Shown: in pieces, positions 1 to 41,770 of the stretch
Numbering within the stretch: the first letter of the stretch is position 1
Layout: each line of letters opens with the position of its first letter
Source of the DNA: a virus
Virus record (IMG/VR): IMGVR_UViG_3300046485_000028
Coordinates: 1 to 41,770 of that record
Length of the DNA stretch: 41,770 nt
Direction: 5' to 3' (one strand)
The notes under the pieces: model-generated
Told to the model about the DNA's origin: nothing
What the model saw: only the letters and a program-made list of their open reading frames with translations
Database searches by the model: none
Position numbers and translations under genes: made by a program

Positions 1-127
1 TCCAGTGTGGTTCCGGAACCGCTCAGTTGTGTGTGTGGTTCCAGTACACCCCCTTTATGGGGTACTGGCACCACTCAACATATTCCCAAAATAGAAGTGG
101 AACCACTCGAAGAAGTACGTGCTGGTC
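1..127. repeat. Terminal exact direct repeat, copy 1 (identical to 41644..41770)
   Basis: Base-by-base comparison shows 1..127 equals 41644..41770, giving a unique genome unit of 41,643 bp. It is either a circular-assembly overlap or a short terminal redundancy. Confidence 0.97.
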
Positions 128-262
128 GTCGGCCCGCCTAGCTGGGTCGGGTTGGCGCACTGTGTCAGCCATCAACGGAAATAGCGTTGAATTTGGCCTA
201 TACGGTTCCATGCGAATACGGTCTGTGGTTCCAGTGAACTTTTTAGCTGCACGGGTGGAACC
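1..262. promoter_or_regulatory. Iteron field, right part (continues across the circular junction)
   Basis: Cores at 9-14, 15-20, 37-42, 99-104, 204-209, 227-232 and 257-262. Most have flanks GTGTGGTTCCAGT/A or GTGGAACCAC. Confidence 0.6.
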
Positions 263-410
263 ACACGGTAAACGGCAAATGAAGGGCTGTACTGGTGCGG
301 TGAATAGTAGGTACATGAAGGTGTCCGTGAATTCTCATGCGCTGGAAGAAGGCGCTAGCTCCCACACACGGATCCCGCGTAGAGTTAACGAACTAATCAG
401 AGGTGCATGA

Positions 411-872
411 ATGGCGACGCGTAATACGATCACAAACGTAAAGAAGCCTCCCGCGAAGGTGGCGAAGAAACCTGTAGGTGGTGCACGTGAAGGCGCAGGC
501 AGGAAGCCCGCTTCGCGTGGTGCTGTGAAGCGCAGTGGGTACGACACGGCTATGCGAATTCTTGGTGGTGAACTACGCGATGGCAACTACGGGGGCAAGG
601 GTGCACTTGATGACCCCGACATGCCTGAACTACCATGCAACGCCACACCCTTAGATGTGATGATTGAAGCCATGCGCAGGGCATACCAGCTAGGCGGACC
701 TATCGCAGCGTTCCCCTTCGCAGAAAAGGCAGCGCCATACCTGCACGCAAAGATTTCTTCCATTGAACTAAAGACGCCTTCGCCCCTAGGTGCGCAGGGT
801 GCTGGCGCTAAGTTCGTCGTGGAGTTCGTAAAGGCTAACCACACGCAAGAGGACCCCGATGACGCAGCTTGA
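411..872 (+). CDS. Putative terminase small subunit
   Basis: 153 aa. Sits immediately upstream of the large terminase and overlaps it by 14 nt. Basic N-terminus (KKPPAKVAKKPVGGAREGAGRKP) resembles the DNA-binding segment of small terminases. Call rests on position and composition only. Confidence 0.5.
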   Translation: MATRNTITNVKKPPAKVAKKPVGGAREGAGRKPASRGAVKRSGYDTAMRILGGELRDGNYGGKGALDDPDMPELPCNATPLDVMIEAMRRAYQLGGPIAAFPFAEKAAPYLHAKISSIELKTPSPLGAQGAGAKFVVEFVKANHTQEDPDDAA

Positions 873-2238
873 CACCATAGAAGACATCTATCGCCCCGCT
901 GTTGCCCCCGTTGGGCCATACCGAGGGGTATATAGCGACCTAATACCAACGGACGCCCCACCGGAGCGCCTTGCACTGCCAGAAAAGGCGGCATTCCTGT
1001 TTGATAAGCACCGCTACAAGGTCATCCCGGGCGGGCGTGGTGGCGCACGAAGCTGGAGCGTTGCCCGCACGCTGTTGATGCTGGCGTGCATGAGTCCGCT
1101 GCGCGTGCTGTGTGCACGGGAGTTCCAAGTGAGTATCAGCGAGTCGGTGCTTAAACTGCTCAGCGACCAGATAGCGCTCTCCCCGAACATGCGTGCCGTG
1201 TACAACGTGCAGAAGAAAACCATATCGAACGAACTGGGTAGCGAGTTCTACTTTGCAGGCATACGGAACAACGTTACCAACATCAAGTCCTTTGAAGGTG
1301 TGGATATATGCTGGGTTGAGGAGGCCGAAAAGGTTAGTAAGAACTCGTGGAAGGTGCTGATCCCCACCATACGCAAACCGGGCAGTGAAATATGGGTAAC
1401 GTTCAACCCCGACGAAGAGTCTGACCCGACAAGTCAGATGTTTATCGTAGGTGAGCCACCCCCGGGTTCCAAAGTGGTGTGGATGTCATGGGAAGATAAC
1501 CCGTGGTTCCCGGAGGAGCTACGCATCGAGAAGGATTACCTATACCGCATCGACCCCGAGGCAGCGGAACACGTGTGGGGCGGCGCTTTCCGTAAGAATA
1601 GTGCGGCGCAAATCATGCGGGGCAAATACCGCATAGAAGCATTCACTGCCGAGCCTGATTGGGATGGCCCATACTTCGGCTCTGACTTTGGCTTCAGCGT
1701 TGACCCCAGCACGCTCGTGAAGGTGTGGATACATGCGAACTGCCTGTATATCGAAGAGGAGGCGTATGGTGTGGCAGTTGAAACGGACGAGATGCCAGCG
1801 TTCTATGCAGGCGGGGAGGTACGCAACACTGACGGGTCATTACGCAAAACGTTCAAAGGTGTTACAGGGTGCAAGAAGCGCCCCATACGCGCTGACAGCG
1901 CACGCCCCGAGACCATCAGCTACCTAAACCGCCACGGGTTCGGCAACGTGGAGGGGGCCAAGAAAGGCGCAGGCAGTGTGGAGGACGGTATTGCGTTTAT
2001 ACGTTCCTTCGAGTGGGTGATAATCCACACGCGCTGCACGCACACCGCTGAGGAGGCGCGACTGTACTCATACAAGGTGGACAGGCTTACCAAGGAACCC
2101 ACCAACGAGGTCGAGGATAAGCACAATCACATATGGGACGCGGTACGATATGCGCTGGAGCCGCTACTGCGTCAGTCCAAAATGGGTATGCTCACGTACA
2201 TGAAACAACTCGCCGACAAGGCAAACCAAGAGGGATAA
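859..2238 (+). CDS. terL: Terminase large subunit
   Basis: 459 aa. Walker A-like PGGRGGARSWS and Walker B-like VDICWVEEAEK, with a C-terminal nuclease-sized domain. Lies directly upstream of the portal. Confidence 0.9.
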   Translation: MTQLDTIEDIYRPAVAPVGPYRGVYSDLIPTDAPPERLALPEKAAFLFDKHRYKVIPGGRGGARSWSVARTLLMLACMSPLRVLCAREFQVSISESVLKLLSDQIALSPNMRAVYNVQKKTISNELGSEFYFAGIRNNVTNIKSFEGVDICWVEEAEKVSKNSWKVLIPTIRKPGSEIWVTFNPDEESDPTSQMFIVGEPPPGSKVVWMSWEDNPWFPEELRIEKDYLYRIDPEAAEHVWGGAFRKNSAAQIMRGKYRIEAFTAEPDWDGPYFGSDFGFSVDPSTLVKVWIHANCLYIEEEAYGVAVETDEMPAFYAGGEVRNTDGSLRKTFKGVTGCKKRPIRADSARPETISYLNRHGFGNVEGAKKGAGSVEDGIAFIRSFEWVIIHTRCTHTAEEARLYSYKVDRLTKEPTNEVEDKHNHIWDAVRYALEPLLRQSKMGMLTYMKQLADKANQEG

Positions 2239-2242
2239 AGCT

Positions 2243-4426
2243 ATGGCAAAGATACCGGGTGCGCAGGCATCAGACGGCACGAAGACACCCATAACATCGG
2301 GTATCATCGACCGAGTGGTGCAAGGTGTGAAGTTTGTGCTTACGGGCAAGCCGAACGCGGCGTGGTTTGGCCCGGGTGACCCCATAGCACCGCAGGCGCA
2401 GGACAAAGCCGTAGGCAGGCAATTCGACTTTGCCGCCAACTACAACATCCGCCGAATGCCTAGGGATGGCGAGGGCATAACGTTTGAGCAGATGCGTGCG
2501 CTGGCTGATGGTTACGACTTGCTGCGGCTAGCCATTGAAACGCGCAAGGACCAGATGTCCAAGATGACGTTTCACTTTATGCCTAAGGAGCCGAAGACTC
2601 TACCCGATGCACGCTGTGAGGAGCTCGATAAGTTCTTCGCCTTCCCTGATGGCGAGCACGACTGGGAAACGTGGCTACGCGCAGTCATGGAAGACTTGCT
2701 GGTGCTTGATGCGCCCACGCTATACCCACGCATGGCGCTGGACGGTAGCCTGTACTCACTGGAGCTCATTGATGGCGCAACAGTGAAGCGCGTACTGGAC
2801 GAGACGGGGCGTACACCGTTACCCCCTGACCCCGCTTACCAACAGGTGCTGAAGGGAATGCCCGCTGTTGACTACAGCCGGGATGAGCTCATCTACAAGC
2901 CACGCAACGTACGTACGAGTAAGGTATACGGGTACAGCCCAGTTGAGCAGATTGTTATGACGGTGAACATTGCGCTACGTCGGCAGATGCACCAGCTCCA
3001 GTATTACACCGAGGGCAACGTGCCCGAAGCGCTGATTGGCGTGCCCGACGAGTGGAACCCGGACCAAATACGGCAGTTCCAGGAATACTGGGACTCCCTA
3101 ATGGAAGGCAACACCGCAGCCCGCAGGCACGCGAAGTTCGTACCGGGCGGCATGACCCCCACCTTTACCAAGGAGCAGGCGCTGAAGGACGAGTACGACG
3201 AGTGGCTGGGGCGCATCATCTGCTTTGCGTTTAGCCTATCCCCGCAAGCGCTAGTGAAGGCCATGAACAGGGCAACGGCTGAGACTGCCCATAGCGCAGC
3301 GTTAAGCGAAGGGCTTATCCCGTTGATGAATTGGGTGCGTGGCCTAGTGAACTATGTGGTGTGGAAGTACTTTGGCTATGACGACCTTGAAATGAAGTGG
3401 GAGGAGGAAGACGACACCGCCCCACTGGTGCAGGCGCAGATACTGCAAATCTACACGGGCAGCAAGCCCTTCATGACGCAGGACGAAGCCCGTGAGCGTA
3501 TTGGCCTAGACGCCATGACCCCTGAGCAGAAGGATGCGCTGGCACCCCCACCCCCGCCGATGCTTATGTCACCGCCCCCGGGCAAACCGGGTGATCCGCC
3601 AGACCCAGACAAACCCACGGGCAAGCCCGAGGATAAACCTGAAGACGCGCCGGAGGTCGCAGGCAAGCTGGGAAAAGCACGGGTCTCGCGCAAGGTACAG
3701 CCCCTAGCGCGAGACCGCAAAGCCGTGAAGGGATGTATAAGCGCTATCACAAAGACGGTTCAGCCTGCACTTGCGGCGCTAGGAAAGCGGCTGGCAAAGG
3801 AGCTAGCTGATAAGGTAGGCAAAGCCGTTAAACCCACGAAGGAGGTGCAGCGCCTTGTAAACGAGCTCACCTTCGACGAGCTCAAAGACCTTGCCCCTGA
3901 CCTTGCCCAAATACTGGAAGACATGGCAGGCGACGGGGGTGAGGCAGCGCTGGCGCAGGTGATAGCCGAGGTTTCCACTGCACAGTTATCGCAGGTGAAT
4001 GACGCTGCCGTTGCGTATGCGGAGGAACGTAGTGCCACGCTTGTAAAGGACTTGGAAGAAAGCACCCGTGACATGCTGCGTGCCACGCTTGCGCAGGCCA
4101 TGGAAGAGGGCTGGTCCAACGAGGACTTATCCAGCGAACTGGAGGACAACTATGCCTTCGGCGAGGACCGTGCTGACTGCATCGCCCGCACGGAGACAGC
4201 CTACGCAGACGTCCAGGGTAACTTGGAAGGGTATAAGGCCTCGGGTGTGGTTGCAGGAAAAGAGTGGATAATTGCGCAGGACGAAATCTGCGACGACTGC
4301 GTAGAGCTTGACGGTGTGGTAGTGGGGTTGGATGAGCAGTTCCCCAACGATGGCGGGGATGGCCCCCCACTGCACCCGAATTGCCGCTGCGACGTGTTGC
4401 CTGTACTAACCGAAGAAGAGGAGTGA
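2243..4426 (+). CDS. Portal protein fused to a Mu F / SPP1 gp7-like minor head protein domain
   Basis: 727 aa. A portal-sized N-terminal part of about 420 aa follows terL. A proline-rich linker (APPPPPMLMSPPPGKPGDPPDPDKP) follows. The C-terminus carries the MuF-type signature ARTETAY...CDDC...PPLHPNCRCDV. Confidence 0.8.
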   Translation: MAKIPGAQASDGTKTPITSGIIDRVVQGVKFVLTGKPNAAWFGPGDPIAPQAQDKAVGRQFDFAANYNIRRMPRDGEGITFEQMRALADGYDLLRLAIETRKDQMSKMTFHFMPKEPKTLPDARCEELDKFFAFPDGEHDWETWLRAVMEDLLVLDAPTLYPRMALDGSLYSLELIDGATVKRVLDETGRTPLPPDPAYQQVLKGMPAVDYSRDELIYKPRNVRTSKVYGYSPVEQIVMTVNIALRRQMHQLQYYTEGNVPEALIGVPDEWNPDQIRQFQEYWDSLMEGNTAARRHAKFVPGGMTPTFTKEQALKDEYDEWLGRIICFAFSLSPQALVKAMNRATAETAHSAALSEGLIPLMNWVRGLVNYVVWKYFGYDDLEMKWEEEDDTAPLVQAQILQIYTGSKPFMTQDEARERIGLDAMTPEQKDALAPPPPPMLMSPPPGKPGDPPDPDKPTGKPEDKPEDAPEVAGKLGKARVSRKVQPLARDRKAVKGCISAITKTVQPALAALGKRLAKELADKVGKAVKPTKEVQRLVNELTFDELKDLAPDLAQILEDMAGDGGEAALAQVIAEVSTAQLSQVNDAAVAYAEERSATLVKDLEESTRDMLRATLAQAMEEGWSNEDLSSELEDNYAFGEDRADCIARTETAYADVQGNLEGYKASGVVAGKEWIIAQDEICDDCVELDGVVVGLDEQFPNDGGDGPPLHPNCRCDVLPVLTEEEE

Positions 4427-4430
4427 CCCA

Positions 4431-5816
4431 ATGGCTAGAGTAACCGCTATGAAACGCGTCTTTGCTGAGATCAGTAAGGTGGAAGAGCAAGAGGATGGCA
4501 CCCTTAAGGTGTGGGGCTACGCCTCGGCGAACTGCGTTGACAGCGACGGTGAGACCATCACCACTGATGCCATGCGTAACGCGCTCCCCGACTACATGAA
4601 ATTCGGTGCAGTCCGTGAGATGCATCAGGCCATGGCAGCGGGCACGGCTATTGAGGCCAGCATCGAAGAGACCACTGGCAAAACATACTTCGGCGCACAC
4701 GTGGTTGACCCCGTTGCTGTGTTGAAGGTACAAACGGGCACCTATAAGGGCTTTTCCATTGGAGGCAAAGTTACTGAACGCGACCTAGCCGACAAGAAAG
4801 TCATTAAGGCGCTCAAACTGGTGGAGGTGTCTTTGGTGGACCGCCCCGCTAACCCCGAAGCAGTGTTCACCATGTATAAATCTGAAAAGGAAGATGAGAT
4901 GCGTACTCCAGAAGATGACATCACCGACCTCGCGTCCATCTTGGACAAAGGCGAAGTCACCCCAGCAAAGATCCTAGAGCTTATCAAGGCGCACCAAACC
5001 GCGCCCGCCGAGCCTACCCCAGCGCCAGCACCCACGGACGTCGTAAAGGCGGAACCCGTGGAAGTGAAGAAGGGCATGTATACGCTCAGCGACTTTGCCT
5101 GCGTACTCAGCTCCGTTGCTAACCTTGCCTACGAAGCACAGTGGGAAAGCGAATACGAGGGTGACTCCAGTCCGCTTCCGCAAGCGCTGCGTGACTGGCT
5201 GAAGGCTGGGCTTGCCATCTTCACGGATATGGCTGCCGAGGAATCCGCCGAACTGGTAGCCAGCCTGAATGCCGCTGCGGGCGTGCCTGAGGTCATCCAG
5301 ATGGCAGACGGTAAACTCACTATCCAAAAGAAGGGCGCAACGTTTAGCGCTGCCACTAAAGCCGCCCTAGCTGACGTGCACAAAATGCTGGAAGACGGTT
5401 GCGCCAAGATGGACGGACTGGGCTACAAAACGGCAGACGACGACGCCGAATCGTCAGCGAAAGCACCTGACACAAAGAACGCTTCCGATACCAACGGTAT
5501 CGTTCTGGACGAACAGACACTGCAGAAGTCCATCTCGGACGCTGTAGTCCAAGCCATTGCGCCACTTAACGACAGCTTGACAAAGCTGGGAAAGGAAAAT
5601 GAAGAGCTCCAGGCCAAGCTCACTGAACTGGGTAAGCGTGCAGCCCCCGGTAAAGCACTGCTCAAAGCAGTATCCATCAACAAATCAACCGACAACGCGC
5701 CAGCGGACACGGGCAAGTCTGAATCCACAGACCCCGCACCAGCCGAAGGCACTAATGAGCGGGCACAGTACGAAATGCGCAAAGTGTTTTCCACGGGTGG
5801 CAAGCGCCTTGCATAA
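4431..5816 (+). CDS. Prohead protease (HK97/S78-like) with a C-terminal scaffold-like coiled-coil extension
   Basis: 461 aa. N-terminal pattern WGYAS..DSDGE.I, REMHQ, GFSIGG and EVSLVDRPANPEA is typical of S78 prohead proteases. The C-terminal 300 aa is acidic and coiled-coil (ENEELQAKLTELGKR). Confidence 0.7.
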   Translation: MARVTAMKRVFAEISKVEEQEDGTLKVWGYASANCVDSDGETITTDAMRNALPDYMKFGAVREMHQAMAAGTAIEASIEETTGKTYFGAHVVDPVAVLKVQTGTYKGFSIGGKVTERDLADKKVIKALKLVEVSLVDRPANPEAVFTMYKSEKEDEMRTPEDDITDLASILDKGEVTPAKILELIKAHQTAPAEPTPAPAPTDVVKAEPVEVKKGMYTLSDFACVLSSVANLAYEAQWESEYEGDSSPLPQALRDWLKAGLAIFTDMAAEESAELVASLNAAAGVPEVIQMADGKLTIQKKGATFSAATKAALADVHKMLEDGCAKMDGLGYKTADDDAESSAKAPDTKNASDTNGIVLDEQTLQKSISDAVVQAIAPLNDSLTKLGKENEELQAKLTELGKRAAPGKALLKAVSINKSTDNAPADTGKSESTDPAPAEGTNERAQYEMRKVFSTGGKRLA

Positions 5817-5868
5817 TTCGCCCGCTTCGATGTTTTTCCTTTCTCAATACCCTCACAGGAGTACTTTT

Positions 5869-7479
5869 ATGAAATCGTTCCGTTCCATCCCCGTGCTGCG
5901 TATCGCGTTCTTCGCGGTACTGGCAGTTCTGGCCTACAAAGGCCTCCTCCCGCATGACGCTGCCATGGGCTTCGCAATGGCTGGGTCCCTGACAACTGAC
6001 ACCCTGGAATTGATGAAGTCCTCTCTCGCAAAGGCTGATGACACCATCGCCAAGACCGTCAATCAAGCGACTGGCCTTGTTGCCTACGACTTGCAAGCAC
6101 CCGCGAAGAACCTGTACCCGGTGAACACGCCTATCCGCAACCGCCTCCCTCGCGTTGGTGGTGGCACGGGTACGGCTACTAACTGGCGTGCTGTTAAGGC
6201 CATCCTCGGCTCGGGCTTTGACGCCATGGGCTGGATTCCGGAAGGCCAGCGTTCGGGTCGCATGTCTATCTCCACTGCTAACGTCGCCGCAAGCTACGTG
6301 ACCATCGGTGAAGAAGACCAAGTGACTTACGAAGCTATCAACGCTGCACGCACGTTTGAAGACATCCGCAGCACCTCCTCGATGCGCGTCTTGCAGAAGA
6401 TGATGCTGAAGGAAGAAAACGCTTTGCTCATGGGTAACTTGAGCACCGCCCTTGGCACTGCGGGCACGCCCACCCTTTCCGCTGGCGGCACTGGTTCCAC
6501 CCTCCCGGGTGCGCCCACCACCTACTCGGTGATCGTGGTCGCGCTTACTGGCGAAGGTATGCGTGGCGCTTCGCTGACTAACGGTGTGCCGTTGTCGCAG
6601 ACCATCACTGGCGCAGACGGACAAACCTACACCCTCAACGGTGGCTCTTCTGCCAAGTCCGCAGCGGCTACGCAGGCGATCACGCTGGGTCAGGTGCTGT
6701 CGTGCTCCACCGCTGCCATCAACGGTGCTATGGGTTACGCATGGTTTGTCGGTGCGGCTGGCGCTGAGCGGCTGGAAAAAATCACCACCATCAACAGCAC
6801 GACCTTCAACGCTGCATTGGCTGGTACGGGTCAGCTTGCCTCTGCCGTTACCGCTGGTGACAAGTCCACCAACACGCTCGGCTTCGACGGTTTGCTTTAC
6901 AGCGCCTACAAGTCGGGTTCTGGTGCGTACATCAACTCGTTGGCGACTGGCGTTGCTGGCACTGGCACGGTGCTGACTGCTTCCGGCCGAGGCACTATCA
7001 ACGAAATTGACGTGATGCTGCAATCCATGTGGGACCAGTACCAAGTCAGCCCGACTGTGATTTACGTCAGCTCGCAAGAGCTGAAGAATATCACCAACAA
7101 AGCATTGTCTGGTCCGGGTACTTCCCCGCTGTTGCAAATCTTCACTGACCCAGCATCGGGCTATCAGGGCACCATGGCTGGCGGTGTGGTTGGCTTCTAC
7201 TTCAACCCGTTCGCTAACGATGGCGGTATCAAAATCCCAATCAAGATTCACCCTGCCTTGCCCGCTGGTACGATCATTGGCTGGTGTGAAAACCTGCCGA
7301 TGCAATACCAGTCGAATCAAGTACCTAACGTGGCCGAAGTCAAGACCCGTCAGGATTACTACCAAATCGACTGGCCCCTGCGTACCCGTGCGCAAGAGTT
7401 CGGCGTTTACGCTGAAGAGGTGCTGGCTGTTTACGCACCGTTCGCAATGGGTGTGCTCACCAACATCGCCAACGGTTAA
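5869..7479 (+). CDS. Major capsid protein
   Basis: 536 aa from the ATG at 5869, which follows AGGAG at 5858-5862. Sits after the protease-scaffold gene and is followed by a strong intrinsic terminator. Motif NLYPVNTPIRNRLPRVGGGTG is capsid-like. The track start at 5599 overlaps the previous gene and lacks an RBS. Internal ATGs at 5965 and 5977 remain possible starts. Confidence 0.8.
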   Translation: MKSFRSIPVLRIAFFAVLAVLAYKGLLPHDAAMGFAMAGSLTTDTLELMKSSLAKADDTIAKTVNQATGLVAYDLQAPAKNLYPVNTPIRNRLPRVGGGTGTATNWRAVKAILGSGFDAMGWIPEGQRSGRMSISTANVAASYVTIGEEDQVTYEAINAARTFEDIRSTSSMRVLQKMMLKEENALLMGNLSTALGTAGTPTLSAGGTGSTLPGAPTTYSVIVVALTGEGMRGASLTNGVPLSQTITGADGQTYTLNGGSSAKSAAATQAITLGQVLSCSTAAINGAMGYAWFVGAAGAERLEKITTINSTTFNAALAGTGQLASAVTAGDKSTNTLGFDGLLYSAYKSGSGAYINSLATGVAGTGTVLTASGRGTINEIDVMLQSMWDQYQVSPTVIYVSSQELKNITNKALSGPGTSPLLQIFTDPASGYQGTMAGGVVGFYFNPFANDGGIKIPIKIHPALPAGTIIGWCENLPMQYQSNQVPNVAEVKTRQDYYQIDWPLRTRAQEFGVYAEEVLAVYAPFAMGVLTNIANG

Positions 7480-7495
7480 TCCCTGATGGTGTGCG

Positions 7496-7528
7496 CCCCC
7501 TACCTGTAACGGGGTGGGGGGTCTTTTT
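7496..7528 (+). terminator. Rho-independent terminator after the capsid gene
   Basis: Stem CCCCCTACC (7496-7504) pairs with GGTGGGGGG (7513-7521), including one G:U pair. Loop is TGTAACGG, followed by TCTTTTT. Confidence 0.8.
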
Positions 7529-7551
7529 CATAATTGACTGGAGAAACTGAT

Positions 7552-7719
7552 ATGCCGAAACTGAAAGCCCCCGAAGGCGCTACTTCTTGCTCCCACGATG
7601 GCGTGGTGTACGAAGCTGACGCATCTGGCCTCGTGGACGTGCCTGACGAAGCCGTACTCCCACTCCTGGACCACGGCTTTGCACCCGTGCCCGTGGTTGA
7701 AGAGAGGAAAAAGAAATGA
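7552..7719 (+). CDS. Small head-module protein, GFAPVP-motif paralog 1
   Basis: 55 aa from the ATG at 7552, with GGAG 8 nt upstream. ATGA overlap with the next ORF. Shares a ...PL..GFAPVP C-terminal pattern with 7716..7931. Confidence 0.5.
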   Translation: MPKLKAPEGATSCSHDGVVYEADASGLVDVPDEAVLPLLDHGFAPVPVVEERKKK

Positions 7720-7931
7720 AGTACCAAGCTCCCACCGACTTTGACGGTACTGGGTTCTTCCTAGGCGGTAGCTGGGTTGCACTGGACGCCGACCGCACCG
7801 TTACGGTGCAGCCCGGTGACCATACGCCCCTTTACGCGCTGGGTTTTGCCCCTGTCCCGACACAAACCCCCGACCCAACGCCTAGCGCGTCGCCAGCGAC
7901 CGATTTTCCCGACGCTGTCCCGACCGTTTAA
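7716..7931 (+). CDS. Small head-module protein, GFAPVP-motif paralog 2
   Basis: 71 aa. Translationally coupled (ATGA) to the previous ORF. Has a Pro/Thr-rich tail. Confidence 0.5.
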   Translation: MKYQAPTDFDGTGFFLGGSWVALDADRTVTVQPGDHTPLYALGFAPVPTQTPDPTPSASPATDFPDAVPTV

Positions 7932-7955
7932 CGCCTTACTTACCCCGGATGCACC

Positions 7956-8507
7956 ATGGCCGACCTTACAAACCTTGCAAACGTGAAGCAGTGGCTAGGC
8001 ATAGCGACCACCACTGATGACGCTTTGCTGACACGGCTGGTGTCGGCCGCGTCCGACTATATCCAGACATGGCTCAACCGTACGTTCGCTTCCGCTGCGT
8101 ACACGGAGGTCCGTGATGGTAACGGTGGCGCGAAGCTGATGTTTTCCAACTACCCCGTGACCGCTGTTGCCAGCGTGGTAATCGACGGGGTGGCCATACC
8201 CGCGTCAACGGGTCCCACTGCTCCGGGGTACACGTTTTCGCAGACTCAACTTTTCCTGCGTGGCAGCTACCGTTTCACGCGCGACATGCAAAACGTGTCC
8301 GTCACCTATACCGCAGGATATGCCCAGATACCCAACGAGATAGCGCAAGCCTGCATCGAGCTGGTTGGCCTGCGCTACAAAGAAAAGGACCGTATTGGTA
8401 TTGTGTCCAAGGGCTTGGCTGGTGAAACCATATCGTTCACGCAGAAAGACTTCAGCGAAGCCGTTGCGACCGTCCTGCGTAACTACAAGAAAGTGATCTC
8501 GCTGTGA
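7956..8507 (+). CDS. Head-tail connector (gp6-like adaptor)
   Basis: 183 aa. The N-terminus LANVKQWLGIATTTDDALLTRLVSAASDYIQTWLNR is typical of gp6-type head-tail connector proteins, and the position fits. Confidence 0.6.
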   Translation: MADLTNLANVKQWLGIATTTDDALLTRLVSAASDYIQTWLNRTFASAAYTEVRDGNGGAKLMFSNYPVTAVASVVIDGVAIPASTGPTAPGYTFSQTQLFLRGSYRFTRDMQNVSVTYTAGYAQIPNEIAQACIELVGLRYKEKDRIGIVSKGLAGETISFTQKDFSEAVATVLRNYKKVISL

Positions 8508-8986
8508 TAAAGGGCGAGCTCCTAGGTGGCGAAGCGCTGGTGCAGCGCTTTGAGGGAATGGTCCCTAAGTTCACCGGGCTGATGACGCAGAGCATAGGGC
8601 GCTTGACGCTGACGCTACTGCGCAACGTGAAAGCCAACAAGTTGAGCGGGCAAGTGCTGAACGTACGTACTGGCAGGCTGCGCCGGAGCATCAACCAACG
8701 CATGGAAGGGCTGAACACCGAAAAGGTAGCCGGGTACGTGGGCACAAACGTTGTCTACGCCCGCCCGCACGAGTACGGATTTAAGGGCAACGTGCCCGTG
8801 AAGGCGCACCTACGCAACATAAAGACAGCCTTCGGCAAGAGCATATCCCCAGTGACCGTACAGGTGCAGGGCTACACCCGCAAGGTGGATACCCCAGAGA
8901 AGTCGTTCTTGCGCAGCGCATTGGCTGAGATGGACGACGCAATACGCGCTGAAATACGCGGTGCTGTAACCGAGGCAATCAAATGA
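8504..8986 (+). CDS. HK97 gp10-like head-tail joining protein
   Basis: 160 aa. GTGA overlap with the upstream gene. Motif LNVRTGRLRRSI resembles the gp10 family. Position fits the neck module. Confidence 0.55.
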   Translation: MIKGELLGGEALVQRFEGMVPKFTGLMTQSIGRLTLTLLRNVKANKLSGQVLNVRTGRLRRSINQRMEGLNTEKVAGYVGTNVVYARPHEYGFKGNVPVKAHLRNIKTAFGKSISPVTVQVQGYTRKVDTPEKSFLRSALAEMDDAIRAEIRGAVTEAIK

Positions 8987-9408
8987 TTAACCGTGAAGCC
9001 ATATTTACCGCGCTATTTGCCTTGTTGTCAACGAGCGCTGGGTACGTGACGTCATCCCGCAAGCTGCAACACTGGAATGATGTGACAAAGGACCTACAGC
9101 CTGCGCTCTTCGTTACCCAGAAGGGGCAAACAGCCGCCACTGTGAGGGGACAACCCACACGGTGGACCTTATCCGTAGACGTTTACGTGTACGCCCGCAC
9201 GGACGGGGGGTTAATCCCCGGTTCGACCCTCAACCCTTTGCTGGACGCTCTTGAGGCAGCGCTAGCACCCAATGCGATAGAAAATGCTCAGACACTCGGT
9301 GGCTTATGTGAGTGGTGTCGGATCGAAGGCGCAATCGAGACCGATGAAGGCACACTAGGCGACCAGTCGGTAGCTATCGTTCCAATCTCAATTCTCGTTT
9401 CTTCATAG
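8983..9408 (+). CDS. Hypothetical neck / tail-terminator-position protein
   Basis: 141 aa. ATGA overlap with the upstream gene. Lies between the gp10-like protein and the tail tube gene. Confidence 0.45.
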   Translation: MINREAIFTALFALLSTSAGYVTSSRKLQHWNDVTKDLQPALFVTQKGQTAATVRGQPTRWTLSVDVYVYARTDGGLIPGSTLNPLLDALEAALAPNAIENAQTLGGLCEWCRIEGAIETDEGTLGDQSVAIVPISILVSS

Positions 9409-9417
9409 GAGTTTAGT

Positions 9418-10188
9418 ATGTCTCAATATGTTTTTGGCGCGGGCACCATCTGGGCGACCCCGCTTGTTGATGCCTTTGGCAATGCGGTCACTAACGGCAC
9501 GCCCGTTCAACTGGCTATCTCGCAAGAGGTATCCATGGATGAGACGTTCGAAAGCAAGAAGCTGTATGGGCAAAACCAGTTCCCCGTGGACGTGGGTCGC
9601 GGTAAAGGCTCGGTCGCAGTTAAGTGCAAGTTCGCGCAGCTAAACGGCTTGTCCGTTAGTTCACTGTTCTACGGGCAGACGCTGTCTACCGGGCAGATTA
9701 CCTACAAGTATGACGTCACTGGGGCTGTCATTCCCGCCACACCGTTCACCATTACACCCACACCGCCCAATACAGGCACGTTCGGGCGTGACCTAGGTGT
9801 ACGTGACAGCAACGGACGCCCCATGACAAAGGTGGCAAGCGCACCAGCTACCGGGCAGTACAGCGTCGCGACTGGGGTGTACACCTTTGCCGCTGCAGAC
9901 ACGGGCAAAACGGTGTTCATCAGCTACCAGTACACAAACCTCGTTGTGAATGCGCCTACGTCTACCAAGATGACCATCCAGAACGTGCCCATGGGTGCTG
10001 CACCCGTTGTCGCGCTGGACATCTTCTTTAGCAAGAATGGCAAGGACTTCGCAACCCAGTATCCGCAGGCCATTGCCAGCAAGATGAGCTTCGCCTCGAA
10101 GCTGGATGACTACATGGTGCCGGAAATTGTGTTCGACTGCTTTGCTGACAGCGCCGGGAACGTGATGTACCGTAGCTTCTCGGAGTAA
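9418..10188 (+). CDS. Major tail (tube) protein
   Basis: 256 aa. GGAG RBS upstream. Sits directly before the G/GT chaperone pair and the tape measure gene. Confidence 0.6.
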   Translation: MSQYVFGAGTIWATPLVDAFGNAVTNGTPVQLAISQEVSMDETFESKKLYGQNQFPVDVGRGKGSVAVKCKFAQLNGLSVSSLFYGQTLSTGQITYKYDVTGAVIPATPFTITPTPPNTGTFGRDLGVRDSNGRPMTKVASAPATGQYSVATGVYTFAAADTGKTVFISYQYTNLVVNAPTSTKMTIQNVPMGAAPVVALDIFFSKNGKDFATQYPQAIASKMSFASKLDDYMVPEIVFDCFADSAGNVMYRSFSE

Positions 10189-10192
10189 CCCC

Positions 10193-10540
10193 ATGACAAC
10201 GAAGTTCAAAGGTATCTCTCTCCTACTGGGGGATAAGAACTACGTTGTCCCGCCACTGAATTTCCGCACGTTGCAGTCATTGCAATCGCGTCTGGAAACG
10301 TTCAGTGGCGGGGTGGACGCAGCATCGCTTGATCTCGTCGTGGACAGCTTACACGGGGCCATCCAGCGCAATTACCCAGAGGTCACGCGTGACGACTGCG
10401 TTGATATGCTCGACCTTGGCAACATGGAAGAAGTTATGCAGGCAGTCATGGACGTGTCTGGGCTGCGGCGTAAGGCAATGGAGGCCACTGCGCCAGCACC
10501 AGAAAACCCTTCGACTGGGCCGAGCTCTACGCCCACCTGA
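10193..10540 (+). CDS. Tail assembly chaperone (gpG-like)
   Basis: 115 aa. Canonical position between the tube and tape measure genes. A slippery heptamer lies near its 3' end. Confidence 0.7.
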   Translation: MTTKFKGISLLLGDKNYVVPPLNFRTLQSLQSRLETFSGGVDAASLDLVVDSLHGAIQRNYPEVTRDDCVDMLDLGNMEEVMQAVMDVSGLRRKAMEATAPAPENPSTGPSSTPT

Positions 10541-10755
10541 TTACGAGCCTGCATTGGACATGGGAGTACATTGACGAGTTCATGGACTTACCACGGCTGG
10601 AAGCCCTGAGCAAATACTGGGCTAAGACGCCTCCAGTGCACTTTTCCATGGCTGCGTACGTGGGCTGGGGTAAGTCGAAGGGGTCGGCCGAGGGCACTAT
10701 GCCCGATGGTGATCTAGAAGAACTGTTTAACAGAACACCCATGAAAGGGGAATAG
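10193..10755 (+). CDS. Tail assembly chaperone -1 frameshift product (gpGT-like)
   Basis: The -1 frame is open from the slip site to the TAG at 10753-10755. It encodes ...KPFDWAELYAHLITSLHWTWEYIDEFMDLPRLEALSKYWAKTPPVHF..., has no start codon of its own, and ends 2 nt before the tape measure ATG. Confidence 0.6.
10504..10510 (+). promoter_or_regulatory. -1 programmed frameshift slippery heptamer A_AAC_CCT
   Basis: X_XXY_YYZ pattern, in the correct phase with the gpG-like frame (codons GAA AAC CCT at 10502-10510). Confidence 0.55.
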
Positions 10756-10757
10756 CT

Positions 10758-13031
10758 ATGGCAGACCAAGAGACCGCAGTACGAATCACGGGGGACTCTG
10801 CGTCTGCCGTAGCTGCGATGAAAGCCGCGTCCTCGGCAGTCACCGGGGGCGTAGGCGACATGAAGAGCGCCCTAGGCACTATCGGGGATGCCTTTGGCAA
10901 GCTGAACGGGGTGTTTGCGGGGCTAGCCGCAATTGTGGGCGGCGGGGCTTTCTTTAAGGAGGCCATCGGGGAAAGTAATAAGCTCACGGGTGAGACCATG
11001 CGCCTCGCGCGTACGCTGGGCATAACCACGGAAGAGGCTAATACCCTGAACACTGCGCTCGGGGACATATACAGCGACGCCGATACGTACGTTGGCGCGT
11101 TCCAGAAGTTCACCATGCAGCTTCGCCGTAACGAAGACGGAATGAAGGCCATGGGCATACAGACCCGTGACTCAAGCGGGCACCTACGCGACGCGAATAC
11201 CGTCTTTAACGAGGCGATTGCCACGGTGGGTAAGTACAAGCCCGGGCTGGATCAGACTGCGGCTGCACAGATGCTATTCGGCAAGAGCATTGACGATGTG
11301 ATCAAGCTCCAGAAGCTGAACATGCAGGTTCTTGAAGAAGCCAAGCAGAAGAACCAAGAGCTGAACCTTGTTATCACTGATGATAACGTAGCCGCTTCCA
11401 AGGCGTACAAGGCGGCGATGAATGACGTGGGCGACGTTATGTCGGGCATCATGAAAACCGTTGGTGACGCGGTCATGCCCGTATTCACCGAACTAGCGTA
11501 CTACCTAGGCAGCACTGGACCGGGCGTTATAGCCATCTTCAAGGGTGCGCTGACTGGGCTGTTGCTGGTATTCCGCACACTGGAGATGGTCGTGAAGACC
11601 GTTATGTCTGTCGTGTTTGAGGCCATCAACCACACGGTGGACCAGCTAGGTAACTTGTCGGACATGATATCGAGCATACTGTCGGGTGACTTTGCCGGGG
11701 CAGCTAAGGCAGCGGGCAACATGAAGGACCGCTGGGTGCAGGCGTTTTCCAACATTAAGGACGCTGCCGTTGACGCATACTCTACGGCTACAAGCAAGTT
11801 CGGCAACGACTTGGAACGCACGTGGGGCGAGAAGATAGCGGCTAAGTCGCCAGTCGCCAAAGGCAAGATGCAGATGGGGGACCTGAAGCCCGCAAAGGCA
11901 GCGGTTGATAACCCCCGTATGGCTGAATGGGACGCCGAGCTCACCGCTATGAAGGTGATGTACCAGAAAGAGAACGACCTGCGTGAGATGTCCAAGGAGC
12001 AGGAGCTCAAATACTGGAAAGACCTTGCCGCGCTGCCTGACCTAAGCGCGAAGGAGAAGATAGCGCTAAAGAAGCGCATCGCAATAGAAGAGTTAGGCAT
12101 CATGAAAGCGCAGCACGAGCAGGAGCTAGCGCTAACGGAAGAGTCTATTGCCGCCATGAAGGACGCGCAGCTAGGGTTACTAGCCGCGACGCAGCAAGAG
12201 AACCAGTTTAAGCTGGATACGCTGCAGATGACGAACGCCGAGATGCTGCAATCCGAGCAGAAGCTTGAGCAAGACAGATACCGCATCATGAAGGAGGCGG
12301 TGGATGCGCGTATAGCCCTACTGAAAACAGACCCCACGAAAAACGCTGTAGCGCTTGCCAAATTGAACGATGAACTGGACGCGGTTGAGCGTGAGCACAG
12401 CCTGAAAGCCCGTGGCATTGAACTGCAAAGCCAGAAGGAGCGCCTTAAGGACTACCAGGACCTCTTCAACACCATTGGGAACACCTTTGGCAAGGCTATC
12501 AGCGGTATCATCCAAGGCACCATGACTATGGGAGCGGCTATTAAGTCTGTCTTCCAAGGAATACTAGGTGCAGTCGGGGACTACATCGGCCAGATGATAG
12601 CCAAGAAGCTAGTCGGGCTGGCTATGGACAAGGTCATCGGTATGGCACAGATTGCGACGTCCGCAGGGGTCGCAGGCGCGGGCGCAGCCGCAGCGGTGGC
12701 ACCTATCCCGATAGTAGGACCCGCGATGGCTGTAGCCGCCATGGGCACGGTGAGCTCGGCGGTTATGGGTATGGAGGCGCTGGCGTCTGCCCGGGGCGGC
12801 TACGACATCCCAGCGGGGGTAAACCCCCTGACCCAGCTACACGAGCGTGAGATGGTGTTGCCGCAGGAACAGGCCGACGCTGTGCGCAGTATGGTGGCGA
12901 ACAGTGGTACAACGGGCGCATCCGCAGGTTCTCCAATCCTAATAAGCACCACGGGCGGGCAGTTTATCCACAAAGACCAGCTCACCCAATTGCTCAAAAA
13001 GCTAAACCGTAACTTCGAGTTCGTACGATGA
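10758..13031 (+). CDS. Tail tape measure protein
   Basis: 757 aa. Long helical, Ala/Lys/Glu-rich sequence with a Gly/Ala-rich hydrophobic segment near the C-terminus. Canonical position. Confidence 0.9.
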   Translation: MADQETAVRITGDSASAVAAMKAASSAVTGGVGDMKSALGTIGDAFGKLNGVFAGLAAIVGGGAFFKEAIGESNKLTGETMRLARTLGITTEEANTLNTALGDIYSDADTYVGAFQKFTMQLRRNEDGMKAMGIQTRDSSGHLRDANTVFNEAIATVGKYKPGLDQTAAAQMLFGKSIDDVIKLQKLNMQVLEEAKQKNQELNLVITDDNVAASKAYKAAMNDVGDVMSGIMKTVGDAVMPVFTELAYYLGSTGPGVIAIFKGALTGLLLVFRTLEMVVKTVMSVVFEAINHTVDQLGNLSDMISSILSGDFAGAAKAAGNMKDRWVQAFSNIKDAAVDAYSTATSKFGNDLERTWGEKIAAKSPVAKGKMQMGDLKPAKAAVDNPRMAEWDAELTAMKVMYQKENDLREMSKEQELKYWKDLAALPDLSAKEKIALKKRIAIEELGIMKAQHEQELALTEESIAAMKDAQLGLLAATQQENQFKLDTLQMTNAEMLQSEQKLEQDRYRIMKEAVDARIALLKTDPTKNAVALAKLNDELDAVEREHSLKARGIELQSQKERLKDYQDLFNTIGNTFGKAISGIIQGTMTMGAAIKSVFQGILGAVGDYIGQMIAKKLVGLAMDKVIGMAQIATSAGVAGAGAAAAVAPIPIVGPAMAVAAMGTVSSAVMGMEALASARGGYDIPAGVNPLTQLHEREMVLPQEQADAVRSMVANSGTTGASAGSPILISTTGGQFIHKDQLTQLLKKLNRNFEFVR

Positions 13032-13627
13032 GCCAAGCCATATTCCCCACACTGCCCGGGCTAGCATGGGATGTCCAAAGAACCCCCGTATGGAGCACCA
13101 CCAAAAAGACGTCGGTGAGTATGCGGGAGTTCCGGGTAGCCAACGCTAGCTTCCCCCGTTACAGGTACGTCCTAACGTTTGAGTTCCTACGCCAGCGCAC
13201 GGGCTTGACCGAATGGTCTACGTTAGTGGGTTTCATAAACGCTAGGCAAGGCGGGTTCGACTCGTTCCTGTTTACTGACCCTGACGACTACACCACCACA
13301 GCGCAGCTTATTGGCAACGGTAACGGGGTCAACAGAGCGTTTCAACTGGTGCGTATCTTTGGAGGGTTTATCGAACCCGTGTACGACACCAACAGCGCCC
13401 CGCAGCTATATCTAAACGGTGTGCTGCAAACAGTGGTGACGAACTACACCGTAGACGGTGCTGGGCTGGTGACGTTTGTCACTGCCCCCGCTGCGGGTGT
13501 GGTGGTTACGTGGTCGGGCACATATTATCGGCGAGTGTGCTTCACGCAGGACACGACAAGCTTCACAAAGTTCATGAACAACACGTGGTCGCTTAAGTCG
13601 TTAGAGTTCATGACGGTGCTGCCATGA
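13028..13627 (+). CDS. Distal tail protein (DUF2460-like, RcGTA g12-like)
   Basis: 199 aa. ATGA overlap with the tape measure gene. N-terminus FPTLPGLAWDVQRTPVWSTTKKTSVSMREFRVAN resembles the DUF2460 family. First of four genes in RcGTA order. Confidence 0.65.
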   Translation: MSQAIFPTLPGLAWDVQRTPVWSTTKKTSVSMREFRVANASFPRYRYVLTFEFLRQRTGLTEWSTLVGFINARQGGFDSFLFTDPDDYTTTAQLIGNGNGVNRAFQLVRIFGGFIEPVYDTNSAPQLYLNGVLQTVVTNYTVDGAGLVTFVTAPAAGVVVTWSGTYYRRVCFTQDTTSFTKFMNNTWSLKSLEFMTVLP

Positions 13628-14496
13628 GGAACCCTACTTGGGAGATTAGCGCTGGGGCGTTAGCGGCGTTCTTGCTTAACGCGACGCAGGCGTACATGGC
13701 GGACCTCTTCACTATCACATTGACAGGTGGTGCGGTGCTGCGCTACACATCCGCGCAAGTGCCCGTGACCGTGGGTGGCTACGTTTACGCGGTTGGTCCT
13801 GTGATATCACGGGGCAACACAAAGCTGACAGTAGGCATCCAGGTGGACGTGCTGAACGTTGTCATCGCGGCCGACGCCAGTGTTACGGTCAACGGTGTGC
13901 CGTTGCTGGTATTCATTGCAGGCGGTGGGCTTGATGGCGCACGCATGGCACTGGACCGGGCGTTTACCGATGCCCCGGGGTCTGCTTGGATTGGTAGCCT
14001 GCCCCTGTTCAGTGGGCGCATCAACGAAGTGGTAGCCTCTCGCTACGAGTCCAGCTTCCCTGTGAACAGCGACAGTGAACTACTTAACGTGGACATACCG
14101 CGTAACGTCTATCAGCCTAGCTGCCTGAATACCCTGTACGACGCATCCTGCGGTATCACACGCACGGGTTCGTCGGTTACAGCCACTTCGGTTACGAACG
14201 CCACACTGACCTCGTTCAACTGCAACACAGCACTCGCCAGCGGGTATTTTGACCTCGGCTTTGCGGTGTGTGTGACTGGGTCGAACGCGGGCATACAGCG
14301 CACCATCAAGTCGCAAGCGGGCGTGTCGCAGGCCATTACAACCATCCAGCCATGGCCCGCCACGGTGGGCATCGGGGATACGTTCATGCTGTACGCAGGC
14401 TGCGACAAGACGAAGGCTACCTGCACGGCTAAGTTCTCCAACATCGTGCGCTTCAGGGCGTTCCCGTTTATACCCGCACCGGAGTCAGTCACATGA
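13624..14496 (+). CDS. Baseplate hub protein (DUF2163 + BR0599-like, RcGTA g13-like)
   Basis: 290 aa. The C-terminal GCDKTKATCTAKFSNIVRFRAFPFIP is the BR0599-type signature. Overlaps its neighbours. Confidence 0.7.
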   Translation: MRNPTWEISAGALAAFLLNATQAYMADLFTITLTGGAVLRYTSAQVPVTVGGYVYAVGPVISRGNTKLTVGIQVDVLNVVIAADASVTVNGVPLLVFIAGGGLDGARMALDRAFTDAPGSAWIGSLPLFSGRINEVVASRYESSFPVNSDSELLNVDIPRNVYQPSCLNTLYDASCGITRTGSSVTATSVTNATLTSFNCNTALASGYFDLGFAVCVTGSNAGIQRTIKSQAGVSQAITTIQPWPATVGIGDTFMLYAGCDKTKATCTAKFSNIVRFRAFPFIPAPESVT

Positions 14497-14903
14497 TAGA
14501 CCGCACCGCCATCGTCGCGGAGGCTCGTGCGTGGCTGGGCACACCGTACCACCACCACGGGCGCGTCAAAGGCGTGGGCGTTGATTGTGCTCAACTGCTT
14601 TGCGCAGTGTATGAAGCCTTAGGCATTGTTGACCACGTGGAAACGGGGTTCTACCCTATCGAATGGCACTTGCATCACAGTGACGAATTGTTCTTAGCAT
14701 GGCTTGACAAGTACGCGCACCGCGTAGACGTACCCCAGCCGGGGGACGTTACCGTGTGGCGTTATGGCCGATGCTATTCCCATGGAAGTATTTGCGCTGG
14801 CGACACCTTCATCCACTCCTATTTACACATCGGCGTGATCGAATCCCGCGCCACTGAGGAGCCGCTACAGGGTCGCCCGAGCATCAACTGGAGTTTTGCG
14901 TAA
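14493..14903 (+). CDS. NlpC/P60 family cell-wall peptidase (tail-associated)
   Basis: 136 aa. Contains WLGTPYHHHGR..GVDCAQL with the catalytic Cys, and a downstream His (YSHGSICAG...IHS). Confidence 0.8.
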   Translation: MIDRTAIVAEARAWLGTPYHHHGRVKGVGVDCAQLLCAVYEALGIVDHVETGFYPIEWHLHHSDELFLAWLDKYAHRVDVPQPGDVTVWRYGRCYSHGSICAGDTFIHSYLHIGVIESRATEEPLQGRPSINWSFA

Positions 14904-17900
14904 TGAGCGGCAACACCACAATCAGCACCAGCGAAAGCCGCATTGAGGCGCTAGCGCTACAGAGTTCGGCCTATGGCGTGACCATACCCGTGATATACGG
15001 GGTTAACCGTATCAGCGGAAACCTTATCTGGTACGGGGACTTCAAAGCGATCCCGCACACGACTAGTCAGAGCAGTGGCGGCAAAGGTGGGGGCGGTGTC
15101 AATCAAGTATCCACGACGTACACGTACTCGGCCTCCGTGATAATGGGGCTGTGTGAAGGTGAGGCCATTGGGGTCAGCCAAATCTGGAAGGCTAAAAAGC
15201 TATACAGCGGGGGCGTAACGTCTACGCAGGTGCTGAACGCGACTGAAAGCTATGCCATACCGGGCATCGGAGGCACGTACACGGCTACCCATGCAGCGGC
15301 ATTCGCAGCCAAGGGCACAGTCAGCATCCATCACTCGACAGGGGGTGGTAAGAACGGCTGGTCACCATATGACGAATACCTAACTGAAGACACTGACTTC
15401 ACCGTTGTCCGTGGCGTGTACGTGTTCAATACGAACTACGCTGGGCAGACGGTAGTCATCGCCTACCAGTACACCAGCGGGGGCGCATCCCAGACGTCGC
15501 TGCAACAGCTAGCGCTGTCACTTGCCACTGGTGCAGTCGGGCAGTCCACGTGGACATACCTGAACACCTTTACCCCCACGGGCGGCACCGCAGGGGCGCA
15601 GGCGCTAGGGTACTCGGGCATCGCGTACGTGTACGCGCAGGACTACAATCTTGGCTCCAACGGCACCGTTGACAACCACTCGTTTGAGGTGCAAGGTACG
15701 CAGGCGTACAGCATCGGCTCGTCCATACCAGATGCTAACCCAGCGCTCATAACGTTTGACCTGCTTACGAGCACGCGTTACGGTGCTGGGTACAGCAAAG
15801 GCGGTGTCTACGACCTTGCGGACTGGTCCAGCTATTGCCTAGCGAGCGGGCTGGTGCTATCACCAGCGCTTGAAAAGCAGATTAAAGCCAGCGACTTTAT
15901 TTCGCAGATATGCGCTGTGACAAACACCGCGCCCGTGTGGTCAGGCGGCAAGCTGAAGTTCATACCGTACGGTGACACAGCGTTGACCGGGAATGGGGTT
16001 ACGTTCACACCTAACGTGACACCCGTGTACGACCTCACGGATAACGACTTCATCCCCAGCACGGGCAGTGACCCCGTACGCGTGACGCGCAAGCCGCAGA
16101 GTGACGCGTATAACCACATTCGCGTGGAGTTCTTAAACCGGGCGAATTACTACAATGTAGAAATTGCCGAGGCCAAGGACAGTGCGGCAATTGACGCCTT
16201 CGGGTTGCGCAGCGCCAGCGTTCTACAGTGCCATTGGATATGCACTGCGCCTATCGCGCAGGCAGTGGCTCAGCTATTGTTGCAGCGCTCCGTATATATC
16301 CGCAACACGTACGCCTTCAACCTACCGTGGACGCGTGCCATGCTGGAGCCGATGGACCTAGTGACGCTGACTGATAGCGGGCTGGGGTACAACAAGTTGA
16401 CCGTACGCATAACGGAAGTGACTGAGACCGACACGGGCGACCTAGCCATTGCCGCTGAGGACTTCCCTGCGGGGGTGGCACACGCTGCCACGTACCCGAC
16501 GCAGGTGAGCGCAGGGTTCCAACATAATTACACGGTCGCGCCCGGTAGCGTAAGCGCCCCGATGATGTGGGAAGCACCTATACAGCTAGCCAGCACGGGG
16601 CTGGAAATCTACGCTGCGGTTACGGGCGCGGGCGCGTACTGGGGCGGGTGTCGTGTGTGGGTATCCCTTGACGGTGTGACGTATAAAGAGTCATCCGTGC
16701 TGTATGGCCCCTCTCGCTACGGCACAATCACGAACGCAGTAGTGGGGGACAATTTGCCCGTGCAGATAGGCGCAGGGCAACTGATAAGTGGGAGCGCTGC
16801 GGATGCTGCCAATCTTGCGACGCTGTGCTACATCGGCGGGGCTAACCCTGAATATTTTGCATATACGTCGGCCGCACTAACTGGAGTCGGGGCGTACACC
16901 CTGACAGGCTTGAACCGCAACGCCTACGGGTCAAACCCTTCCAACTCTGCACACGTTGCGGGGGCACCGTTCGTCCGCATAGACAAGGCCATTGCGAAGT
17001 CCGGGGCGCTAGACCCCGCCATGGTTGGGAAAACCGTTTACCTGAAGTTCACCAGCTTTAACATCTACAACGCTGCGGAGGAAAGCCTAGCCTCCGTGAC
17101 CGCGTACCCGTACAACGTGGCGGGCACTAAACCTTCCGCGCTGACGGGGCTGACCGCACTGGGGGGCATGTTCGAAGTGGTGCTCGACTGGACGTTCTTA
17201 GCCACGCAAGTCACACGGGACTTCATAGAGATATGGGGCAACACCAGCAACAACCGGGCGACAGGCGTGCTACTGTCCAGCGTAAAGAACCCAACGACCG
17301 AGTGGAACCATATCGGGCTGACCCCGGGTCAGACGTGGTACTACTGGGCACGGGTGGTCGACACCGCTGGCAGCTACAGTGACTTCTTCCCGTTGTCGTC
17401 TACGGCGGGCATCGCAGCGACCCCCAGTACCGACCCCAGTGCGCTCCTCACCCAGCTCACCAACAGCCTAGGGCTAGCCCAACTATCGGCCGACCTTGCC
17501 GCACCCATAGGCACCATGGGCGGGGCGGACCGTTCTAACGCCATAGCTGCGCTCCAGTCAGCCCTATCAGATTATGACCTGACGAGCCGGATGATGTGGC
17601 AGGAGCGTGTGACCGATGCCACCATCACGGTGGACCCGGTTACGGGCAAGATCATGCTACTGGCTACCGCTAACGTGACCACTGATGTGTCGTCACGGCT
17701 GACAGCGGTTGAAGTGCTGGCTAACGCGACCAGCGCCACGCTAACAAGCACCGTATCCACCCTGACAACGGTGCAGGGCAATTTAACGAGCACCATGTCG
17801 GCGGTCACTATCCTGCAGGGGCAGATAACGACAACGGCTTCCACGGTGTACGTGGACAACAGCGTAGCGCAGGCGACTGGCATAGTTGGCACGTCAGCGA

Positions 17901-18982
17901 ACGCATATACGAAACTCGCAGCGGCTGAACTACAGTCTGCAATAGACGCCTTCACCACTGGGCAGGCCACGAACACGCTCACGGCTAGCGTAGCCATTGC
18001 CACGAACAACATCAAGACCACTGCGGAGGCGCTTGCTGCCCAGTCCGCTAACTTTGCCGCGCTGGTGTCTACCGTGACGGGTAGCCTAGCGTCCATCACC
18101 ACAGAGCAGTTGACCCGTGCTAGCGCCGACACCGCACTGGCCTCTTCGATAACGTCGATATCCGCACGGCTGGATTCAGGTGATTACGCAGCGGTAAAGG
18201 TATCCGCCTCGACTAGCGCAACGGCTGTCGGTGTGCTCAATGCCAATTACGTAGTGAAGGTAGATACGAACGGGCACGTGGCAGGCTACACCGTTGCCAG
18301 TGGTGGGGCTACCACATCGTTCACGATGTTGGCAGATAAGTTCGCGTGGGTAATGGAAACATCCCCGGGCAGTGGGGTATTCACAGCGCCGAAGAATGTA
18401 ATGGCGCTCGGCATGGTGAACGGTGTTGCCACGCTAGGTATAGACGGTTCGCTGGTAGTAGACGGATCAATAAACGCCCGGTCGATAACTGCGAACACTA
18501 TCACAACAGATAAGATATTTGTCGGAGCAGCCACGGTCTCAACCGAGACGTCAACTTCAGCGACGTATTACTACCCTCTCGCGACAGATACTGTAGTGGG
18601 CATAGATAAACCGGGACTGATGTCACTGGTCTCCAGCGGATCACGCGTTGGCTACACCGCGTCTATCTGTGTTAGTATCAACGCTGACGCTGCGACGACT
18701 GCCGTGGTTGCATCAATAGGCTTCCAACTGAAAATAGATACTACATATTCAGCGTTCCAGTCTGTATCGGTTGTACCCGTTTATTCACTAGGCGGGACCA
18801 CTAGGAGGTTCACCGTTTCGCTACCTCAGTCCATGGTGGCTGTTCTAGCTGCGGGGTCACACAGCTACGGGTTCTTCGTATCGTGTGCACTAAGTACTGC
18901 TTCTGGGGCAATCGTAGCGTTCGGGGCTGGTGCGAGTATCACTATGGGATACACGTTGACAGCAACAGAAAACAAGGTTTGA
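14903..18982 (+). CDS. Host specificity / central tail protein (gpJ-like, RcGTA g15 megatron-like)
   Basis: 1359 aa. Follows the peptidase with a start/stop overlap. Long Ser/Thr/Ala-rich coiled region. The last approximately 170 codons are visibly lower in G+C. Confidence 0.8.
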   Translation: MSGNTTISTSESRIEALALQSSAYGVTIPVIYGVNRISGNLIWYGDFKAIPHTTSQSSGGKGGGGVNQVSTTYTYSASVIMGLCEGEAIGVSQIWKAKKLYSGGVTSTQVLNATESYAIPGIGGTYTATHAAAFAAKGTVSIHHSTGGGKNGWSPYDEYLTEDTDFTVVRGVYVFNTNYAGQTVVIAYQYTSGGASQTSLQQLALSLATGAVGQSTWTYLNTFTPTGGTAGAQALGYSGIAYVYAQDYNLGSNGTVDNHSFEVQGTQAYSIGSSIPDANPALITFDLLTSTRYGAGYSKGGVYDLADWSSYCLASGLVLSPALEKQIKASDFISQICAVTNTAPVWSGGKLKFIPYGDTALTGNGVTFTPNVTPVYDLTDNDFIPSTGSDPVRVTRKPQSDAYNHIRVEFLNRANYYNVEIAEAKDSAAIDAFGLRSASVLQCHWICTAPIAQAVAQLLLQRSVYIRNTYAFNLPWTRAMLEPMDLVTLTDSGLGYNKLTVRITEVTETDTGDLAIAAEDFPAGVAHAATYPTQVSAGFQHNYTVAPGSVSAPMMWEAPIQLASTGLEIYAAVTGAGAYWGGCRVWVSLDGVTYKESSVLYGPSRYGTITNAVVGDNLPVQIGAGQLISGSAADAANLATLCYIGGANPEYFAYTSAALTGVGAYTLTGLNRNAYGSNPSNSAHVAGAPFVRIDKAIAKSGALDPAMVGKTVYLKFTSFNIYNAAEESLASVTAYPYNVAGTKPSALTGLTALGGMFEVVLDWTFLATQVTRDFIEIWGNTSNNRATGVLLSSVKNPTTEWNHIGLTPGQTWYYWARVVDTAGSYSDFFPLSSTAGIAATPSTDPSALLTQLTNSLGLAQLSADLAAPIGTMGGADRSNAIAALQSALSDYDLTSRMMWQERVTDATITVDPVTGKIMLLATANVTTDVSSRLTAVEVLANATSATLTSTVSTLTTVQGNLTSTMSAVTILQGQITTTASTVYVDNSVAQATGIVGTSANAYTKLAAAELQSAIDAFTTGQATNTLTASVAIATNNIKTTAEALAAQSANFAALVSTVTGSLASITTEQLTRASADTALASSITSISARLDSGDYAAVKVSASTSATAVGVLNANYVVKVDTNGHVAGYTVASGGATTSFTMLADKFAWVMETSPGSGVFTAPKNVMALGMVNGVATLGIDGSLVVDGSINARSITANTITTDKIFVGAATVSTETSTSATYYYPLATDTVVGIDKPGLMSLVSSGSRVGYTASICVSINADAATTAVVASIGFQLKIDTTYSAFQSVSVVPVYSLGGTTRRFTVSLPQSMVAVLAAGSHSYGFFVSCALSTASGAIVAFGAGASITMGYTLTATENKV

Positions 18983-19074
18983 CACACCGCCCCCAATAAT
19001 ACGGAGCGCCCCCGTGGTGGCGTATATTGGGGGTATAGGCGGTTCGGTAGACGTTTGACACAAAGGAAATCATC

Positions 19075-20352
19075 ATGACATGGTACAAAACAGGCACGAT
19101 TACCGTCACCAACGGTAGTCCAACAATAACCGGGGCGGGCACGCTTTGGGTCGATGTGGGGACGCTCAATCCGGGTGACATATTGACTGGGCCAGATGGC
19201 AAGCTGTATGAGATTTTGAGCATCAGCAGCAACACCGGCATCACCCTGGCCAGCAATTACCTGGGCGGCACCCTGAGCGCCCAGGCGTACAGCATCATGC
19301 CCATTGGCCTGCTGCCCAGCACCCTTGCGCAAGCTGTCAAATCCACGCTTGCCACTGCCAATACCGCGCTGGCCAGCACAGTGCGGTACGACATCAATAC
19401 CATGGGGCTGACGCTCACCCAGCAGCAAAACGCCCGCACCAACATTGCCGCGTTATCAGCTTTGGACGTAGGCGCGGGTGCGCTCACAAAGTCAGTCGCA
19501 GGCGGGGTGGATGTGACGCTGACGGCGGTTGAGGCCTCAGCGCAGTACATCGTATTAACTGGGGCGCTTACGGCAAGCATCAACGTGATTGTGCCGGCGG
19601 CAGCACGGGTGTTCTACGTCAATAACGCGACCTCTGGTGCCTTCACTGTGACTGTAAAAACACCGGCTGGGTCAGGCGCTGTGGTGATGCAAGGACTGCG
19701 GGCTATTTTGCAGTGTGATGGGGGAAGCGTATTTAACTCGGTTGGACAAGTAGATATATCAAATACCTTAAATCTTGGACAGAGTTATTTAAATGTTGCT
19801 GTTGATGCTACTGGCGGCGCAGGGTTTGTATCTGGGTACAACACAAAATATTCTGCCAGTTATAAAAATGTGGTTACTGGTTCGAGCAATGGTATTTTTT
19901 ATGCGGCAGATCATATTGGTTTTCATACAAATTCTAGTCAAGCGCCAGATACGATTGTTCCGGAAAGGTTAAGAATTACATCCGGCGGAGACATATTGGG
20001 TACCGGTGGTGGTGGGATAGGGTATGGAGTGGGCTCCGGTGGCGCAGTTACGCAGGCTACGTCTAAGTCGACACTTGTTGCTCTTAACAAACCGAGTGGA
20101 CTAATCACTATGAATAATGCGGCATTAGCCGCTGGTGCTACTGTCAATTTCCAATTTAACAACTCCGTTATTGGTGCAAATGACACTATCTTTGTCCAAA
20201 AATCAGGCGGTGGTACTGATGGCGCATACAACATTTGGACAAATGCTGGAGGTGTAGGCGCTTGCATCATCAGCGTGAAAAATATATCCGCTGGCTCACT
20301 ATCTGAGGCACTTGTGATCAAGTTTGATGTATTCCGTGGTGCATCAGCATAA
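19075..20352 (+). CDS. Tail fibre protein with a low-GC C-terminal (receptor-binding) module
   Basis: 425 aa. AAAGGA RBS. N-terminus MTWYKTGTITVTNGSPTITGAGTLW is typical of fibre N-termini. Gly-rich stretch GGGGIGYGVGSGG. Composition breaks near 19735. Confidence 0.65.
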   Translation: MTWYKTGTITVTNGSPTITGAGTLWVDVGTLNPGDILTGPDGKLYEILSISSNTGITLASNYLGGTLSAQAYSIMPIGLLPSTLAQAVKSTLATANTALASTVRYDINTMGLTLTQQQNARTNIAALSALDVGAGALTKSVAGGVDVTLTAVEASAQYIVLTGALTASINVIVPAAARVFYVNNATSGAFTVTVKTPAGSGAVVMQGLRAILQCDGGSVFNSVGQVDISNTLNLGQSYLNVAVDATGGAGFVSGYNTKYSASYKNVVTGSSNGIFYAADHIGFHTNSSQAPDTIVPERLRITSGGDILGTGGGGIGYGVGSGGAVTQATSKSTLVALNKPSGLITMNNAALAAGATVNFQFNNSVIGANDTIFVQKSGGGTDGAYNIWTNAGGVGACIISVKNISAGSLSEALVIKFDVFRGASA

Positions 20353-20373
20353 AAAATCTTTGATAGGTAAAAA

Positions 20374-20739
20374 ATGAAACTAACCAAACTAATAGAAATA
20401 TTCCCCGCATTGAATGCTCTGGCGCAATGCAAACTGCCCGCAAAAACGGGTTACCGTATCGCCCGGGCAATCAACCTAATCAAGCCAGAGCTGGCGGCAT
20501 ACGAGGCAGAGCGGATCAAGCTGGCGGAGTCGCTGGGCACCAAGTCAGAGGACGGCCAGCACTACCAGTTTGCCGACGACAACGCGCAAGCCTTTGTTGT
20601 GCAGATGAATGCATTGACCGACGAAGAGGTAGACATCACCCTGCCCACGATCACGCCCGATGACCTGGGCGATGCGAGCATTGAGCCGCAGCATCTGATC
20701 GCGCTCGATGGCGTGTTTATCGTTGAACTAACGGTGTAG
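20374..20739 (+). CDS. Hypothetical protein (possible fibre-associated or chaperone position)
   Basis: 121 aa acidic protein directly downstream of the fibre gene. Its first approximately 15 codons share the low-GC composition of the fibre 3' end. Confidence 0.5.
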   Translation: MKLTKLIEIFPALNALAQCKLPAKTGYRIARAINLIKPELAAYEAERIKLAESLGTKSEDGQHYQFADDNAQAFVVQMNALTDEEVDITLPTITPDDLGDASIEPQHLIALDGVFIVELTV

Positions 20740-20743
20740 CGCC

Positions 20744-21043
20744 ATGATCGCGCTCCTAACCCTACTGCTCTTCCCCGTTGCTATCCAGTACGAGCGCGGG
20801 GGCGCGTGGCACGTGCTCTTCCCACTCTACTTTATCGTAGCCGTGCTGGACGTCATTGCCAACTACACGGAGATATCGTTGCTGTGCCTAGCATGGCCCG
20901 AGGCAGGCAAACCCACTGTCTCTATGCGTATCCCGGGCATCCTCCTACAGGGCGGCTGGCGTGGTGCGCTGGCGTACGACGTGGCGCGTTACCTGAATTA
21001 CTTCGCCCCGGGGCACAAACACATCACGGAGGTGGCTCAATGA
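20744..21043 (+). CDS. Hypothetical membrane protein (2 predicted TM segments)
   Basis: 99 aa. Hydrophobic stretches LLTLLLFPVAI and VLFPLYFIVAVLDVI. ATGA coupling to the next ORF. Confidence 0.5.
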   Translation: MIALLTLLLFPVAIQYERGGAWHVLFPLYFIVAVLDVIANYTEISLLCLAWPEAGKPTVSMRIPGILLQGGWRGALAYDVARYLNYFAPGHKHITEVAQ

Positions 21044-21177
21044 AAACCGAACTGACTTCCGACCCAGACCACTGTATGGACGAATTTGGCGTGGCTGTTG
21101 CTATAGTGGCCTTTGCGCTGGTTGCGATTGTTGGAATCGTTGCCGTTGCAGTATGGTCCTACTCCAAACAAGGCTGA
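21040..21177 (+). CDS. Small single-pass membrane protein
   Basis: 45 aa (MKTELTSDPDHCMDEFGVAVAIVAFALVAIVGIVAVAVWSYSKQG). Its ATG overlaps the upstream stop codon. It is the distal part of track ORF 20806..21177. Confidence 0.4.
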   Translation: MKTELTSDPDHCMDEFGVAVAIVAFALVAIVGIVAVAVWSYSKQG

Positions 21178-21182
21178 ACAAA

Positions 21183-21578
21183 ATGCAACTACACGTTGAA
21201 CCTGACTTTGACCTCACCACGGACATGCAGCAACTCAACGACGCGGCAGAATTGCCTGACCCAGACTTCGAGGACACGCGCCCGCCCGCACTAGAACGCC
21301 GAGACCTTGATGAGCGTGTCTACCTGTACGGGCGCAGGCTGAACAGACACCGCGCAGAGCTAGAGGCTATCAAAAAGCTACTCAGCGCCAACATCGAAAC
21401 CACTGTCGCAAACAGCGAACAGACGGCAAAGGTGTTGGAGATCGTAACTCTGGGGCGGAACTTCTTTAAGGTGCTGGGCTGGGTAGGTGCCCAGATTGGC
21501 CCCTTGGCGGCAATCGTGGCGCTTTTCTACGCCATCTACCTCTTCGCTAAGACAGGCAAGTGGGAGCTTAAGATATGA
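21183..21578 (+). CDS. Hypothetical coiled-coil protein with a C-terminal TM anchor
   Basis: 131 aa from the ATG at 21183. C-terminal hydrophobic segment IGPLAAIVALFYAIYLF. Confidence 0.5.
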   Translation: MQLHVEPDFDLTTDMQQLNDAAELPDPDFEDTRPPALERRDLDERVYLYGRRLNRHRAELEAIKKLLSANIETTVANSEQTAKVLEIVTLGRNFFKVLGWVGAQIGPLAAIVALFYAIYLFAKTGKWELKI

Positions 21579-21682
21579 CAGACTTGTTCATTGAACTCTG
21601 GTTCGAATGGCTGGATATGTGGGGCATCATGCCGCTGCCTAAAAAGCGCGAAGCCTCAATCCCGCAAGTGTGGCCCCTATGA
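21575..21682 (+). CDS. Possible 35-aa ORF coupled on both sides
   Basis: MTDLFIELWFEWLDMWGIMPLPKKREASIPQVWPL. ATGA overlaps at both its start (21575) and its stop (21680-21682, with the endolysin ATG at 21679). Below the length cut-off of the ORF track. Confidence 0.25.
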   Translation: MTDLFIELWFEWLDMWGIMPLPKKREASIPQVWPL

Positions 21683-22218
21683 ACCTGACCGACACCATAT
21701 CCGCGCTGATAGAGCGCGAGGGCGGCTACACAAACAACCCAGCCGACAAGGGTGGTGAAACTAACTGGGGCATCACCGCAGTCGTGGCCCGGGCGTTTGG
21801 GTACATGGGGCCAATGCAGGCCATGACCCAACAGACCGCACGCGATATCTACGCGCAGCGCTACTGGCACCAGCCCCGTCTTGATGATGTAGCCGTTATC
21901 AGCGCCAGCGTTGCGGAGGAGATGCTCGATACGGGTGTGAACATGGGCAGCGCAACGGCTGGCAAGTTCCTACAACGGGCGCTCAACGTGCTGAACCAGA
22001 ACGGCAGCACCTACCCAGATATCACCGTGGATGGTGGTGTGGGCAACATGACCCTCGCAGCGCTTAAGGCGTACCTAGCAGCGCGTGGGCTACCGGGTGA
22101 GATGGTGCTGGTGCGTATGCTCAACGCGCAACAGTCCGTCAAGTATATCGAACTGGCCGAAGCCAACGCTAGCCAAGAGGCGTTCGAGTACGGGTGGCAG
22201 CTAAACCGGGTCTCATGA
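21679..22218 (+). CDS. Endolysin, GH108 N-acetylmuramidase with a PG_binding_3-like C-terminus
   Basis: Motif EREGGYTNNPADKGGETNWGIT is the GH108 signature. Start taken at the ATG at 21679; the track GTG at 21670 is also possible. Confidence 0.85.
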   Translation: MNLTDTISALIEREGGYTNNPADKGGETNWGITAVVARAFGYMGPMQAMTQQTARDIYAQRYWHQPRLDDVAVISASVAEEMLDTGVNMGSATAGKFLQRALNVLNQNGSTYPDITVDGGVGNMTLAALKAYLAARGLPGEMVLVRMLNAQQSVKYIELAEANASQEAFEYGWQLNRVS

Positions 22219-22237
22219 CCCTTCACTGGAGACAGCT

Positions 22238-22834
22238 ATGGACTTTGACTGGAAGAAAACACTGCCCTTCATTGGGGCACTGGCTACGGGTGGCGTTCCC
22301 GCGTTGGTGGCTGCGGCCGCAGGCGCACTAGGTGACGCACTGGGCACCCCCGTAGACCCCACGCCCACGGGCATCGACGCGGCTATGAAAAACGCCACGC
22401 CCGAACAGCTAGCGGCGCTTAAGCAGATAGACGCCGACCTCAAGACGAAGATGCGGGCGTTTGATGTGCAGGAAAAGCAGATAGACGCCACCACGGAGCA
22501 GGCGTACATCACAGACGTTGACAGCGCCCGCCATGCCCACGCGCAGAACATGGGGGTTTTGCGGCTGGGGTACTTCATCAACGCTGCGTCATACATCTGT
22601 ATCCTAGCGGTGCTGTACGGGTGCTTCATGGTGTTGACCAACAGCGGCAAGATGGTTATCGACCCCGGAATTGCCGCTATGGTTGGCGGGGTGCTGGGTG
22701 CCGTGGTGCAGTGGGTTATCTCCAACTCCGCGCAGGCTAACGGGTTCTTCTATGGCTCCAGCCCGGGCAGTCGCGACCTGTCTGCTAAGCTGGGTAGCGC
22801 AGTGGGCAACGCAGTACAGGGCGCAAAGCAATAG
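22238..22834 (+). CDS. Putative holin (3-TM, GTA-type holin-like)
   Basis: 198 aa. Hydrophobic N-terminal segment, central amphipathic region, and two C-terminal TM segments (YFINAASYICILAVLYGCFMVL and IAAMVGGVLGAVVQWVI). Adjacent to the endolysin, as in RcGTA lysis genes. Confidence 0.6.
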   Translation: MDFDWKKTLPFIGALATGGVPALVAAAAGALGDALGTPVDPTPTGIDAAMKNATPEQLAALKQIDADLKTKMRAFDVQEKQIDATTEQAYITDVDSARHAHAQNMGVLRLGYFINAASYICILAVLYGCFMVLTNSGKMVIDPGIAAMVGGVLGAVVQWVISNSAQANGFFYGSSPGSRDLSAKLGSAVGNAVQGAKQ

Positions 22835-22902
22835 AGGTCGGGCTAGACGGTCGCTGGCGACGCGCTGGCAGGTACGCCTCACCTACCCCCGAGGCATAAC
22901 GT

Positions 22903-22929
22903 AAAAAGACCCCGTTTTGGGGTCTTTTT
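22903..22929. terminator. Bidirectional rho-independent terminator between the convergent late and early arms
   Basis: AAAAAGACCCC GTTTT GGGGTCTTTTT. Perfect stem with A-run and T-run flanks on both strands. Confidence 0.9.
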
Positions 22930-22954
22930 GTTGCCTGCGTACAACAGGCGGGGG

Positions 22955-23212
22955 CTAGTCTGCGTACACGTGCACAGAGGCGGCTTTGCCCGTTATGGCC
23001 TGCACCTTGGCGGCGCGGCGCAGGGCCTCAGCGTGGGCTGCGGTAAGGTCACCATCACCCGTATGCACCAGCCGCCCGTTGATGTGCACCGTGTAGGTGT
23101 TGAGGCTGGCCATGTGGGCGTCCACGATGTGCGTGGGGCGCTTGGCCCGCTTTACCGCTGGGGTGCCCCGTAGGATAGCAATAGCGGCGTCCAGATGTTT
23201 GGTCTTGCTCAT
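22955..23212 (-). CDS. Hypothetical protein
   Basis: 85 aa. RBS AAGGAG 6 nt before the ATG. Its 5' leader (GGAGCCACACCATG) is identical to that of the upstream lipoprotein ORF. Last gene of the leftward arm. Confidence 0.55.
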   Translation of the reverse strand: MSKTKHLDAAIAILRGTPAVKRAKRPTHIVDAHMASLNTYTVHINGRLVHTGDGDLTAAHAEALRRAAKVQAITGKAASVHVYAD

Positions 23213-23223
23213 GGTGTGGCTCC

Positions 23224-23400
23224 TTACCGTGATGGAGGGGATGGCCTGCTCGTGTGGTTGTCGGAACCACGTGCGGCGGGTGCTTGGTGTGCGGCGGGCG
23301 ATGCGTTGCTGTGACCGCCACTGATGGACAGCACGGGCGGAACCGTGGTGGCGCAGCCAGTAACAAGGGCAGCGGCAATAAGAAGGGCGAGGGATTTCAT
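23224..23400 (-). CDS. Small lipoprotein (not in the ORF track)
   Basis: 58 aa: MKSLALLIAAALVTGCATTVPPVLSISGGHSNASPAAHQAPAARGSDNHTSRPSPPSR. Signal peptide plus lipobox-like LVTG|C. AGGAG lies 7 nt upstream of the ATG at 23400. Confidence 0.6.
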   Translation of the reverse strand: MKSLALLIAAALVTGCATTVPPVLSISGGHSNASPAAHQAPAARGSDNHTSRPSPPSR

Positions 23401-23441
23401 GGTGTGGCTCCTAGTAGGGGCCGAAGCCCCCGTGGGTTGGA

Positions 23442-23846
23442 TTACAGGCCAAGGAGGGTGTTGACATCTGCGTCAGCTTGAAGCTTGGCCTTCATGCTGG
23501 TGCGGCGTTCGTTGGCGCGGCGTTCGTCGGCGCGGGCATCGGCCTTGCGAGGGGCGCGAGTCATTTCGGCCAGACTGGGCAGCTTGGCAGGCTTGCTAGC
23601 CAGCTTGCCTTCTTCGTTGATAACGGCTTTCTTGCTGGAACGGACACGAACGTACATGCGCCCTTGCACTTCCCAGCCGTGCTTTTTAGCCGTTGTTTTG
23701 CAGCACACCACGAGTTCGCCCTTGTCGTTAAGGGCAAGAACCGGGCGGCTGCGTTCGGTGGTGATGAGGTAGTCGATTGCAGCGTTTTCGTTTTTGACAA
23801 CGACTGGGGTGTTGGCGGCTGCGACTGGGGTTTTAGCGGTTGACAT
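23442..23846 (-). CDS. Hypothetical protein (basic C-terminal half)
   Basis: 134 aa. AAAGGA RBS. First gene downstream of promoter block A. Confidence 0.6.
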   Translation of the reverse strand: MSTAKTPVAAANTPVVVKNENAAIDYLITTERSRPVLALNDKGELVVCCKTTAKKHGWEVQGRMYVRVRSSKKAVINEEGKLASKPAKLPSLAEMTRAPRKADARADERRANERRTSMKAKLQADADVNTLLGL

Positions 23847-23904
23847 GATGATGGTCCTTTAAGTTACGGGTTATGGCCCTGCGTTATTGCCCGACCATAA
23901 CTGA

Positions 23905-23933
23905 ACTCTAAGGAAGCCATTTTTGGAATGCAA
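23905..23933 (-). promoter_or_regulatory. Putative sigma70-type promoter P-A (leftward): TTGCAT-17-TAGAGT
   Basis: On the minus strand, -35 TTGCAT (23933..23928), a 17-nt spacer, and -10 TAGAGT (23910..23905). Architecture and position within the conserved block match P-B. Confidence 0.4.
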
Positions 23934-23962
23934 GAACTTTCTTCACTTTTTCCAAGAATAGT
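23908..23962. repeat. Conserved promoter/operator block A (46/55 identical to 38924..38978)
   Basis: Gapless hand alignment. Contains GCAAGAAC (23930-37) and its inverse GTTCTTGC (23961-68), plus the palindrome AAGAATAGTTCTT (23954-66). A second AAGAATAGTTCT lies at 23977-88. Confidence 0.8.
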
Positions 23963-23986
23963 TCTTGCTGTCAATGAAGAATAGTT

Positions 23987-24835
23987 CTACGCACCGTTGT
24001 ACTTCTGGCGCGGCTTGCCTTCCCCCAGCCGAACGCGCTCGTACTTGTCGAACTCACAAAGGCAGTTCTGTATGTCCTGCGCACAGAACGTGTTCCAGCC
24101 CTTAGGCTCCACCCAGCGGTTGACCTCCTTGCGCAGTTCGATGAGGTGTGGGAGGAACATTTTGGCTGGCACCTTCTTGTCCTTGTCACCGTTGATAACA
24201 CGGGCAAGCCCACGGATACTCCCCGGACCGGGCGCTGCCCACGTGTACCAATCTTTCGCTGACGCTAGCACTTGCCCGGGGGTGTTCTTTACGTCCGCTA
24301 CGACCTGCGCTGCCATAAACGACCCCAGCCCGTTAGCCTGCGTCAGCCGTGTGTGGAAGCTGGCAAGCGTGTCTCCTGCGCGTGGGCGGTACAACGCACG
24401 GTTTGCCCACAGTGGGTCAAGGACATAATGCGCCAGATAGACGGGCTTGGCTAACGCGTGCCCGTTGGTAGACACGATGTACGCACTGCCGAACACCTTG
24501 CCCCCCTTGCGCATAAGCGCTTCCATGGTGTTCTTGAACACGCCCGCATCCCAGCCCCCCGGGTATAGCTGCGCCAGCGTGTCGGGGTGGTTCACTAGGC
24601 GTGCGATTGTCATGGCGAACCATGCGTCCGGGTAGTTACCCAGCTTTGAGCTCCATTCATCGCGTATCCACTGGGTAACTGTGTCCAGTTCCCGGTACAT
24701 ATTGCAGAAACGGTACGACTGCAGAATGGGGTCCTTTGTCCACGGCTTGGCCTTGCCCGCATCCCTGTTCACCCACACGTTATGTCGTGCCACCACAAAG
24801 CGCACAAAGTTCAGAGGTCCGGTAGGGTTGTTCAT
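23987..24835 (-). CDS. Putative alpha-glutamyl/putrescinyl-thymine pyrophosphorylase-like DNA base hypermodification protein (aGPT-Pplase-like)
   Basis: 282 aa from the ATG at 24835 (GTG at 24838 is also possible). N-terminal pattern FVVARHNVWVNRDAGKAKPWTKDPILQSYRFCNMYRELDTVTQWI matches my recollection of this family. It shares an operon with a TS-like hydroxymethylase and a P-loop kinase. Not verified by search. Confidence 0.6.
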   Translation of the reverse strand: MNNPTGPLNFVRFVVARHNVWVNRDAGKAKPWTKDPILQSYRFCNMYRELDTVTQWIRDEWSSKLGNYPDAWFAMTIARLVNHPDTLAQLYPGGWDAGVFKNTMEALMRKGGKVFGSAYIVSTNGHALAKPVYLAHYVLDPLWANRALYRPRAGDTLASFHTRLTQANGLGSFMAAQVVADVKNTPGQVLASAKDWYTWAAPGPGSIRGLARVINGDKDKKVPAKMFLPHLIELRKEVNRWVEPKGWNTFCAQDIQNCLCEFDKYERVRLGEGKPRQKYNGA

Positions 24836-24948
24836 CACAGTTCCTTACAAATGGAGTAGATAGCCGCTGCGACGACTACGATTGCAGCCACGGCAAACCC
24901 GAAGTCCATCAGGGCGATAGCCCAGTTTATGACGTCACTTGGTGTCAT
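24835..24948 (-). CDS. Possible 37-aa single-pass membrane peptide
   Basis: MTPSDVINWAIALMDFGFAVAAIVVVAAAIYSICKEL. Its stop overlaps the downstream ATG (TGATG) and its start overlaps the upstream gene end. Below the track cut-off. Confidence 0.3.
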   Translation of the reverse strand: MTPSDVINWAIALMDFGFAVAAIVVVAAAIYSICKEL

Positions 24949-25162
24949 GTTGTTCTCCCATCAGTGTTAGCACAATTTCGCCGAGGGGTCTGCGCACAAA
25001 CACCTTCGGCAACGGTTTCCCGGGTTTTGGCCCGGGCTTCTGCTTTGCCCGTGGCGCTGCGGCTGCGCTCTGTCGGGCAACGTGCATCGCGTAGCGTCTA
25101 TCCCACTCGCTCTGTGGGACTACATAGCGCGTGACCCCGTGGTCATCTGTCTTGGTTGACAT
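24935..25162 (-). CDS. Hypothetical protein
   Basis: 75 aa from the ATG at 25162 (the track start at 25183 is also possible). Pro/Lys-rich centre. Lies within the overlapping operon. Confidence 0.45.
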   Translation of the reverse strand: MSTKTDDHGVTRYVVPQSEWDRRYAMHVARQSAAAAPRAKQKPGPKPGKPLPKVFVRRPLGEIVLTLMGEQHDTK

Positions 25163-25589
25163 AGCCTGCCCCGGGTGTGGCACCGTTGTCGGGATACACG
25201 TGCTGCACCATCATTGACAACAGATGCACCACGTAGATGAGCATATCTGGCGTTGACCAGTTGATCGTGATGTACAGCACGTCCCGCTCGGCTTCGGTTA
25301 GACCGTTGTATAGCGCGAACTCTGCCACGGTGGACAGCGTCAGGCACGTGCTTTGCGGGCGCTTGCCAGCCTGCGCCAACTCCTTCAACTTGGTGGCGAA
25401 GTGTATGGCCTTGAGAACGTCCTGCTTGCCGTTCTTCTTACGGTGACGTGTGACGTACTTTGTGATCTGCCCTTCAAAGTATCCAAGTTCGCACTCGGCT
25501 GCGAGGTCCCAGTGCTGGAGTGACTTTGCGTTGGGGTCGCTGTTCTTGTAGTGGGTGCCCCCCACTTGCATCTCGTTAGCGGTTTTCAT
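25143..25589 (-). CDS. DUF3310-like protein (possible nucleotide pyrophosphohydrolase role)
   Basis: 148 aa. Pattern GGTHYKN...WDLAAECELGYFEGQITKYVTRHRKKNGKQDVLKAIHF resembles DUF3310. ATGA overlap with the HD gene. Confidence 0.5.
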   Translation of the reverse strand: MKTANEMQVGGTHYKNSDPNAKSLQHWDLAAECELGYFEGQITKYVTRHRKKNGKQDVLKAIHFATKLKELAQAGKRPQSTCLTLSTVAEFALYNGLTEAERDVLYITINWSTPDMLIYVVHLLSMMVQHVYPDNGATPGAGYVNQDR

Positions 25590-26140
25590 GCACGGTTCTC
25601 TCTTTCTTTAAGGGGTCTGACGACGACGGTTATATTCAAGCTGAGCACATCCTGCACCACCTCGTTCGTGAGCACTTGCACGGCTAACGGTAGCCCCTCA
25701 CGCGGGGTTTCCAGTATCCACATGAGGCCTTTCGCCACTGTCTCACGGAGGTAGGTGTTACCCATACGGACTTCTTCCAGGCACCACAGCACCAGCTCCA
25801 TACGGTCCGCCCACTTTAACAACCGTTCCTCCATGGGGGTTAGTCCACAGTCCCGGAACAGTGGTGCCAGCCCAGACTCAATGTCATCCATCAGTGGCCC
25901 GAGCGCATCGTGCATCTTCTTTATGGGCGCAGGGATGTCTCCCGTGATAAGCTCGGGCAAATCATGGTGCATTGCCGCCACGAATACCGCCTTACGCGCA
26001 TCCGGGGCCACTTGGTTCAACAGCAACATGATGCCGAAGCTATGCGCCCCAATGGACTGCGAACGGTGCACGCGCTTGGTGTGGTAACGCACCACGTCAG
26101 CGGCTTCGCGGTACAGGTTGGCTTCAGTAAGTACGTTCAC
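25586..26140 (-). CDS. HD-domain phosphohydrolase (YfbR-like 5'-deoxynucleotidase)
   Basis: 184 aa from the GTG at 26140. GGGAGG RBS and GTGA overlap with the TS-like stop. Motifs HSFGIMLL and AAMHHDLPELITGDIP form the H...HD...D set. Confidence 0.75.
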   Translation of the reverse strand: MNVLTEANLYREAADVVRYHTKRVHRSQSIGAHSFGIMLLLNQVAPDARKAVFVAAMHHDLPELITGDIPAPIKKMHDALGPLMDDIESGLAPLFRDCGLTPMEERLLKWADRMELVLWCLEEVRMGNTYLRETVAKGLMWILETPREGLPLAVQVLTNEVVQDVLSLNITVVVRPLKERENRA

Positions 26141-27246
26141 AGAGCACCTCCCTTGGTGATGTCGTGTGCAGCGAGCACCATGGCCTCCAGCGAACCATCG
26201 TGTGCGTGCGCCCTGCGGTTCAGCCAGTCGAAGCACGCCAAGCGCCAGTCGGACGCTTCGATAAGGCGTGCCATCTCCAGCGCCCGTATGTAGTCCTTAT
26301 CGCGGAAGGACGCGTACGCATACAGCATGGGTGACACCACGAGGCGAAAGTAGTACGACTCACCCACCTCGGCAAGATCGCGCAGGCCAGCACCGCGCTC
26401 GGCCTCGTAGTTGAGGGCCATGCAGTCTTTCCGGAACAGTGCTGCGCCAGCCGGGTCCGTTGCCAGCTTATAGGGCGCGACTTCACCGCAGGCGTATATG
26501 TCAACGACTTCACCGTGGTCGTGATTGCCGTTTAGGAACTCCCCCCAAAACGGGTTCGTCGGGTAGACGTGCAGATTGTTTGAGTGCTGCGTGTAGTAAC
26601 CCACGGGCACGCCTACGCTGATAGCCACCCACTCCTGGATCATGCTGAACTGCACTGCGTTGGCACCGTACGCGCCCCAGATAGCGTCGTTGCTGCGGTT
26701 GATAACCTGCATGTTCAACGCCCCGTTGGATATCTCGAACATGATCATGTCGTTGCACGGAACGTCCTTCGTACTAGCGCCTAGGTCCATCTCGGGGTTC
26801 CATATAGACAGCACACACTGACGCGTGTCGGGCTTGCGGCGCAACAGGTTAACAGCGGCTTCAAGCTGGTCAAACCCGAACGCGTGGGATAGGCGATGCC
26901 CGTATGCACCGTGGAACGTGGCTCCGTTGTCACTGAACTGCGCAAGGCTAGGCAGCATCAGGCATGGTAGGTTCACCGTGTTGCTGCCAGCCAAAATCCA
27001 CAGCGACTCTATCAGGTGGAAGAACGGGTTGGCGTCACGCACCGAGTCAAACAACACGCGCTCTTGCGGTGCGCTGTACATCGTAGCCACGGGTCCAACG
27101 ACGCGGATGGTTTCAACGCCACGGCTTGATGACTTTACACCGTGCCAGTTAATCATACTGAGCGCCACGGGTAGCGCCTCATTGACGTTACGCACGGATA
27201 CGACAGCGCCATATTGCGCTCGGGTGTCTCTGAACGGGTTTTCCAT
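26137..27246 (-). CDS. Thymidylate synthase-like pyrimidine hydroxymethylase (predicted dUMP hydroxymethylase)
   Basis: 369 aa. ThyA-type motifs: RDANPFFHLIESLWILAG, HGAYGHRL, DTRQCVLSIWNP, catalytic VPCND, NRSNDAIWGAYGANAVQF and NLHVY. It has about 100 extra C-terminal residues compared with ThyA. Confidence 0.75.
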   Translation of the reverse strand: MENPFRDTRAQYGAVVSVRNVNEALPVALSMINWHGVKSSSRGVETIRVVGPVATMYSAPQERVLFDSVRDANPFFHLIESLWILAGSNTVNLPCLMLPSLAQFSDNGATFHGAYGHRLSHAFGFDQLEAAVNLLRRKPDTRQCVLSIWNPEMDLGASTKDVPCNDMIMFEISNGALNMQVINRSNDAIWGAYGANAVQFSMIQEWVAISVGVPVGYYTQHSNNLHVYPTNPFWGEFLNGNHDHGEVVDIYACGEVAPYKLATDPAGAALFRKDCMALNYEAERGAGLRDLAEVGESYYFRLVVSPMLYAYASFRDKDYIRALEMARLIEASDWRLACFDWLNRRAHAHDGSLEAMVLAAHDITKGGAL

Positions 27247-27254
27247 GGGGGTTC

Positions 27255-27845
27255 CTAAAGGATATCTTCAACGCTAGGCAAAGGGAGGCCTAGTAACTCC
27301 AGCGACAGGCTGTACGCATGATCGTAGTCTAACCTGAATACTTCCAACCCAACGGCTTCTAGTCGGTCCCCCCAGCGGAGGGCGCTGCGGTGCTTGTCGT
27401 GCAGCTTTTCAGGTGTGTATGGCTTGGTGTTGCCCTTGCGGGCGCGTCGGGTAAGCACGTTTGCAATGCACACATCGGGCGGGGTGTTAAGCACCACAAA
27501 CACGGCGCGGTCAAAGTGACTCGCTAGCGTCTGGCACGTTTCAACGCCCGGGGTGATAAGTCCTTCGGCGAATACGCTGGCGTCCCCCCGGTTGGCTAGG
27601 CTTATCCACGCCAGCACCTGATGGATGTGTGCGTATGGGCTAAACCCGTCTACGCCCCCGCAGGCGCGGACGTAGGCACCTAGGAGCACCACCTCTCGGG
27701 GCGTCACGCTGTAGCCCGCCTTGCCCTGTTTTCCCGAGTGGGTGGGCACGTACGCGGTAAGCCCCCCAGCCGCTGTCAGCACCGCACGCGCCAGCGTCGA
27801 CTTCCCGCTGCCGTTGGTGCCGTGTACGTAGATAAGCGTCTTCAT
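27255..27845 (-). CDS. P-loop kinase (candidate 5-hydroxymethyluracil DNA kinase; a dNMP kinase is the alternative)
   Basis: 196 aa. Walker A YVHGTNGSGKST. About 200-aa kinase fold size. Lies immediately upstream of the TS-like gene. Confidence 0.65.
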   Translation of the reverse strand: MKTLIYVHGTNGSGKSTLARAVLTAAGGLTAYVPTHSGKQGKAGYSVTPREVVLLGAYVRACGGVDGFSPYAHIHQVLAWISLANRGDASVFAEGLITPGVETCQTLASHFDRAVFVVLNTPPDVCIANVLTRRARKGNTKPYTPEKLHDKHRSALRWGDRLEAVGLEVFRLDYDHAYSLSLELLGLPLPSVEDIL

Positions 27846-28438
27846 ATTAAGTCCTTAGATATAGCGTTCAGATACGCTCGATGCCACGTTGCGGTAGAAC
27901 CCACTTCGTCAAGCACGGGGCCACCCGCACGATGCGCGACGCATTGGTGGAAGTAGTCCCCCACGGTGAACGAGTCATACCCGTTGGCGCACAGCGCTGC
28001 ACCTAGCGGGGCGTTGAGCGTGCGAAGCGATTGTAGCGCCTTTACTTGGTAAGCCGCTACCAGTGGTATCGTCGGGGAAAGCATGGCCCCGTGACTGGGG
28101 TGCCGGGTAGCCCACGCGGTCGGGGGAACGTACACGTGCCCGAAGCGGCGGCACAGCCGTTCCAGGTACAGCCACATCCCGTGCATGTCGTGCTCTGTGC
28201 TGGGGTGCAGGGTCTGGTAAGCGTGCGGCCGACGGTATAGGTTAACGTCTGACACCATGACCGCCACGGTGCGGCACCCTTCATCGATGGCGTGCTGCAA
28301 CGCCACGCCCCGGGCACCGACCCAGTCCTTACCCTCCACTTTGACGGTGCGCTGGTATTCGGAAGGGGCGCTGGGCTGGGTAACGATACTTTCACCGGGT
28401 ACGCGCAGCACGTATACGGGCATCTTCGGGTTCATCAT
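27842..28438 (-). CDS. Hypothetical protein, first gene of the modification operon
   Basis: 198 aa from the ATG at 28438, with AAGGAGG 4 nt upstream. ATGA overlap with the kinase gene. His-rich patch HPSTEHDMHGMW. I recognise no family. Confidence 0.6.
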   Translation of the reverse strand: MMNPKMPVYVLRVPGESIVTQPSAPSEYQRTVKVEGKDWVGARGVALQHAIDEGCRTVAVMVSDVNLYRRPHAYQTLHPSTEHDMHGMWLYLERLCRRFGHVYVPPTAWATRHPSHGAMLSPTIPLVAAYQVKALQSLRTLNAPLGAALCANGYDSFTVGDYFHQCVAHRAGGPVLDEVGSTATWHRAYLNAISKDLI

Positions 28439-28455
28439 ATTGCCTCCTTGTTGGG

Positions 28456-29868
28456 TCAAGCCAAGATATCTTTAACGTCACGGTAGTCACGCAGCATTTT
28501 AATCATGCGGCGTTCATTAGCGTGGCGGGTGTGTTGGGTGGCTAGCATCACTTCATCCACGGTGTCGCGTGCGAGTATGTACTTGTAGTTCACATGGTCG
28601 CGCAGCCCCACCTGACGCGCTGCCCCCATGCGCTCCTTCACCTGCGCGTACGCCTCACGCCCCCATAGCATACTGAAGAAGATAAGCGTGTTGCCCCCGC
28701 CTTGCAAGTTCAGCCCGTGGCCCCCGCCCTGCGGGTGTATCAGCAAGACCGGGTGCTTGCCCGCGTTCCACGAGTCCTGCAGGGCGTTCAACTGCTTTGC
28801 GTTCTTGCAGTCAGCGACGCATGGTGCCTTCGGGTACAGACTGCGCAACCGTGCAAGGTCTGGCTTGAACCAGTACGCGATCATGATGTTGCCCGCTGTG
28901 AACTCCACCACCTCTTGCAGCGCCTCCAGCTTGGCGTCGTGCACTGCCTGCCATGTACGGGCACCCGTAGCCGTTTCAAGGAACAGCGCCCCGTTAGCCA
29001 TCTGCCAGCACTTGGACGACAAGCTAGCCGCGCTGAGCGCCTCGGTGCTGCCAGACTCCAGCTCCAGGAACATTTCCTTCTCCAGCGTGGCGTACATCTT
29101 ACGGGCGGCGGGCGGCAAGTCTACCCATATGTTCTGTTCTATAACGGGCGGCAAGTCAAGCCAGTCTTCGGCACGCATGGACAGTATCAGCGGGCTAATT
29201 AGCTGCATGATTTTGCCCTCGGCGTCCTCATCCGGGGTGTATCCGTAACCCATGTACCCGCTAGGGCTGAAGAAGCGGCTGCGATAACGCGCTACCTGTT
29301 CCCCTAGGCGCTGACCTTTATCTAGGATGAATATCTGGGACCACAAATCCAGCAACCCTTTCGGCGCGGGGGTTCCGGTCAGTATGACCCTACGCTTGAA
29401 CCGATGTACGTGGTGGCGCAGCGTGCCGAAGCGCTTGCTACCGGGTGTCTTGAACATGGACGACTCGTCGATAACGAGCATATCGTAAGGCCAGCCGTTC
29501 TTACGTATCCTGCTTTTCAGGGTGTACAACAACCATCGCAGGTTATCCACGTTGATGATGTGTATTTGCGCTTTGCTGTTAAGCGCCAGCAACCGCTGAC
29601 GCTCGTCACCCGTTAGCAGCTTGAACGTCAGGTGCTTGGTATGGCCCCACTTGCGGGCTTCCTGCCTCCACACGCCCTGCGCAGGGCGCAGCGGTGCCAC
29701 TAGCAACACCCGGTTGATTTCGCCACGGTGCAGCATGTCACTGACAGCGGTGAGCGTGGATATGGTCTTGCCCAGCCCCATGTCCAGGAACAGCCCCGCA
29801 TGATCTTGCTGTTTTAAGAACCCCACGGCGCGGCGCTGGTACTCACGCAGGTCACTTCGTTGCAGCAT
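28456..29868 (-). CDS. SNF2/DEAD-like family helicase
   Basis: 470 aa. Motif I DMGLGKT, motif II LVIDESS, and C-terminal helicase motifs (GGHGLNLQ, GRAARQVG-like). Confidence 0.9.
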   Translation of the reverse strand: MLQRSDLREYQRRAVGFLKQQDHAGLFLDMGLGKTISTLTAVSDMLHRGEINRVLLVAPLRPAQGVWRQEARKWGHTKHLTFKLLTGDERQRLLALNSKAQIHIINVDNLRWLLYTLKSRIRKNGWPYDMLVIDESSMFKTPGSKRFGTLRHHVHRFKRRVILTGTPAPKGLLDLWSQIFILDKGQRLGEQVARYRSRFFSPSGYMGYGYTPDEDAEGKIMQLISPLILSMRAEDWLDLPPVIEQNIWVDLPPAARKMYATLEKEMFLELESGSTEALSAASLSSKCWQMANGALFLETATGARTWQAVHDAKLEALQEVVEFTAGNIMIAYWFKPDLARLRSLYPKAPCVADCKNAKQLNALQDSWNAGKHPVLLIHPQGGGHGLNLQGGGNTLIFFSMLWGREAYAQVKERMGAARQVGLRDHVNYKYILARDTVDEVMLATQHTRHANERRMIKMLRDYRDVKDILA

Positions 29869-30076
29869 TGAGCCTCCGGAGAGCGCTGATGGCAGAAAAG
29901 AGGTCCGGGTGGCGTTCCACCTGCTTTAAGTACTCGCGCCAGCCTATCTGCTTGGGCATCATGACATCGTACTTACCCAGCTTCACGCGGTGCTCCACAG
30001 AGCCGTTCAGCGGGTACATCTTAAGGGCGTAAGGCATACCCGTTCCCGTGCCCCCGCGCCAGCGTGCCCAACTCAT
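29852..30076 (-). CDS. Hypothetical protein
   Basis: 74 aa from the ATG at 30076 (ATGA overlap with the upstream stop). Overlaps the SNF2 start by 17 nt. Confidence 0.45.
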   Translation of the reverse strand: MSWARWRGGTGTGMPYALKMYPLNGSVEHRVKLGKYDVMMPKQIGWREYLKQVERHPDLFSAISALRRLNAATK

Positions 30077-30273
30077 ACCCACCCCATAAGGATGCACACG
30101 TACACAGCGATCAGCGCCACGGTAAGCCCCATAGACACCCAGTAGTCCGTTCGGTTCATGCGGGGTGGCATGTCATCCTCCTCGATAACCACTTGGGAGG
30201 GGCTAAGACCCGGGCACGACGTTGCCAGCGTGCGTGAGTAAAAGACGACATCTTGATTGACATCATCAGGCAT
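30073..30273 (-). CDS. Hypothetical protein with a C-terminal TM segment
   Basis: 66 aa from the ATG at 30273. C-terminal WVSMGLTVALIAVYVCILMGWV. Confidence 0.45.
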   Translation of the reverse strand: MPDDVNQDVVFYSRTLATSCPGLSPSQVVIEEDDMPPRMNRTDYWVSMGLTVALIAVYVCILMGWV

Positions 30274-30580
30274 AGTTACTCGTTCCATAATGTTCCTTTA
30301 AGAGTTTATCAATTGCATCTTTAGTATGGCACACAAACACCCGGAAACCCAGATCACGCAGCTTTTTATGAATGCGTAATTGCAATGGCTCAAACTGCCC
30401 ACCGTGGGGGCGCTTAAGCTCGAAGAAGTACAGCACGCCCCCGGGCAGCAACACCAAACGGTCAGGCCAGCCCCGCAGGAAGCGCAGCTTAAACACCAGC
30501 CCCCGCAGGGCTTTCACTTCCTGCATAAGGTGGCGCTCAATGACGTCTTCCGTTACTAGTCTTTCTTGTAGCGGTCGCAT
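30266..30580 (-). CDS. VRR-NUC domain nuclease
   Basis: 104 aa from the ATG at 30580. Motif GWPDRLVLLPGGVLYFFELKRPHGG..PLQ is typical of VRR-NUC. Confidence 0.75.
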   Translation of the reverse strand: MRPLQERLVTEDVIERHLMQEVKALRGLVFKLRFLRGWPDRLVLLPGGVLYFFELKRPHGGQFEPLQLRIHKKLRDLGFRVFVCHTKDAIDKLLKEHYGTSNYA

Positions 30581-32550
30581 ACAAAGCCCTTCGCAGCTAA
30601 AGGCATCCCCGCCATCCAAGCACGGGGCGCGCACACTATTTTCTCCAGCGCTTTGATGTTGCTGGTGCCCACTGGACGCAGCGTAAGCGCCTCGTCATGC
30701 ACGGTGCCGACCACCTCGTACCCGTTGGTCTCGGCGCTGTACATGCCCTCCATCATGATATCCCGCGCTATGGCCTGCACAATGTTCTCTATCAGCTTGC
30801 CGCCATAGGTGCCCTCACGCAGGAGTTTGCCGTGGTAGTCCGTCTTAAAGGACAGCGCCCATGAGGGCTTCCCGAAGCGCTCGGACGGGATAGCCGCTGC
30901 GTACGGGTAGCGCAGTTCACGCCCACTTGGAAGCTGGATGCACAGCCAATGGTCGCGCATGTAAAAGCGACACGACAGCCCCTCATACACCTTGCCCGGG
31001 TGCGTAACCGCAGCCACCCACAGCGCTTCCACCTTTTTCCACGATGCCACGATAGCCGGGTGTTCTTTACGATAGGTCTTAACTGCCTTCAGTGCAAAGT
31101 CCACTTCGATGATGCACCCAGCGTTCGCAGCGTACTCAACAAACCGTGGTCCGCCTAACGCGTACCCGCAGCCCAGCACCAGATTCTTAGCGATGCGGCG
31201 TTGTTCGTCCGTTACGTCATCGATGCTGTCCAGCATCCACAGCTTCTTCGCCATGAGTTTGTAGACGTCCACTCCAGCGAAGTACGCCTTGAGCATATGC
31301 TCTTCGCCTGCCACCCATGCCAGCACACGGGCTTCAATAGCGGTGTAGTCAACCACGGCGAGTTCGTAGCCGTTGGGGGCGCGTATAAAGCCCCTCATGC
31401 ACTGGCTGATGGTGTCAATGGGCTTCTCGTACCACATCTGGAACATATCGGCCACGTCCACGACGCCAAACTCGTCCCCGACAAGGTCCAACAGCGCAAA
31501 CACCGCCTCACGTTGCCTGCCCTTCAAGTGCCCCCGGATAAAGTTATGCGGCTGCACCAGCCGCCCCGCGTACCGTCCAGTATGGGCACCGTGGAATAGA
31601 AACCCGCCCTGCACCACGTGGTCGTCAGGGTCGGCGCACAGCATCATAGACACTAGCTTCTTGGTGGACGCCTTGCCCGCCTCTATGCGCAGTTCCAACA
31701 GCCTGCGCGTGTCGGCGTCTAGGTGCTCACCCTTAAGCGCCTCTTCGATGGTGCCCTTCTGCATGTTTTCGATATCCAGACCGCGCTCGGCGAATATCTG
31801 CAACATCTTGGCGACCTGCGTGGCCTTTACGCCCCCTGTCATGGCCTGCACTTCAACGGCTACGCGGCGCTCAAGCTCCTGCACCACGGCAAGGGCTTTG
31901 CGCACCAGTGGGATATCTATTGGCAGACCACGGTCATTCATACGCATATCCAGCCGGAACATCATCCGTTCGCGGCTGGTAAGTTCGGGCAGCACGCTGT
32001 CCAAGTACGCCTCACCCATGACGTCGTCGTGGCAGTACAGGCTAAACCGCTCGAAGTCCTCGGGCGCATCCTCGGGCAGGATACGGGTACGGGCGTCCTT
32101 CTTGGTGGGCTTGCGTGGTTTGCAGAACATCGCGATGAGCCGCTTGCCCTCCTCGTTCTTTTTAACGGGGGCGTCAATGGCCTTTAGCGCGTGGTCCAAG
32201 CTACGGGGTAAGCCCGAAGCCGCTGCACGGGCTGCGGTGCACGACCATTGCTTGTCCGCCACGGCTGGGATGCTGGGATGCTGCCTGCGGAGCGCGTACT
32301 GCCACACGAGGCGCTCAAAGGACGCGTTATGGGCCACAAACACCCCGCCCGAGGCTACCCATGAGACGAGATCCTTTGGTGGTCGCTGCGATCGTGGTAG
32401 CCACTCGCGCGTCGTGACCATACCGGGCAGCATGTACCGGGCTATGAGGACCTCGGTGCTGGGGTGCCGTGCGTAACGGTGCCCGCCCACCTTGCGAATG
32501 TCGAGCTGGCTAAACGTTTCAAAGTCCAAATGCGCTGCATCGGAGGTCAT
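30556..32550 (-). CDS. Family A DNA polymerase with 3'-5' exonuclease domain
   Basis: 664 aa. Exo I LDFETFS, motif A VVDYTAIEARVLAW, motif B RRIAKNLVLGCGYALG, motif C GTVHDEA. Confidence 0.95.
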   Translation of the reverse strand: MTSDAAHLDFETFSQLDIRKVGGHRYARHPSTEVLIARYMLPGMVTTREWLPRSQRPPKDLVSWVASGGVFVAHNASFERLVWQYALRRQHPSIPAVADKQWSCTAARAAASGLPRSLDHALKAIDAPVKKNEEGKRLIAMFCKPRKPTKKDARTRILPEDAPEDFERFSLYCHDDVMGEAYLDSVLPELTSRERMMFRLDMRMNDRGLPIDIPLVRKALAVVQELERRVAVEVQAMTGGVKATQVAKMLQIFAERGLDIENMQKGTIEEALKGEHLDADTRRLLELRIEAGKASTKKLVSMMLCADPDDHVVQGGFLFHGAHTGRYAGRLVQPHNFIRGHLKGRQREAVFALLDLVGDEFGVVDVADMFQMWYEKPIDTISQCMRGFIRAPNGYELAVVDYTAIEARVLAWVAGEEHMLKAYFAGVDVYKLMAKKLWMLDSIDDVTDEQRRIAKNLVLGCGYALGGPRFVEYAANAGCIIEVDFALKAVKTYRKEHPAIVASWKKVEALWVAAVTHPGKVYEGLSCRFYMRDHWLCIQLPSGRELRYPYAAAIPSERFGKPSWALSFKTDYHGKLLREGTYGGKLIENIVQAIARDIMMEGMYSAETNGYEVVGTVHDEALTLRPVGTSNIKALEKIVCAPRAWMAGMPLAAKGFVCDRYKKD

Positions 32551-32619
32551 GGCGGTCCTTTTTCGAAAGTATGGCCCCGGACCTTGCGGTGCGGGGCCAT
32601 AGGAGTGAACGCGGTGCAG

Positions 32620-33042
32620 TTACGCAGCGGCGGCGGGGCTAACGGTCATGCCGAGGGCACGGCTGGACGCCAGTTCCAGATCGATGGTGCCAGCGCGTGA
32701 CATGCTGTACAGCACTTGGCGCAGCTTGCGGGTTGGGATTTCCAGCTTCTCTGCCAGCGCCTTCGAGTTCCAAGGCTTCTTGACCAACTGCTTGATGCGT
32801 TTCGCGAGGGCTTCCCGTTCGCCCTCTTCGAACACCACGGGTTCCTTGACACGGGGTGCCTTAGCTTCAGCGGCTGGCTTGGCTGCGGCTTTCTTGGCTG
32901 GCGCTGGTGCAGCCACTTCCTTCGCAGCGGCTTTCTTAGCTGCGGGTGCGGCTGGCGCTGCAACCTTCTTTGCAGCGGTTTTCTTAGCTGCGGGTTTGGT
33001 GTCGGTGCCCAACAGGTCTTCGACGTCGTTTGCTTTGCTCAT
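32620..33042 (-). CDS. Histone H1-like Ala/Lys/Pro-repeat protein with a C-terminal winged-helix-like domain
   Basis: 140 aa. Three 16-aa AAKK/PAAP repeats, seen as a 48-bp DNA period (units at 32924-32946 and 32972-32994). C-terminal KALAEKLEIPTRKLRQVLYSMSRAGTIDLE. Confidence 0.65.
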   Translation of the reverse strand: MSKANDVEDLLGTDTKPAAKKTAAKKVAAPAAPAAKKAAAKEVAAPAPAKKAAAKPAAEAKAPRVKEPVVFEEGEREALAKRIKQLVKKPWNSKALAEKLEIPTRKLRQVLYSMSRAGTIDLELASSRALGMTVSPAAAA

Positions 33043-33115
33043 GGTGATATACTCCAGGTGGTCAGTGAATTACCCCAGAACGCTGAGGAGCCGTATTTTT
33101 GCAGGAACCCGAATC

Positions 33116-33733
33116 TTACAGCAGATCGTCAACGTCGTCATCACTTGCGCGACGCGGCTTGCCCTTGGCTGCGGGTTTGCCCTTGGCTGGCGCTGCATCG
33201 GCAAAGTCGTCTTCGGCGCTGGGGTTCCCCGACAAGCGCTCACCGTCACCCAGCTTCTGTACGTTAACCAACGCAAAGGACACGCCCTTTGACTCGTTGT
33301 CGTAGGTGAAACAACGGCACGACACGCGAGCTTCCATGCCACTGTAGATTTCTGACTTGTCCATGATAGGGTCAGCGTTCTCGTCGACAATACCGGGCTT
33401 GTCAGCCGATTTAAAGTTGACGACCGTACCGGGCTGGTCAAACGGTGGCGAGGGGTCGTCCATGTCTGCGGTGTCAGCGAAAGGCCAGTTGATCTTGCCC
33501 TTTTGGATGAGCGCCTTAGCCGTGGGGCCAAATGTTTCAACGGCTTTGTCCAACGCAACGGTCTTCATCTCTTTGAGGTCTACACCCTCGCCAAAGAAAA
33601 GCGCCAGCCCGTACTTCGGGTCACCCGTGGGTTTTCCTTTGCGGTCGGTGCGTTGGCGGGGGGTGTGCAGCGTCACGTAAGAAGCGACACCGCGAGGGCT
33701 GTAAAGCCGGGTGGATTTTTGTTTCGTTGCCAT
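33116..33733 (-). CDS. ssDNA-binding protein (DUF2815 / T7 gp2.5-like) with an acidic C-terminal tail
   Basis: 205 aa from the ATG at 33733, with GGAG 7 nt upstream. Motifs PKYGLALFF and CFTYDNESKGVSFALVNVQKL. Tail DDDVDDLL. Confidence 0.75.
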   Translation of the reverse strand: MATKQKSTRLYSPRGVASYVTLHTPRQRTDRKGKPTGDPKYGLALFFGEGVDLKEMKTVALDKAVETFGPTAKALIQKGKINWPFADTADMDDPSPPFDQPGTVVNFKSADKPGIVDENADPIMDKSEIYSGMEARVSCRCFTYDNESKGVSFALVNVQKLGDGERLSGNPSAEDDFADAAPAKGKPAAKGKPRRASDDDVDDLL

Positions 33734-33865
33734 AGTAGGCTCCATTGATATTGCAGTTTATGTTCCGACGATTAGGGCGGGCATGGGTAGGGCAGGCGTT
33801 ACCCCCGTAGATACCAGTCCATAACTCTGGGCACTCGATAGGGGGTAACGCTTGACCGGGAACCA

Positions 33866-35008
33866 TTATGCCTTAACATCTTTTTCTATCGCGGGGTTTC
33901 CCTCGGTATACGCCAGCACGTCGTCGAGGGGGGTAATCTGCTCCTTCACGCCCCTTTGCTTCTTCGGCCATAGCCCCTTCCCCTTAAGCACATCTTCTGC
34001 CTTAGCTGGGCTTAGTAGCTCCACTGCGTAGCGCTCCTTCTTCTCAAGCCCTAGTGCTTCGAGCAGGGTGTTGGCTTCCTCCTCATCGCGCCATACGCGT
34101 CGTGAGGCGGTGAACGCCTTGCGCCAGCCCGGTATCTTGACCCCAGCGTGCACGGCTGCAACAGCGCGTTTCTTCACTGCTTCAGCTATCGAGGAAAGCG
34201 TCCCGAGTAGGTTTAACAGTTCTGACATCTCCGCTGGGGTCAATCCTTTTGGGTCAGCCTTAGCCCCCTTGAACTCCTTCGACGCCATCTCCTGCACCTT
34301 TGCGAACTGCGCTTTGCAGTTACCATCCGCAGCGCAATAGCGGCAATGGTCGCCCGCAGCACGTGGGGCGTCTTTGCCCAGCGCAACGGGCACTATCGGT
34401 ATGACCACATCGTTGACCCACGTGGAGAGCTCCTTATCCGTGAAGCTGGCCTCCTGCACGGGCTTGCGCCTAGGCACCCGGGGCTGGACAACGACGTTGC
34501 GATACCGTTGGTATCTGCCCCGCTGTTGGCGCTGCCCAGTGGCGTACAGGCGGAGCTGACTGTTTTCCTTCACGGGCACGGGGATGCCGATGCCGTGCTT
34601 GTAGTCAATAACGACCGCCTCTTTTGGGAAGTTATCAATGACGATATCACTGGTGCCAAAGGCGGTATCGTCATCGGTGCCTATTTGCCGCCCGTAGTGC
34701 ACCTCGTGCTCCACGTAGACGTGCGCCTTTGGGTTGTCAGCCATGTACGCCCGCACATAGTCCAAGGCGTACCCAATACCATCAGCCATCGCCTCGTCAA
34801 TCACCATATGTTTCGGGTCCAGCTTCTGCCCGACGTAACTGGTAGGCTCGCCGCCTATGCGCAGGCACACCTCAAGCAGACCGTGTGCCGTGGTGCCCTC
34901 CAGCGCGTAGAAGTTCTCGGTGTGTTCTTTCTTAGCGTTAGCCGCGATGCTACCGGGGCAGGCAATCCAACGGTGTGAACTGCTGGCGCTGAGTACGGCG
35001 TGCTTCAT
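33866..35008 (-). CDS. DUF2800-type PD-(D/E)XK nuclease (Cas4/RecB-like, probable Fe-S cluster)
   Basis: 380 aa. N-terminal SASSSHRWIACPGS, nuclease core DIVID..VVIDYKHG, and Cys cluster CRYCAADGNC. Confidence 0.8.
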   Translation of the reverse strand: MKHAVLSASSSHRWIACPGSIAANAKKEHTENFYALEGTTAHGLLEVCLRIGGEPTSYVGQKLDPKHMVIDEAMADGIGYALDYVRAYMADNPKAHVYVEHEVHYGRQIGTDDDTAFGTSDIVIDNFPKEAVVIDYKHGIGIPVPVKENSQLRLYATGQRQQRGRYQRYRNVVVQPRVPRRKPVQEASFTDKELSTWVNDVVIPIVPVALGKDAPRAAGDHCRYCAADGNCKAQFAKVQEMASKEFKGAKADPKGLTPAEMSELLNLLGTLSSIAEAVKKRAVAAVHAGVKIPGWRKAFTASRRVWRDEEEANTLLEALGLEKKERYAVELLSPAKAEDVLKGKGLWPKKQRGVKEQITPLDDVLAYTEGNPAIEKDVKA

Positions 35009-35106
35009 TTTGCGTAGTCACCACGGGCAATAAACACCCGGATGAGCAGTGCGAGGGGTTTCAGCTCGAAGCGCCAGAACGCCTCTTGCTCTGTCTTAGT
35101 CATCAT
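35005..35106 (-). CDS. Possible 33-aa ORF coupled to the nuclease gene
   Basis: MMTKTEQEAFWRFELKPLALLIRVFIARGDYAK. Its TGA overlaps the nuclease ATG (ATGA). Below the track cut-off. Confidence 0.25.
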   Translation of the reverse strand: MMTKTEQEAFWRFELKPLALLIRVFIARGDYAK

Positions 35107-35215
35107 ACCGATGCCTCCGATTGTGGTGATGTTTGCTGCGGGCGTGTGCGTGCGCACCCAGCAAGATAAACAGCGCCCCGAGGAGCGCTACGAAAATACG
35201 TGTGACGGATTTCAT
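35096..35215 (-). CDS. Possible 39-aa secreted or membrane peptide
   Basis: MKSVTRIFVALLGALFILLGAHAHARSKHHHNRRHRYDD. Signal-peptide-like N-terminus with AHA, then a His/Arg-rich tail. Below the track cut-off. Confidence 0.3.
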   Translation of the reverse strand: MKSVTRIFVALLGALFILLGAHAHARSKHHHNRRHRYDD

Positions 35216-35241
35216 TGGGCGCTCCTCGGGGCTGCGGGGGG

Positions 35242-35844
35242 TTACAGCAAGTCGTCTTCTTCGTCAGCCGCTGGCATGGCGGCTTCGTACGCGGCGATGG
35301 CGGCTGCGTAGTCGTCTTCTTCCATTTCGCTGGGCTTACCCAACTTCTTGGACAGCTTCACGAACGCGGGTTTGTCCGCTTCGATGAGCGCCTTAGCCGC
35401 TTCCATCACGTCTTCCAGTGTGGGTCCCTTGGCTTTCTTAGCTGCGGGCTTGCCTTTGCCCTTGGCTGGCGCTGGGGCTTCTTCTGGTTCGCTTTCCTTG
35501 AGTTCGTTTACCTTGTCAACGAGTTCTTGGTATTGGCTTTCGTCGACGTCGGCCAGCTTGCCCGCGCCAACGCTAGCCAGTGCGCTCACCATCACCTCTT
35601 TGCCTCGCAGTTCGACCAGCTCACGCAGGGCGTCGCGTACGTCGTCTTCGGTCAGTTCACTCTCCTCCGCCTTCGGCTTACCTTTGGCGGGGGCGGCGGT
35701 GCGACTTCCGCGTACAGGTTTCGCAGTCTTTCCATCTGGTGCGCTATGCTCGTCACCGCTGCCTCCTGATGAAAAGGTGGCGGACAGTGCCTCGCACGCC
35801 TCCGCGATGGTGGAGAAGAGCTCCGCGATTTTCTTGTGGTTCAT
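35242..35844 (-). CDS. Hypothetical acidic protein with two internal repeats and a DDLL tail
   Basis: 200 aa. Two similar helical units, each preceded by a PAKGKP-type linker. Ends EEDDLL, like the SSB. Confidence 0.6.
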   Translation of the reverse strand: MNHKKIAELFSTIAEACEALSATFSSGGSGDEHSAPDGKTAKPVRGSRTAAPAKGKPKAEESELTEDDVRDALRELVELRGKEVMVSALASVGAGKLADVDESQYQELVDKVNELKESEPEEAPAPAKGKGKPAAKKAKGPTLEDVMEAAKALIEADKPAFVKLSKKLGKPSEMEEDDYAAAIAAYEAAMPAADEEDDLL

Positions 35845-36029
35845 ACTATTTCCTTCATGGTGTTACCCGCCAAATACCGGGCGGGCTGCGGTTTATCAAT
35901 TATCAACTGTCTAGTGATAAGACGTGGTGGAGTACCCCTTCCCACACTGCCTGCGGGTGAGGTCGTAGTGACTGCCCCCCGTAATCTCGGCTACTCGTTT
36001 CGGTGTGGGCTTGGTCCGGAAGAAATACT

Positions 36030-36606
36030 GGGTATCCGGATTTAGGTGTGTGTAACAACATTGGGACGCGGTTTCATAAAAGTCATCCAATGTGTAAAAC
36101 CCTTGCGCCCGGTTGGATGACCGAAGAGCGGTTGGACTGGTGTTAGCGCCAGGACTTCTTTAATCTTTACCTGATCCTCGGCCCACTTGAATATCAAAAC
36201 ACCATCGCTGGCCAGCACGCGGAAGCACTCAGAAAATCCCAGTCGCAAGTCTTCACGCCAGTCATCCCCCAACACCCCATATTTGGCCCGCAACCAGCTC
36301 TTTCCCCCAGCGTGGCGTAGGTGAGGAGGATCAAAGACAACAAGCTTGTATGACTCATCTGGAAACGGAAGAGCCCGAAAATCCATAAGCATGTCCGGCT
36401 CAATTTTCAAGGTTCGGCCATCACAAAGCGTGTGCTGCTCATGGCGTTTATCGCCAAAAAATGCATCCGGGTTCTGCTTGTCAAACCACATCATTCGACT
36501 CCCGCAGCAAGGGTCAAGCACTCTTTTTTCGTCTAATTCAAAGCTCATTTTTTTCATCCCTAAAACGGATTTCGTTGTGGGTAAACACACTCAAATCCGG
36601 ATACCC
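36030..36606. mobile_element. 577-bp MITE-like cassette carrying only the methyltransferase gene (TIRs plus 8-bp target-site duplication)
   Basis: Left end is GGGTATCCGGATTT AG GTGTGT (36030..). Right end is ACACAC TC AAATCCGGATACCC (..36606). That gives a 14/14 core plus 6 more matching bases in inverted orientation. GAAATACT lies directly outside both ends in direct orientation (36022-29 and 36607-14). The interior is lower in G+C. Confidence 0.6.
36042..36557 (-). CDS. DNA methyltransferase (N6-adenine or N4-cytosine type)
   Basis: About 171 aa. Motif I VLDPCCGS and motif IV VVFDPPHL. Start at the ATG at 36557 or 36548 (the track GTG at 36590 is unlikely). The stop codon lies inside the left inverted repeat. 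Confidence 0.75.
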   Translation of the reverse strand: MKKMSFELDEKRVLDPCCGSRMMWFDKQNPDAFFGDKRHEQHTLCDGRTLKIEPDMLMDFRALPFPDESYKLVVFDPPHLRHAGGKSWLRAKYGVLGDDWREDLRLGFSECFRVLASDGVLIFKWAEDQVKIKEVLALTPVQPLFGHPTGRKGFTHWMTFMKPRPNVVTHT

Positions 36607-36704
36607 GAAATACTTAGTAACCCTCCTGGACCCACGGGTGCCCCAGTCATGGTCTATTGACAGTACCCCCACCCCTAACTCGCTGGGTTTCTTGGCAGCG
36701 GTGC

Positions 36705-37616
36705 TCACAGCAACTCCGCGACTTCTTTGGACACCTTCTTGCTGGCGCGTTTAAGCGCTTTCAGGGGGGTGTCCTCTAGGGTAGGCTCGGGGGTGTGCTT
36801 ACCGTTCTTTGTGGGCGTGATTAGCCCGATTTCTAGGGCGATGCTGTTAGCCTCAGGCCAGATCATGCGCAGGAACGTTTCCTTTTCATCTGCCATGAGC
36901 GCCTTGAACGACTCAGACAGCTTCTGCACTTGCGTATCCTTTGGCCTGCGCTCGCTGTGCGCTGCCTTCTTGCCCACCACGGGCACCAGCTTGTCGTCAC
37001 CTACTTTCAACTCTTCGTACTCCTCATCTTCGTCGCTACCGTTGGTATCGGCTGGCGTGCCACCCAGCGCGAATACACTGTTGGCACCCAGCGGGGTATT
37101 GTCCACCTTCACGCGCATAAGGCCAGCGTCTTCCAGCTCTTCGCGCAACATGCCACGGGTAAAGTCACTGTCGGTTTCGATGCGCTTTATCAACTTGGCG
37201 TTCTTACTTACCATGGCTTTCAGCACGAGGTTCACAACTTCGTTGCTGATACCCAGCTTGCGGCACACGTCACGCTGCGTAAGGTTATGAATGGTGTGCA
37301 ACCGTGCGCCCACTAGCGCCCGTTGAAGTGAACCCAGCTTGCGACGCAGCACGTTGATGGAGGCGATGTAGCCTGCGGGGTCCTTGCCCTTGTACGTAAT
37401 TTCTTCCCAACGAGTGCCCGTGCGGTGCCCTGCACGGTAGCGGTGCCAGCCATCCAGCACCTTGCCTTCGTACATGGTAACGGGCATGAGGATGCCACGC
37501 TGTTCAACGTCTTCGCAAAACGCTGTGAATTCCTGCTCATCCATGCCTCCGGGCATCAGCGCGACAGCGACTGGGTGTTGCGTATATGTGGGGAGTTCTA
37601 GGGCAATGTTAGCCAT
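36705..37616 (-). CDS. ParB-like nuclease domain protein
   Basis: 303 aa from the ATG at 37616. Contains KVLDGWHRYRAGH (ParB/Srx-type DGxHR motif) and an HTH-like QRDVCRKLGISNEVV. The track start at 37814 would add an implausible N-terminus. Confidence 0.7.
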   Translation of the reverse strand: MANIALELPTYTQHPVAVALMPGGMDEQEFTAFCEDVEQRGILMPVTMYEGKVLDGWHRYRAGHRTGTRWEEITYKGKDPAGYIASINVLRRKLGSLQRALVGARLHTIHNLTQRDVCRKLGISNEVVNLVLKAMVSKNAKLIKRIETDSDFTRGMLREELEDAGLMRVKVDNTPLGANSVFALGGTPADTNGSDEDEEYEELKVGDDKLVPVVGKKAAHSERRPKDTQVQKLSESFKALMADEKETFLRMIWPEANSIALEIGLITPTKNGKHTPEPTLEDTPLKALKRASKKVSKEVAELL

Positions 37617-37699
37617 GGCGATCTCTTTCTTTAGGTTACTGGGTTTGGCGCTGCCGGACAGCGGCGCTGGGGGTAGTGTAGTGTAGTACAGGGCTAGGG

Positions 37700-37981
37700 T
37701 TACTGAAAGACCACGTGAAACGATATCGCCAACGGCACGGGGTGCAGCGCTGTAACGGCACCCAGCGCAGCGCGTACGTGCGTTTCCATGGGCTGCATAC
37801 AGGCGGGGACGCACCCTTTGCGGTAACAGCGGCGCACCAGATCATCCGCATCTTCAAGGTCTGTGAAGCGCCCCAATACGAGGTCGAGTACCGTGCAGCG
37901 GTTGGATATCGTTGGGGGCAGCGTGCCCGATGCGGGCGCGTCCACGTACAGGTGGACCTCATAGTGCTTGGCGTGTTTCAT
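37700..37981 (-). CDS. Hypothetical Cys-containing early protein
   Basis: 93 aa from the ATG at 37981. Chosen over the overlapping alternative frame 37636..37962 on composition. Confidence 0.4.
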   Translation of the reverse strand: MKHAKHYEVHLYVDAPASGTLPPTISNRCTVLDLVLGRFTDLEDADDLVRRCYRKGCVPACMQPMETHVRAALGAVTALHPVPLAISFHVVFQ

Positions 37982-37991
37982 GGTGCTGCCT

Positions 37992-38273
37992 TTAATAGCC
38001 ATACTGACCTGCGGGGGAGCCACAGTAATCTTGCCAGTTCGCCCGGATGAGCGCCCGCTGTACCCTGCCCGGAGCAGTCTTCCACGCGTGCCCCGCCACG
38101 ACCGCGTTCTGTGCTTTGCGTTGCTGGCGTTGGGTGGCGTGCGCCATGGCGCGTTCTACGTTGCCCGAGGGGTAGTTCCCCTTGATCATGTGAAGCAAGT
38201 ACCCGCGAGAGGTACGGGTGCCAGTGCGATTCTCGGGTATGCGCTGGGTTTCTGGGTGGGGTGGCATTTTCAT
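37992..38273 (-). CDS. Hypothetical early protein
   Basis: 93 aa from the ATG at 38273, with AAAGGAA 5 nt upstream. Confidence 0.5.
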   Translation of the reverse strand: MKMPPHPETQRIPENRTGTRTSRGYLLHMIKGNYPSGNVERAMAHATQRQQRKAQNAVVAGHAWKTAPGRVQRALIRANWQDYCGSPAGQYGY

Positions 38274-38342
38274 GATATTCCTTTCAAGGATGTACTGCGA
38301 AGCGCAGCCCATAACCCCGCACGCGGGGCTAGGCGGCTGGGT

Positions 38343-38564
38343 TTAGTTGATGCAGTTGAAGTGGAAGTGGGCCATTGCCGACACTGCGCGTTCGCCAATA
38401 AATAGGGGGTAGAAGCGATTGTCAGCCGTGCGGCAAATAATGTACGAGAGGCCAGCCACCCGATCCAGATGGCCTGACAGCGGGTAGATTTTTTCCACTG
38501 CGCGGATGACGTTGATCTCCGAAGCGTAGGTTTTTGAGGGGGTAATTGTGATACAGCGTGCCAT
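38343..38564 (-). CDS. Hypothetical early protein
   Basis: 73 aa from the ATG at 38564 (MARCITITPSK...). Confidence 0.45.
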   Translation of the reverse strand: MARCITITPSKTYASEINVIRAVEKIYPLSGHLDRVAGLSYIICRTADNRFYPLFIGERAVSAMAHFHFNCIN

Positions 38565-38587
38565 GGTGATTGCCTTTGGGTGTGGGA

Positions 38588-38887
38588 TTAACGAACGATA
38601 GCGGGGTGCGTGGCGATTTGATGCTGTGCGAAAGCAATGGCTTCGTCGGCAGTAGCGAAGAAGTGCATTTGAGGATACGCGTCCCCGAAAAACGCTTCGA
38701 GGCATGTGATGAAGCAGACGTACGGGGTGCCTTGTTGCACCGCAACGGAGGAAGCCTGTTCGGATTTAACTACCATGACAGCGCGACGCACGATTGGCTT
38801 TTTAAGCGTTGCGTACAAATCCCCATGGAGGCCGAGTACCCGGTTTAACTTGATTAACTGGGAGAAGATGGCGGTGTGGGTTGACAT
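38588..38887 (-). CDS. Hypothetical early protein (first gene after promoter P-B)
   Basis: 99 aa. AAGGAA RBS. Immediately downstream of conserved block B. Confidence 0.55.
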   Translation of the reverse strand: MSTHTAIFSQLIKLNRVLGLHGDLYATLKKPIVRRAVMVVKSEQASSVAVQQGTPYVCFITCLEAFFGDAYPQMHFFATADEAIAFAQHQIATHPAIVR

Positions 38888-38920
38888 GATGTTTTTCCTT
38901 GAAGTGGTTGGTATGACTGA

Positions 38921-38949
38921 ATCCTAAGGAAGCTATTCTAAGAACGCAA
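38921..38949 (-). promoter_or_regulatory. Putative sigma70-type early promoter P-B (leftward): TTGCGT-17-TAGGAT
   Basis: On the minus strand, -35 TTGCGT (38949..38944), a 17-nt spacer, and -10 TAGGAT (38926..38921). Same geometry as P-A. Confidence 0.45.
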
Positions 38950-38978
38950 GAACTTTCTTCGGTTCTTTCAAGAATAGT
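38924..38978. repeat. Conserved promoter/operator block B (46/55 identical to 23908..23962)
   Basis: Contains GCAAGAAC (38946-53), CTATTCT (38933-39) and AAGAATAGT (38970-78). Confidence 0.8.
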
Positions 38979-39016
38979 CAAAAAGAAGCCCCCAACAGCA
39001 TAACCGAAGGGGGCTT
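38979..39016 (-). terminator. Leftward-facing intrinsic terminator-like hairpin between divergent promoters
   Basis: On the minus strand: AAGCCCCC, a 15-nt loop, GGGGGCTT, then CTTTTTG. The plus strand has no T-run after the hairpin. Confidence 0.5.
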
Positions 39017-39028
39017 AAGGGTCAGTCT

Positions 39029-39056
39029 TTGCAGGGACTGTCCAGGGAGATAGGGT
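39029..39056 (+). promoter_or_regulatory. Putative rightward promoter for the primase-helicase unit: TTGCAG-16-TAGGGT
   Basis: Same TTGCnn...TAGnnT style as P-A and P-B. Located 58 nt upstream of the small ORF ATG at 39114. Confidence 0.3.
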
Positions 39057-39113
39057 GTGCCCCACCAAGTGCAACCGGGCGCAGCCCGTGCAAAGTCGTT
39101 GAAAGGAACCACC

Positions 39114-39293
39114 ATGAAGGAAGACCGCCTTTGCGATACGCCCCGTTACCCATGGCAGGGCACGGGATGCAGTGTACCCGCTACCAACGGTATCCCGCTG
39201 CGCCAGCGGTTCCAGTGGTGCCGGAACCAGTGCCGGGCGCACAATAGCAACCCCGTGCAAACACCATCAGGACACCATGTCAAATCCGTATAG
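39114..39293 (+). CDS. Possible 59-aa Cys-containing protein upstream of the primase-helicase
   Basis: MKEDRLCDTPRYPWQGTGCSVPATNGIPLRQRFQWCRNQCRAHNSNPVQTPSGHHVKSV. AAAGGA RBS 6 nt upstream. GC-rich third codon positions. Overlaps the primase start by 17 nt. Contains two iteron copies (39208-17 and 39223-32). Confidence 0.35.
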   Translation: MKEDRLCDTPRYPWQGTGCSVPATNGIPLRQRFQWCRNQCRAHNSNPVQTPSGHHVKSV

Positions 39294-41436
39294 CTTTATA
39301 TCCCAGGGCGGGGTGATGAACACCCGCGTTCGCGCCTCTGACGAAGACGCCACACTCCACACCCTGTACGAATCCTTCAAGACCCCTGTCGCATTGGACA
39401 TGGGCGCTATCACGTATCACAACGGCACAAAGCTAGAACGCAGCAACGTGAAGAAGACGCTGCCCTATTTTGTAGGCGCAGTGATAGACGGTAAACGCCA
39501 CGACAGCAACGTGCAGGCACGCACACTGCTCACCTTAGACATCGAGCAGGGCGACCCCACTGGCGCACAGCCCCCACCCCCGCAACAGGTGTTCAAGCGG
39601 CTGCAAGAACTCGGCGGGGAGGGCTGGGTATACACCAGCCTGAGCCATACCCCAGACCGCCCCCGTTACCGTGTGGTGTTGCCCCTAGGCGCACCCATAG
39701 AGGGCGACCACACACTTATGACCCCAGCGCTTGAGGCCAGCACACTAAAGGCAGCGGCGACGCTAGGCGTGGACGCGTGGTGCCAGCCCGAGTCGTGGGT
39801 ACTTAGCCAGCCCATGTACTTACCCGCCAAGCTAAAGGGGGGCACGTTCTTCCAAGGCTACAGCAAAGGCAAAGCGTGGGGCACCGCAGCAAAGGCCAAG
39901 CCCAGCAAAGCGCAGCCCGCAGACATACCCGACCACATCGAAACGCCCGACCCCGTGTTGCAGGCAATCAAAGCGGCTGGCCTATACCTGCGCGAAAACA
40001 CCAAACACAAAGGGATGCACTTCATCACGTGCCCCTTCGCCGAGCTACACAGCACGGACAGCGACTCCAAAACCGTTTATTACGAAGCCCACTTTGACGG
40101 AAACCCCCGCCCCGCAGTCAAGTGCATGGGCACCAGCCCCGATAAAGACGGTGTGCCCCACTTAACGATGCGAACGCTGGTGCGCTACCTCAAAGGGGAG
40201 GGCCACCTCACGCAGGAGCAACAATCAACCGCAGGAGTGATGGATGATTACGACGAGTTCATGGGTAAGGCTAACCTCGGCAACATGCTTGATTCTGAGC
40301 CTATCCCTCGTGAGTGGGCTATACCGCAGTTCGCACCCGTGGGTAAGGTCACGGTGCTGGCTGGTCCAGGTGGTGTGTCCAAATCCATGCTCATGCTGCA
40401 CGTGCTGGTGTATGGCGCTCTGGGCAAGCCATTCGCGGACTTCAAAACAGAGCACACCCTGCGCAGCCTGTACGTCTCATACGAGGACGACACGCAAGAG
40501 CTCCACAGCCGCGTGCACGCGCTAACCCGTGCGCTCAGTGAACAGGACGATGGCCTACTGGACACCCTGTACGACGTGAAAGGCAGCATACGCAAGAATC
40601 TGCTTATGTACGCTGCCGACGAGGAAGCGCTGGCGTGGGTGCTTGCCGCCAAGCCCGACCGCTTTGCCCCCGCCGAGCGCACCGACCGCGTCAATTGGCT
40701 GGTCGGCCTCATTAAGCACGCGGGCATAAAGCTACTGGTGCTTGACCCAGCCGTGTACACCCACCAACTAGAAGAAAACAACATCAGTGACATGGCTGCG
40801 TACATGCAGATGCTGACGTACATAGCCAAGCAGGGGAACTGCGCAGTGGTGGTGCTGCACCATATGTCCAAGGCGGCGTCGTGGGTGTCGTTAGCGGAGG
40901 TCAATCAGGGTGCCCTACGGGGTGCGTCCAGCTTTGCCGACAACGCCCGTTCTGTTACCGTGGCGTTGTCCATGCCCATTAAGGACGCCCCGCTGTATGG
41001 CCTACCCGCTGACCGCGTGACTACAGGTAAGTATGTGGTCACGCAGCACGTAAAGCATAACTACAGCGCACCCATGGGGCAACAAGTGTTTGAGCGCAAA
41101 GGGCCACTCCTTATCCCCCGCCCGGAAATCGTTGCACTTGATGATAGTCAACTAACCGTTGCACGGCAAGCACTAAAGGACCAACAGCAAGAATCAGTCA
41201 TGCAAGTGCAGGCCGACAAGGTGCTTGTACATATGCTGGAGCTTGACGACTTTGCCAGTTCCACGCAGCTTGCCATGGGCGCGGGCATACATAAGAGGCA
41301 TATGTCTGAGATACTCGATTGGGCAGAAGGCAAAGACTACATCGAGTGTGAGGATGGCCCTAAGCGTGCACGGTTATGCAGGCTTACGCGTGATGGCAAA
41401 GCGTATGCAAAATTGAAGTTAAAGGAGCGAAAATGA
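39277..41436 (+). CDS. Replicative primase-helicase: primase-polymerase-like N-terminal domain, RecA/DnaB-like ATPase, and a C-terminal winged helix
   Basis: About 719 aa from the ATG at 39277 (the track GTG at 39172 is less likely). N-terminal LTLDIEQG and YTSLSHTPDRPRYRVVLPL. Walker A VLAGPGGVSKS and Walker B KLLVLDPAV. C-terminal HTH-like STQLAMGAGIHKRHMSEILDWAEG. Confidence 0.8.
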   Translation: MSNPYSFISQGGVMNTRVRASDEDATLHTLYESFKTPVALDMGAITYHNGTKLERSNVKKTLPYFVGAVIDGKRHDSNVQARTLLTLDIEQGDPTGAQPPPPQQVFKRLQELGGEGWVYTSLSHTPDRPRYRVVLPLGAPIEGDHTLMTPALEASTLKAAATLGVDAWCQPESWVLSQPMYLPAKLKGGTFFQGYSKGKAWGTAAKAKPSKAQPADIPDHIETPDPVLQAIKAAGLYLRENTKHKGMHFITCPFAELHSTDSDSKTVYYEAHFDGNPRPAVKCMGTSPDKDGVPHLTMRTLVRYLKGEGHLTQEQQSTAGVMDDYDEFMGKANLGNMLDSEPIPREWAIPQFAPVGKVTVLAGPGGVSKSMLMLHVLVYGALGKPFADFKTEHTLRSLYVSYEDDTQELHSRVHALTRALSEQDDGLLDTLYDVKGSIRKNLLMYAADEEALAWVLAAKPDRFAPAERTDRVNWLVGLIKHAGIKLLVLDPAVYTHQLEENNISDMAAYMQMLTYIAKQGNCAVVVLHHMSKAASWVSLAEVNQGALRGASSFADNARSVTVALSMPIKDAPLYGLPADRVTTGKYVVTQHVKHNYSAPMGQQVFERKGPLLIPRPEIVALDDSQLTVARQALKDQQQESVMQVQADKVLVHMLELDDFASSTQLAMGAGIHKRHMSEILDWAEGKDYIECEDGPKRARLCRLTRDGKAYAKLKLKERK

Positions 41437-41589
41437 AGGAAAAGATGGTGTTTGACACAGCAAGAACAACGGGACAAAATAGATGGTCACCCCGCAAAGC
41501 CTCTATTTACCTTGGAACCACAGGATTTATTTTGCAAAACCGTTTGAGCCTTCCGTGGTGGTGCGGGGCGCAAATGAACGAAAAGAAGC

Positions 41590-41620
41590 AAAAACCGACT
41601 AAAAACCGACTAAAAACGAG
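41590..41620. repeat. A-rich 11-bp tandem repeat (AAAAACCGACT x2 plus partial AAAAACGAG)
   Basis: AAAAACCGACT occurs at 41590..41600 and 41601..41611, followed by AAAAACGAG. The period is one helical turn and the repeat directly abuts the iterons. Confidence 0.8.
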
Positions 41621-41643
41621 TGGTTCCAGAGGATGGAACCGGT

Positions 41644-41770
41644 TCCAGTGTGGTTCCGGAACCGCTCAGTTGTGTGTGTGGTTCCAGTACACCCCCTTTA
41701 TGGGGTACTGGCACCACTCAACATATTCCCAAAATAGAAGTGGAACCACTCGAAGAAGTACGTGCTGGTC
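41644..41770. repeat. Terminal exact direct repeat, copy 2 (identical to 1..127)
   Basis: Same comparison as copy 1; the window ends exactly at the end of the repeat. Confidence 0.97.

Follow-up and report, generated by a model that had tools for sequence, protein, structure and literature searches.

A predicted variant thymidine-modification operon without the known transferase in a complete metagenomic phage genome

Introduction

Clusters of genes for thymidine hypermodification have been described in the Pseudomonas phages M6 and PaMx11 (Lee et al. 2018, 2021; PMC5889632, PMC8989533). The M6 cluster includes a 5-hmdU DNA kinase (5-HMUDK, gp54), a clade 1 aGPT-Pplase (gp55), a TS-like hydroxymethylase (gp58), an HD protein (gp59) and a DUF3310 protein (gp61). 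The product of 5-hmdU DNA kinases is the monophosphate 5-PmdU and not a pyrophosphate (PMC8989533). The enzyme shown to substitute a nucleophile belongs to clade 2 (PF18724, ADDT), whose members M6 gp51, ViI gp247, PhiW-14 gp109 and PaMx11 gp46 form the only group with biochemical proof of transferase activity (PMC8989533). The clade 1 protein gp55 was dispensable for reconstitution of the M6 pathway in vitro, glycine transfer included (PMC8989533).

The locus compared here with these systems is a minus-strand operon of the IMG/VR record IMGVR_UViG_3300046485_000028, of which the whole 41,770 nt (the window) was analysed. The operon is a variant of the known thymidine-modification pathway without the known transferase, and this variant is new.

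Results

The window holds a complete 41.6-kb metagenomic phage genome, the termini of which close via a 127-nt overlap, with siphovirus-like structural genes and, as homology indicates, genes for 5-hmdU replacement and phosphorylation. On the minus strand, from which ORFs and junctions were read off directly, the genes form a tightly coupled operon from 28438 down to 23987, as the initial annotation had described. Six of the eight ORFs that it listed are well supported (orf198 and the genes for the 5-hmdU DNA kinase, the TS-like protein, the HD protein, the DUF3310 protein and a 282-aa protein), but the small orf75 (24935..25162, minus strand) and the small hydrophobic orf37 (24835..24948, minus strand) are unique to this contig. 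Neither gave a Pfam match. They are regarded as putative coding ORFs only, because no homolog was found in 43 related loci and because the closest relatives, in which both are missing, have the DUF3310 and PF18723 genes about 5 nt apart.

Directly upstream of the operon, the stop of an SNF2-family helicase gene (28456..29868, minus strand; PF00176, E 9e-25; 72% identical to Rhodoferax phage gp13) at 28456 is followed by 17 nt with an AAGGAGG ribosome-binding site and then by the orf198 start. The orf198/kinase and HD/DUF3310 junctions are ATGA overlaps, the TS-like/HD junction is a GTGA overlap, and 8 nt separate the kinase and TS-like genes. DUF3310 and orf75 overlap by 20 nt, orf75 and orf37 by 14 nt, and orf37 joins the 282-aa gene at TGATG/GTGA. 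Such tight gene packing is usual in phage operons and unremarkable by itself. The family A DNA polymerase noticed earlier was recovered at 30556..32550 (minus strand; PF00476; 68% identical to Rhodoferax phage gp11) and presumably incorporates 5-hmdUTP.

In searches with Pfam and PHROG profile HMMs, the domains assigned at first were all reproduced. The P-loop protein (27255..27845, minus strand, 196 aa, Walker A GTNGSGKST) matched PF18748 (HMUDK_HMUD1) with 30.5 bits (E 3e-7), a small margin above the cut-off of 27, and phrog_800 with E 1.5e-19. It is 57% identical to Rhodoferax phage gp15 and 24% identical to the biochemically validated M6 gp54 (tblastn E 3e-7). Its assignment as a 5-hmdU DNA kinase holds, but the pyrophosphorylation attributed to it does not, given the monophosphate made by these kinases.

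The TS homolog (26137..27246, minus strand, 369 aa) matched PF00303 (E 8e-17) only over profile positions 13–212 of 266, and phrog_5131 with E 2e-110. In a PDB sequence search, the best match was the CMP 5-hydroxymethylase MilA (E 1e-20), true thymidylate synthases reaching about 5e-11. Relative to E. coli ThyA, the dUMP-binding and catalytic residues are kept (R21, E58, Y94, R126, C146, R166, S167, D169, N177, H207 and Y209 are retained) and the uracil-specifying position is Asn, whereas W80, W83, H147, R127 and the C-terminal lid are lost. Identity is 41% to M6 gp58 and 57% to Rhodoferax phage gp16. With MilA as nearest PDB sequence and the TS-specific residues and lid lost, the protein looks like a dUMP hydroxymethylase (predicted reaction, dUMP to 5-hmdUMP) rather than a thymidylate synthase, in agreement with the initial annotation.

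The HD phosphohydrolase (25586..26140, minus strand, 184 aa) is YfbR-like (5'-deoxynucleotidase) and matched PF12917 (E 2.5e-14), PF13023, phrog_6047, phrog_7076 and phrog_318. Its true start was set at GTG 26140, not at the upstream GTG 26236, as both the GTGA overlap and an alignment with Rhodoferax phage gp17 indicate. It would deplete dT (or dU) nucleotides. The DUF3310 protein (25143..25589, minus strand, 148 aa) scored 24.0 bits against PF11753, exactly on the cut-off, and matched phrog_5839 (E 2e-31) and phrog_236 'nucleotide kinase' (E 2e-13). It is 39% identical to M6 gp61, has PHROG relatives with nucleotide kinase or dNMP kinase annotations and may be a 5-hmdUMP kinase.

Ordinary nucleotide metabolism, with a plain thymidylate synthase, a nucleotide kinase, an HD hydrolase and no DNA modification, is a very improbable reading of these genes. 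It would fit the GenBank annotations of homologs ('thymidylate synthase', 'terminase small subunit') and a kinase score close to the Pfam cut-off. However, the TS-like protein is nearer to a hydroxymethylase, the kinase has a validated homolog in M6 and is flanked by ADDT in relatives, and PF18723, found in the last protein of the operon, is specific to modification clusters.

This 282-aa protein (23987..24835, minus strand; start ATG 24835 or GTG 24838) had been taken for an aGPT-Pplase. It matched PF18723 (HMUDK_hel, formerly aGPT-Pplase clade 1) with 136.6 bits (E 1.4e-39) over profile positions 7–278 of 281 and is 36% identical to M6 gp55. More than 4,275 homologs were found, PF18723 was present in 120 of 120 among the matches listed, and JGI and GenBank label the homologs 'aGPT-Pplase clade 1'. 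Membership of clade 1 is thus clear, but the nucleophile-substituting enzyme is clade 2. No ADDT was found in the six frames of the complete, terminally closed genome (best E 3.1). The domain scan of the operon and replication module revealed no PLP, radical-SAM, FAD or acetyltransferase domain, in line with the tailoring enzymes reported missing at first, and no dCMP deaminase was detected among the scanned replication-module ORFs. Kinase and PF18723 without ADDT recurred in at least five complete relatives and in 15 of 81 PF18723-anchored loci.

The AF2 model of the 282-aa protein (pLDDT 94.5) is all-alpha and had no significant PDB fold match (best, HhH glycosylases, E 0.5). The likeness to Pplase structures that the initial annotation had led one to look for was not seen, the ADDT structure 8Z2M not being retrieved from the PDB by Foldseek. 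Invariant in PF18723 are C44, N45, R48, E49, D51, K130, Q177, D181, K183, GPGSxRG and, towards the C-terminus, Q253, D254, Q256, N257, C258, C260, E261 and K264. When compared with the catalytic Cys and metal ligands of ADDT (PMC11472151), the sole local profile match aligned C260 with the former and Q256/N257 with the latter, at a non-significant probability of 0.12%. Because so many polar and Cys residues are invariant, PF18723 is probably a Cys-dependent enzyme with (phospho-)hmU in DNA as its substrate.

As first proposed, this protein would be the transferase that displaces the (pyro)phosphate from activated 5-hmdU, the adduct being simple or new. In its favour, the genome is complete and retains the kinase but has no other Pplase-family protein, the invariant Cys/Gln/Asn motif is similar to the active site of ADDT, and phage SP10 makes alpha-glutamylthymidine with a kinase–clade 1 fusion, no second Pplase paralog being detected (PMC5889632). 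The proposal is nevertheless doubtful, as M6 glycine transfer needs no gp55 (PMC8989533), no clade 1 activity was found in the literature on thymidine hypermodification, PF18723 is mostly kinase-less, and structural and profile likeness to ADDT is not significant.

In the 81 loci anchored on PF18723, the family goes with the hydroxymethylase (67 loci) and not with the kinase (26) or ADDT (9). A kinase within 10 kb is missing in 55 of them, and therefore PF18723 cannot generally depend on 5-PmdU. The role of a 'pyrophosphorylase' is questionable because the family is tied in metaviromes mainly to the hydroxymethylase, often without any kinase. Its partners, namely the kinase, a true TAGT (adjoining PF18723 in 20 kinase-less metagenomic loci) and radical SAM/SPASM (about five loci), are mutually exclusive, and many loci combine PF18723 with hydroxymethylase, HD and DUF3310 genes but show no further modifier in the vicinity. 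The order helicase, orf198 or ADDT, kinase, TS, HD, DUF3310 is common to Rhodoferax phage P26218 and 43 metagenomic loci. The kinase–TS–HD–DUF3310 block is constant; orf198, ADDT and PF18723 are exchanged in and out.

Such exclusive partners are consistent with an accessory, non-catalytic PF18723 that recognises 5-hmdU and flips the base for the kinase, TAGT or radical SAM enzyme, with 5-PmdU and/or a sugar adduct as end product. The current Pfam name (helical domain of the kinase), the fusion to the kinase in SP10 (PMC5889632) and the weak top fold matches to HhH DNA glycosylases also fit. This role is unlikely, however: kinases are active in vitro without PF18723 (PMC8989533), the count of invariant polar and Cys residues resembles an active site, and 5-PmdU as final virion base was not found in the literature on these phages.

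Alternatively, PF18723 would revert leftover (phospho-)5-hmdU to thymine, and virion DNA would contain T plus the orf198 product (e.g. glycosylated 5-hmdU), or T alone. Virions of PhiW-14, SP10, ViI and M6 are without 5-hmdU, which is converted to the hypermodified base or T (PMC8989533), and all four phages encode a clade 1 protein (PMC5889632); no T-forming enzyme was found in the literature on them. The chemistry is accessible, since M6 gp51 with borohydride gives T via an exocyclic methylene (PMC8989533), and the three invariant cysteines could supply reducing equivalents. Little probability is given to this reversion, the argument being wholly correlative; moreover, PF18723 has no cofactor-binding domain, and a full return to T would be futile in loci without another modifier.

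The 198-aa protein orf198 (27842..28438, minus strand) had been listed as unknown. Pfam and PHROG searches gave nothing, and tblastn against 50,697 phage records found no homolog; 16 homologs were found in 5.8 billion proteins and, by exhaustive profile search, 41 cluster representatives in 1.84 billion. On these comparisons it is the founding member of a small unannotated family, the gene of which always has, in relatives, the SNF2 helicase on one side and ADDT or the kinase on the other. The protein is not featureless, since its AF2 model (pLDDT 78, pTM 0.78) has a predicted GT-A (TAGT-like) fold. With Foldseek, the top PDB match was the STIV A197 glycosyltransferase (E 2e-4), and TAGT-domain proteins and beta-glucosyl-HMC-alpha-glucosyltransferase were matched in BFVD (E 1.7e-8 to 1e-5, TM 0.53–0.64). 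Sequence and profile searches gave no tie to TAGT or any glycosyltransferase, and the family conserves no canonical DXD motif at the expected position. Because the modelled fold matches DNA glycosyltransferases and a true TAGT adjoins PF18723 and the hydroxymethylase elsewhere, orf198 is a candidate tailoring enzyme, either a DNA glycosyltransferase or a nucleotide-sugar-binding accessory protein.

Discussion

The preferred reading, given a probability of about 0.55, is that the operon combines nucleotide metabolism and DNA modification; it is favoured by the HMM support for all six well-supported genes, by the hydroxymethylase-like features of the TS-like protein and by the gene order shared with relatives. 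Before replication, the TS-fold enzyme would hydroxymethylate dUMP to 5-hmdUMP, the HD nucleotidase would lower the competing dT nucleotide pool, and the DUF3310 protein would phosphorylate 5-hmdUMP. The phage's own family A polymerase would put 5-hmdU into DNA, a subset of which the kinase, by homology to M6 gp54, would turn into 5-PmdU after replication. With the validated amino acid:DNA transferase missing, the PF18723 protein would be the sole candidate user of 5-PmdU. It may attack C6 via the invariant Cys260, in a QNCLCEF motif that resembles ETxxC of ADDT, and expel phosphate to leave thymine or a novel adduct. As second candidate, orf198 may glycosylate unphosphorylated 5-hmdU. The phage was initially said to make and decorate 5-hmdU DNA; the module is indeed of the M6/PaMx11/PhiW-14 thymidine-replacement/modification type, but the adduct-forming ADDT is absent. 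The final base is not predictable from sequence because clade 1 and the glycosyltransferase-like orf198 are found instead.

Five M6 genes have homologs in the window (gp54, gp55, gp58, gp59 and gp61; E 3e-7 to 2e-72), and a family A polymerase lies nearby. Unlike M6 and PaMx11, the window is without ADDT (gp51) and Nmad5 (gp56) and, in the modules scanned, without dCMP deaminase and PLP, radical SAM, FAD or acetyltransferase tailoring enzymes; its genes are in a different order, with clade 1 following DUF3310, and orf198 is extra. Among cultured phages, Rhodoferax phage P26218 (NC_029061) has the most closely related replication and modification module, collinear from PolA to DUF3310 (41–72% amino-acid identity; kinase, TS-like and HD proteins each 57%). 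It differs by an ADDT (gp14, PF18724, E 6e-48) exactly at the position of orf198, by having no PF18723, and by a structural module annotated as podovirus-type.

Bacillus phage SP10 (gp186) likewise pairs a kinase with clade 1 (PMC5889632), but as a fusion whose kinase is active without the clade 1 domain (PMC8989533). SP10 adds a radical SAM enzyme and a second kinase, and its base is alpha-glutamylthymidine, whereas that of the window phage is not deducible from sequence. The Alphaproteobacteria phage PhiJL001 and 20 IMG/VR loci carry a TAGT–PF18723–hydroxymethylase–HD–DUF3310 cassette, which shares with the window PF18723, a GT-A glycosyltransferase (in the window a candidate only), the 5-hmdU-synthesis genes and the lack of ADDT. 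In those loci the TAGT is genuine (PF20691, E 3e-53) and a kinase is missing, whereas the window has a kinase but a TAGT-like fold only, without sequence match or conserved DXD.

In kinetoplastids, base J is made by the JBP hydroxylase and the glucosyltransferase JGT, which belongs to the TAGT family. In the window phage, 5-hmU would arise before replication via the TS-like enzyme and not via a dioxygenase, and a sugar adduct is a candidate only, orf198 not being a sequence member of TAGT. Glycosylation of 5-hmU in DNA by orf198 would make the two pathways analogous.

Operon layout and genome

The eight-ORF overlapping operon of the initial annotation runs on the minus strand from 28438 down to 23987. 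Its tight packing and gene order stand as read from the sequence: orf198 (a 198-aa protein, 28438..27842), a P-loop kinase, a thymidylate synthase (TS)-like gene, an HD gene, a DUF3310 gene, the small ORFs orf75 (24935-25162) and orf37 (24835-24948), and the gene of a 282-aa protein with a PF18723 domain (23987-24835). Neighbouring ORFs overlap by ATGA/GTGA or by 14 or 20 nt, apart from a single 8-nt gap. For the HD gene, the GTG start at 26140 was preferred and the long ORF from 26236 was rejected. However, good support extends to only six of the eight genes: none of 43 related loci had a homolog of orf75 or orf37, and the nearest relatives lack both. Compared with the closest relatives, about 300 extra nt (24835-25162) lie between the DUF3310 and PF18723 genes; this insert carries a pair of orphan ORFs that overlap, one rich in proline and lysine and the other hydrophobic (37 aa). 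Scanning the operon for promoters and terminators gave no signal above shuffled-sequence controls, and megablast of positions 23400-30000 against the phage collection gave no match.

The operon continues a longer leftward replication module, which includes an SNF2 helicase and the family A polymerase already recognized in the initial annotation. A 140-aa protein of this module (32620-33042) matches DUF6465 and has weak similarity to the histone H1-like HC2 family. Downstream of the operon, two small genes (23442-23846, 134 aa; 22955-23212, 85 aa) are kept in nearly all related loci and have homologs in gp19 and gp20 of the Rhodoferax phage; the 134-aa protein had no match in Pfam or PHROGs.

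Positions 1-127 and 41644-41770 form an exact 127-nt direct repeat. This terminal overlap marks the assembly as circularly closed or terminally repeated, and thus as a complete genome of about 41.6 kb. Its set of structural genes resembles that of siphoviruses, with a Terminase_3 protein, a portal-MuF fusion and a 1359-aa Phage-tail_3/Rcc01698 protein; the 757-aa ORF at the tape-measure position had no Pfam match. The fusion is a single 727-aa ORF (2243-4426) joining a portal protein to a Mu F-like head-morphogenesis domain. Two long plus-strand ORFs, 4431-5816 (461 aa, weak match to prohead protease S78) and 5599-7479 (626 aa, no Pfam match), overlap by about 218 nt and may represent a protease/scaffold/capsid arrangement or a frameshift.

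Predicted hydroxymethylase, HD and DUF3310 proteins

The TS-like protein matches PF00303 only over profile positions 13-212 of 266. Among solved proteins, it comes closest to the CMP 5-hydroxymethylase MilA (E 1e-20); the best true TS reaches about 5e-11. Residues were compared with those of E. coli ThyA, whose sequence was verified. The catalytic C146 is retained, together with R21, R126, R166, S167, D169, N177, H207, Y209, E58 and Y94, whereas W80, W83, H147 and R127 are altered. The base-specifying position carries the uracil-specifying Asn177, where MilA has Asp. In place of the C-terminal 55 residues (lid) there is an extension of about 140 aa that bears no relation to them. Both W80 and the C-terminus are important to hydride transfer in TS. 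Since the catalytic and dUMP-binding residues and Asn177 are kept, the TS-specific residues and the lid are lost and MilA is the closest solved relative, the residue pattern fits a predicted dUMP hydroxymethylase with 5-hmdUMP as its product, as initially proposed. Ordinary thymidylate metabolism instead of DNA modification is highly improbable beside these losses.

Two further initial assignments were borne out by profile searches. The HD phosphohydrolase is YfbR-like (PF12917, E 2.5e-14). The DUF3310-like protein reaches exactly the cut-off of PF11753 (24.0 bits) and matches phrog_5839 (E 2e-31) and phrog_236, a 'nucleotide kinase' (E 2e-13); a kinase role is predicted from these annotations.

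DNA kinase

The P-loop protein (Walker A GTNGSGKST) matches PF18748 (5-HMUDK) with 30.5 bits against a curated cut-off of 27 (E 3e-7). It is 24% identical to M6 gp54 over 172 aa (tblastn, E 3e-7) and 57% identical to gp15 of Rhodoferax phage P26218, and its orthologs are flanked by the hydroxymethylase and by the amino acid:DNA transferase ADDT (PF18724) in at least 30 loci. By HMM, homology and placement in the module, it belongs to the kinases of hydroxymethyl-dU in DNA (5-hmdU), with a predicted phosphorylation activity, and the initial call of a modification-type kinase is confirmed. The pyrophosphorylation ascribed to it has to be corrected: M6 gp54 phosphorylates 5-hmdU in DNA to the monophosphate 5-PmdU (PMC8989533). 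In public records, 5-hmdU DNA kinases are labelled 'terminase small subunit' (NC_007809, M6 gp54; NC_029061, gp15; phrog_800), a mis-annotation that is spreading to relatives.

Absence of ADDT and identity of the PF18723 protein

The initial annotation took the 282-aa protein for an alpha-glutamyl/putrescinyl thymine pyrophosphorylase (aGPT-Pplase) that substitutes a nucleophile on the modified base. The HMM search supports the first half of this in part, for the protein matches PF18723, formerly aGPT-Pplase clade 1, with 136.6 bits against a cut-off of 25 (E 1.4e-39; profile positions 7-278 of 281); the control M6 gp55 scored 189.9 bits and the two proteins are 36% identical. It is not clade 2, however, and PF18723 was its sole family match, without PF18724, even at E values up to 10. 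The identification on which that model depended was thus based on the wrong clade: the proven transferase is the clade 2 ADDT, which is absent here. Clade 2, now named ADDT and also AADT or DADT, supplies the nucleophile-transfer enzyme of M6, PaMx11, ViI, PhiW-14 and Acinetobacter phage 15599 (PMC8989533; PMC11472151; PMC13458397), and it carries out the group-transfer step in every solved pathway found in the literature. The M6 reconstitution works without the clade 1 protein gp55, and the SP10 kinase is active without its fused clade 1 domain (PMC8989533).

ADDT was sought in the six-frame translation of the window with an HMM built from 6 ADDTs (--max, filters off), with a best E of 3.1; M6 gp51 and Rhodoferax phage gp14, used as tblastn queries, found none either. 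No member of the ADDT family is present anywhere in the closed window genome.

PF18723 is now called 'HMUDK_hel' in Pfam, and its members are named 'alpha-glutamyl/putrescinyl thymine pyrophosphorylase clade 1' by JGI and GenBank; no activity of clade 1 is reported in the literature found. The family has more than 4,275 protein members and occurs at 503 IMG/VR loci. Across 38 homologs, with the window protein included by definition, 41 columns are invariant, among them C44, C258, C260, E261 and GPGSxRG, and the family combines dense invariant polar residues with three invariant cysteines. The AF2 model of the window protein is all-alpha (pLDDT 94.5). Foldseek against the PDB gave nothing significant and did not retrieve the ADDT structure 8Z2M; the best matches, all weak, were HhH DNA glycosylases (E 0.5-2, TM about 0.3). 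A phmmer search of PDB sequences returned only noise (E about 0.5).

The profiles of PF18723 and ADDT did not align significantly (hhalign probability 0.12%). The sole local match, itself insignificant, pairs AQDIQNCLCEFDK with LQEAETVCCVFKQ. The ADDT catalytic motif E-T-x-x-C corresponds to E243, T244 and C247 of PaMx11 (PMC11472151). In the insignificant match, the Q256-N257-C-L-C260 motif of the window protein is its counterpart, so that C260 pairs with the catalytic cysteine and Q256/N257 with the PaMx11 gp46 metal ligands E243/T244. This correspondence of cysteine motifs is suggestive at the sequence level, at a score that is statistically insignificant.

The orf198 protein

Neither orf198 nor 40 members of its family had a match in Pfam, nor did orf198 match PHROGs. 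A search of 5.8 billion proteins yielded 16 homologs, and an exhaustive profile search covering 1.84 billion yielded 41 cluster representatives; each is a protein that stands alone, with a length of about 150-215 aa. No match was obtained by tblastn against 50,697 phage genomes, and none of these searches linked orf198 to sequences beyond its own family. A relationship with Nmad5 (M6 gp56) was considered and rejected, as none was found.

The AF2 model of orf198, built from 16 sequences (pLDDT 78, pTM 0.78), retrieved GT-A enzymes from the PDB with Foldseek: STIV A197 (E 2e-4), then LARGE1, RmlT and others, with TM about 0.5. Against BFVD, it matched proteins with the domain of TET-associated glycosyltransferases (TAGT), phiRSL1 glycosyltransferases and the T-even beta-glucosyl-HMC-alpha-glucosyltransferase (E 1.7e-8 to 1e-5, TM 0.53-0.64). 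The predicted structure thus has a GT-A fold. A jackhmmer search from the PhiJL001 TAGT did not reach orf198, hhalign of orf198 with TAGT gave a probability of 1.2%, and orf198 did not qualify by sequence as a member of PF20691 or another glycosyltransferase family. A conserved DXD motif is absent: the DDD of the PhiJL001 TAGT has V62-S63-D64 as its weakly aligned counterpart, a stretch without conservation among the family members, and D161 is the only nearly invariant acidic residue. As there is no sequence link to TAGT and the DXD position is not conserved, the glycosyltransferase reading is a structural lead and not a family assignment.

Gene content of related loci

Two sets of loci (designated by L numbers) were compared. 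The first was anchored on the kinase; an alignment was used as query because a single kinase sequence retrieved nothing, and 35 IMG/VR loci were added to the contigs found earlier and the phage record. All of these keep the kinase-TS-HD-DUF3310 order after the helicase, and the orf198, ADDT and PF18723 slots vary independently. ADDT alone occurs in about 17 loci, including the Rhodoferax phage, and orf198 with ADDT in about nine. The combination of orf198 and PF18723 without ADDT was found in the window, L004/5, L008, L011 and L041, plus incomplete contigs; all three genes are present in L010 and L033, and an M6-like pairing of ADDT and PF18723 in L043-45.

The second set was anchored on PF18723 and comprised the best 80 of 503 IMG/VR loci and M6, with features counted within 10 kb. 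A TS-like gene was near PF18723 in 67 of the 81 loci, the kinase in 26, ADDT in 9 and orf198 in 3; 55 had neither kinase nor ADDT, most of them without any nearby P-loop ORF. As a rule, PF18723 immediately precedes the genes for the TS-like hydroxymethylase, HD and DUF3310 (L046-L124, e.g. L050, L115, L100). A true TAGT directly adjoins PF18723 in 20 kinase-less loci, and TAGT and kinase never co-occurred in this sample. Upstream of PF18723, about five kinase-less loci carry a radical SAM/SPASM enzyme and others an unknown 318-aa protein. The idea that ADDT-less loci always combine orf198 and PF18723 was rejected: 15 of these loci have kinase and PF18723 without orf198 or ADDT.

PF18723 therefore tracks the hydroxymethylase, not the kinase. 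Because of this, of its pairing with TAGT in 20 loci without kinase and of some pairing with radical SAM enzymes, it may be misleading to call it a 'pyrophosphorylase' or a 'kinase helical domain'.

Proposed mechanism and significance

The initial observation is real: the locus is of a known kind, and unusual in having no ADDT, PF18723 together with the kinase, and a new GT-A-like family. Thymidine hypermodifications shield phage DNA from restriction enzymes, and the enzymes that make them serve as DNA-labelling tools. By homology, 5-hmdUTP would be synthesized before replication and incorporated into DNA, where the kinase would phosphorylate 5-hmdU. In this ADDT-less genome, the PF18723 protein would be the consumer of 5-PmdU, probably by addition of Cys260 at C6 and loss of the phosphate, giving thymine or an unknown adduct, and orf198 may glycosylate 5-hmdU. 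Taken together, we give roughly one chance in four to the reading in which ADDT was replaced in this lineage by orf198, as a new DXD-less GT-A DNA glycosyltransferase converting 5-hmdU to a base-J-like sugar adduct, and by a Cys-dependent PF18723 protein resolving phosphorylated 5-hmdU to thymine or a new adduct. If true, this would be an undescribed thymidine modification chemistry and would give a family of more than 4,000 proteins its first known function.

PhiW-14, SP10, ViI and M6 convert their remaining 5-hmdU to thymine, and all four encode clade 1 (PMC5889632; PMC8989533); the enzyme responsible is not identified in the literature found. Because they keep the hydroxymethylase and DNA kinase and have ADDT swapped for PF18723 and a new GT-A-like family, the window and its relatives are a natural experiment on the function of PF18723 and on the enzyme that turns leftover 5-hmdU into thymine. 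What PF18723 does and where the thymine of these phages comes from can be tested directly on them.

Comparison with known phages

The replication module of Rhodoferax phage P26218 is collinear with that of the window, at 41-72% amino-acid identity. Its ADDT (gp14, PF18724, E 6e-48) occupies the slot of orf198, and it has no PF18723, which the window has. Its structural module is annotated with podovirus-type genes, whereas that of the window is siphovirus/GTA-like (Phage-tail_3, Rcc01698_C). Matches to this phage among the virion and lysis genes of the window are limited to the endolysin and one small terminase-adjacent protein. As judged by sequence comparison, the window genome is mosaic (30266-41436 versus 1-22834; compared locus L003).

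The cultured Alphaproteobacteria phage PhiJL001 (L126; AY576273, 6986-11828) encodes PF18723 as gp19 and has neither kinase nor ADDT. It carries a TAGT (gp22, E 3e-53), Nmad5 (gp23), an SPO1-like hydroxymethylase (gp24), HD (gp25) and DUF3310 (gp26), then PolA; its gp16 is dATP/dGTP diphosphohydrolase-like (PF18909). PhiJL001 is a tractable system for the question of phage-made glycosylated 5-hmU, and its predicted gene set shows the same logic as that of the kinase-less loci with TAGT and PF18723.

Follow-up and report, generated by a model that had tools for sequence, protein, structure and literature searches.

A Probable Mobile Insertion Cassette with ISL3-Type Ends Carries a DNA Methyltransferase Gene in a Phage Genome

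The segment at 36030-36606 of the viral DNA analyzed in this work (41,770 nt; this whole stretch is called the window) is very probably a mobile insertion cassette, that is, a transposon without a transposase of its own, which would be mobilized in trans and would serve an anti-restriction role. Mobile insertion cassettes are an already known kind of element, and our literature searches found no report of a phage-borne ISL3 cassette with an orphan methyltransferase as cargo. A first-pass annotation of the window had read the element as non-autonomous, with an orphan methyltransferase as its cargo and a phage early region as its location, and this proposal is now supported by copies of the cassette at other sites, by its ISL3 ends and by its neighbors in a replication module. 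The features of the cassette are the following.

36030..36606, minus strand: the whole probable mobile insertion cassette, 577 bp, with ISL3-type ends and one methyltransferase gene
36022..36029, no strand: left copy of the target-site duplication, GAAATACT (direct reading; the octamer abuts the cassette end)
36607..36614, no strand: right copy of the target-site duplication, GAAATACT (direct reading and repeat search, family D7)
36030..36060, plus strand: terminal inverted repeat at the gene 3′ end, GGGTATCCGGATTTAGGTGTGTGTAACAACA (repeat search, pair I1)
36576..36606, minus strand: terminal inverted repeat at the gene 5′ end, GGGTATCCGGATTTGAGTGTGTTTACCCACA in minus-strand reading (end comparisons)
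36549..36599, minus strand: subterminal IS-derived leader (repeat search, pair I14, and sequence reading)
36042..36548, minus strand: methyltransferase gene, 168 aa plus stop (LDPCCGS and FDPPH motifs; PHROG 954)

Reading of the sequence placed GGGTATCCGGATTTAGGTGTGTGT at 36030-36053 and ACACACTCAAATCCGGATACCC at 36585-36606, which are the two inverted copies reported in the first-pass annotation, and the repeat search extended them to a 31-nt inverted repeat (arms 36030-36060 and 36576-36606, 84% complementary and 515 nt apart) with a perfect terminal core of 14 nt. Even with up to 2 mismatches, this 14-mer core has only two sites in the 41.8 kb, against 0.09 expected. The octamer that had been seen in the same orientation outside both ends was found again as GAAATACT at 36022-36029 and 36607-36614; these are its only two sites in the window, each touching a cassette end, against 0.49 expected. 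It has an A+T content of 75%, octamers with at least six A/T account for 5.9% of those in the window, and the chance match of two octamers is 1.8e-5. When the window was resampled 100 times under a first-order Markov model, perfect inverted repeats of at least 14 nt with a spacing of 200 to 3000 bp arose at a mean of 0.69 per window, and identical octamers flanked such repeats in 0 of the 100 resamplings. The G+C content is 49.4% in the cassette versus 57.8% in its 1-kb flanks and 57.3% in the whole window; the low G+C noticed earlier is therefore a real contrast, albeit more modest than the hand counts had implied. No transposase gene was found inside 36030-36606 in the ORF list or by domain and PHROG searches, the ORF content bearing out what had been stated before. 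A composite of two independent MITE insertions was also considered and was rejected, since there is one repeat per side and the duplication brackets the whole unit.

The terminal sequence GGGTATCCGGATTT..GTGTG also ends many bacterial elements encoding ISL3 transposases, as well as MITEs of ~338 bp. A scan of bacterial genomes for GGGTATCCGGATTTNNGTGTG gave at least 120 matching stretches, which often lay at the ends of contigs. Among the matches listed, paired ends bound elements of 0.34 to 6.6 kb in genomes of Lysobacteraceae, Burkholderiales and Rhodocyclales, and the mean A+T of the duplications was 82% over 18 sites; at least 16 elements with these ends have perfect 8-bp duplications, all of them AT-rich. 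The large ORFs of these elements matched Pfam DDE_Tnp_ISL3, Zn_ribbon_ISL3 and HTH_Tnp_ISL3 and also NCBIfam transpos_ISL3 (293 to 298 bits versus a cut-off of 180), the Pfam and NCBIfam confirmation having been made on the representatives L018 and L025. For the repeat at the gene 5′ end of the window cassette, the first 24 nt are identical to the ends of three transposase-bearing elements (L042, L095, and L099), and 41 of 50 nt are identical to an end of L023, a 2346-bp cassette that lacks a transposase, encodes a NotI-family endonuclease and a D12-class methylase, and is flanked by the duplication ATATGAAC. Judged from their sequence, the ends belong to the ISL3 family, within the ISPst2/ISPpu12-like group. 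ISPst2, a member of this family, has repeats GGGTATCCGGAATTT... and GGGTATACGGATTT... and produced the 8-bp duplications TTTTTAAA and CAAAAAAG (PMC6305408); 8-bp duplications are known for ISPpu12, too (PMC3735179). An exact text search of papers for the repeat sequence returned none.

These data bear on a quite different reading, in which the repeats would be a regulatory or structural feature of the phage, such as an operator pair or a hairpin, placed around an ordinary methyltransferase gene, and the octamer would be coincidental. The palindrome ATCCGGAT in the repeat core could indeed be a protein-binding site, and single copies of the motif are present in two IMG/VR contigs (L001 and L002). 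However, in many bacteria these termini delimit ISL3-transposase elements and MITEs that have 8-bp duplications, the cassette has different flanks and a different duplication elsewhere, and the repeats are lacking around gene relatives of 85% identity or below. Furthermore, none of the resampled windows reproduced the structure, and an Rfam search over 35700-36900 gave no match. We thus judged this reading to be hardly credible and refuted by the comparative data. Other candidates for the motif, namely, a tRNA-derived attachment core, a cos/pac site or an operator, were dropped after the ISL3 elements had been found.

The cognate transposase that the first-pass annotation suggested looking for was found in bacteria at the level of a family, i.e., ISL3 elements with matching termini, but no exact partner was present among the matches listed. 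There, none of the transposase-bearing elements has the exact subterminal ACGAAATCCG (+32-41) of the cassette, a sequence shared among the matches listed only with the transposase-less L023 cassette, and the other end of the window cassette (…TTTAGGTGTGTGT) has no exact counterpart among the ends listed. In a tblastn search the methyltransferase matched none of the at least 120 repeat-carrying bacterial loci, and therefore no autonomous parent carrying the gene was found among the matches listed. The ~338-bp MITEs with the same ends include L031 with a perfect duplication, L064 with a 7/8 duplication, and L120 and L121 with poorer flank matches. On the strength of these MITEs and of L023, trans-mobilization is plausible for elements with these ends. 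Bacterial elements with the same ends have cargo for restriction-modification, toxin-antitoxin functions and mercury resistance; sister elements with cargo of the first two types are L023, L018, L084 and L095, the last being a PstI-type restriction-modification unit with a transposase.

We then consider the cargo. The sole sizeable ORF wholly within the cassette (36042..36590, minus strand) is the small DNA methyltransferase gene that had been recognized as its only gene. Its real start was placed at the second ATG (36548), with a ribosome-binding site AGGGA 8 nt upstream, because an A-run one base shorter in the L124 copy puts the first ATG out of frame; this start yields a protein of 168 aa instead of the ~171 aa given before. 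The protein matched PHROG 954 "DNA methyltransferase" (E = 4.6e-76) and has more than 7900 homologues, mainly in metagenomes and prophage-like contexts. The motifs LDPCCGS (SAM-binding motif I) and FDPPH (catalytic motif IV) are invariant in 40 homologues and fit an amino (N6-adenine or N4-cytosine) methyltransferase, the substrate of which would be DNA. The searches gave no Pfam match above cut-off, no NCBIfam match and no sequence relative in PDB. An AlphaFold model was mediocre (pLDDT 67), and its best Foldseek matches, all weak (E > 0.07), were a mixture of protein, rRNA and DNA methyltransferases from which no conclusion on the substrate was drawn. Between cassette copies, dN/dS is 0.04 to 0.09 at a dS of 0.26 to 0.44, values that indicate strong purifying selection maintaining the gene.

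Since the methyltransferase is the one gene of the cassette, the protein might itself catalyze the movement of an autonomous element, and self-movement has been raised by Furuta et al. for restriction-modification units flanked by inverted repeats (PMC2853133). Nevertheless, the family to which this protein belongs as an ordinary member is very large and mostly free of repeats, the protein possesses methyltransferase motifs and no nuclease or DDE signature, and the cassette ends belong to a family with a dedicated DDE transposase. We consider self-catalyzed movement extremely improbable.

Gene and ends are closely interlocked. As had been read at first, the left repeat contains the stop codon (36044-36042), and it encodes the last eight codons (RPNVVTHT) together with this stop; a C-terminal tail of the RPNVVTHT type is missing in all relatives without repeats. 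On the other side, the repeat core recurs in inverted orientation within the leader (CGGATTT...AAATCCG, arms 36566-36579 and 36586-36599), which also carries the AGGGA at 36557-36561, is kept in 4/4 cassette copies, and has no homology to the repeat-free L219 gene. In L219/L220 an 85%-identical methyltransferase gene without repeats is translationally coupled in a phage operon, and its homology to the cassette runs from ~5 nt before the ATG to codon ~161. By these breakpoints, the cargo was captured from a phage gene. Repeats were absent around more distant relatives as well, in 80 metagenome loci (75% identity or less) and in L207-L209 (83 to 85%). In the cassette, two ISL3-type IS ends with GGGTATCCGGATTT termini are fused tightly around a single 168-aa phage-type methyltransferase gene, the IS 5′ end supplying a leader of ~58 nt including the ribosome-binding site and the IS 3′ end supplying the final eight codons and the stop.

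Additional copies, the search for which had been proposed at first pass, were found at other sites. Collinear copies of 576 to 577 bp that are 91 to 94% identical and have different flanks are present in L124, L125 and L221, giving four insertion contexts: the window (also L212, the same insertion in a second sample), L124, L221, and L125/L126/L217/L218. All four sit in phage or phage-like contigs. The L124 copy has its own perfect 8-bp duplication, TTTACTTT, and its two repeats share a symmetric change (CCGG to CCAG, with CTGG on the other arm). The L221 copy lies directly 5′ of the tail terminator and major tail genes, and its flanks agree in 6/8 positions; the copy in the L125 group, a phage with tail fiber, endolysin and HNH genes, shows no duplication at its site; a perfect duplication is thus lacking at two of the four insertion sites. 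Different modules are occupied, i.e., replication in the window, the region 5′ of tail genes in L221, and a position beside lysis/tail-fiber genes in L217. With several independent insertion sites in phages, the cassette has moved. In INPHARED, a distant parB segment was the sole match to the 2.8-kb region, and the cassette matched only distant methyltransferase genes (65 to 68% identity). PLSDB plasmids gave no match to the cassette, nor did IMG/VR scans for its 5′ leader, its 3′ end, the empty site, the window flank and the L125-type flank.

The cassette could also be a fossil, once mobile and, in this phage and its host, now just a fixed methyltransferase gene, the repeats of which survive because they are partly coding or leader sequence. 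The dS of 0.26 to 0.44 between copies means that the insertions are not recent copies of each other, the duplications have decayed at two sites, and no cassette copy was found in the IMG/VR, INPHARED or PLSDB searches. Moreover, the last codons and the stop fall within the left repeat, which selection on the protein tail could preserve. However, the perfect 8-bp duplication and the perfect 14-nt cores argue for a fairly recent event in the window, the symmetric change in both repeats of L124 suggests that the ends have been kept matched, and four sites in different phages require repeated mobilization. On balance, a fossil is unlikely. The features of the insertion site are listed below.

36615..36708, minus strand: 5′ part of a small split phage ORF (ORF 36538..36708 runs through the junction into the repeat)
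35911..36021, minus strand: 3′ part of the same split ORF (ORF 35911..36090, in frame after removal of the cassette and one octamer; direct reading)
36705..37616, minus strand: ParB-like protein, 303 aa, upstream neighbor (PHROG ParB-like matches)
35242..35844, minus strand: 200-aa protein of unknown function, downstream neighbor (ORF list and PHROG search)
predicted empty site, reconstructed: ...GGTTACTAAGTATTTCTTCCGGACC...

The cassette occupies a variable slot of a replication module, between the ParB-like gene and the gene for the 200-aa protein; the surrounding phage genes of this module encode the ParB-like protein, a DUF2800/PD-(D/E)XK protein, a single-stranded DNA (ssDNA)-binding protein and DNA polymerase A. 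Removal of the cassette and one octamer restores an ORF of 70 aa, the start of which overlaps the stop of the ParB-like gene. In the nearest phages, L213 and L216, the ParB-like orthologues are 84 to 85% identical, and the conserved leader at ~35850-35915 that precedes the 200-aa gene is marked by GTTGATAATTGATAAACCG.AGCCCGCCCGG..GGCGGG in the window, L213 and L216 alike. The corresponding slot is empty in L216 and holds an unrelated 106-aa ORF in L213. The nearest phages L216 and L213/L214 carry no methyltransferase at this position, with or without repeats; a repeat-free gene in the same place of related phages, which the first-pass annotation had named as evidence against transposition, was thus not what we found. 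Its other suggestion, a search for empty sites with a single GAAATACT, yielded none in IMG/VR junction and flank patterns, and the restored 70-aa ORF matched only the truncated product of the window itself among 5.8 billion proteins, so that no empty-site allele emerged from the protein search either.

In the closest relatives, ~200 bp around the cassette (36615-36704 and 35925-36021) differ as well. These flanks have no counterpart there and no homologue of the split 70-aa ORF is recorded, and therefore the locus may be a swap site for small genes at which a segment of ~790 bp could have entered together. Accordingly, a genuine ISL3-type cassette might have been imported by recombination, within a larger segment from another cassette-bearing phage. 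Yet, the flanking 200 bp has a phage-like G+C content, unlike the cassette, the perfect duplication shows transposition into exactly this flanking sequence, and an import would merely shift the event to an unseen donor, leaving the nature of the element unchanged. We regard such an import as distinctly unlikely.

For direct transposition of the cassette into the window, the following course is envisaged. An ISL3 transposase from a full-length element in the host cell would recognize both repeats, and insertion into the AT-rich octamer would proceed via staggered cuts 8 bp apart, the repair of which would have duplicated GAAATACT; a small ORF in the variable slot would have been split. All four insertions are co-oriented with their upstream genes, and the part of the cassette upstream of the ORF showed no promoter-like site. 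Given its co-orientation with the surrounding genes, the cassette is probably expressed by read-through transcription, and translation would use the ribosome-binding site that the cassette itself carries. Phage DNA is the probable target of the methyltransferase, and its methylation would shield it from host restriction enzymes; this benefit would be the reason why phages keep the element. Near-identical copies reside at different sites in other phages, and the cassette therefore seems to act as a vehicle by which a probable anti-restriction gene spreads between phages. It is possible, although we put this forward tentatively, that the cassette is phage adapted and moves between unrelated phages via the ISL3 transposases of infected hosts, spreading protection from restriction. 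Insertion sequences are scarce in phages, which reportedly tolerate them poorly and make poor shuttles for such elements (PMC3429520). The cassette avoids the cost of an IS, as the transposase is dropped and only 577 bp remain, with a gene of probable benefit to the phage. These results suggest a route of gene exchange other than recombination, in which a likely anti-restriction gene can pass between phages without shared homology through transposition in trans. If the phage-adapted reading is true, defense and counter-defense genes travel on the same transposon chassis. Further cassettes with cargo can be sought in phage and metagenome data by a simple signature of ISL3-type ends, namely, GGGTATCCGGATTT..GTGTG combined with an 8-bp repeat.

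Like bacterial MITEs, the window cassette is non-autonomous and has IS-derived repeats and a target-site duplication. MITEs are typically non-coding, whereas 88% of the cassette (507 of 577 bp) is one ORF under purifying selection, and we therefore classed it as a mobile insertion cassette (MIC) rather than a MITE. The mycobacteriophage elements MPME1 and MPME2, mobile and ~440 bp long, have short inverted repeats, contain a small ORF and occupy variable positions in phage genomes, and they differ from the window cassette in end structure; to our knowledge, MPMEs have no link to a known IS transposase family and carry no methyltransferase. Orphan DNA methyltransferases of phages act against restriction and are small stand-alone genes in early or replication regions. 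Such genes are normally fixed in operons, as in L208 and L219, whereas the window gene has its own transposition ends.

MICs consist of IS ends around passenger genes without a transposase and were defined for ISfinder/ISsaga annotation (PMC3129680); examples include the qnrD and qnrS2 cassettes (PMC3913671, PMC5444012) and the TnXax1-related MICs of Xanthomonas (PMC4337579). Like them, the window cassette combines repeats of a known IS family and a target-site duplication with a passenger gene, lacks a transposase, occurs at more than one genomic location, and is presumably mobilized in trans. Unlike them, it has ISL3-type ends, a single orphan DNA methyltransferase gene and a repeat-encoded C terminus, and the four copies found all lie in phage or phage-like contigs rather than in plasmids or chromosomes. 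Its repeats begin with GGGTATCCGGA(A/T)TT and its 8-bp duplications are AT-rich, as in ISPst2 (PMC6305408) and ISPpu12 (PMC3735179), which carry extra genes like the window cassette does. These two elements are autonomous, at ~3 to 3.4 kb with a transposase of ~445 to 470 aa, whereas the window element has 577 bp and none, and past the first ~14 nt its repeats show limited identity to those of ISPst2.

In 2010, Furuta, Abe and Kobayashi described restriction-modification units that resemble transposons in having terminal inverted repeats and 8-bp duplications; two units were shown to have inserted with an 8-bp duplication, and the authors suggested a non-autonomous transposon (PMC2853133). In those units, as in the window cassette, inverted repeats bracket DNA-modification genes, orphan methylases included. 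The units reside in bacterial chromosomes and their end family was not identified, whereas the window cassette resides in a phage and has ISL3 ends. Beyond what was reported for those units, sister elements are documented here, namely, the NotI-type cassette L023 and the PstI-type unit L095 with its transposase.

Direct reading of the window bore out all that the first-pass annotation had stated of the repeats and octamers around the methyltransferase gene. The boundaries of the cassette and its two neighboring genes are as follows.

36022-36029 and 36607-36614: 8-bp duplication GAAATACT (direct reading and repeat search)
From 36030, with its reverse complement up to 36606: terminal repeat GGGTATCCGGATTT (direct reading)
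36705-37616, minus strand: ParB-like gene, one neighbor of the cassette
35242-35844, minus strand: 200-aa gene, neighbor on the other side

According to the repeat search, the inverted repeat spans 31 nt (arms 36030-36060 and 36576-36606, 84% complementary), and this structure of repeats and octamers exceeds chance expectation. In the window, the 14-mer is unique to its two sites even with 2 mismatches tolerated (0.09 expected), as is the octamer (0.49 expected). Markov resampling of the window (100 replicates) gave a mean of 0.69 perfect inverted repeats of ≥14 nt, at a spacing of 200 to 3000 bp, per replicate, and in no replicate were such repeats flanked by identical octamers. The G+C contrast claimed at first pass is real, but its size is only modest (49.4% for the 577-bp cassette versus 57.8% for the flanks). 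The methyltransferase gene, on the minus strand, is the sole sizeable ORF within the cassette. We place its putative start at the second ATG (36548), yielding a 168-aa product; an AGGGA ribosome-binding site lies 8 nt 5′ of this codon, and the choice is supported by the copy at another locus, L124, where an A-run one base shorter shifts the first ATG into another frame.

Motif I (LDPCCGS) and motif IV (FDPPH) of the protein are invariant in 40 homologues and are typical of the amino-methyltransferase type. Its sequence matched no curated family or solved structure, and the best matches of a moderate AlphaFold model (pLDDT 67) were weak and mixed (PrmA, N6AMT1/HemK2, RsmD-like proteins, and M.BceJIV); hence, that the enzyme acts on DNA in an anti-restriction role is something we infer, albeit on good grounds.

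The methyltransferase family is very large (>7900 matches, with a match to PHROG 954, “DNA methyltransferase”). No repeats were found around relatives at ≤75% identity (80 metagenome loci) or around those at 83 to 85% (L207 to L209), and the repeat-free relatives are set within phage-type operons. Of the repeat-free genes, that in L219/L220 is the closest (85% identity at the nucleotide level and ~93% at the protein level); it is translationally coupled, with an HNH endonuclease gene just 5′ and small ORFs followed by a Holliday-junction resolvase gene on the 3′ side. Its homology to the cassette runs from ~5 nt before the ATG up to codon ~161, which indicates that the leader, the last eight codons (RPNVVTHT), and the stop are IS-end sequence; the fusion is tight enough for the repeat to encode the protein tail. 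The cassette thus arose through capture of a phage gene between two ISL3 ends. Among the cassette copies compared, dN/dS was 0.04 to 0.09 at dS 0.26 to 0.44, and this low ratio indicates that protein function has been retained despite considerable divergence.

As for the ends, the motif GGGTATCCGGATTTNNGTGTG was matched in at least 120 bacterial genome stretches, often at contig ends. Among the matches listed, Lysobacteraceae, Burkholderiales, and Rhodocyclales genomes predominate, and paired ends delimit elements of ~338 bp, 683 bp, 1.6 kb, 2.3 to 3.8 kb, and 4.5 to 4.6 kb, the last being a common form with a mercury-resistance operon, present in numerous genomes of Lysobacteraceae and Burkholderiales. 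At least 16 elements among these listed matches have perfect 8-bp duplications, every one AT-rich (mean A+T of 82% over 18 sites, window and L124 included). Their large ORFs are ISL3 transposases (Pfam DDE_Tnp_ISL3, Zn_ribbon_ISL3, and HTH_Tnp_ISL3; NCBIfam transpos_ISL3 at 293 to 298 bits, cut-off 180), and RefSeq plasmid annotation concurs. The first 24 nt of the cassette 5′ end are those of the ends of transposase-bearing elements (L042, L095, and L099). Thus, the cognate transposase with matching repeats envisaged at first pass has its counterpart in the ISL3 transposases of bacterial elements with the same termini. The assignment fits published data on ISPst2, an ISL3 member with repeats GGGTATCCGGAATTTCTGGTTGAT and GGGTATACGGATTTAATGGTTGAT, 8-bp duplications TTTTTAAA and CAAAAAAG, and two passenger genes (PMC6305408), and on ISPpu12, which also makes 8-bp duplications (PMC3735179).

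The methyltransferase cassette has itself moved. A protein search yielded two clusters at 95% identity, the members of which lie in collinear cassettes of 576 to 577 bp, 91 to 94% identical repeat to repeat. The further copies anticipated earlier thus exist at other sites, and a second sample (L212) carries the window's own insertion.

L124: flanked by the perfect duplication TTTACTTT, unlike the window's
L221: directly 5′ of the tail terminator and major tail genes; flanks CAAATTTG and CAATTTTT, 6/8 match
L125/L126/L217/L218: single insertion in four samples, without a clean duplication, in a phage with tail fiber, endolysin, HNH, and lipase genes

The copies found so far occupy four different sites, all of them on phage or phage-like contigs. 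All insertions (4/4) run parallel to the upstream genes, and the promoter scan found no promoter 5′ of the ORF within the cassette, which together point to read-through expression. The L124 repeats (211-224 and 773-786) bear the same symmetric change: in place of CCGG, one arm has CCAG and the opposite arm CTGG (the two ends read GGGTATCCAGATTT and AAATCTGGATACCC). The ends have changed jointly, perhaps through adaptation to another transposase or through end homogenization in transposition.

The window is a phage genome encoding a terminase, portal protein, J-like tail protein, DNA polymerase A, helicase, thymidylate synthase, and primase-helicase. Bases 1-127 are identical to 41644-41770, and this 127-bp terminal overlap marks the assembly as circular or terminally redundant and the genome, at ~41.6 kb, as complete. 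The cassette sits on the minus strand in the replication module; beyond the 200-aa gene come a DUF2800/PD-(D/E)XK gene and then the ssDNA-binding and polymerase genes. The leader 5′ of the 200-aa gene (GTTGATAATTGATAAACCGCAGCCCGCCCGGTATTTGGCGGGTAAC, window 35850-35915, minus strand) has a GC-rich hairpin and is kept in all three phages (window, L213, and L216), where it probably serves the early operon as a promoter, operator, or RNA structure.

In the nearest phages (L213/L214 and L216), the ParB-like proteins are 84 to 85% identical to that of the window and the methyltransferase gene is absent, so that the gene in place without repeats, which would have spoken against transposition, was not encountered. 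The slot right after the ParB-like gene varies. It is empty in L216 (1244-1312), where the 200-aa gene orthologue lies within 67 nt after the ParB stop, and is occupied by an unrelated 106-aa ORF in L213/L214 (4918-5238 in L213); in the window, the cassette interrupts a small orphan ORF (36615-36708 plus 35911-36021). The ORF-initiating ATG overlaps the ParB stop in both L213 and the window. When the cassette and one octamer are deleted in silico, a 70-aa frame is regained. The reconstructed empty site (36615-36650 joined to 36021-35990) may fold as a hairpin, GGTCCAGGAGG...TTCCGGACC (−17.3 kcal/mol for 55 nt), with the duplicated octamer in the loop region. Because the restored frame has no homologue on record, the exact empty site sought since the first pass was not found, and IMG/VR likewise lacks it. 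The ~790-bp variable segment may instead have been imported by recombination with the cassette already within it. Transposition of a non-autonomous element with an orphan methyltransferase, as originally interpreted, is supported by the ISL3 ends and the moved copies, and we assign the element to the mobile insertion cassettes, within the ISL3 family.

Bacterial sister elements with the same ends carry defense genes as cargo. The 2346-bp unit in L023 (194-2539) has these ends, a perfect duplication ATATGAAC, and no transposase; its cargo is an endonuclease of the NotI family plus an adenine methylase of the D12 class. Over positions 92-2285, the interior shares 95% identity with an IncP-1-type plasmid segment (Burkholderia, Variovorax, and Achromobacter), while the ends differ; among the matches listed, none comes closer to the cassette 5′ end than the 5′ end of this unit (41/50 identical, subterminal ACGAAATCCG included). 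A PstI-like restriction-modification pair accompanies the transposase in L095 (1-4234), and nucleotidyltransferase/HEPN or HepT pairs are present in L018 (781-3134) and L084 (5179-7533). Passenger genes occur in nearly all autonomous ISL3 elements with these ends (L095, L018, L084, L024, L025, L030, L033, L034, L073, L091, and L118). Smaller elements share the ends as well.

L031 2559-2897: MITE of ~338 bp, perfect 8-bp duplication
L064 2792-3129: MITE of ~338 bp, 7/8 duplication
L120 5049-5386 and L121 5050-5384: MITEs of ~338 bp, weaker flank matches
L044 1720-2402: 683-bp element, one 105-aa ORF with no Pfam match

Single ISL3-type ends are present in two IMG/VR contigs (L001 11789-11850 and L002 61-127), and after each comes a palindrome, reminiscent of a MerR-type operator, with promoter-like hexamers on either side. 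No second end was found within the 13.7-kb L001 locus, indicative of a solo end just 5′ of a terminase-small-subunit-like gene; the L002 element extends past the contig start.

Phages reportedly tolerate insertion sequences poorly (PMC3429520). A cassette that lacks a transposase and brings useful cargo could plausibly escape this intolerance and offers a plausible homology-independent route by which counter-defense genes spread. Mobile insertion cassettes are an already known kind of element (PMC3129680). Furuta et al. described restriction-modification units and orphan methylases between inverted repeats, two of them, one in Xanthomonas oryzae, inserted with an 8-bp duplication, and proposed that such units are non-autonomous transposons (PMC2853133). 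What appears to be new here is the combination of one orphan methyltransferase as cargo, a tight fusion, copies so far confined to phage or phage-like contigs, and defense-bearing sisters in bacteria.
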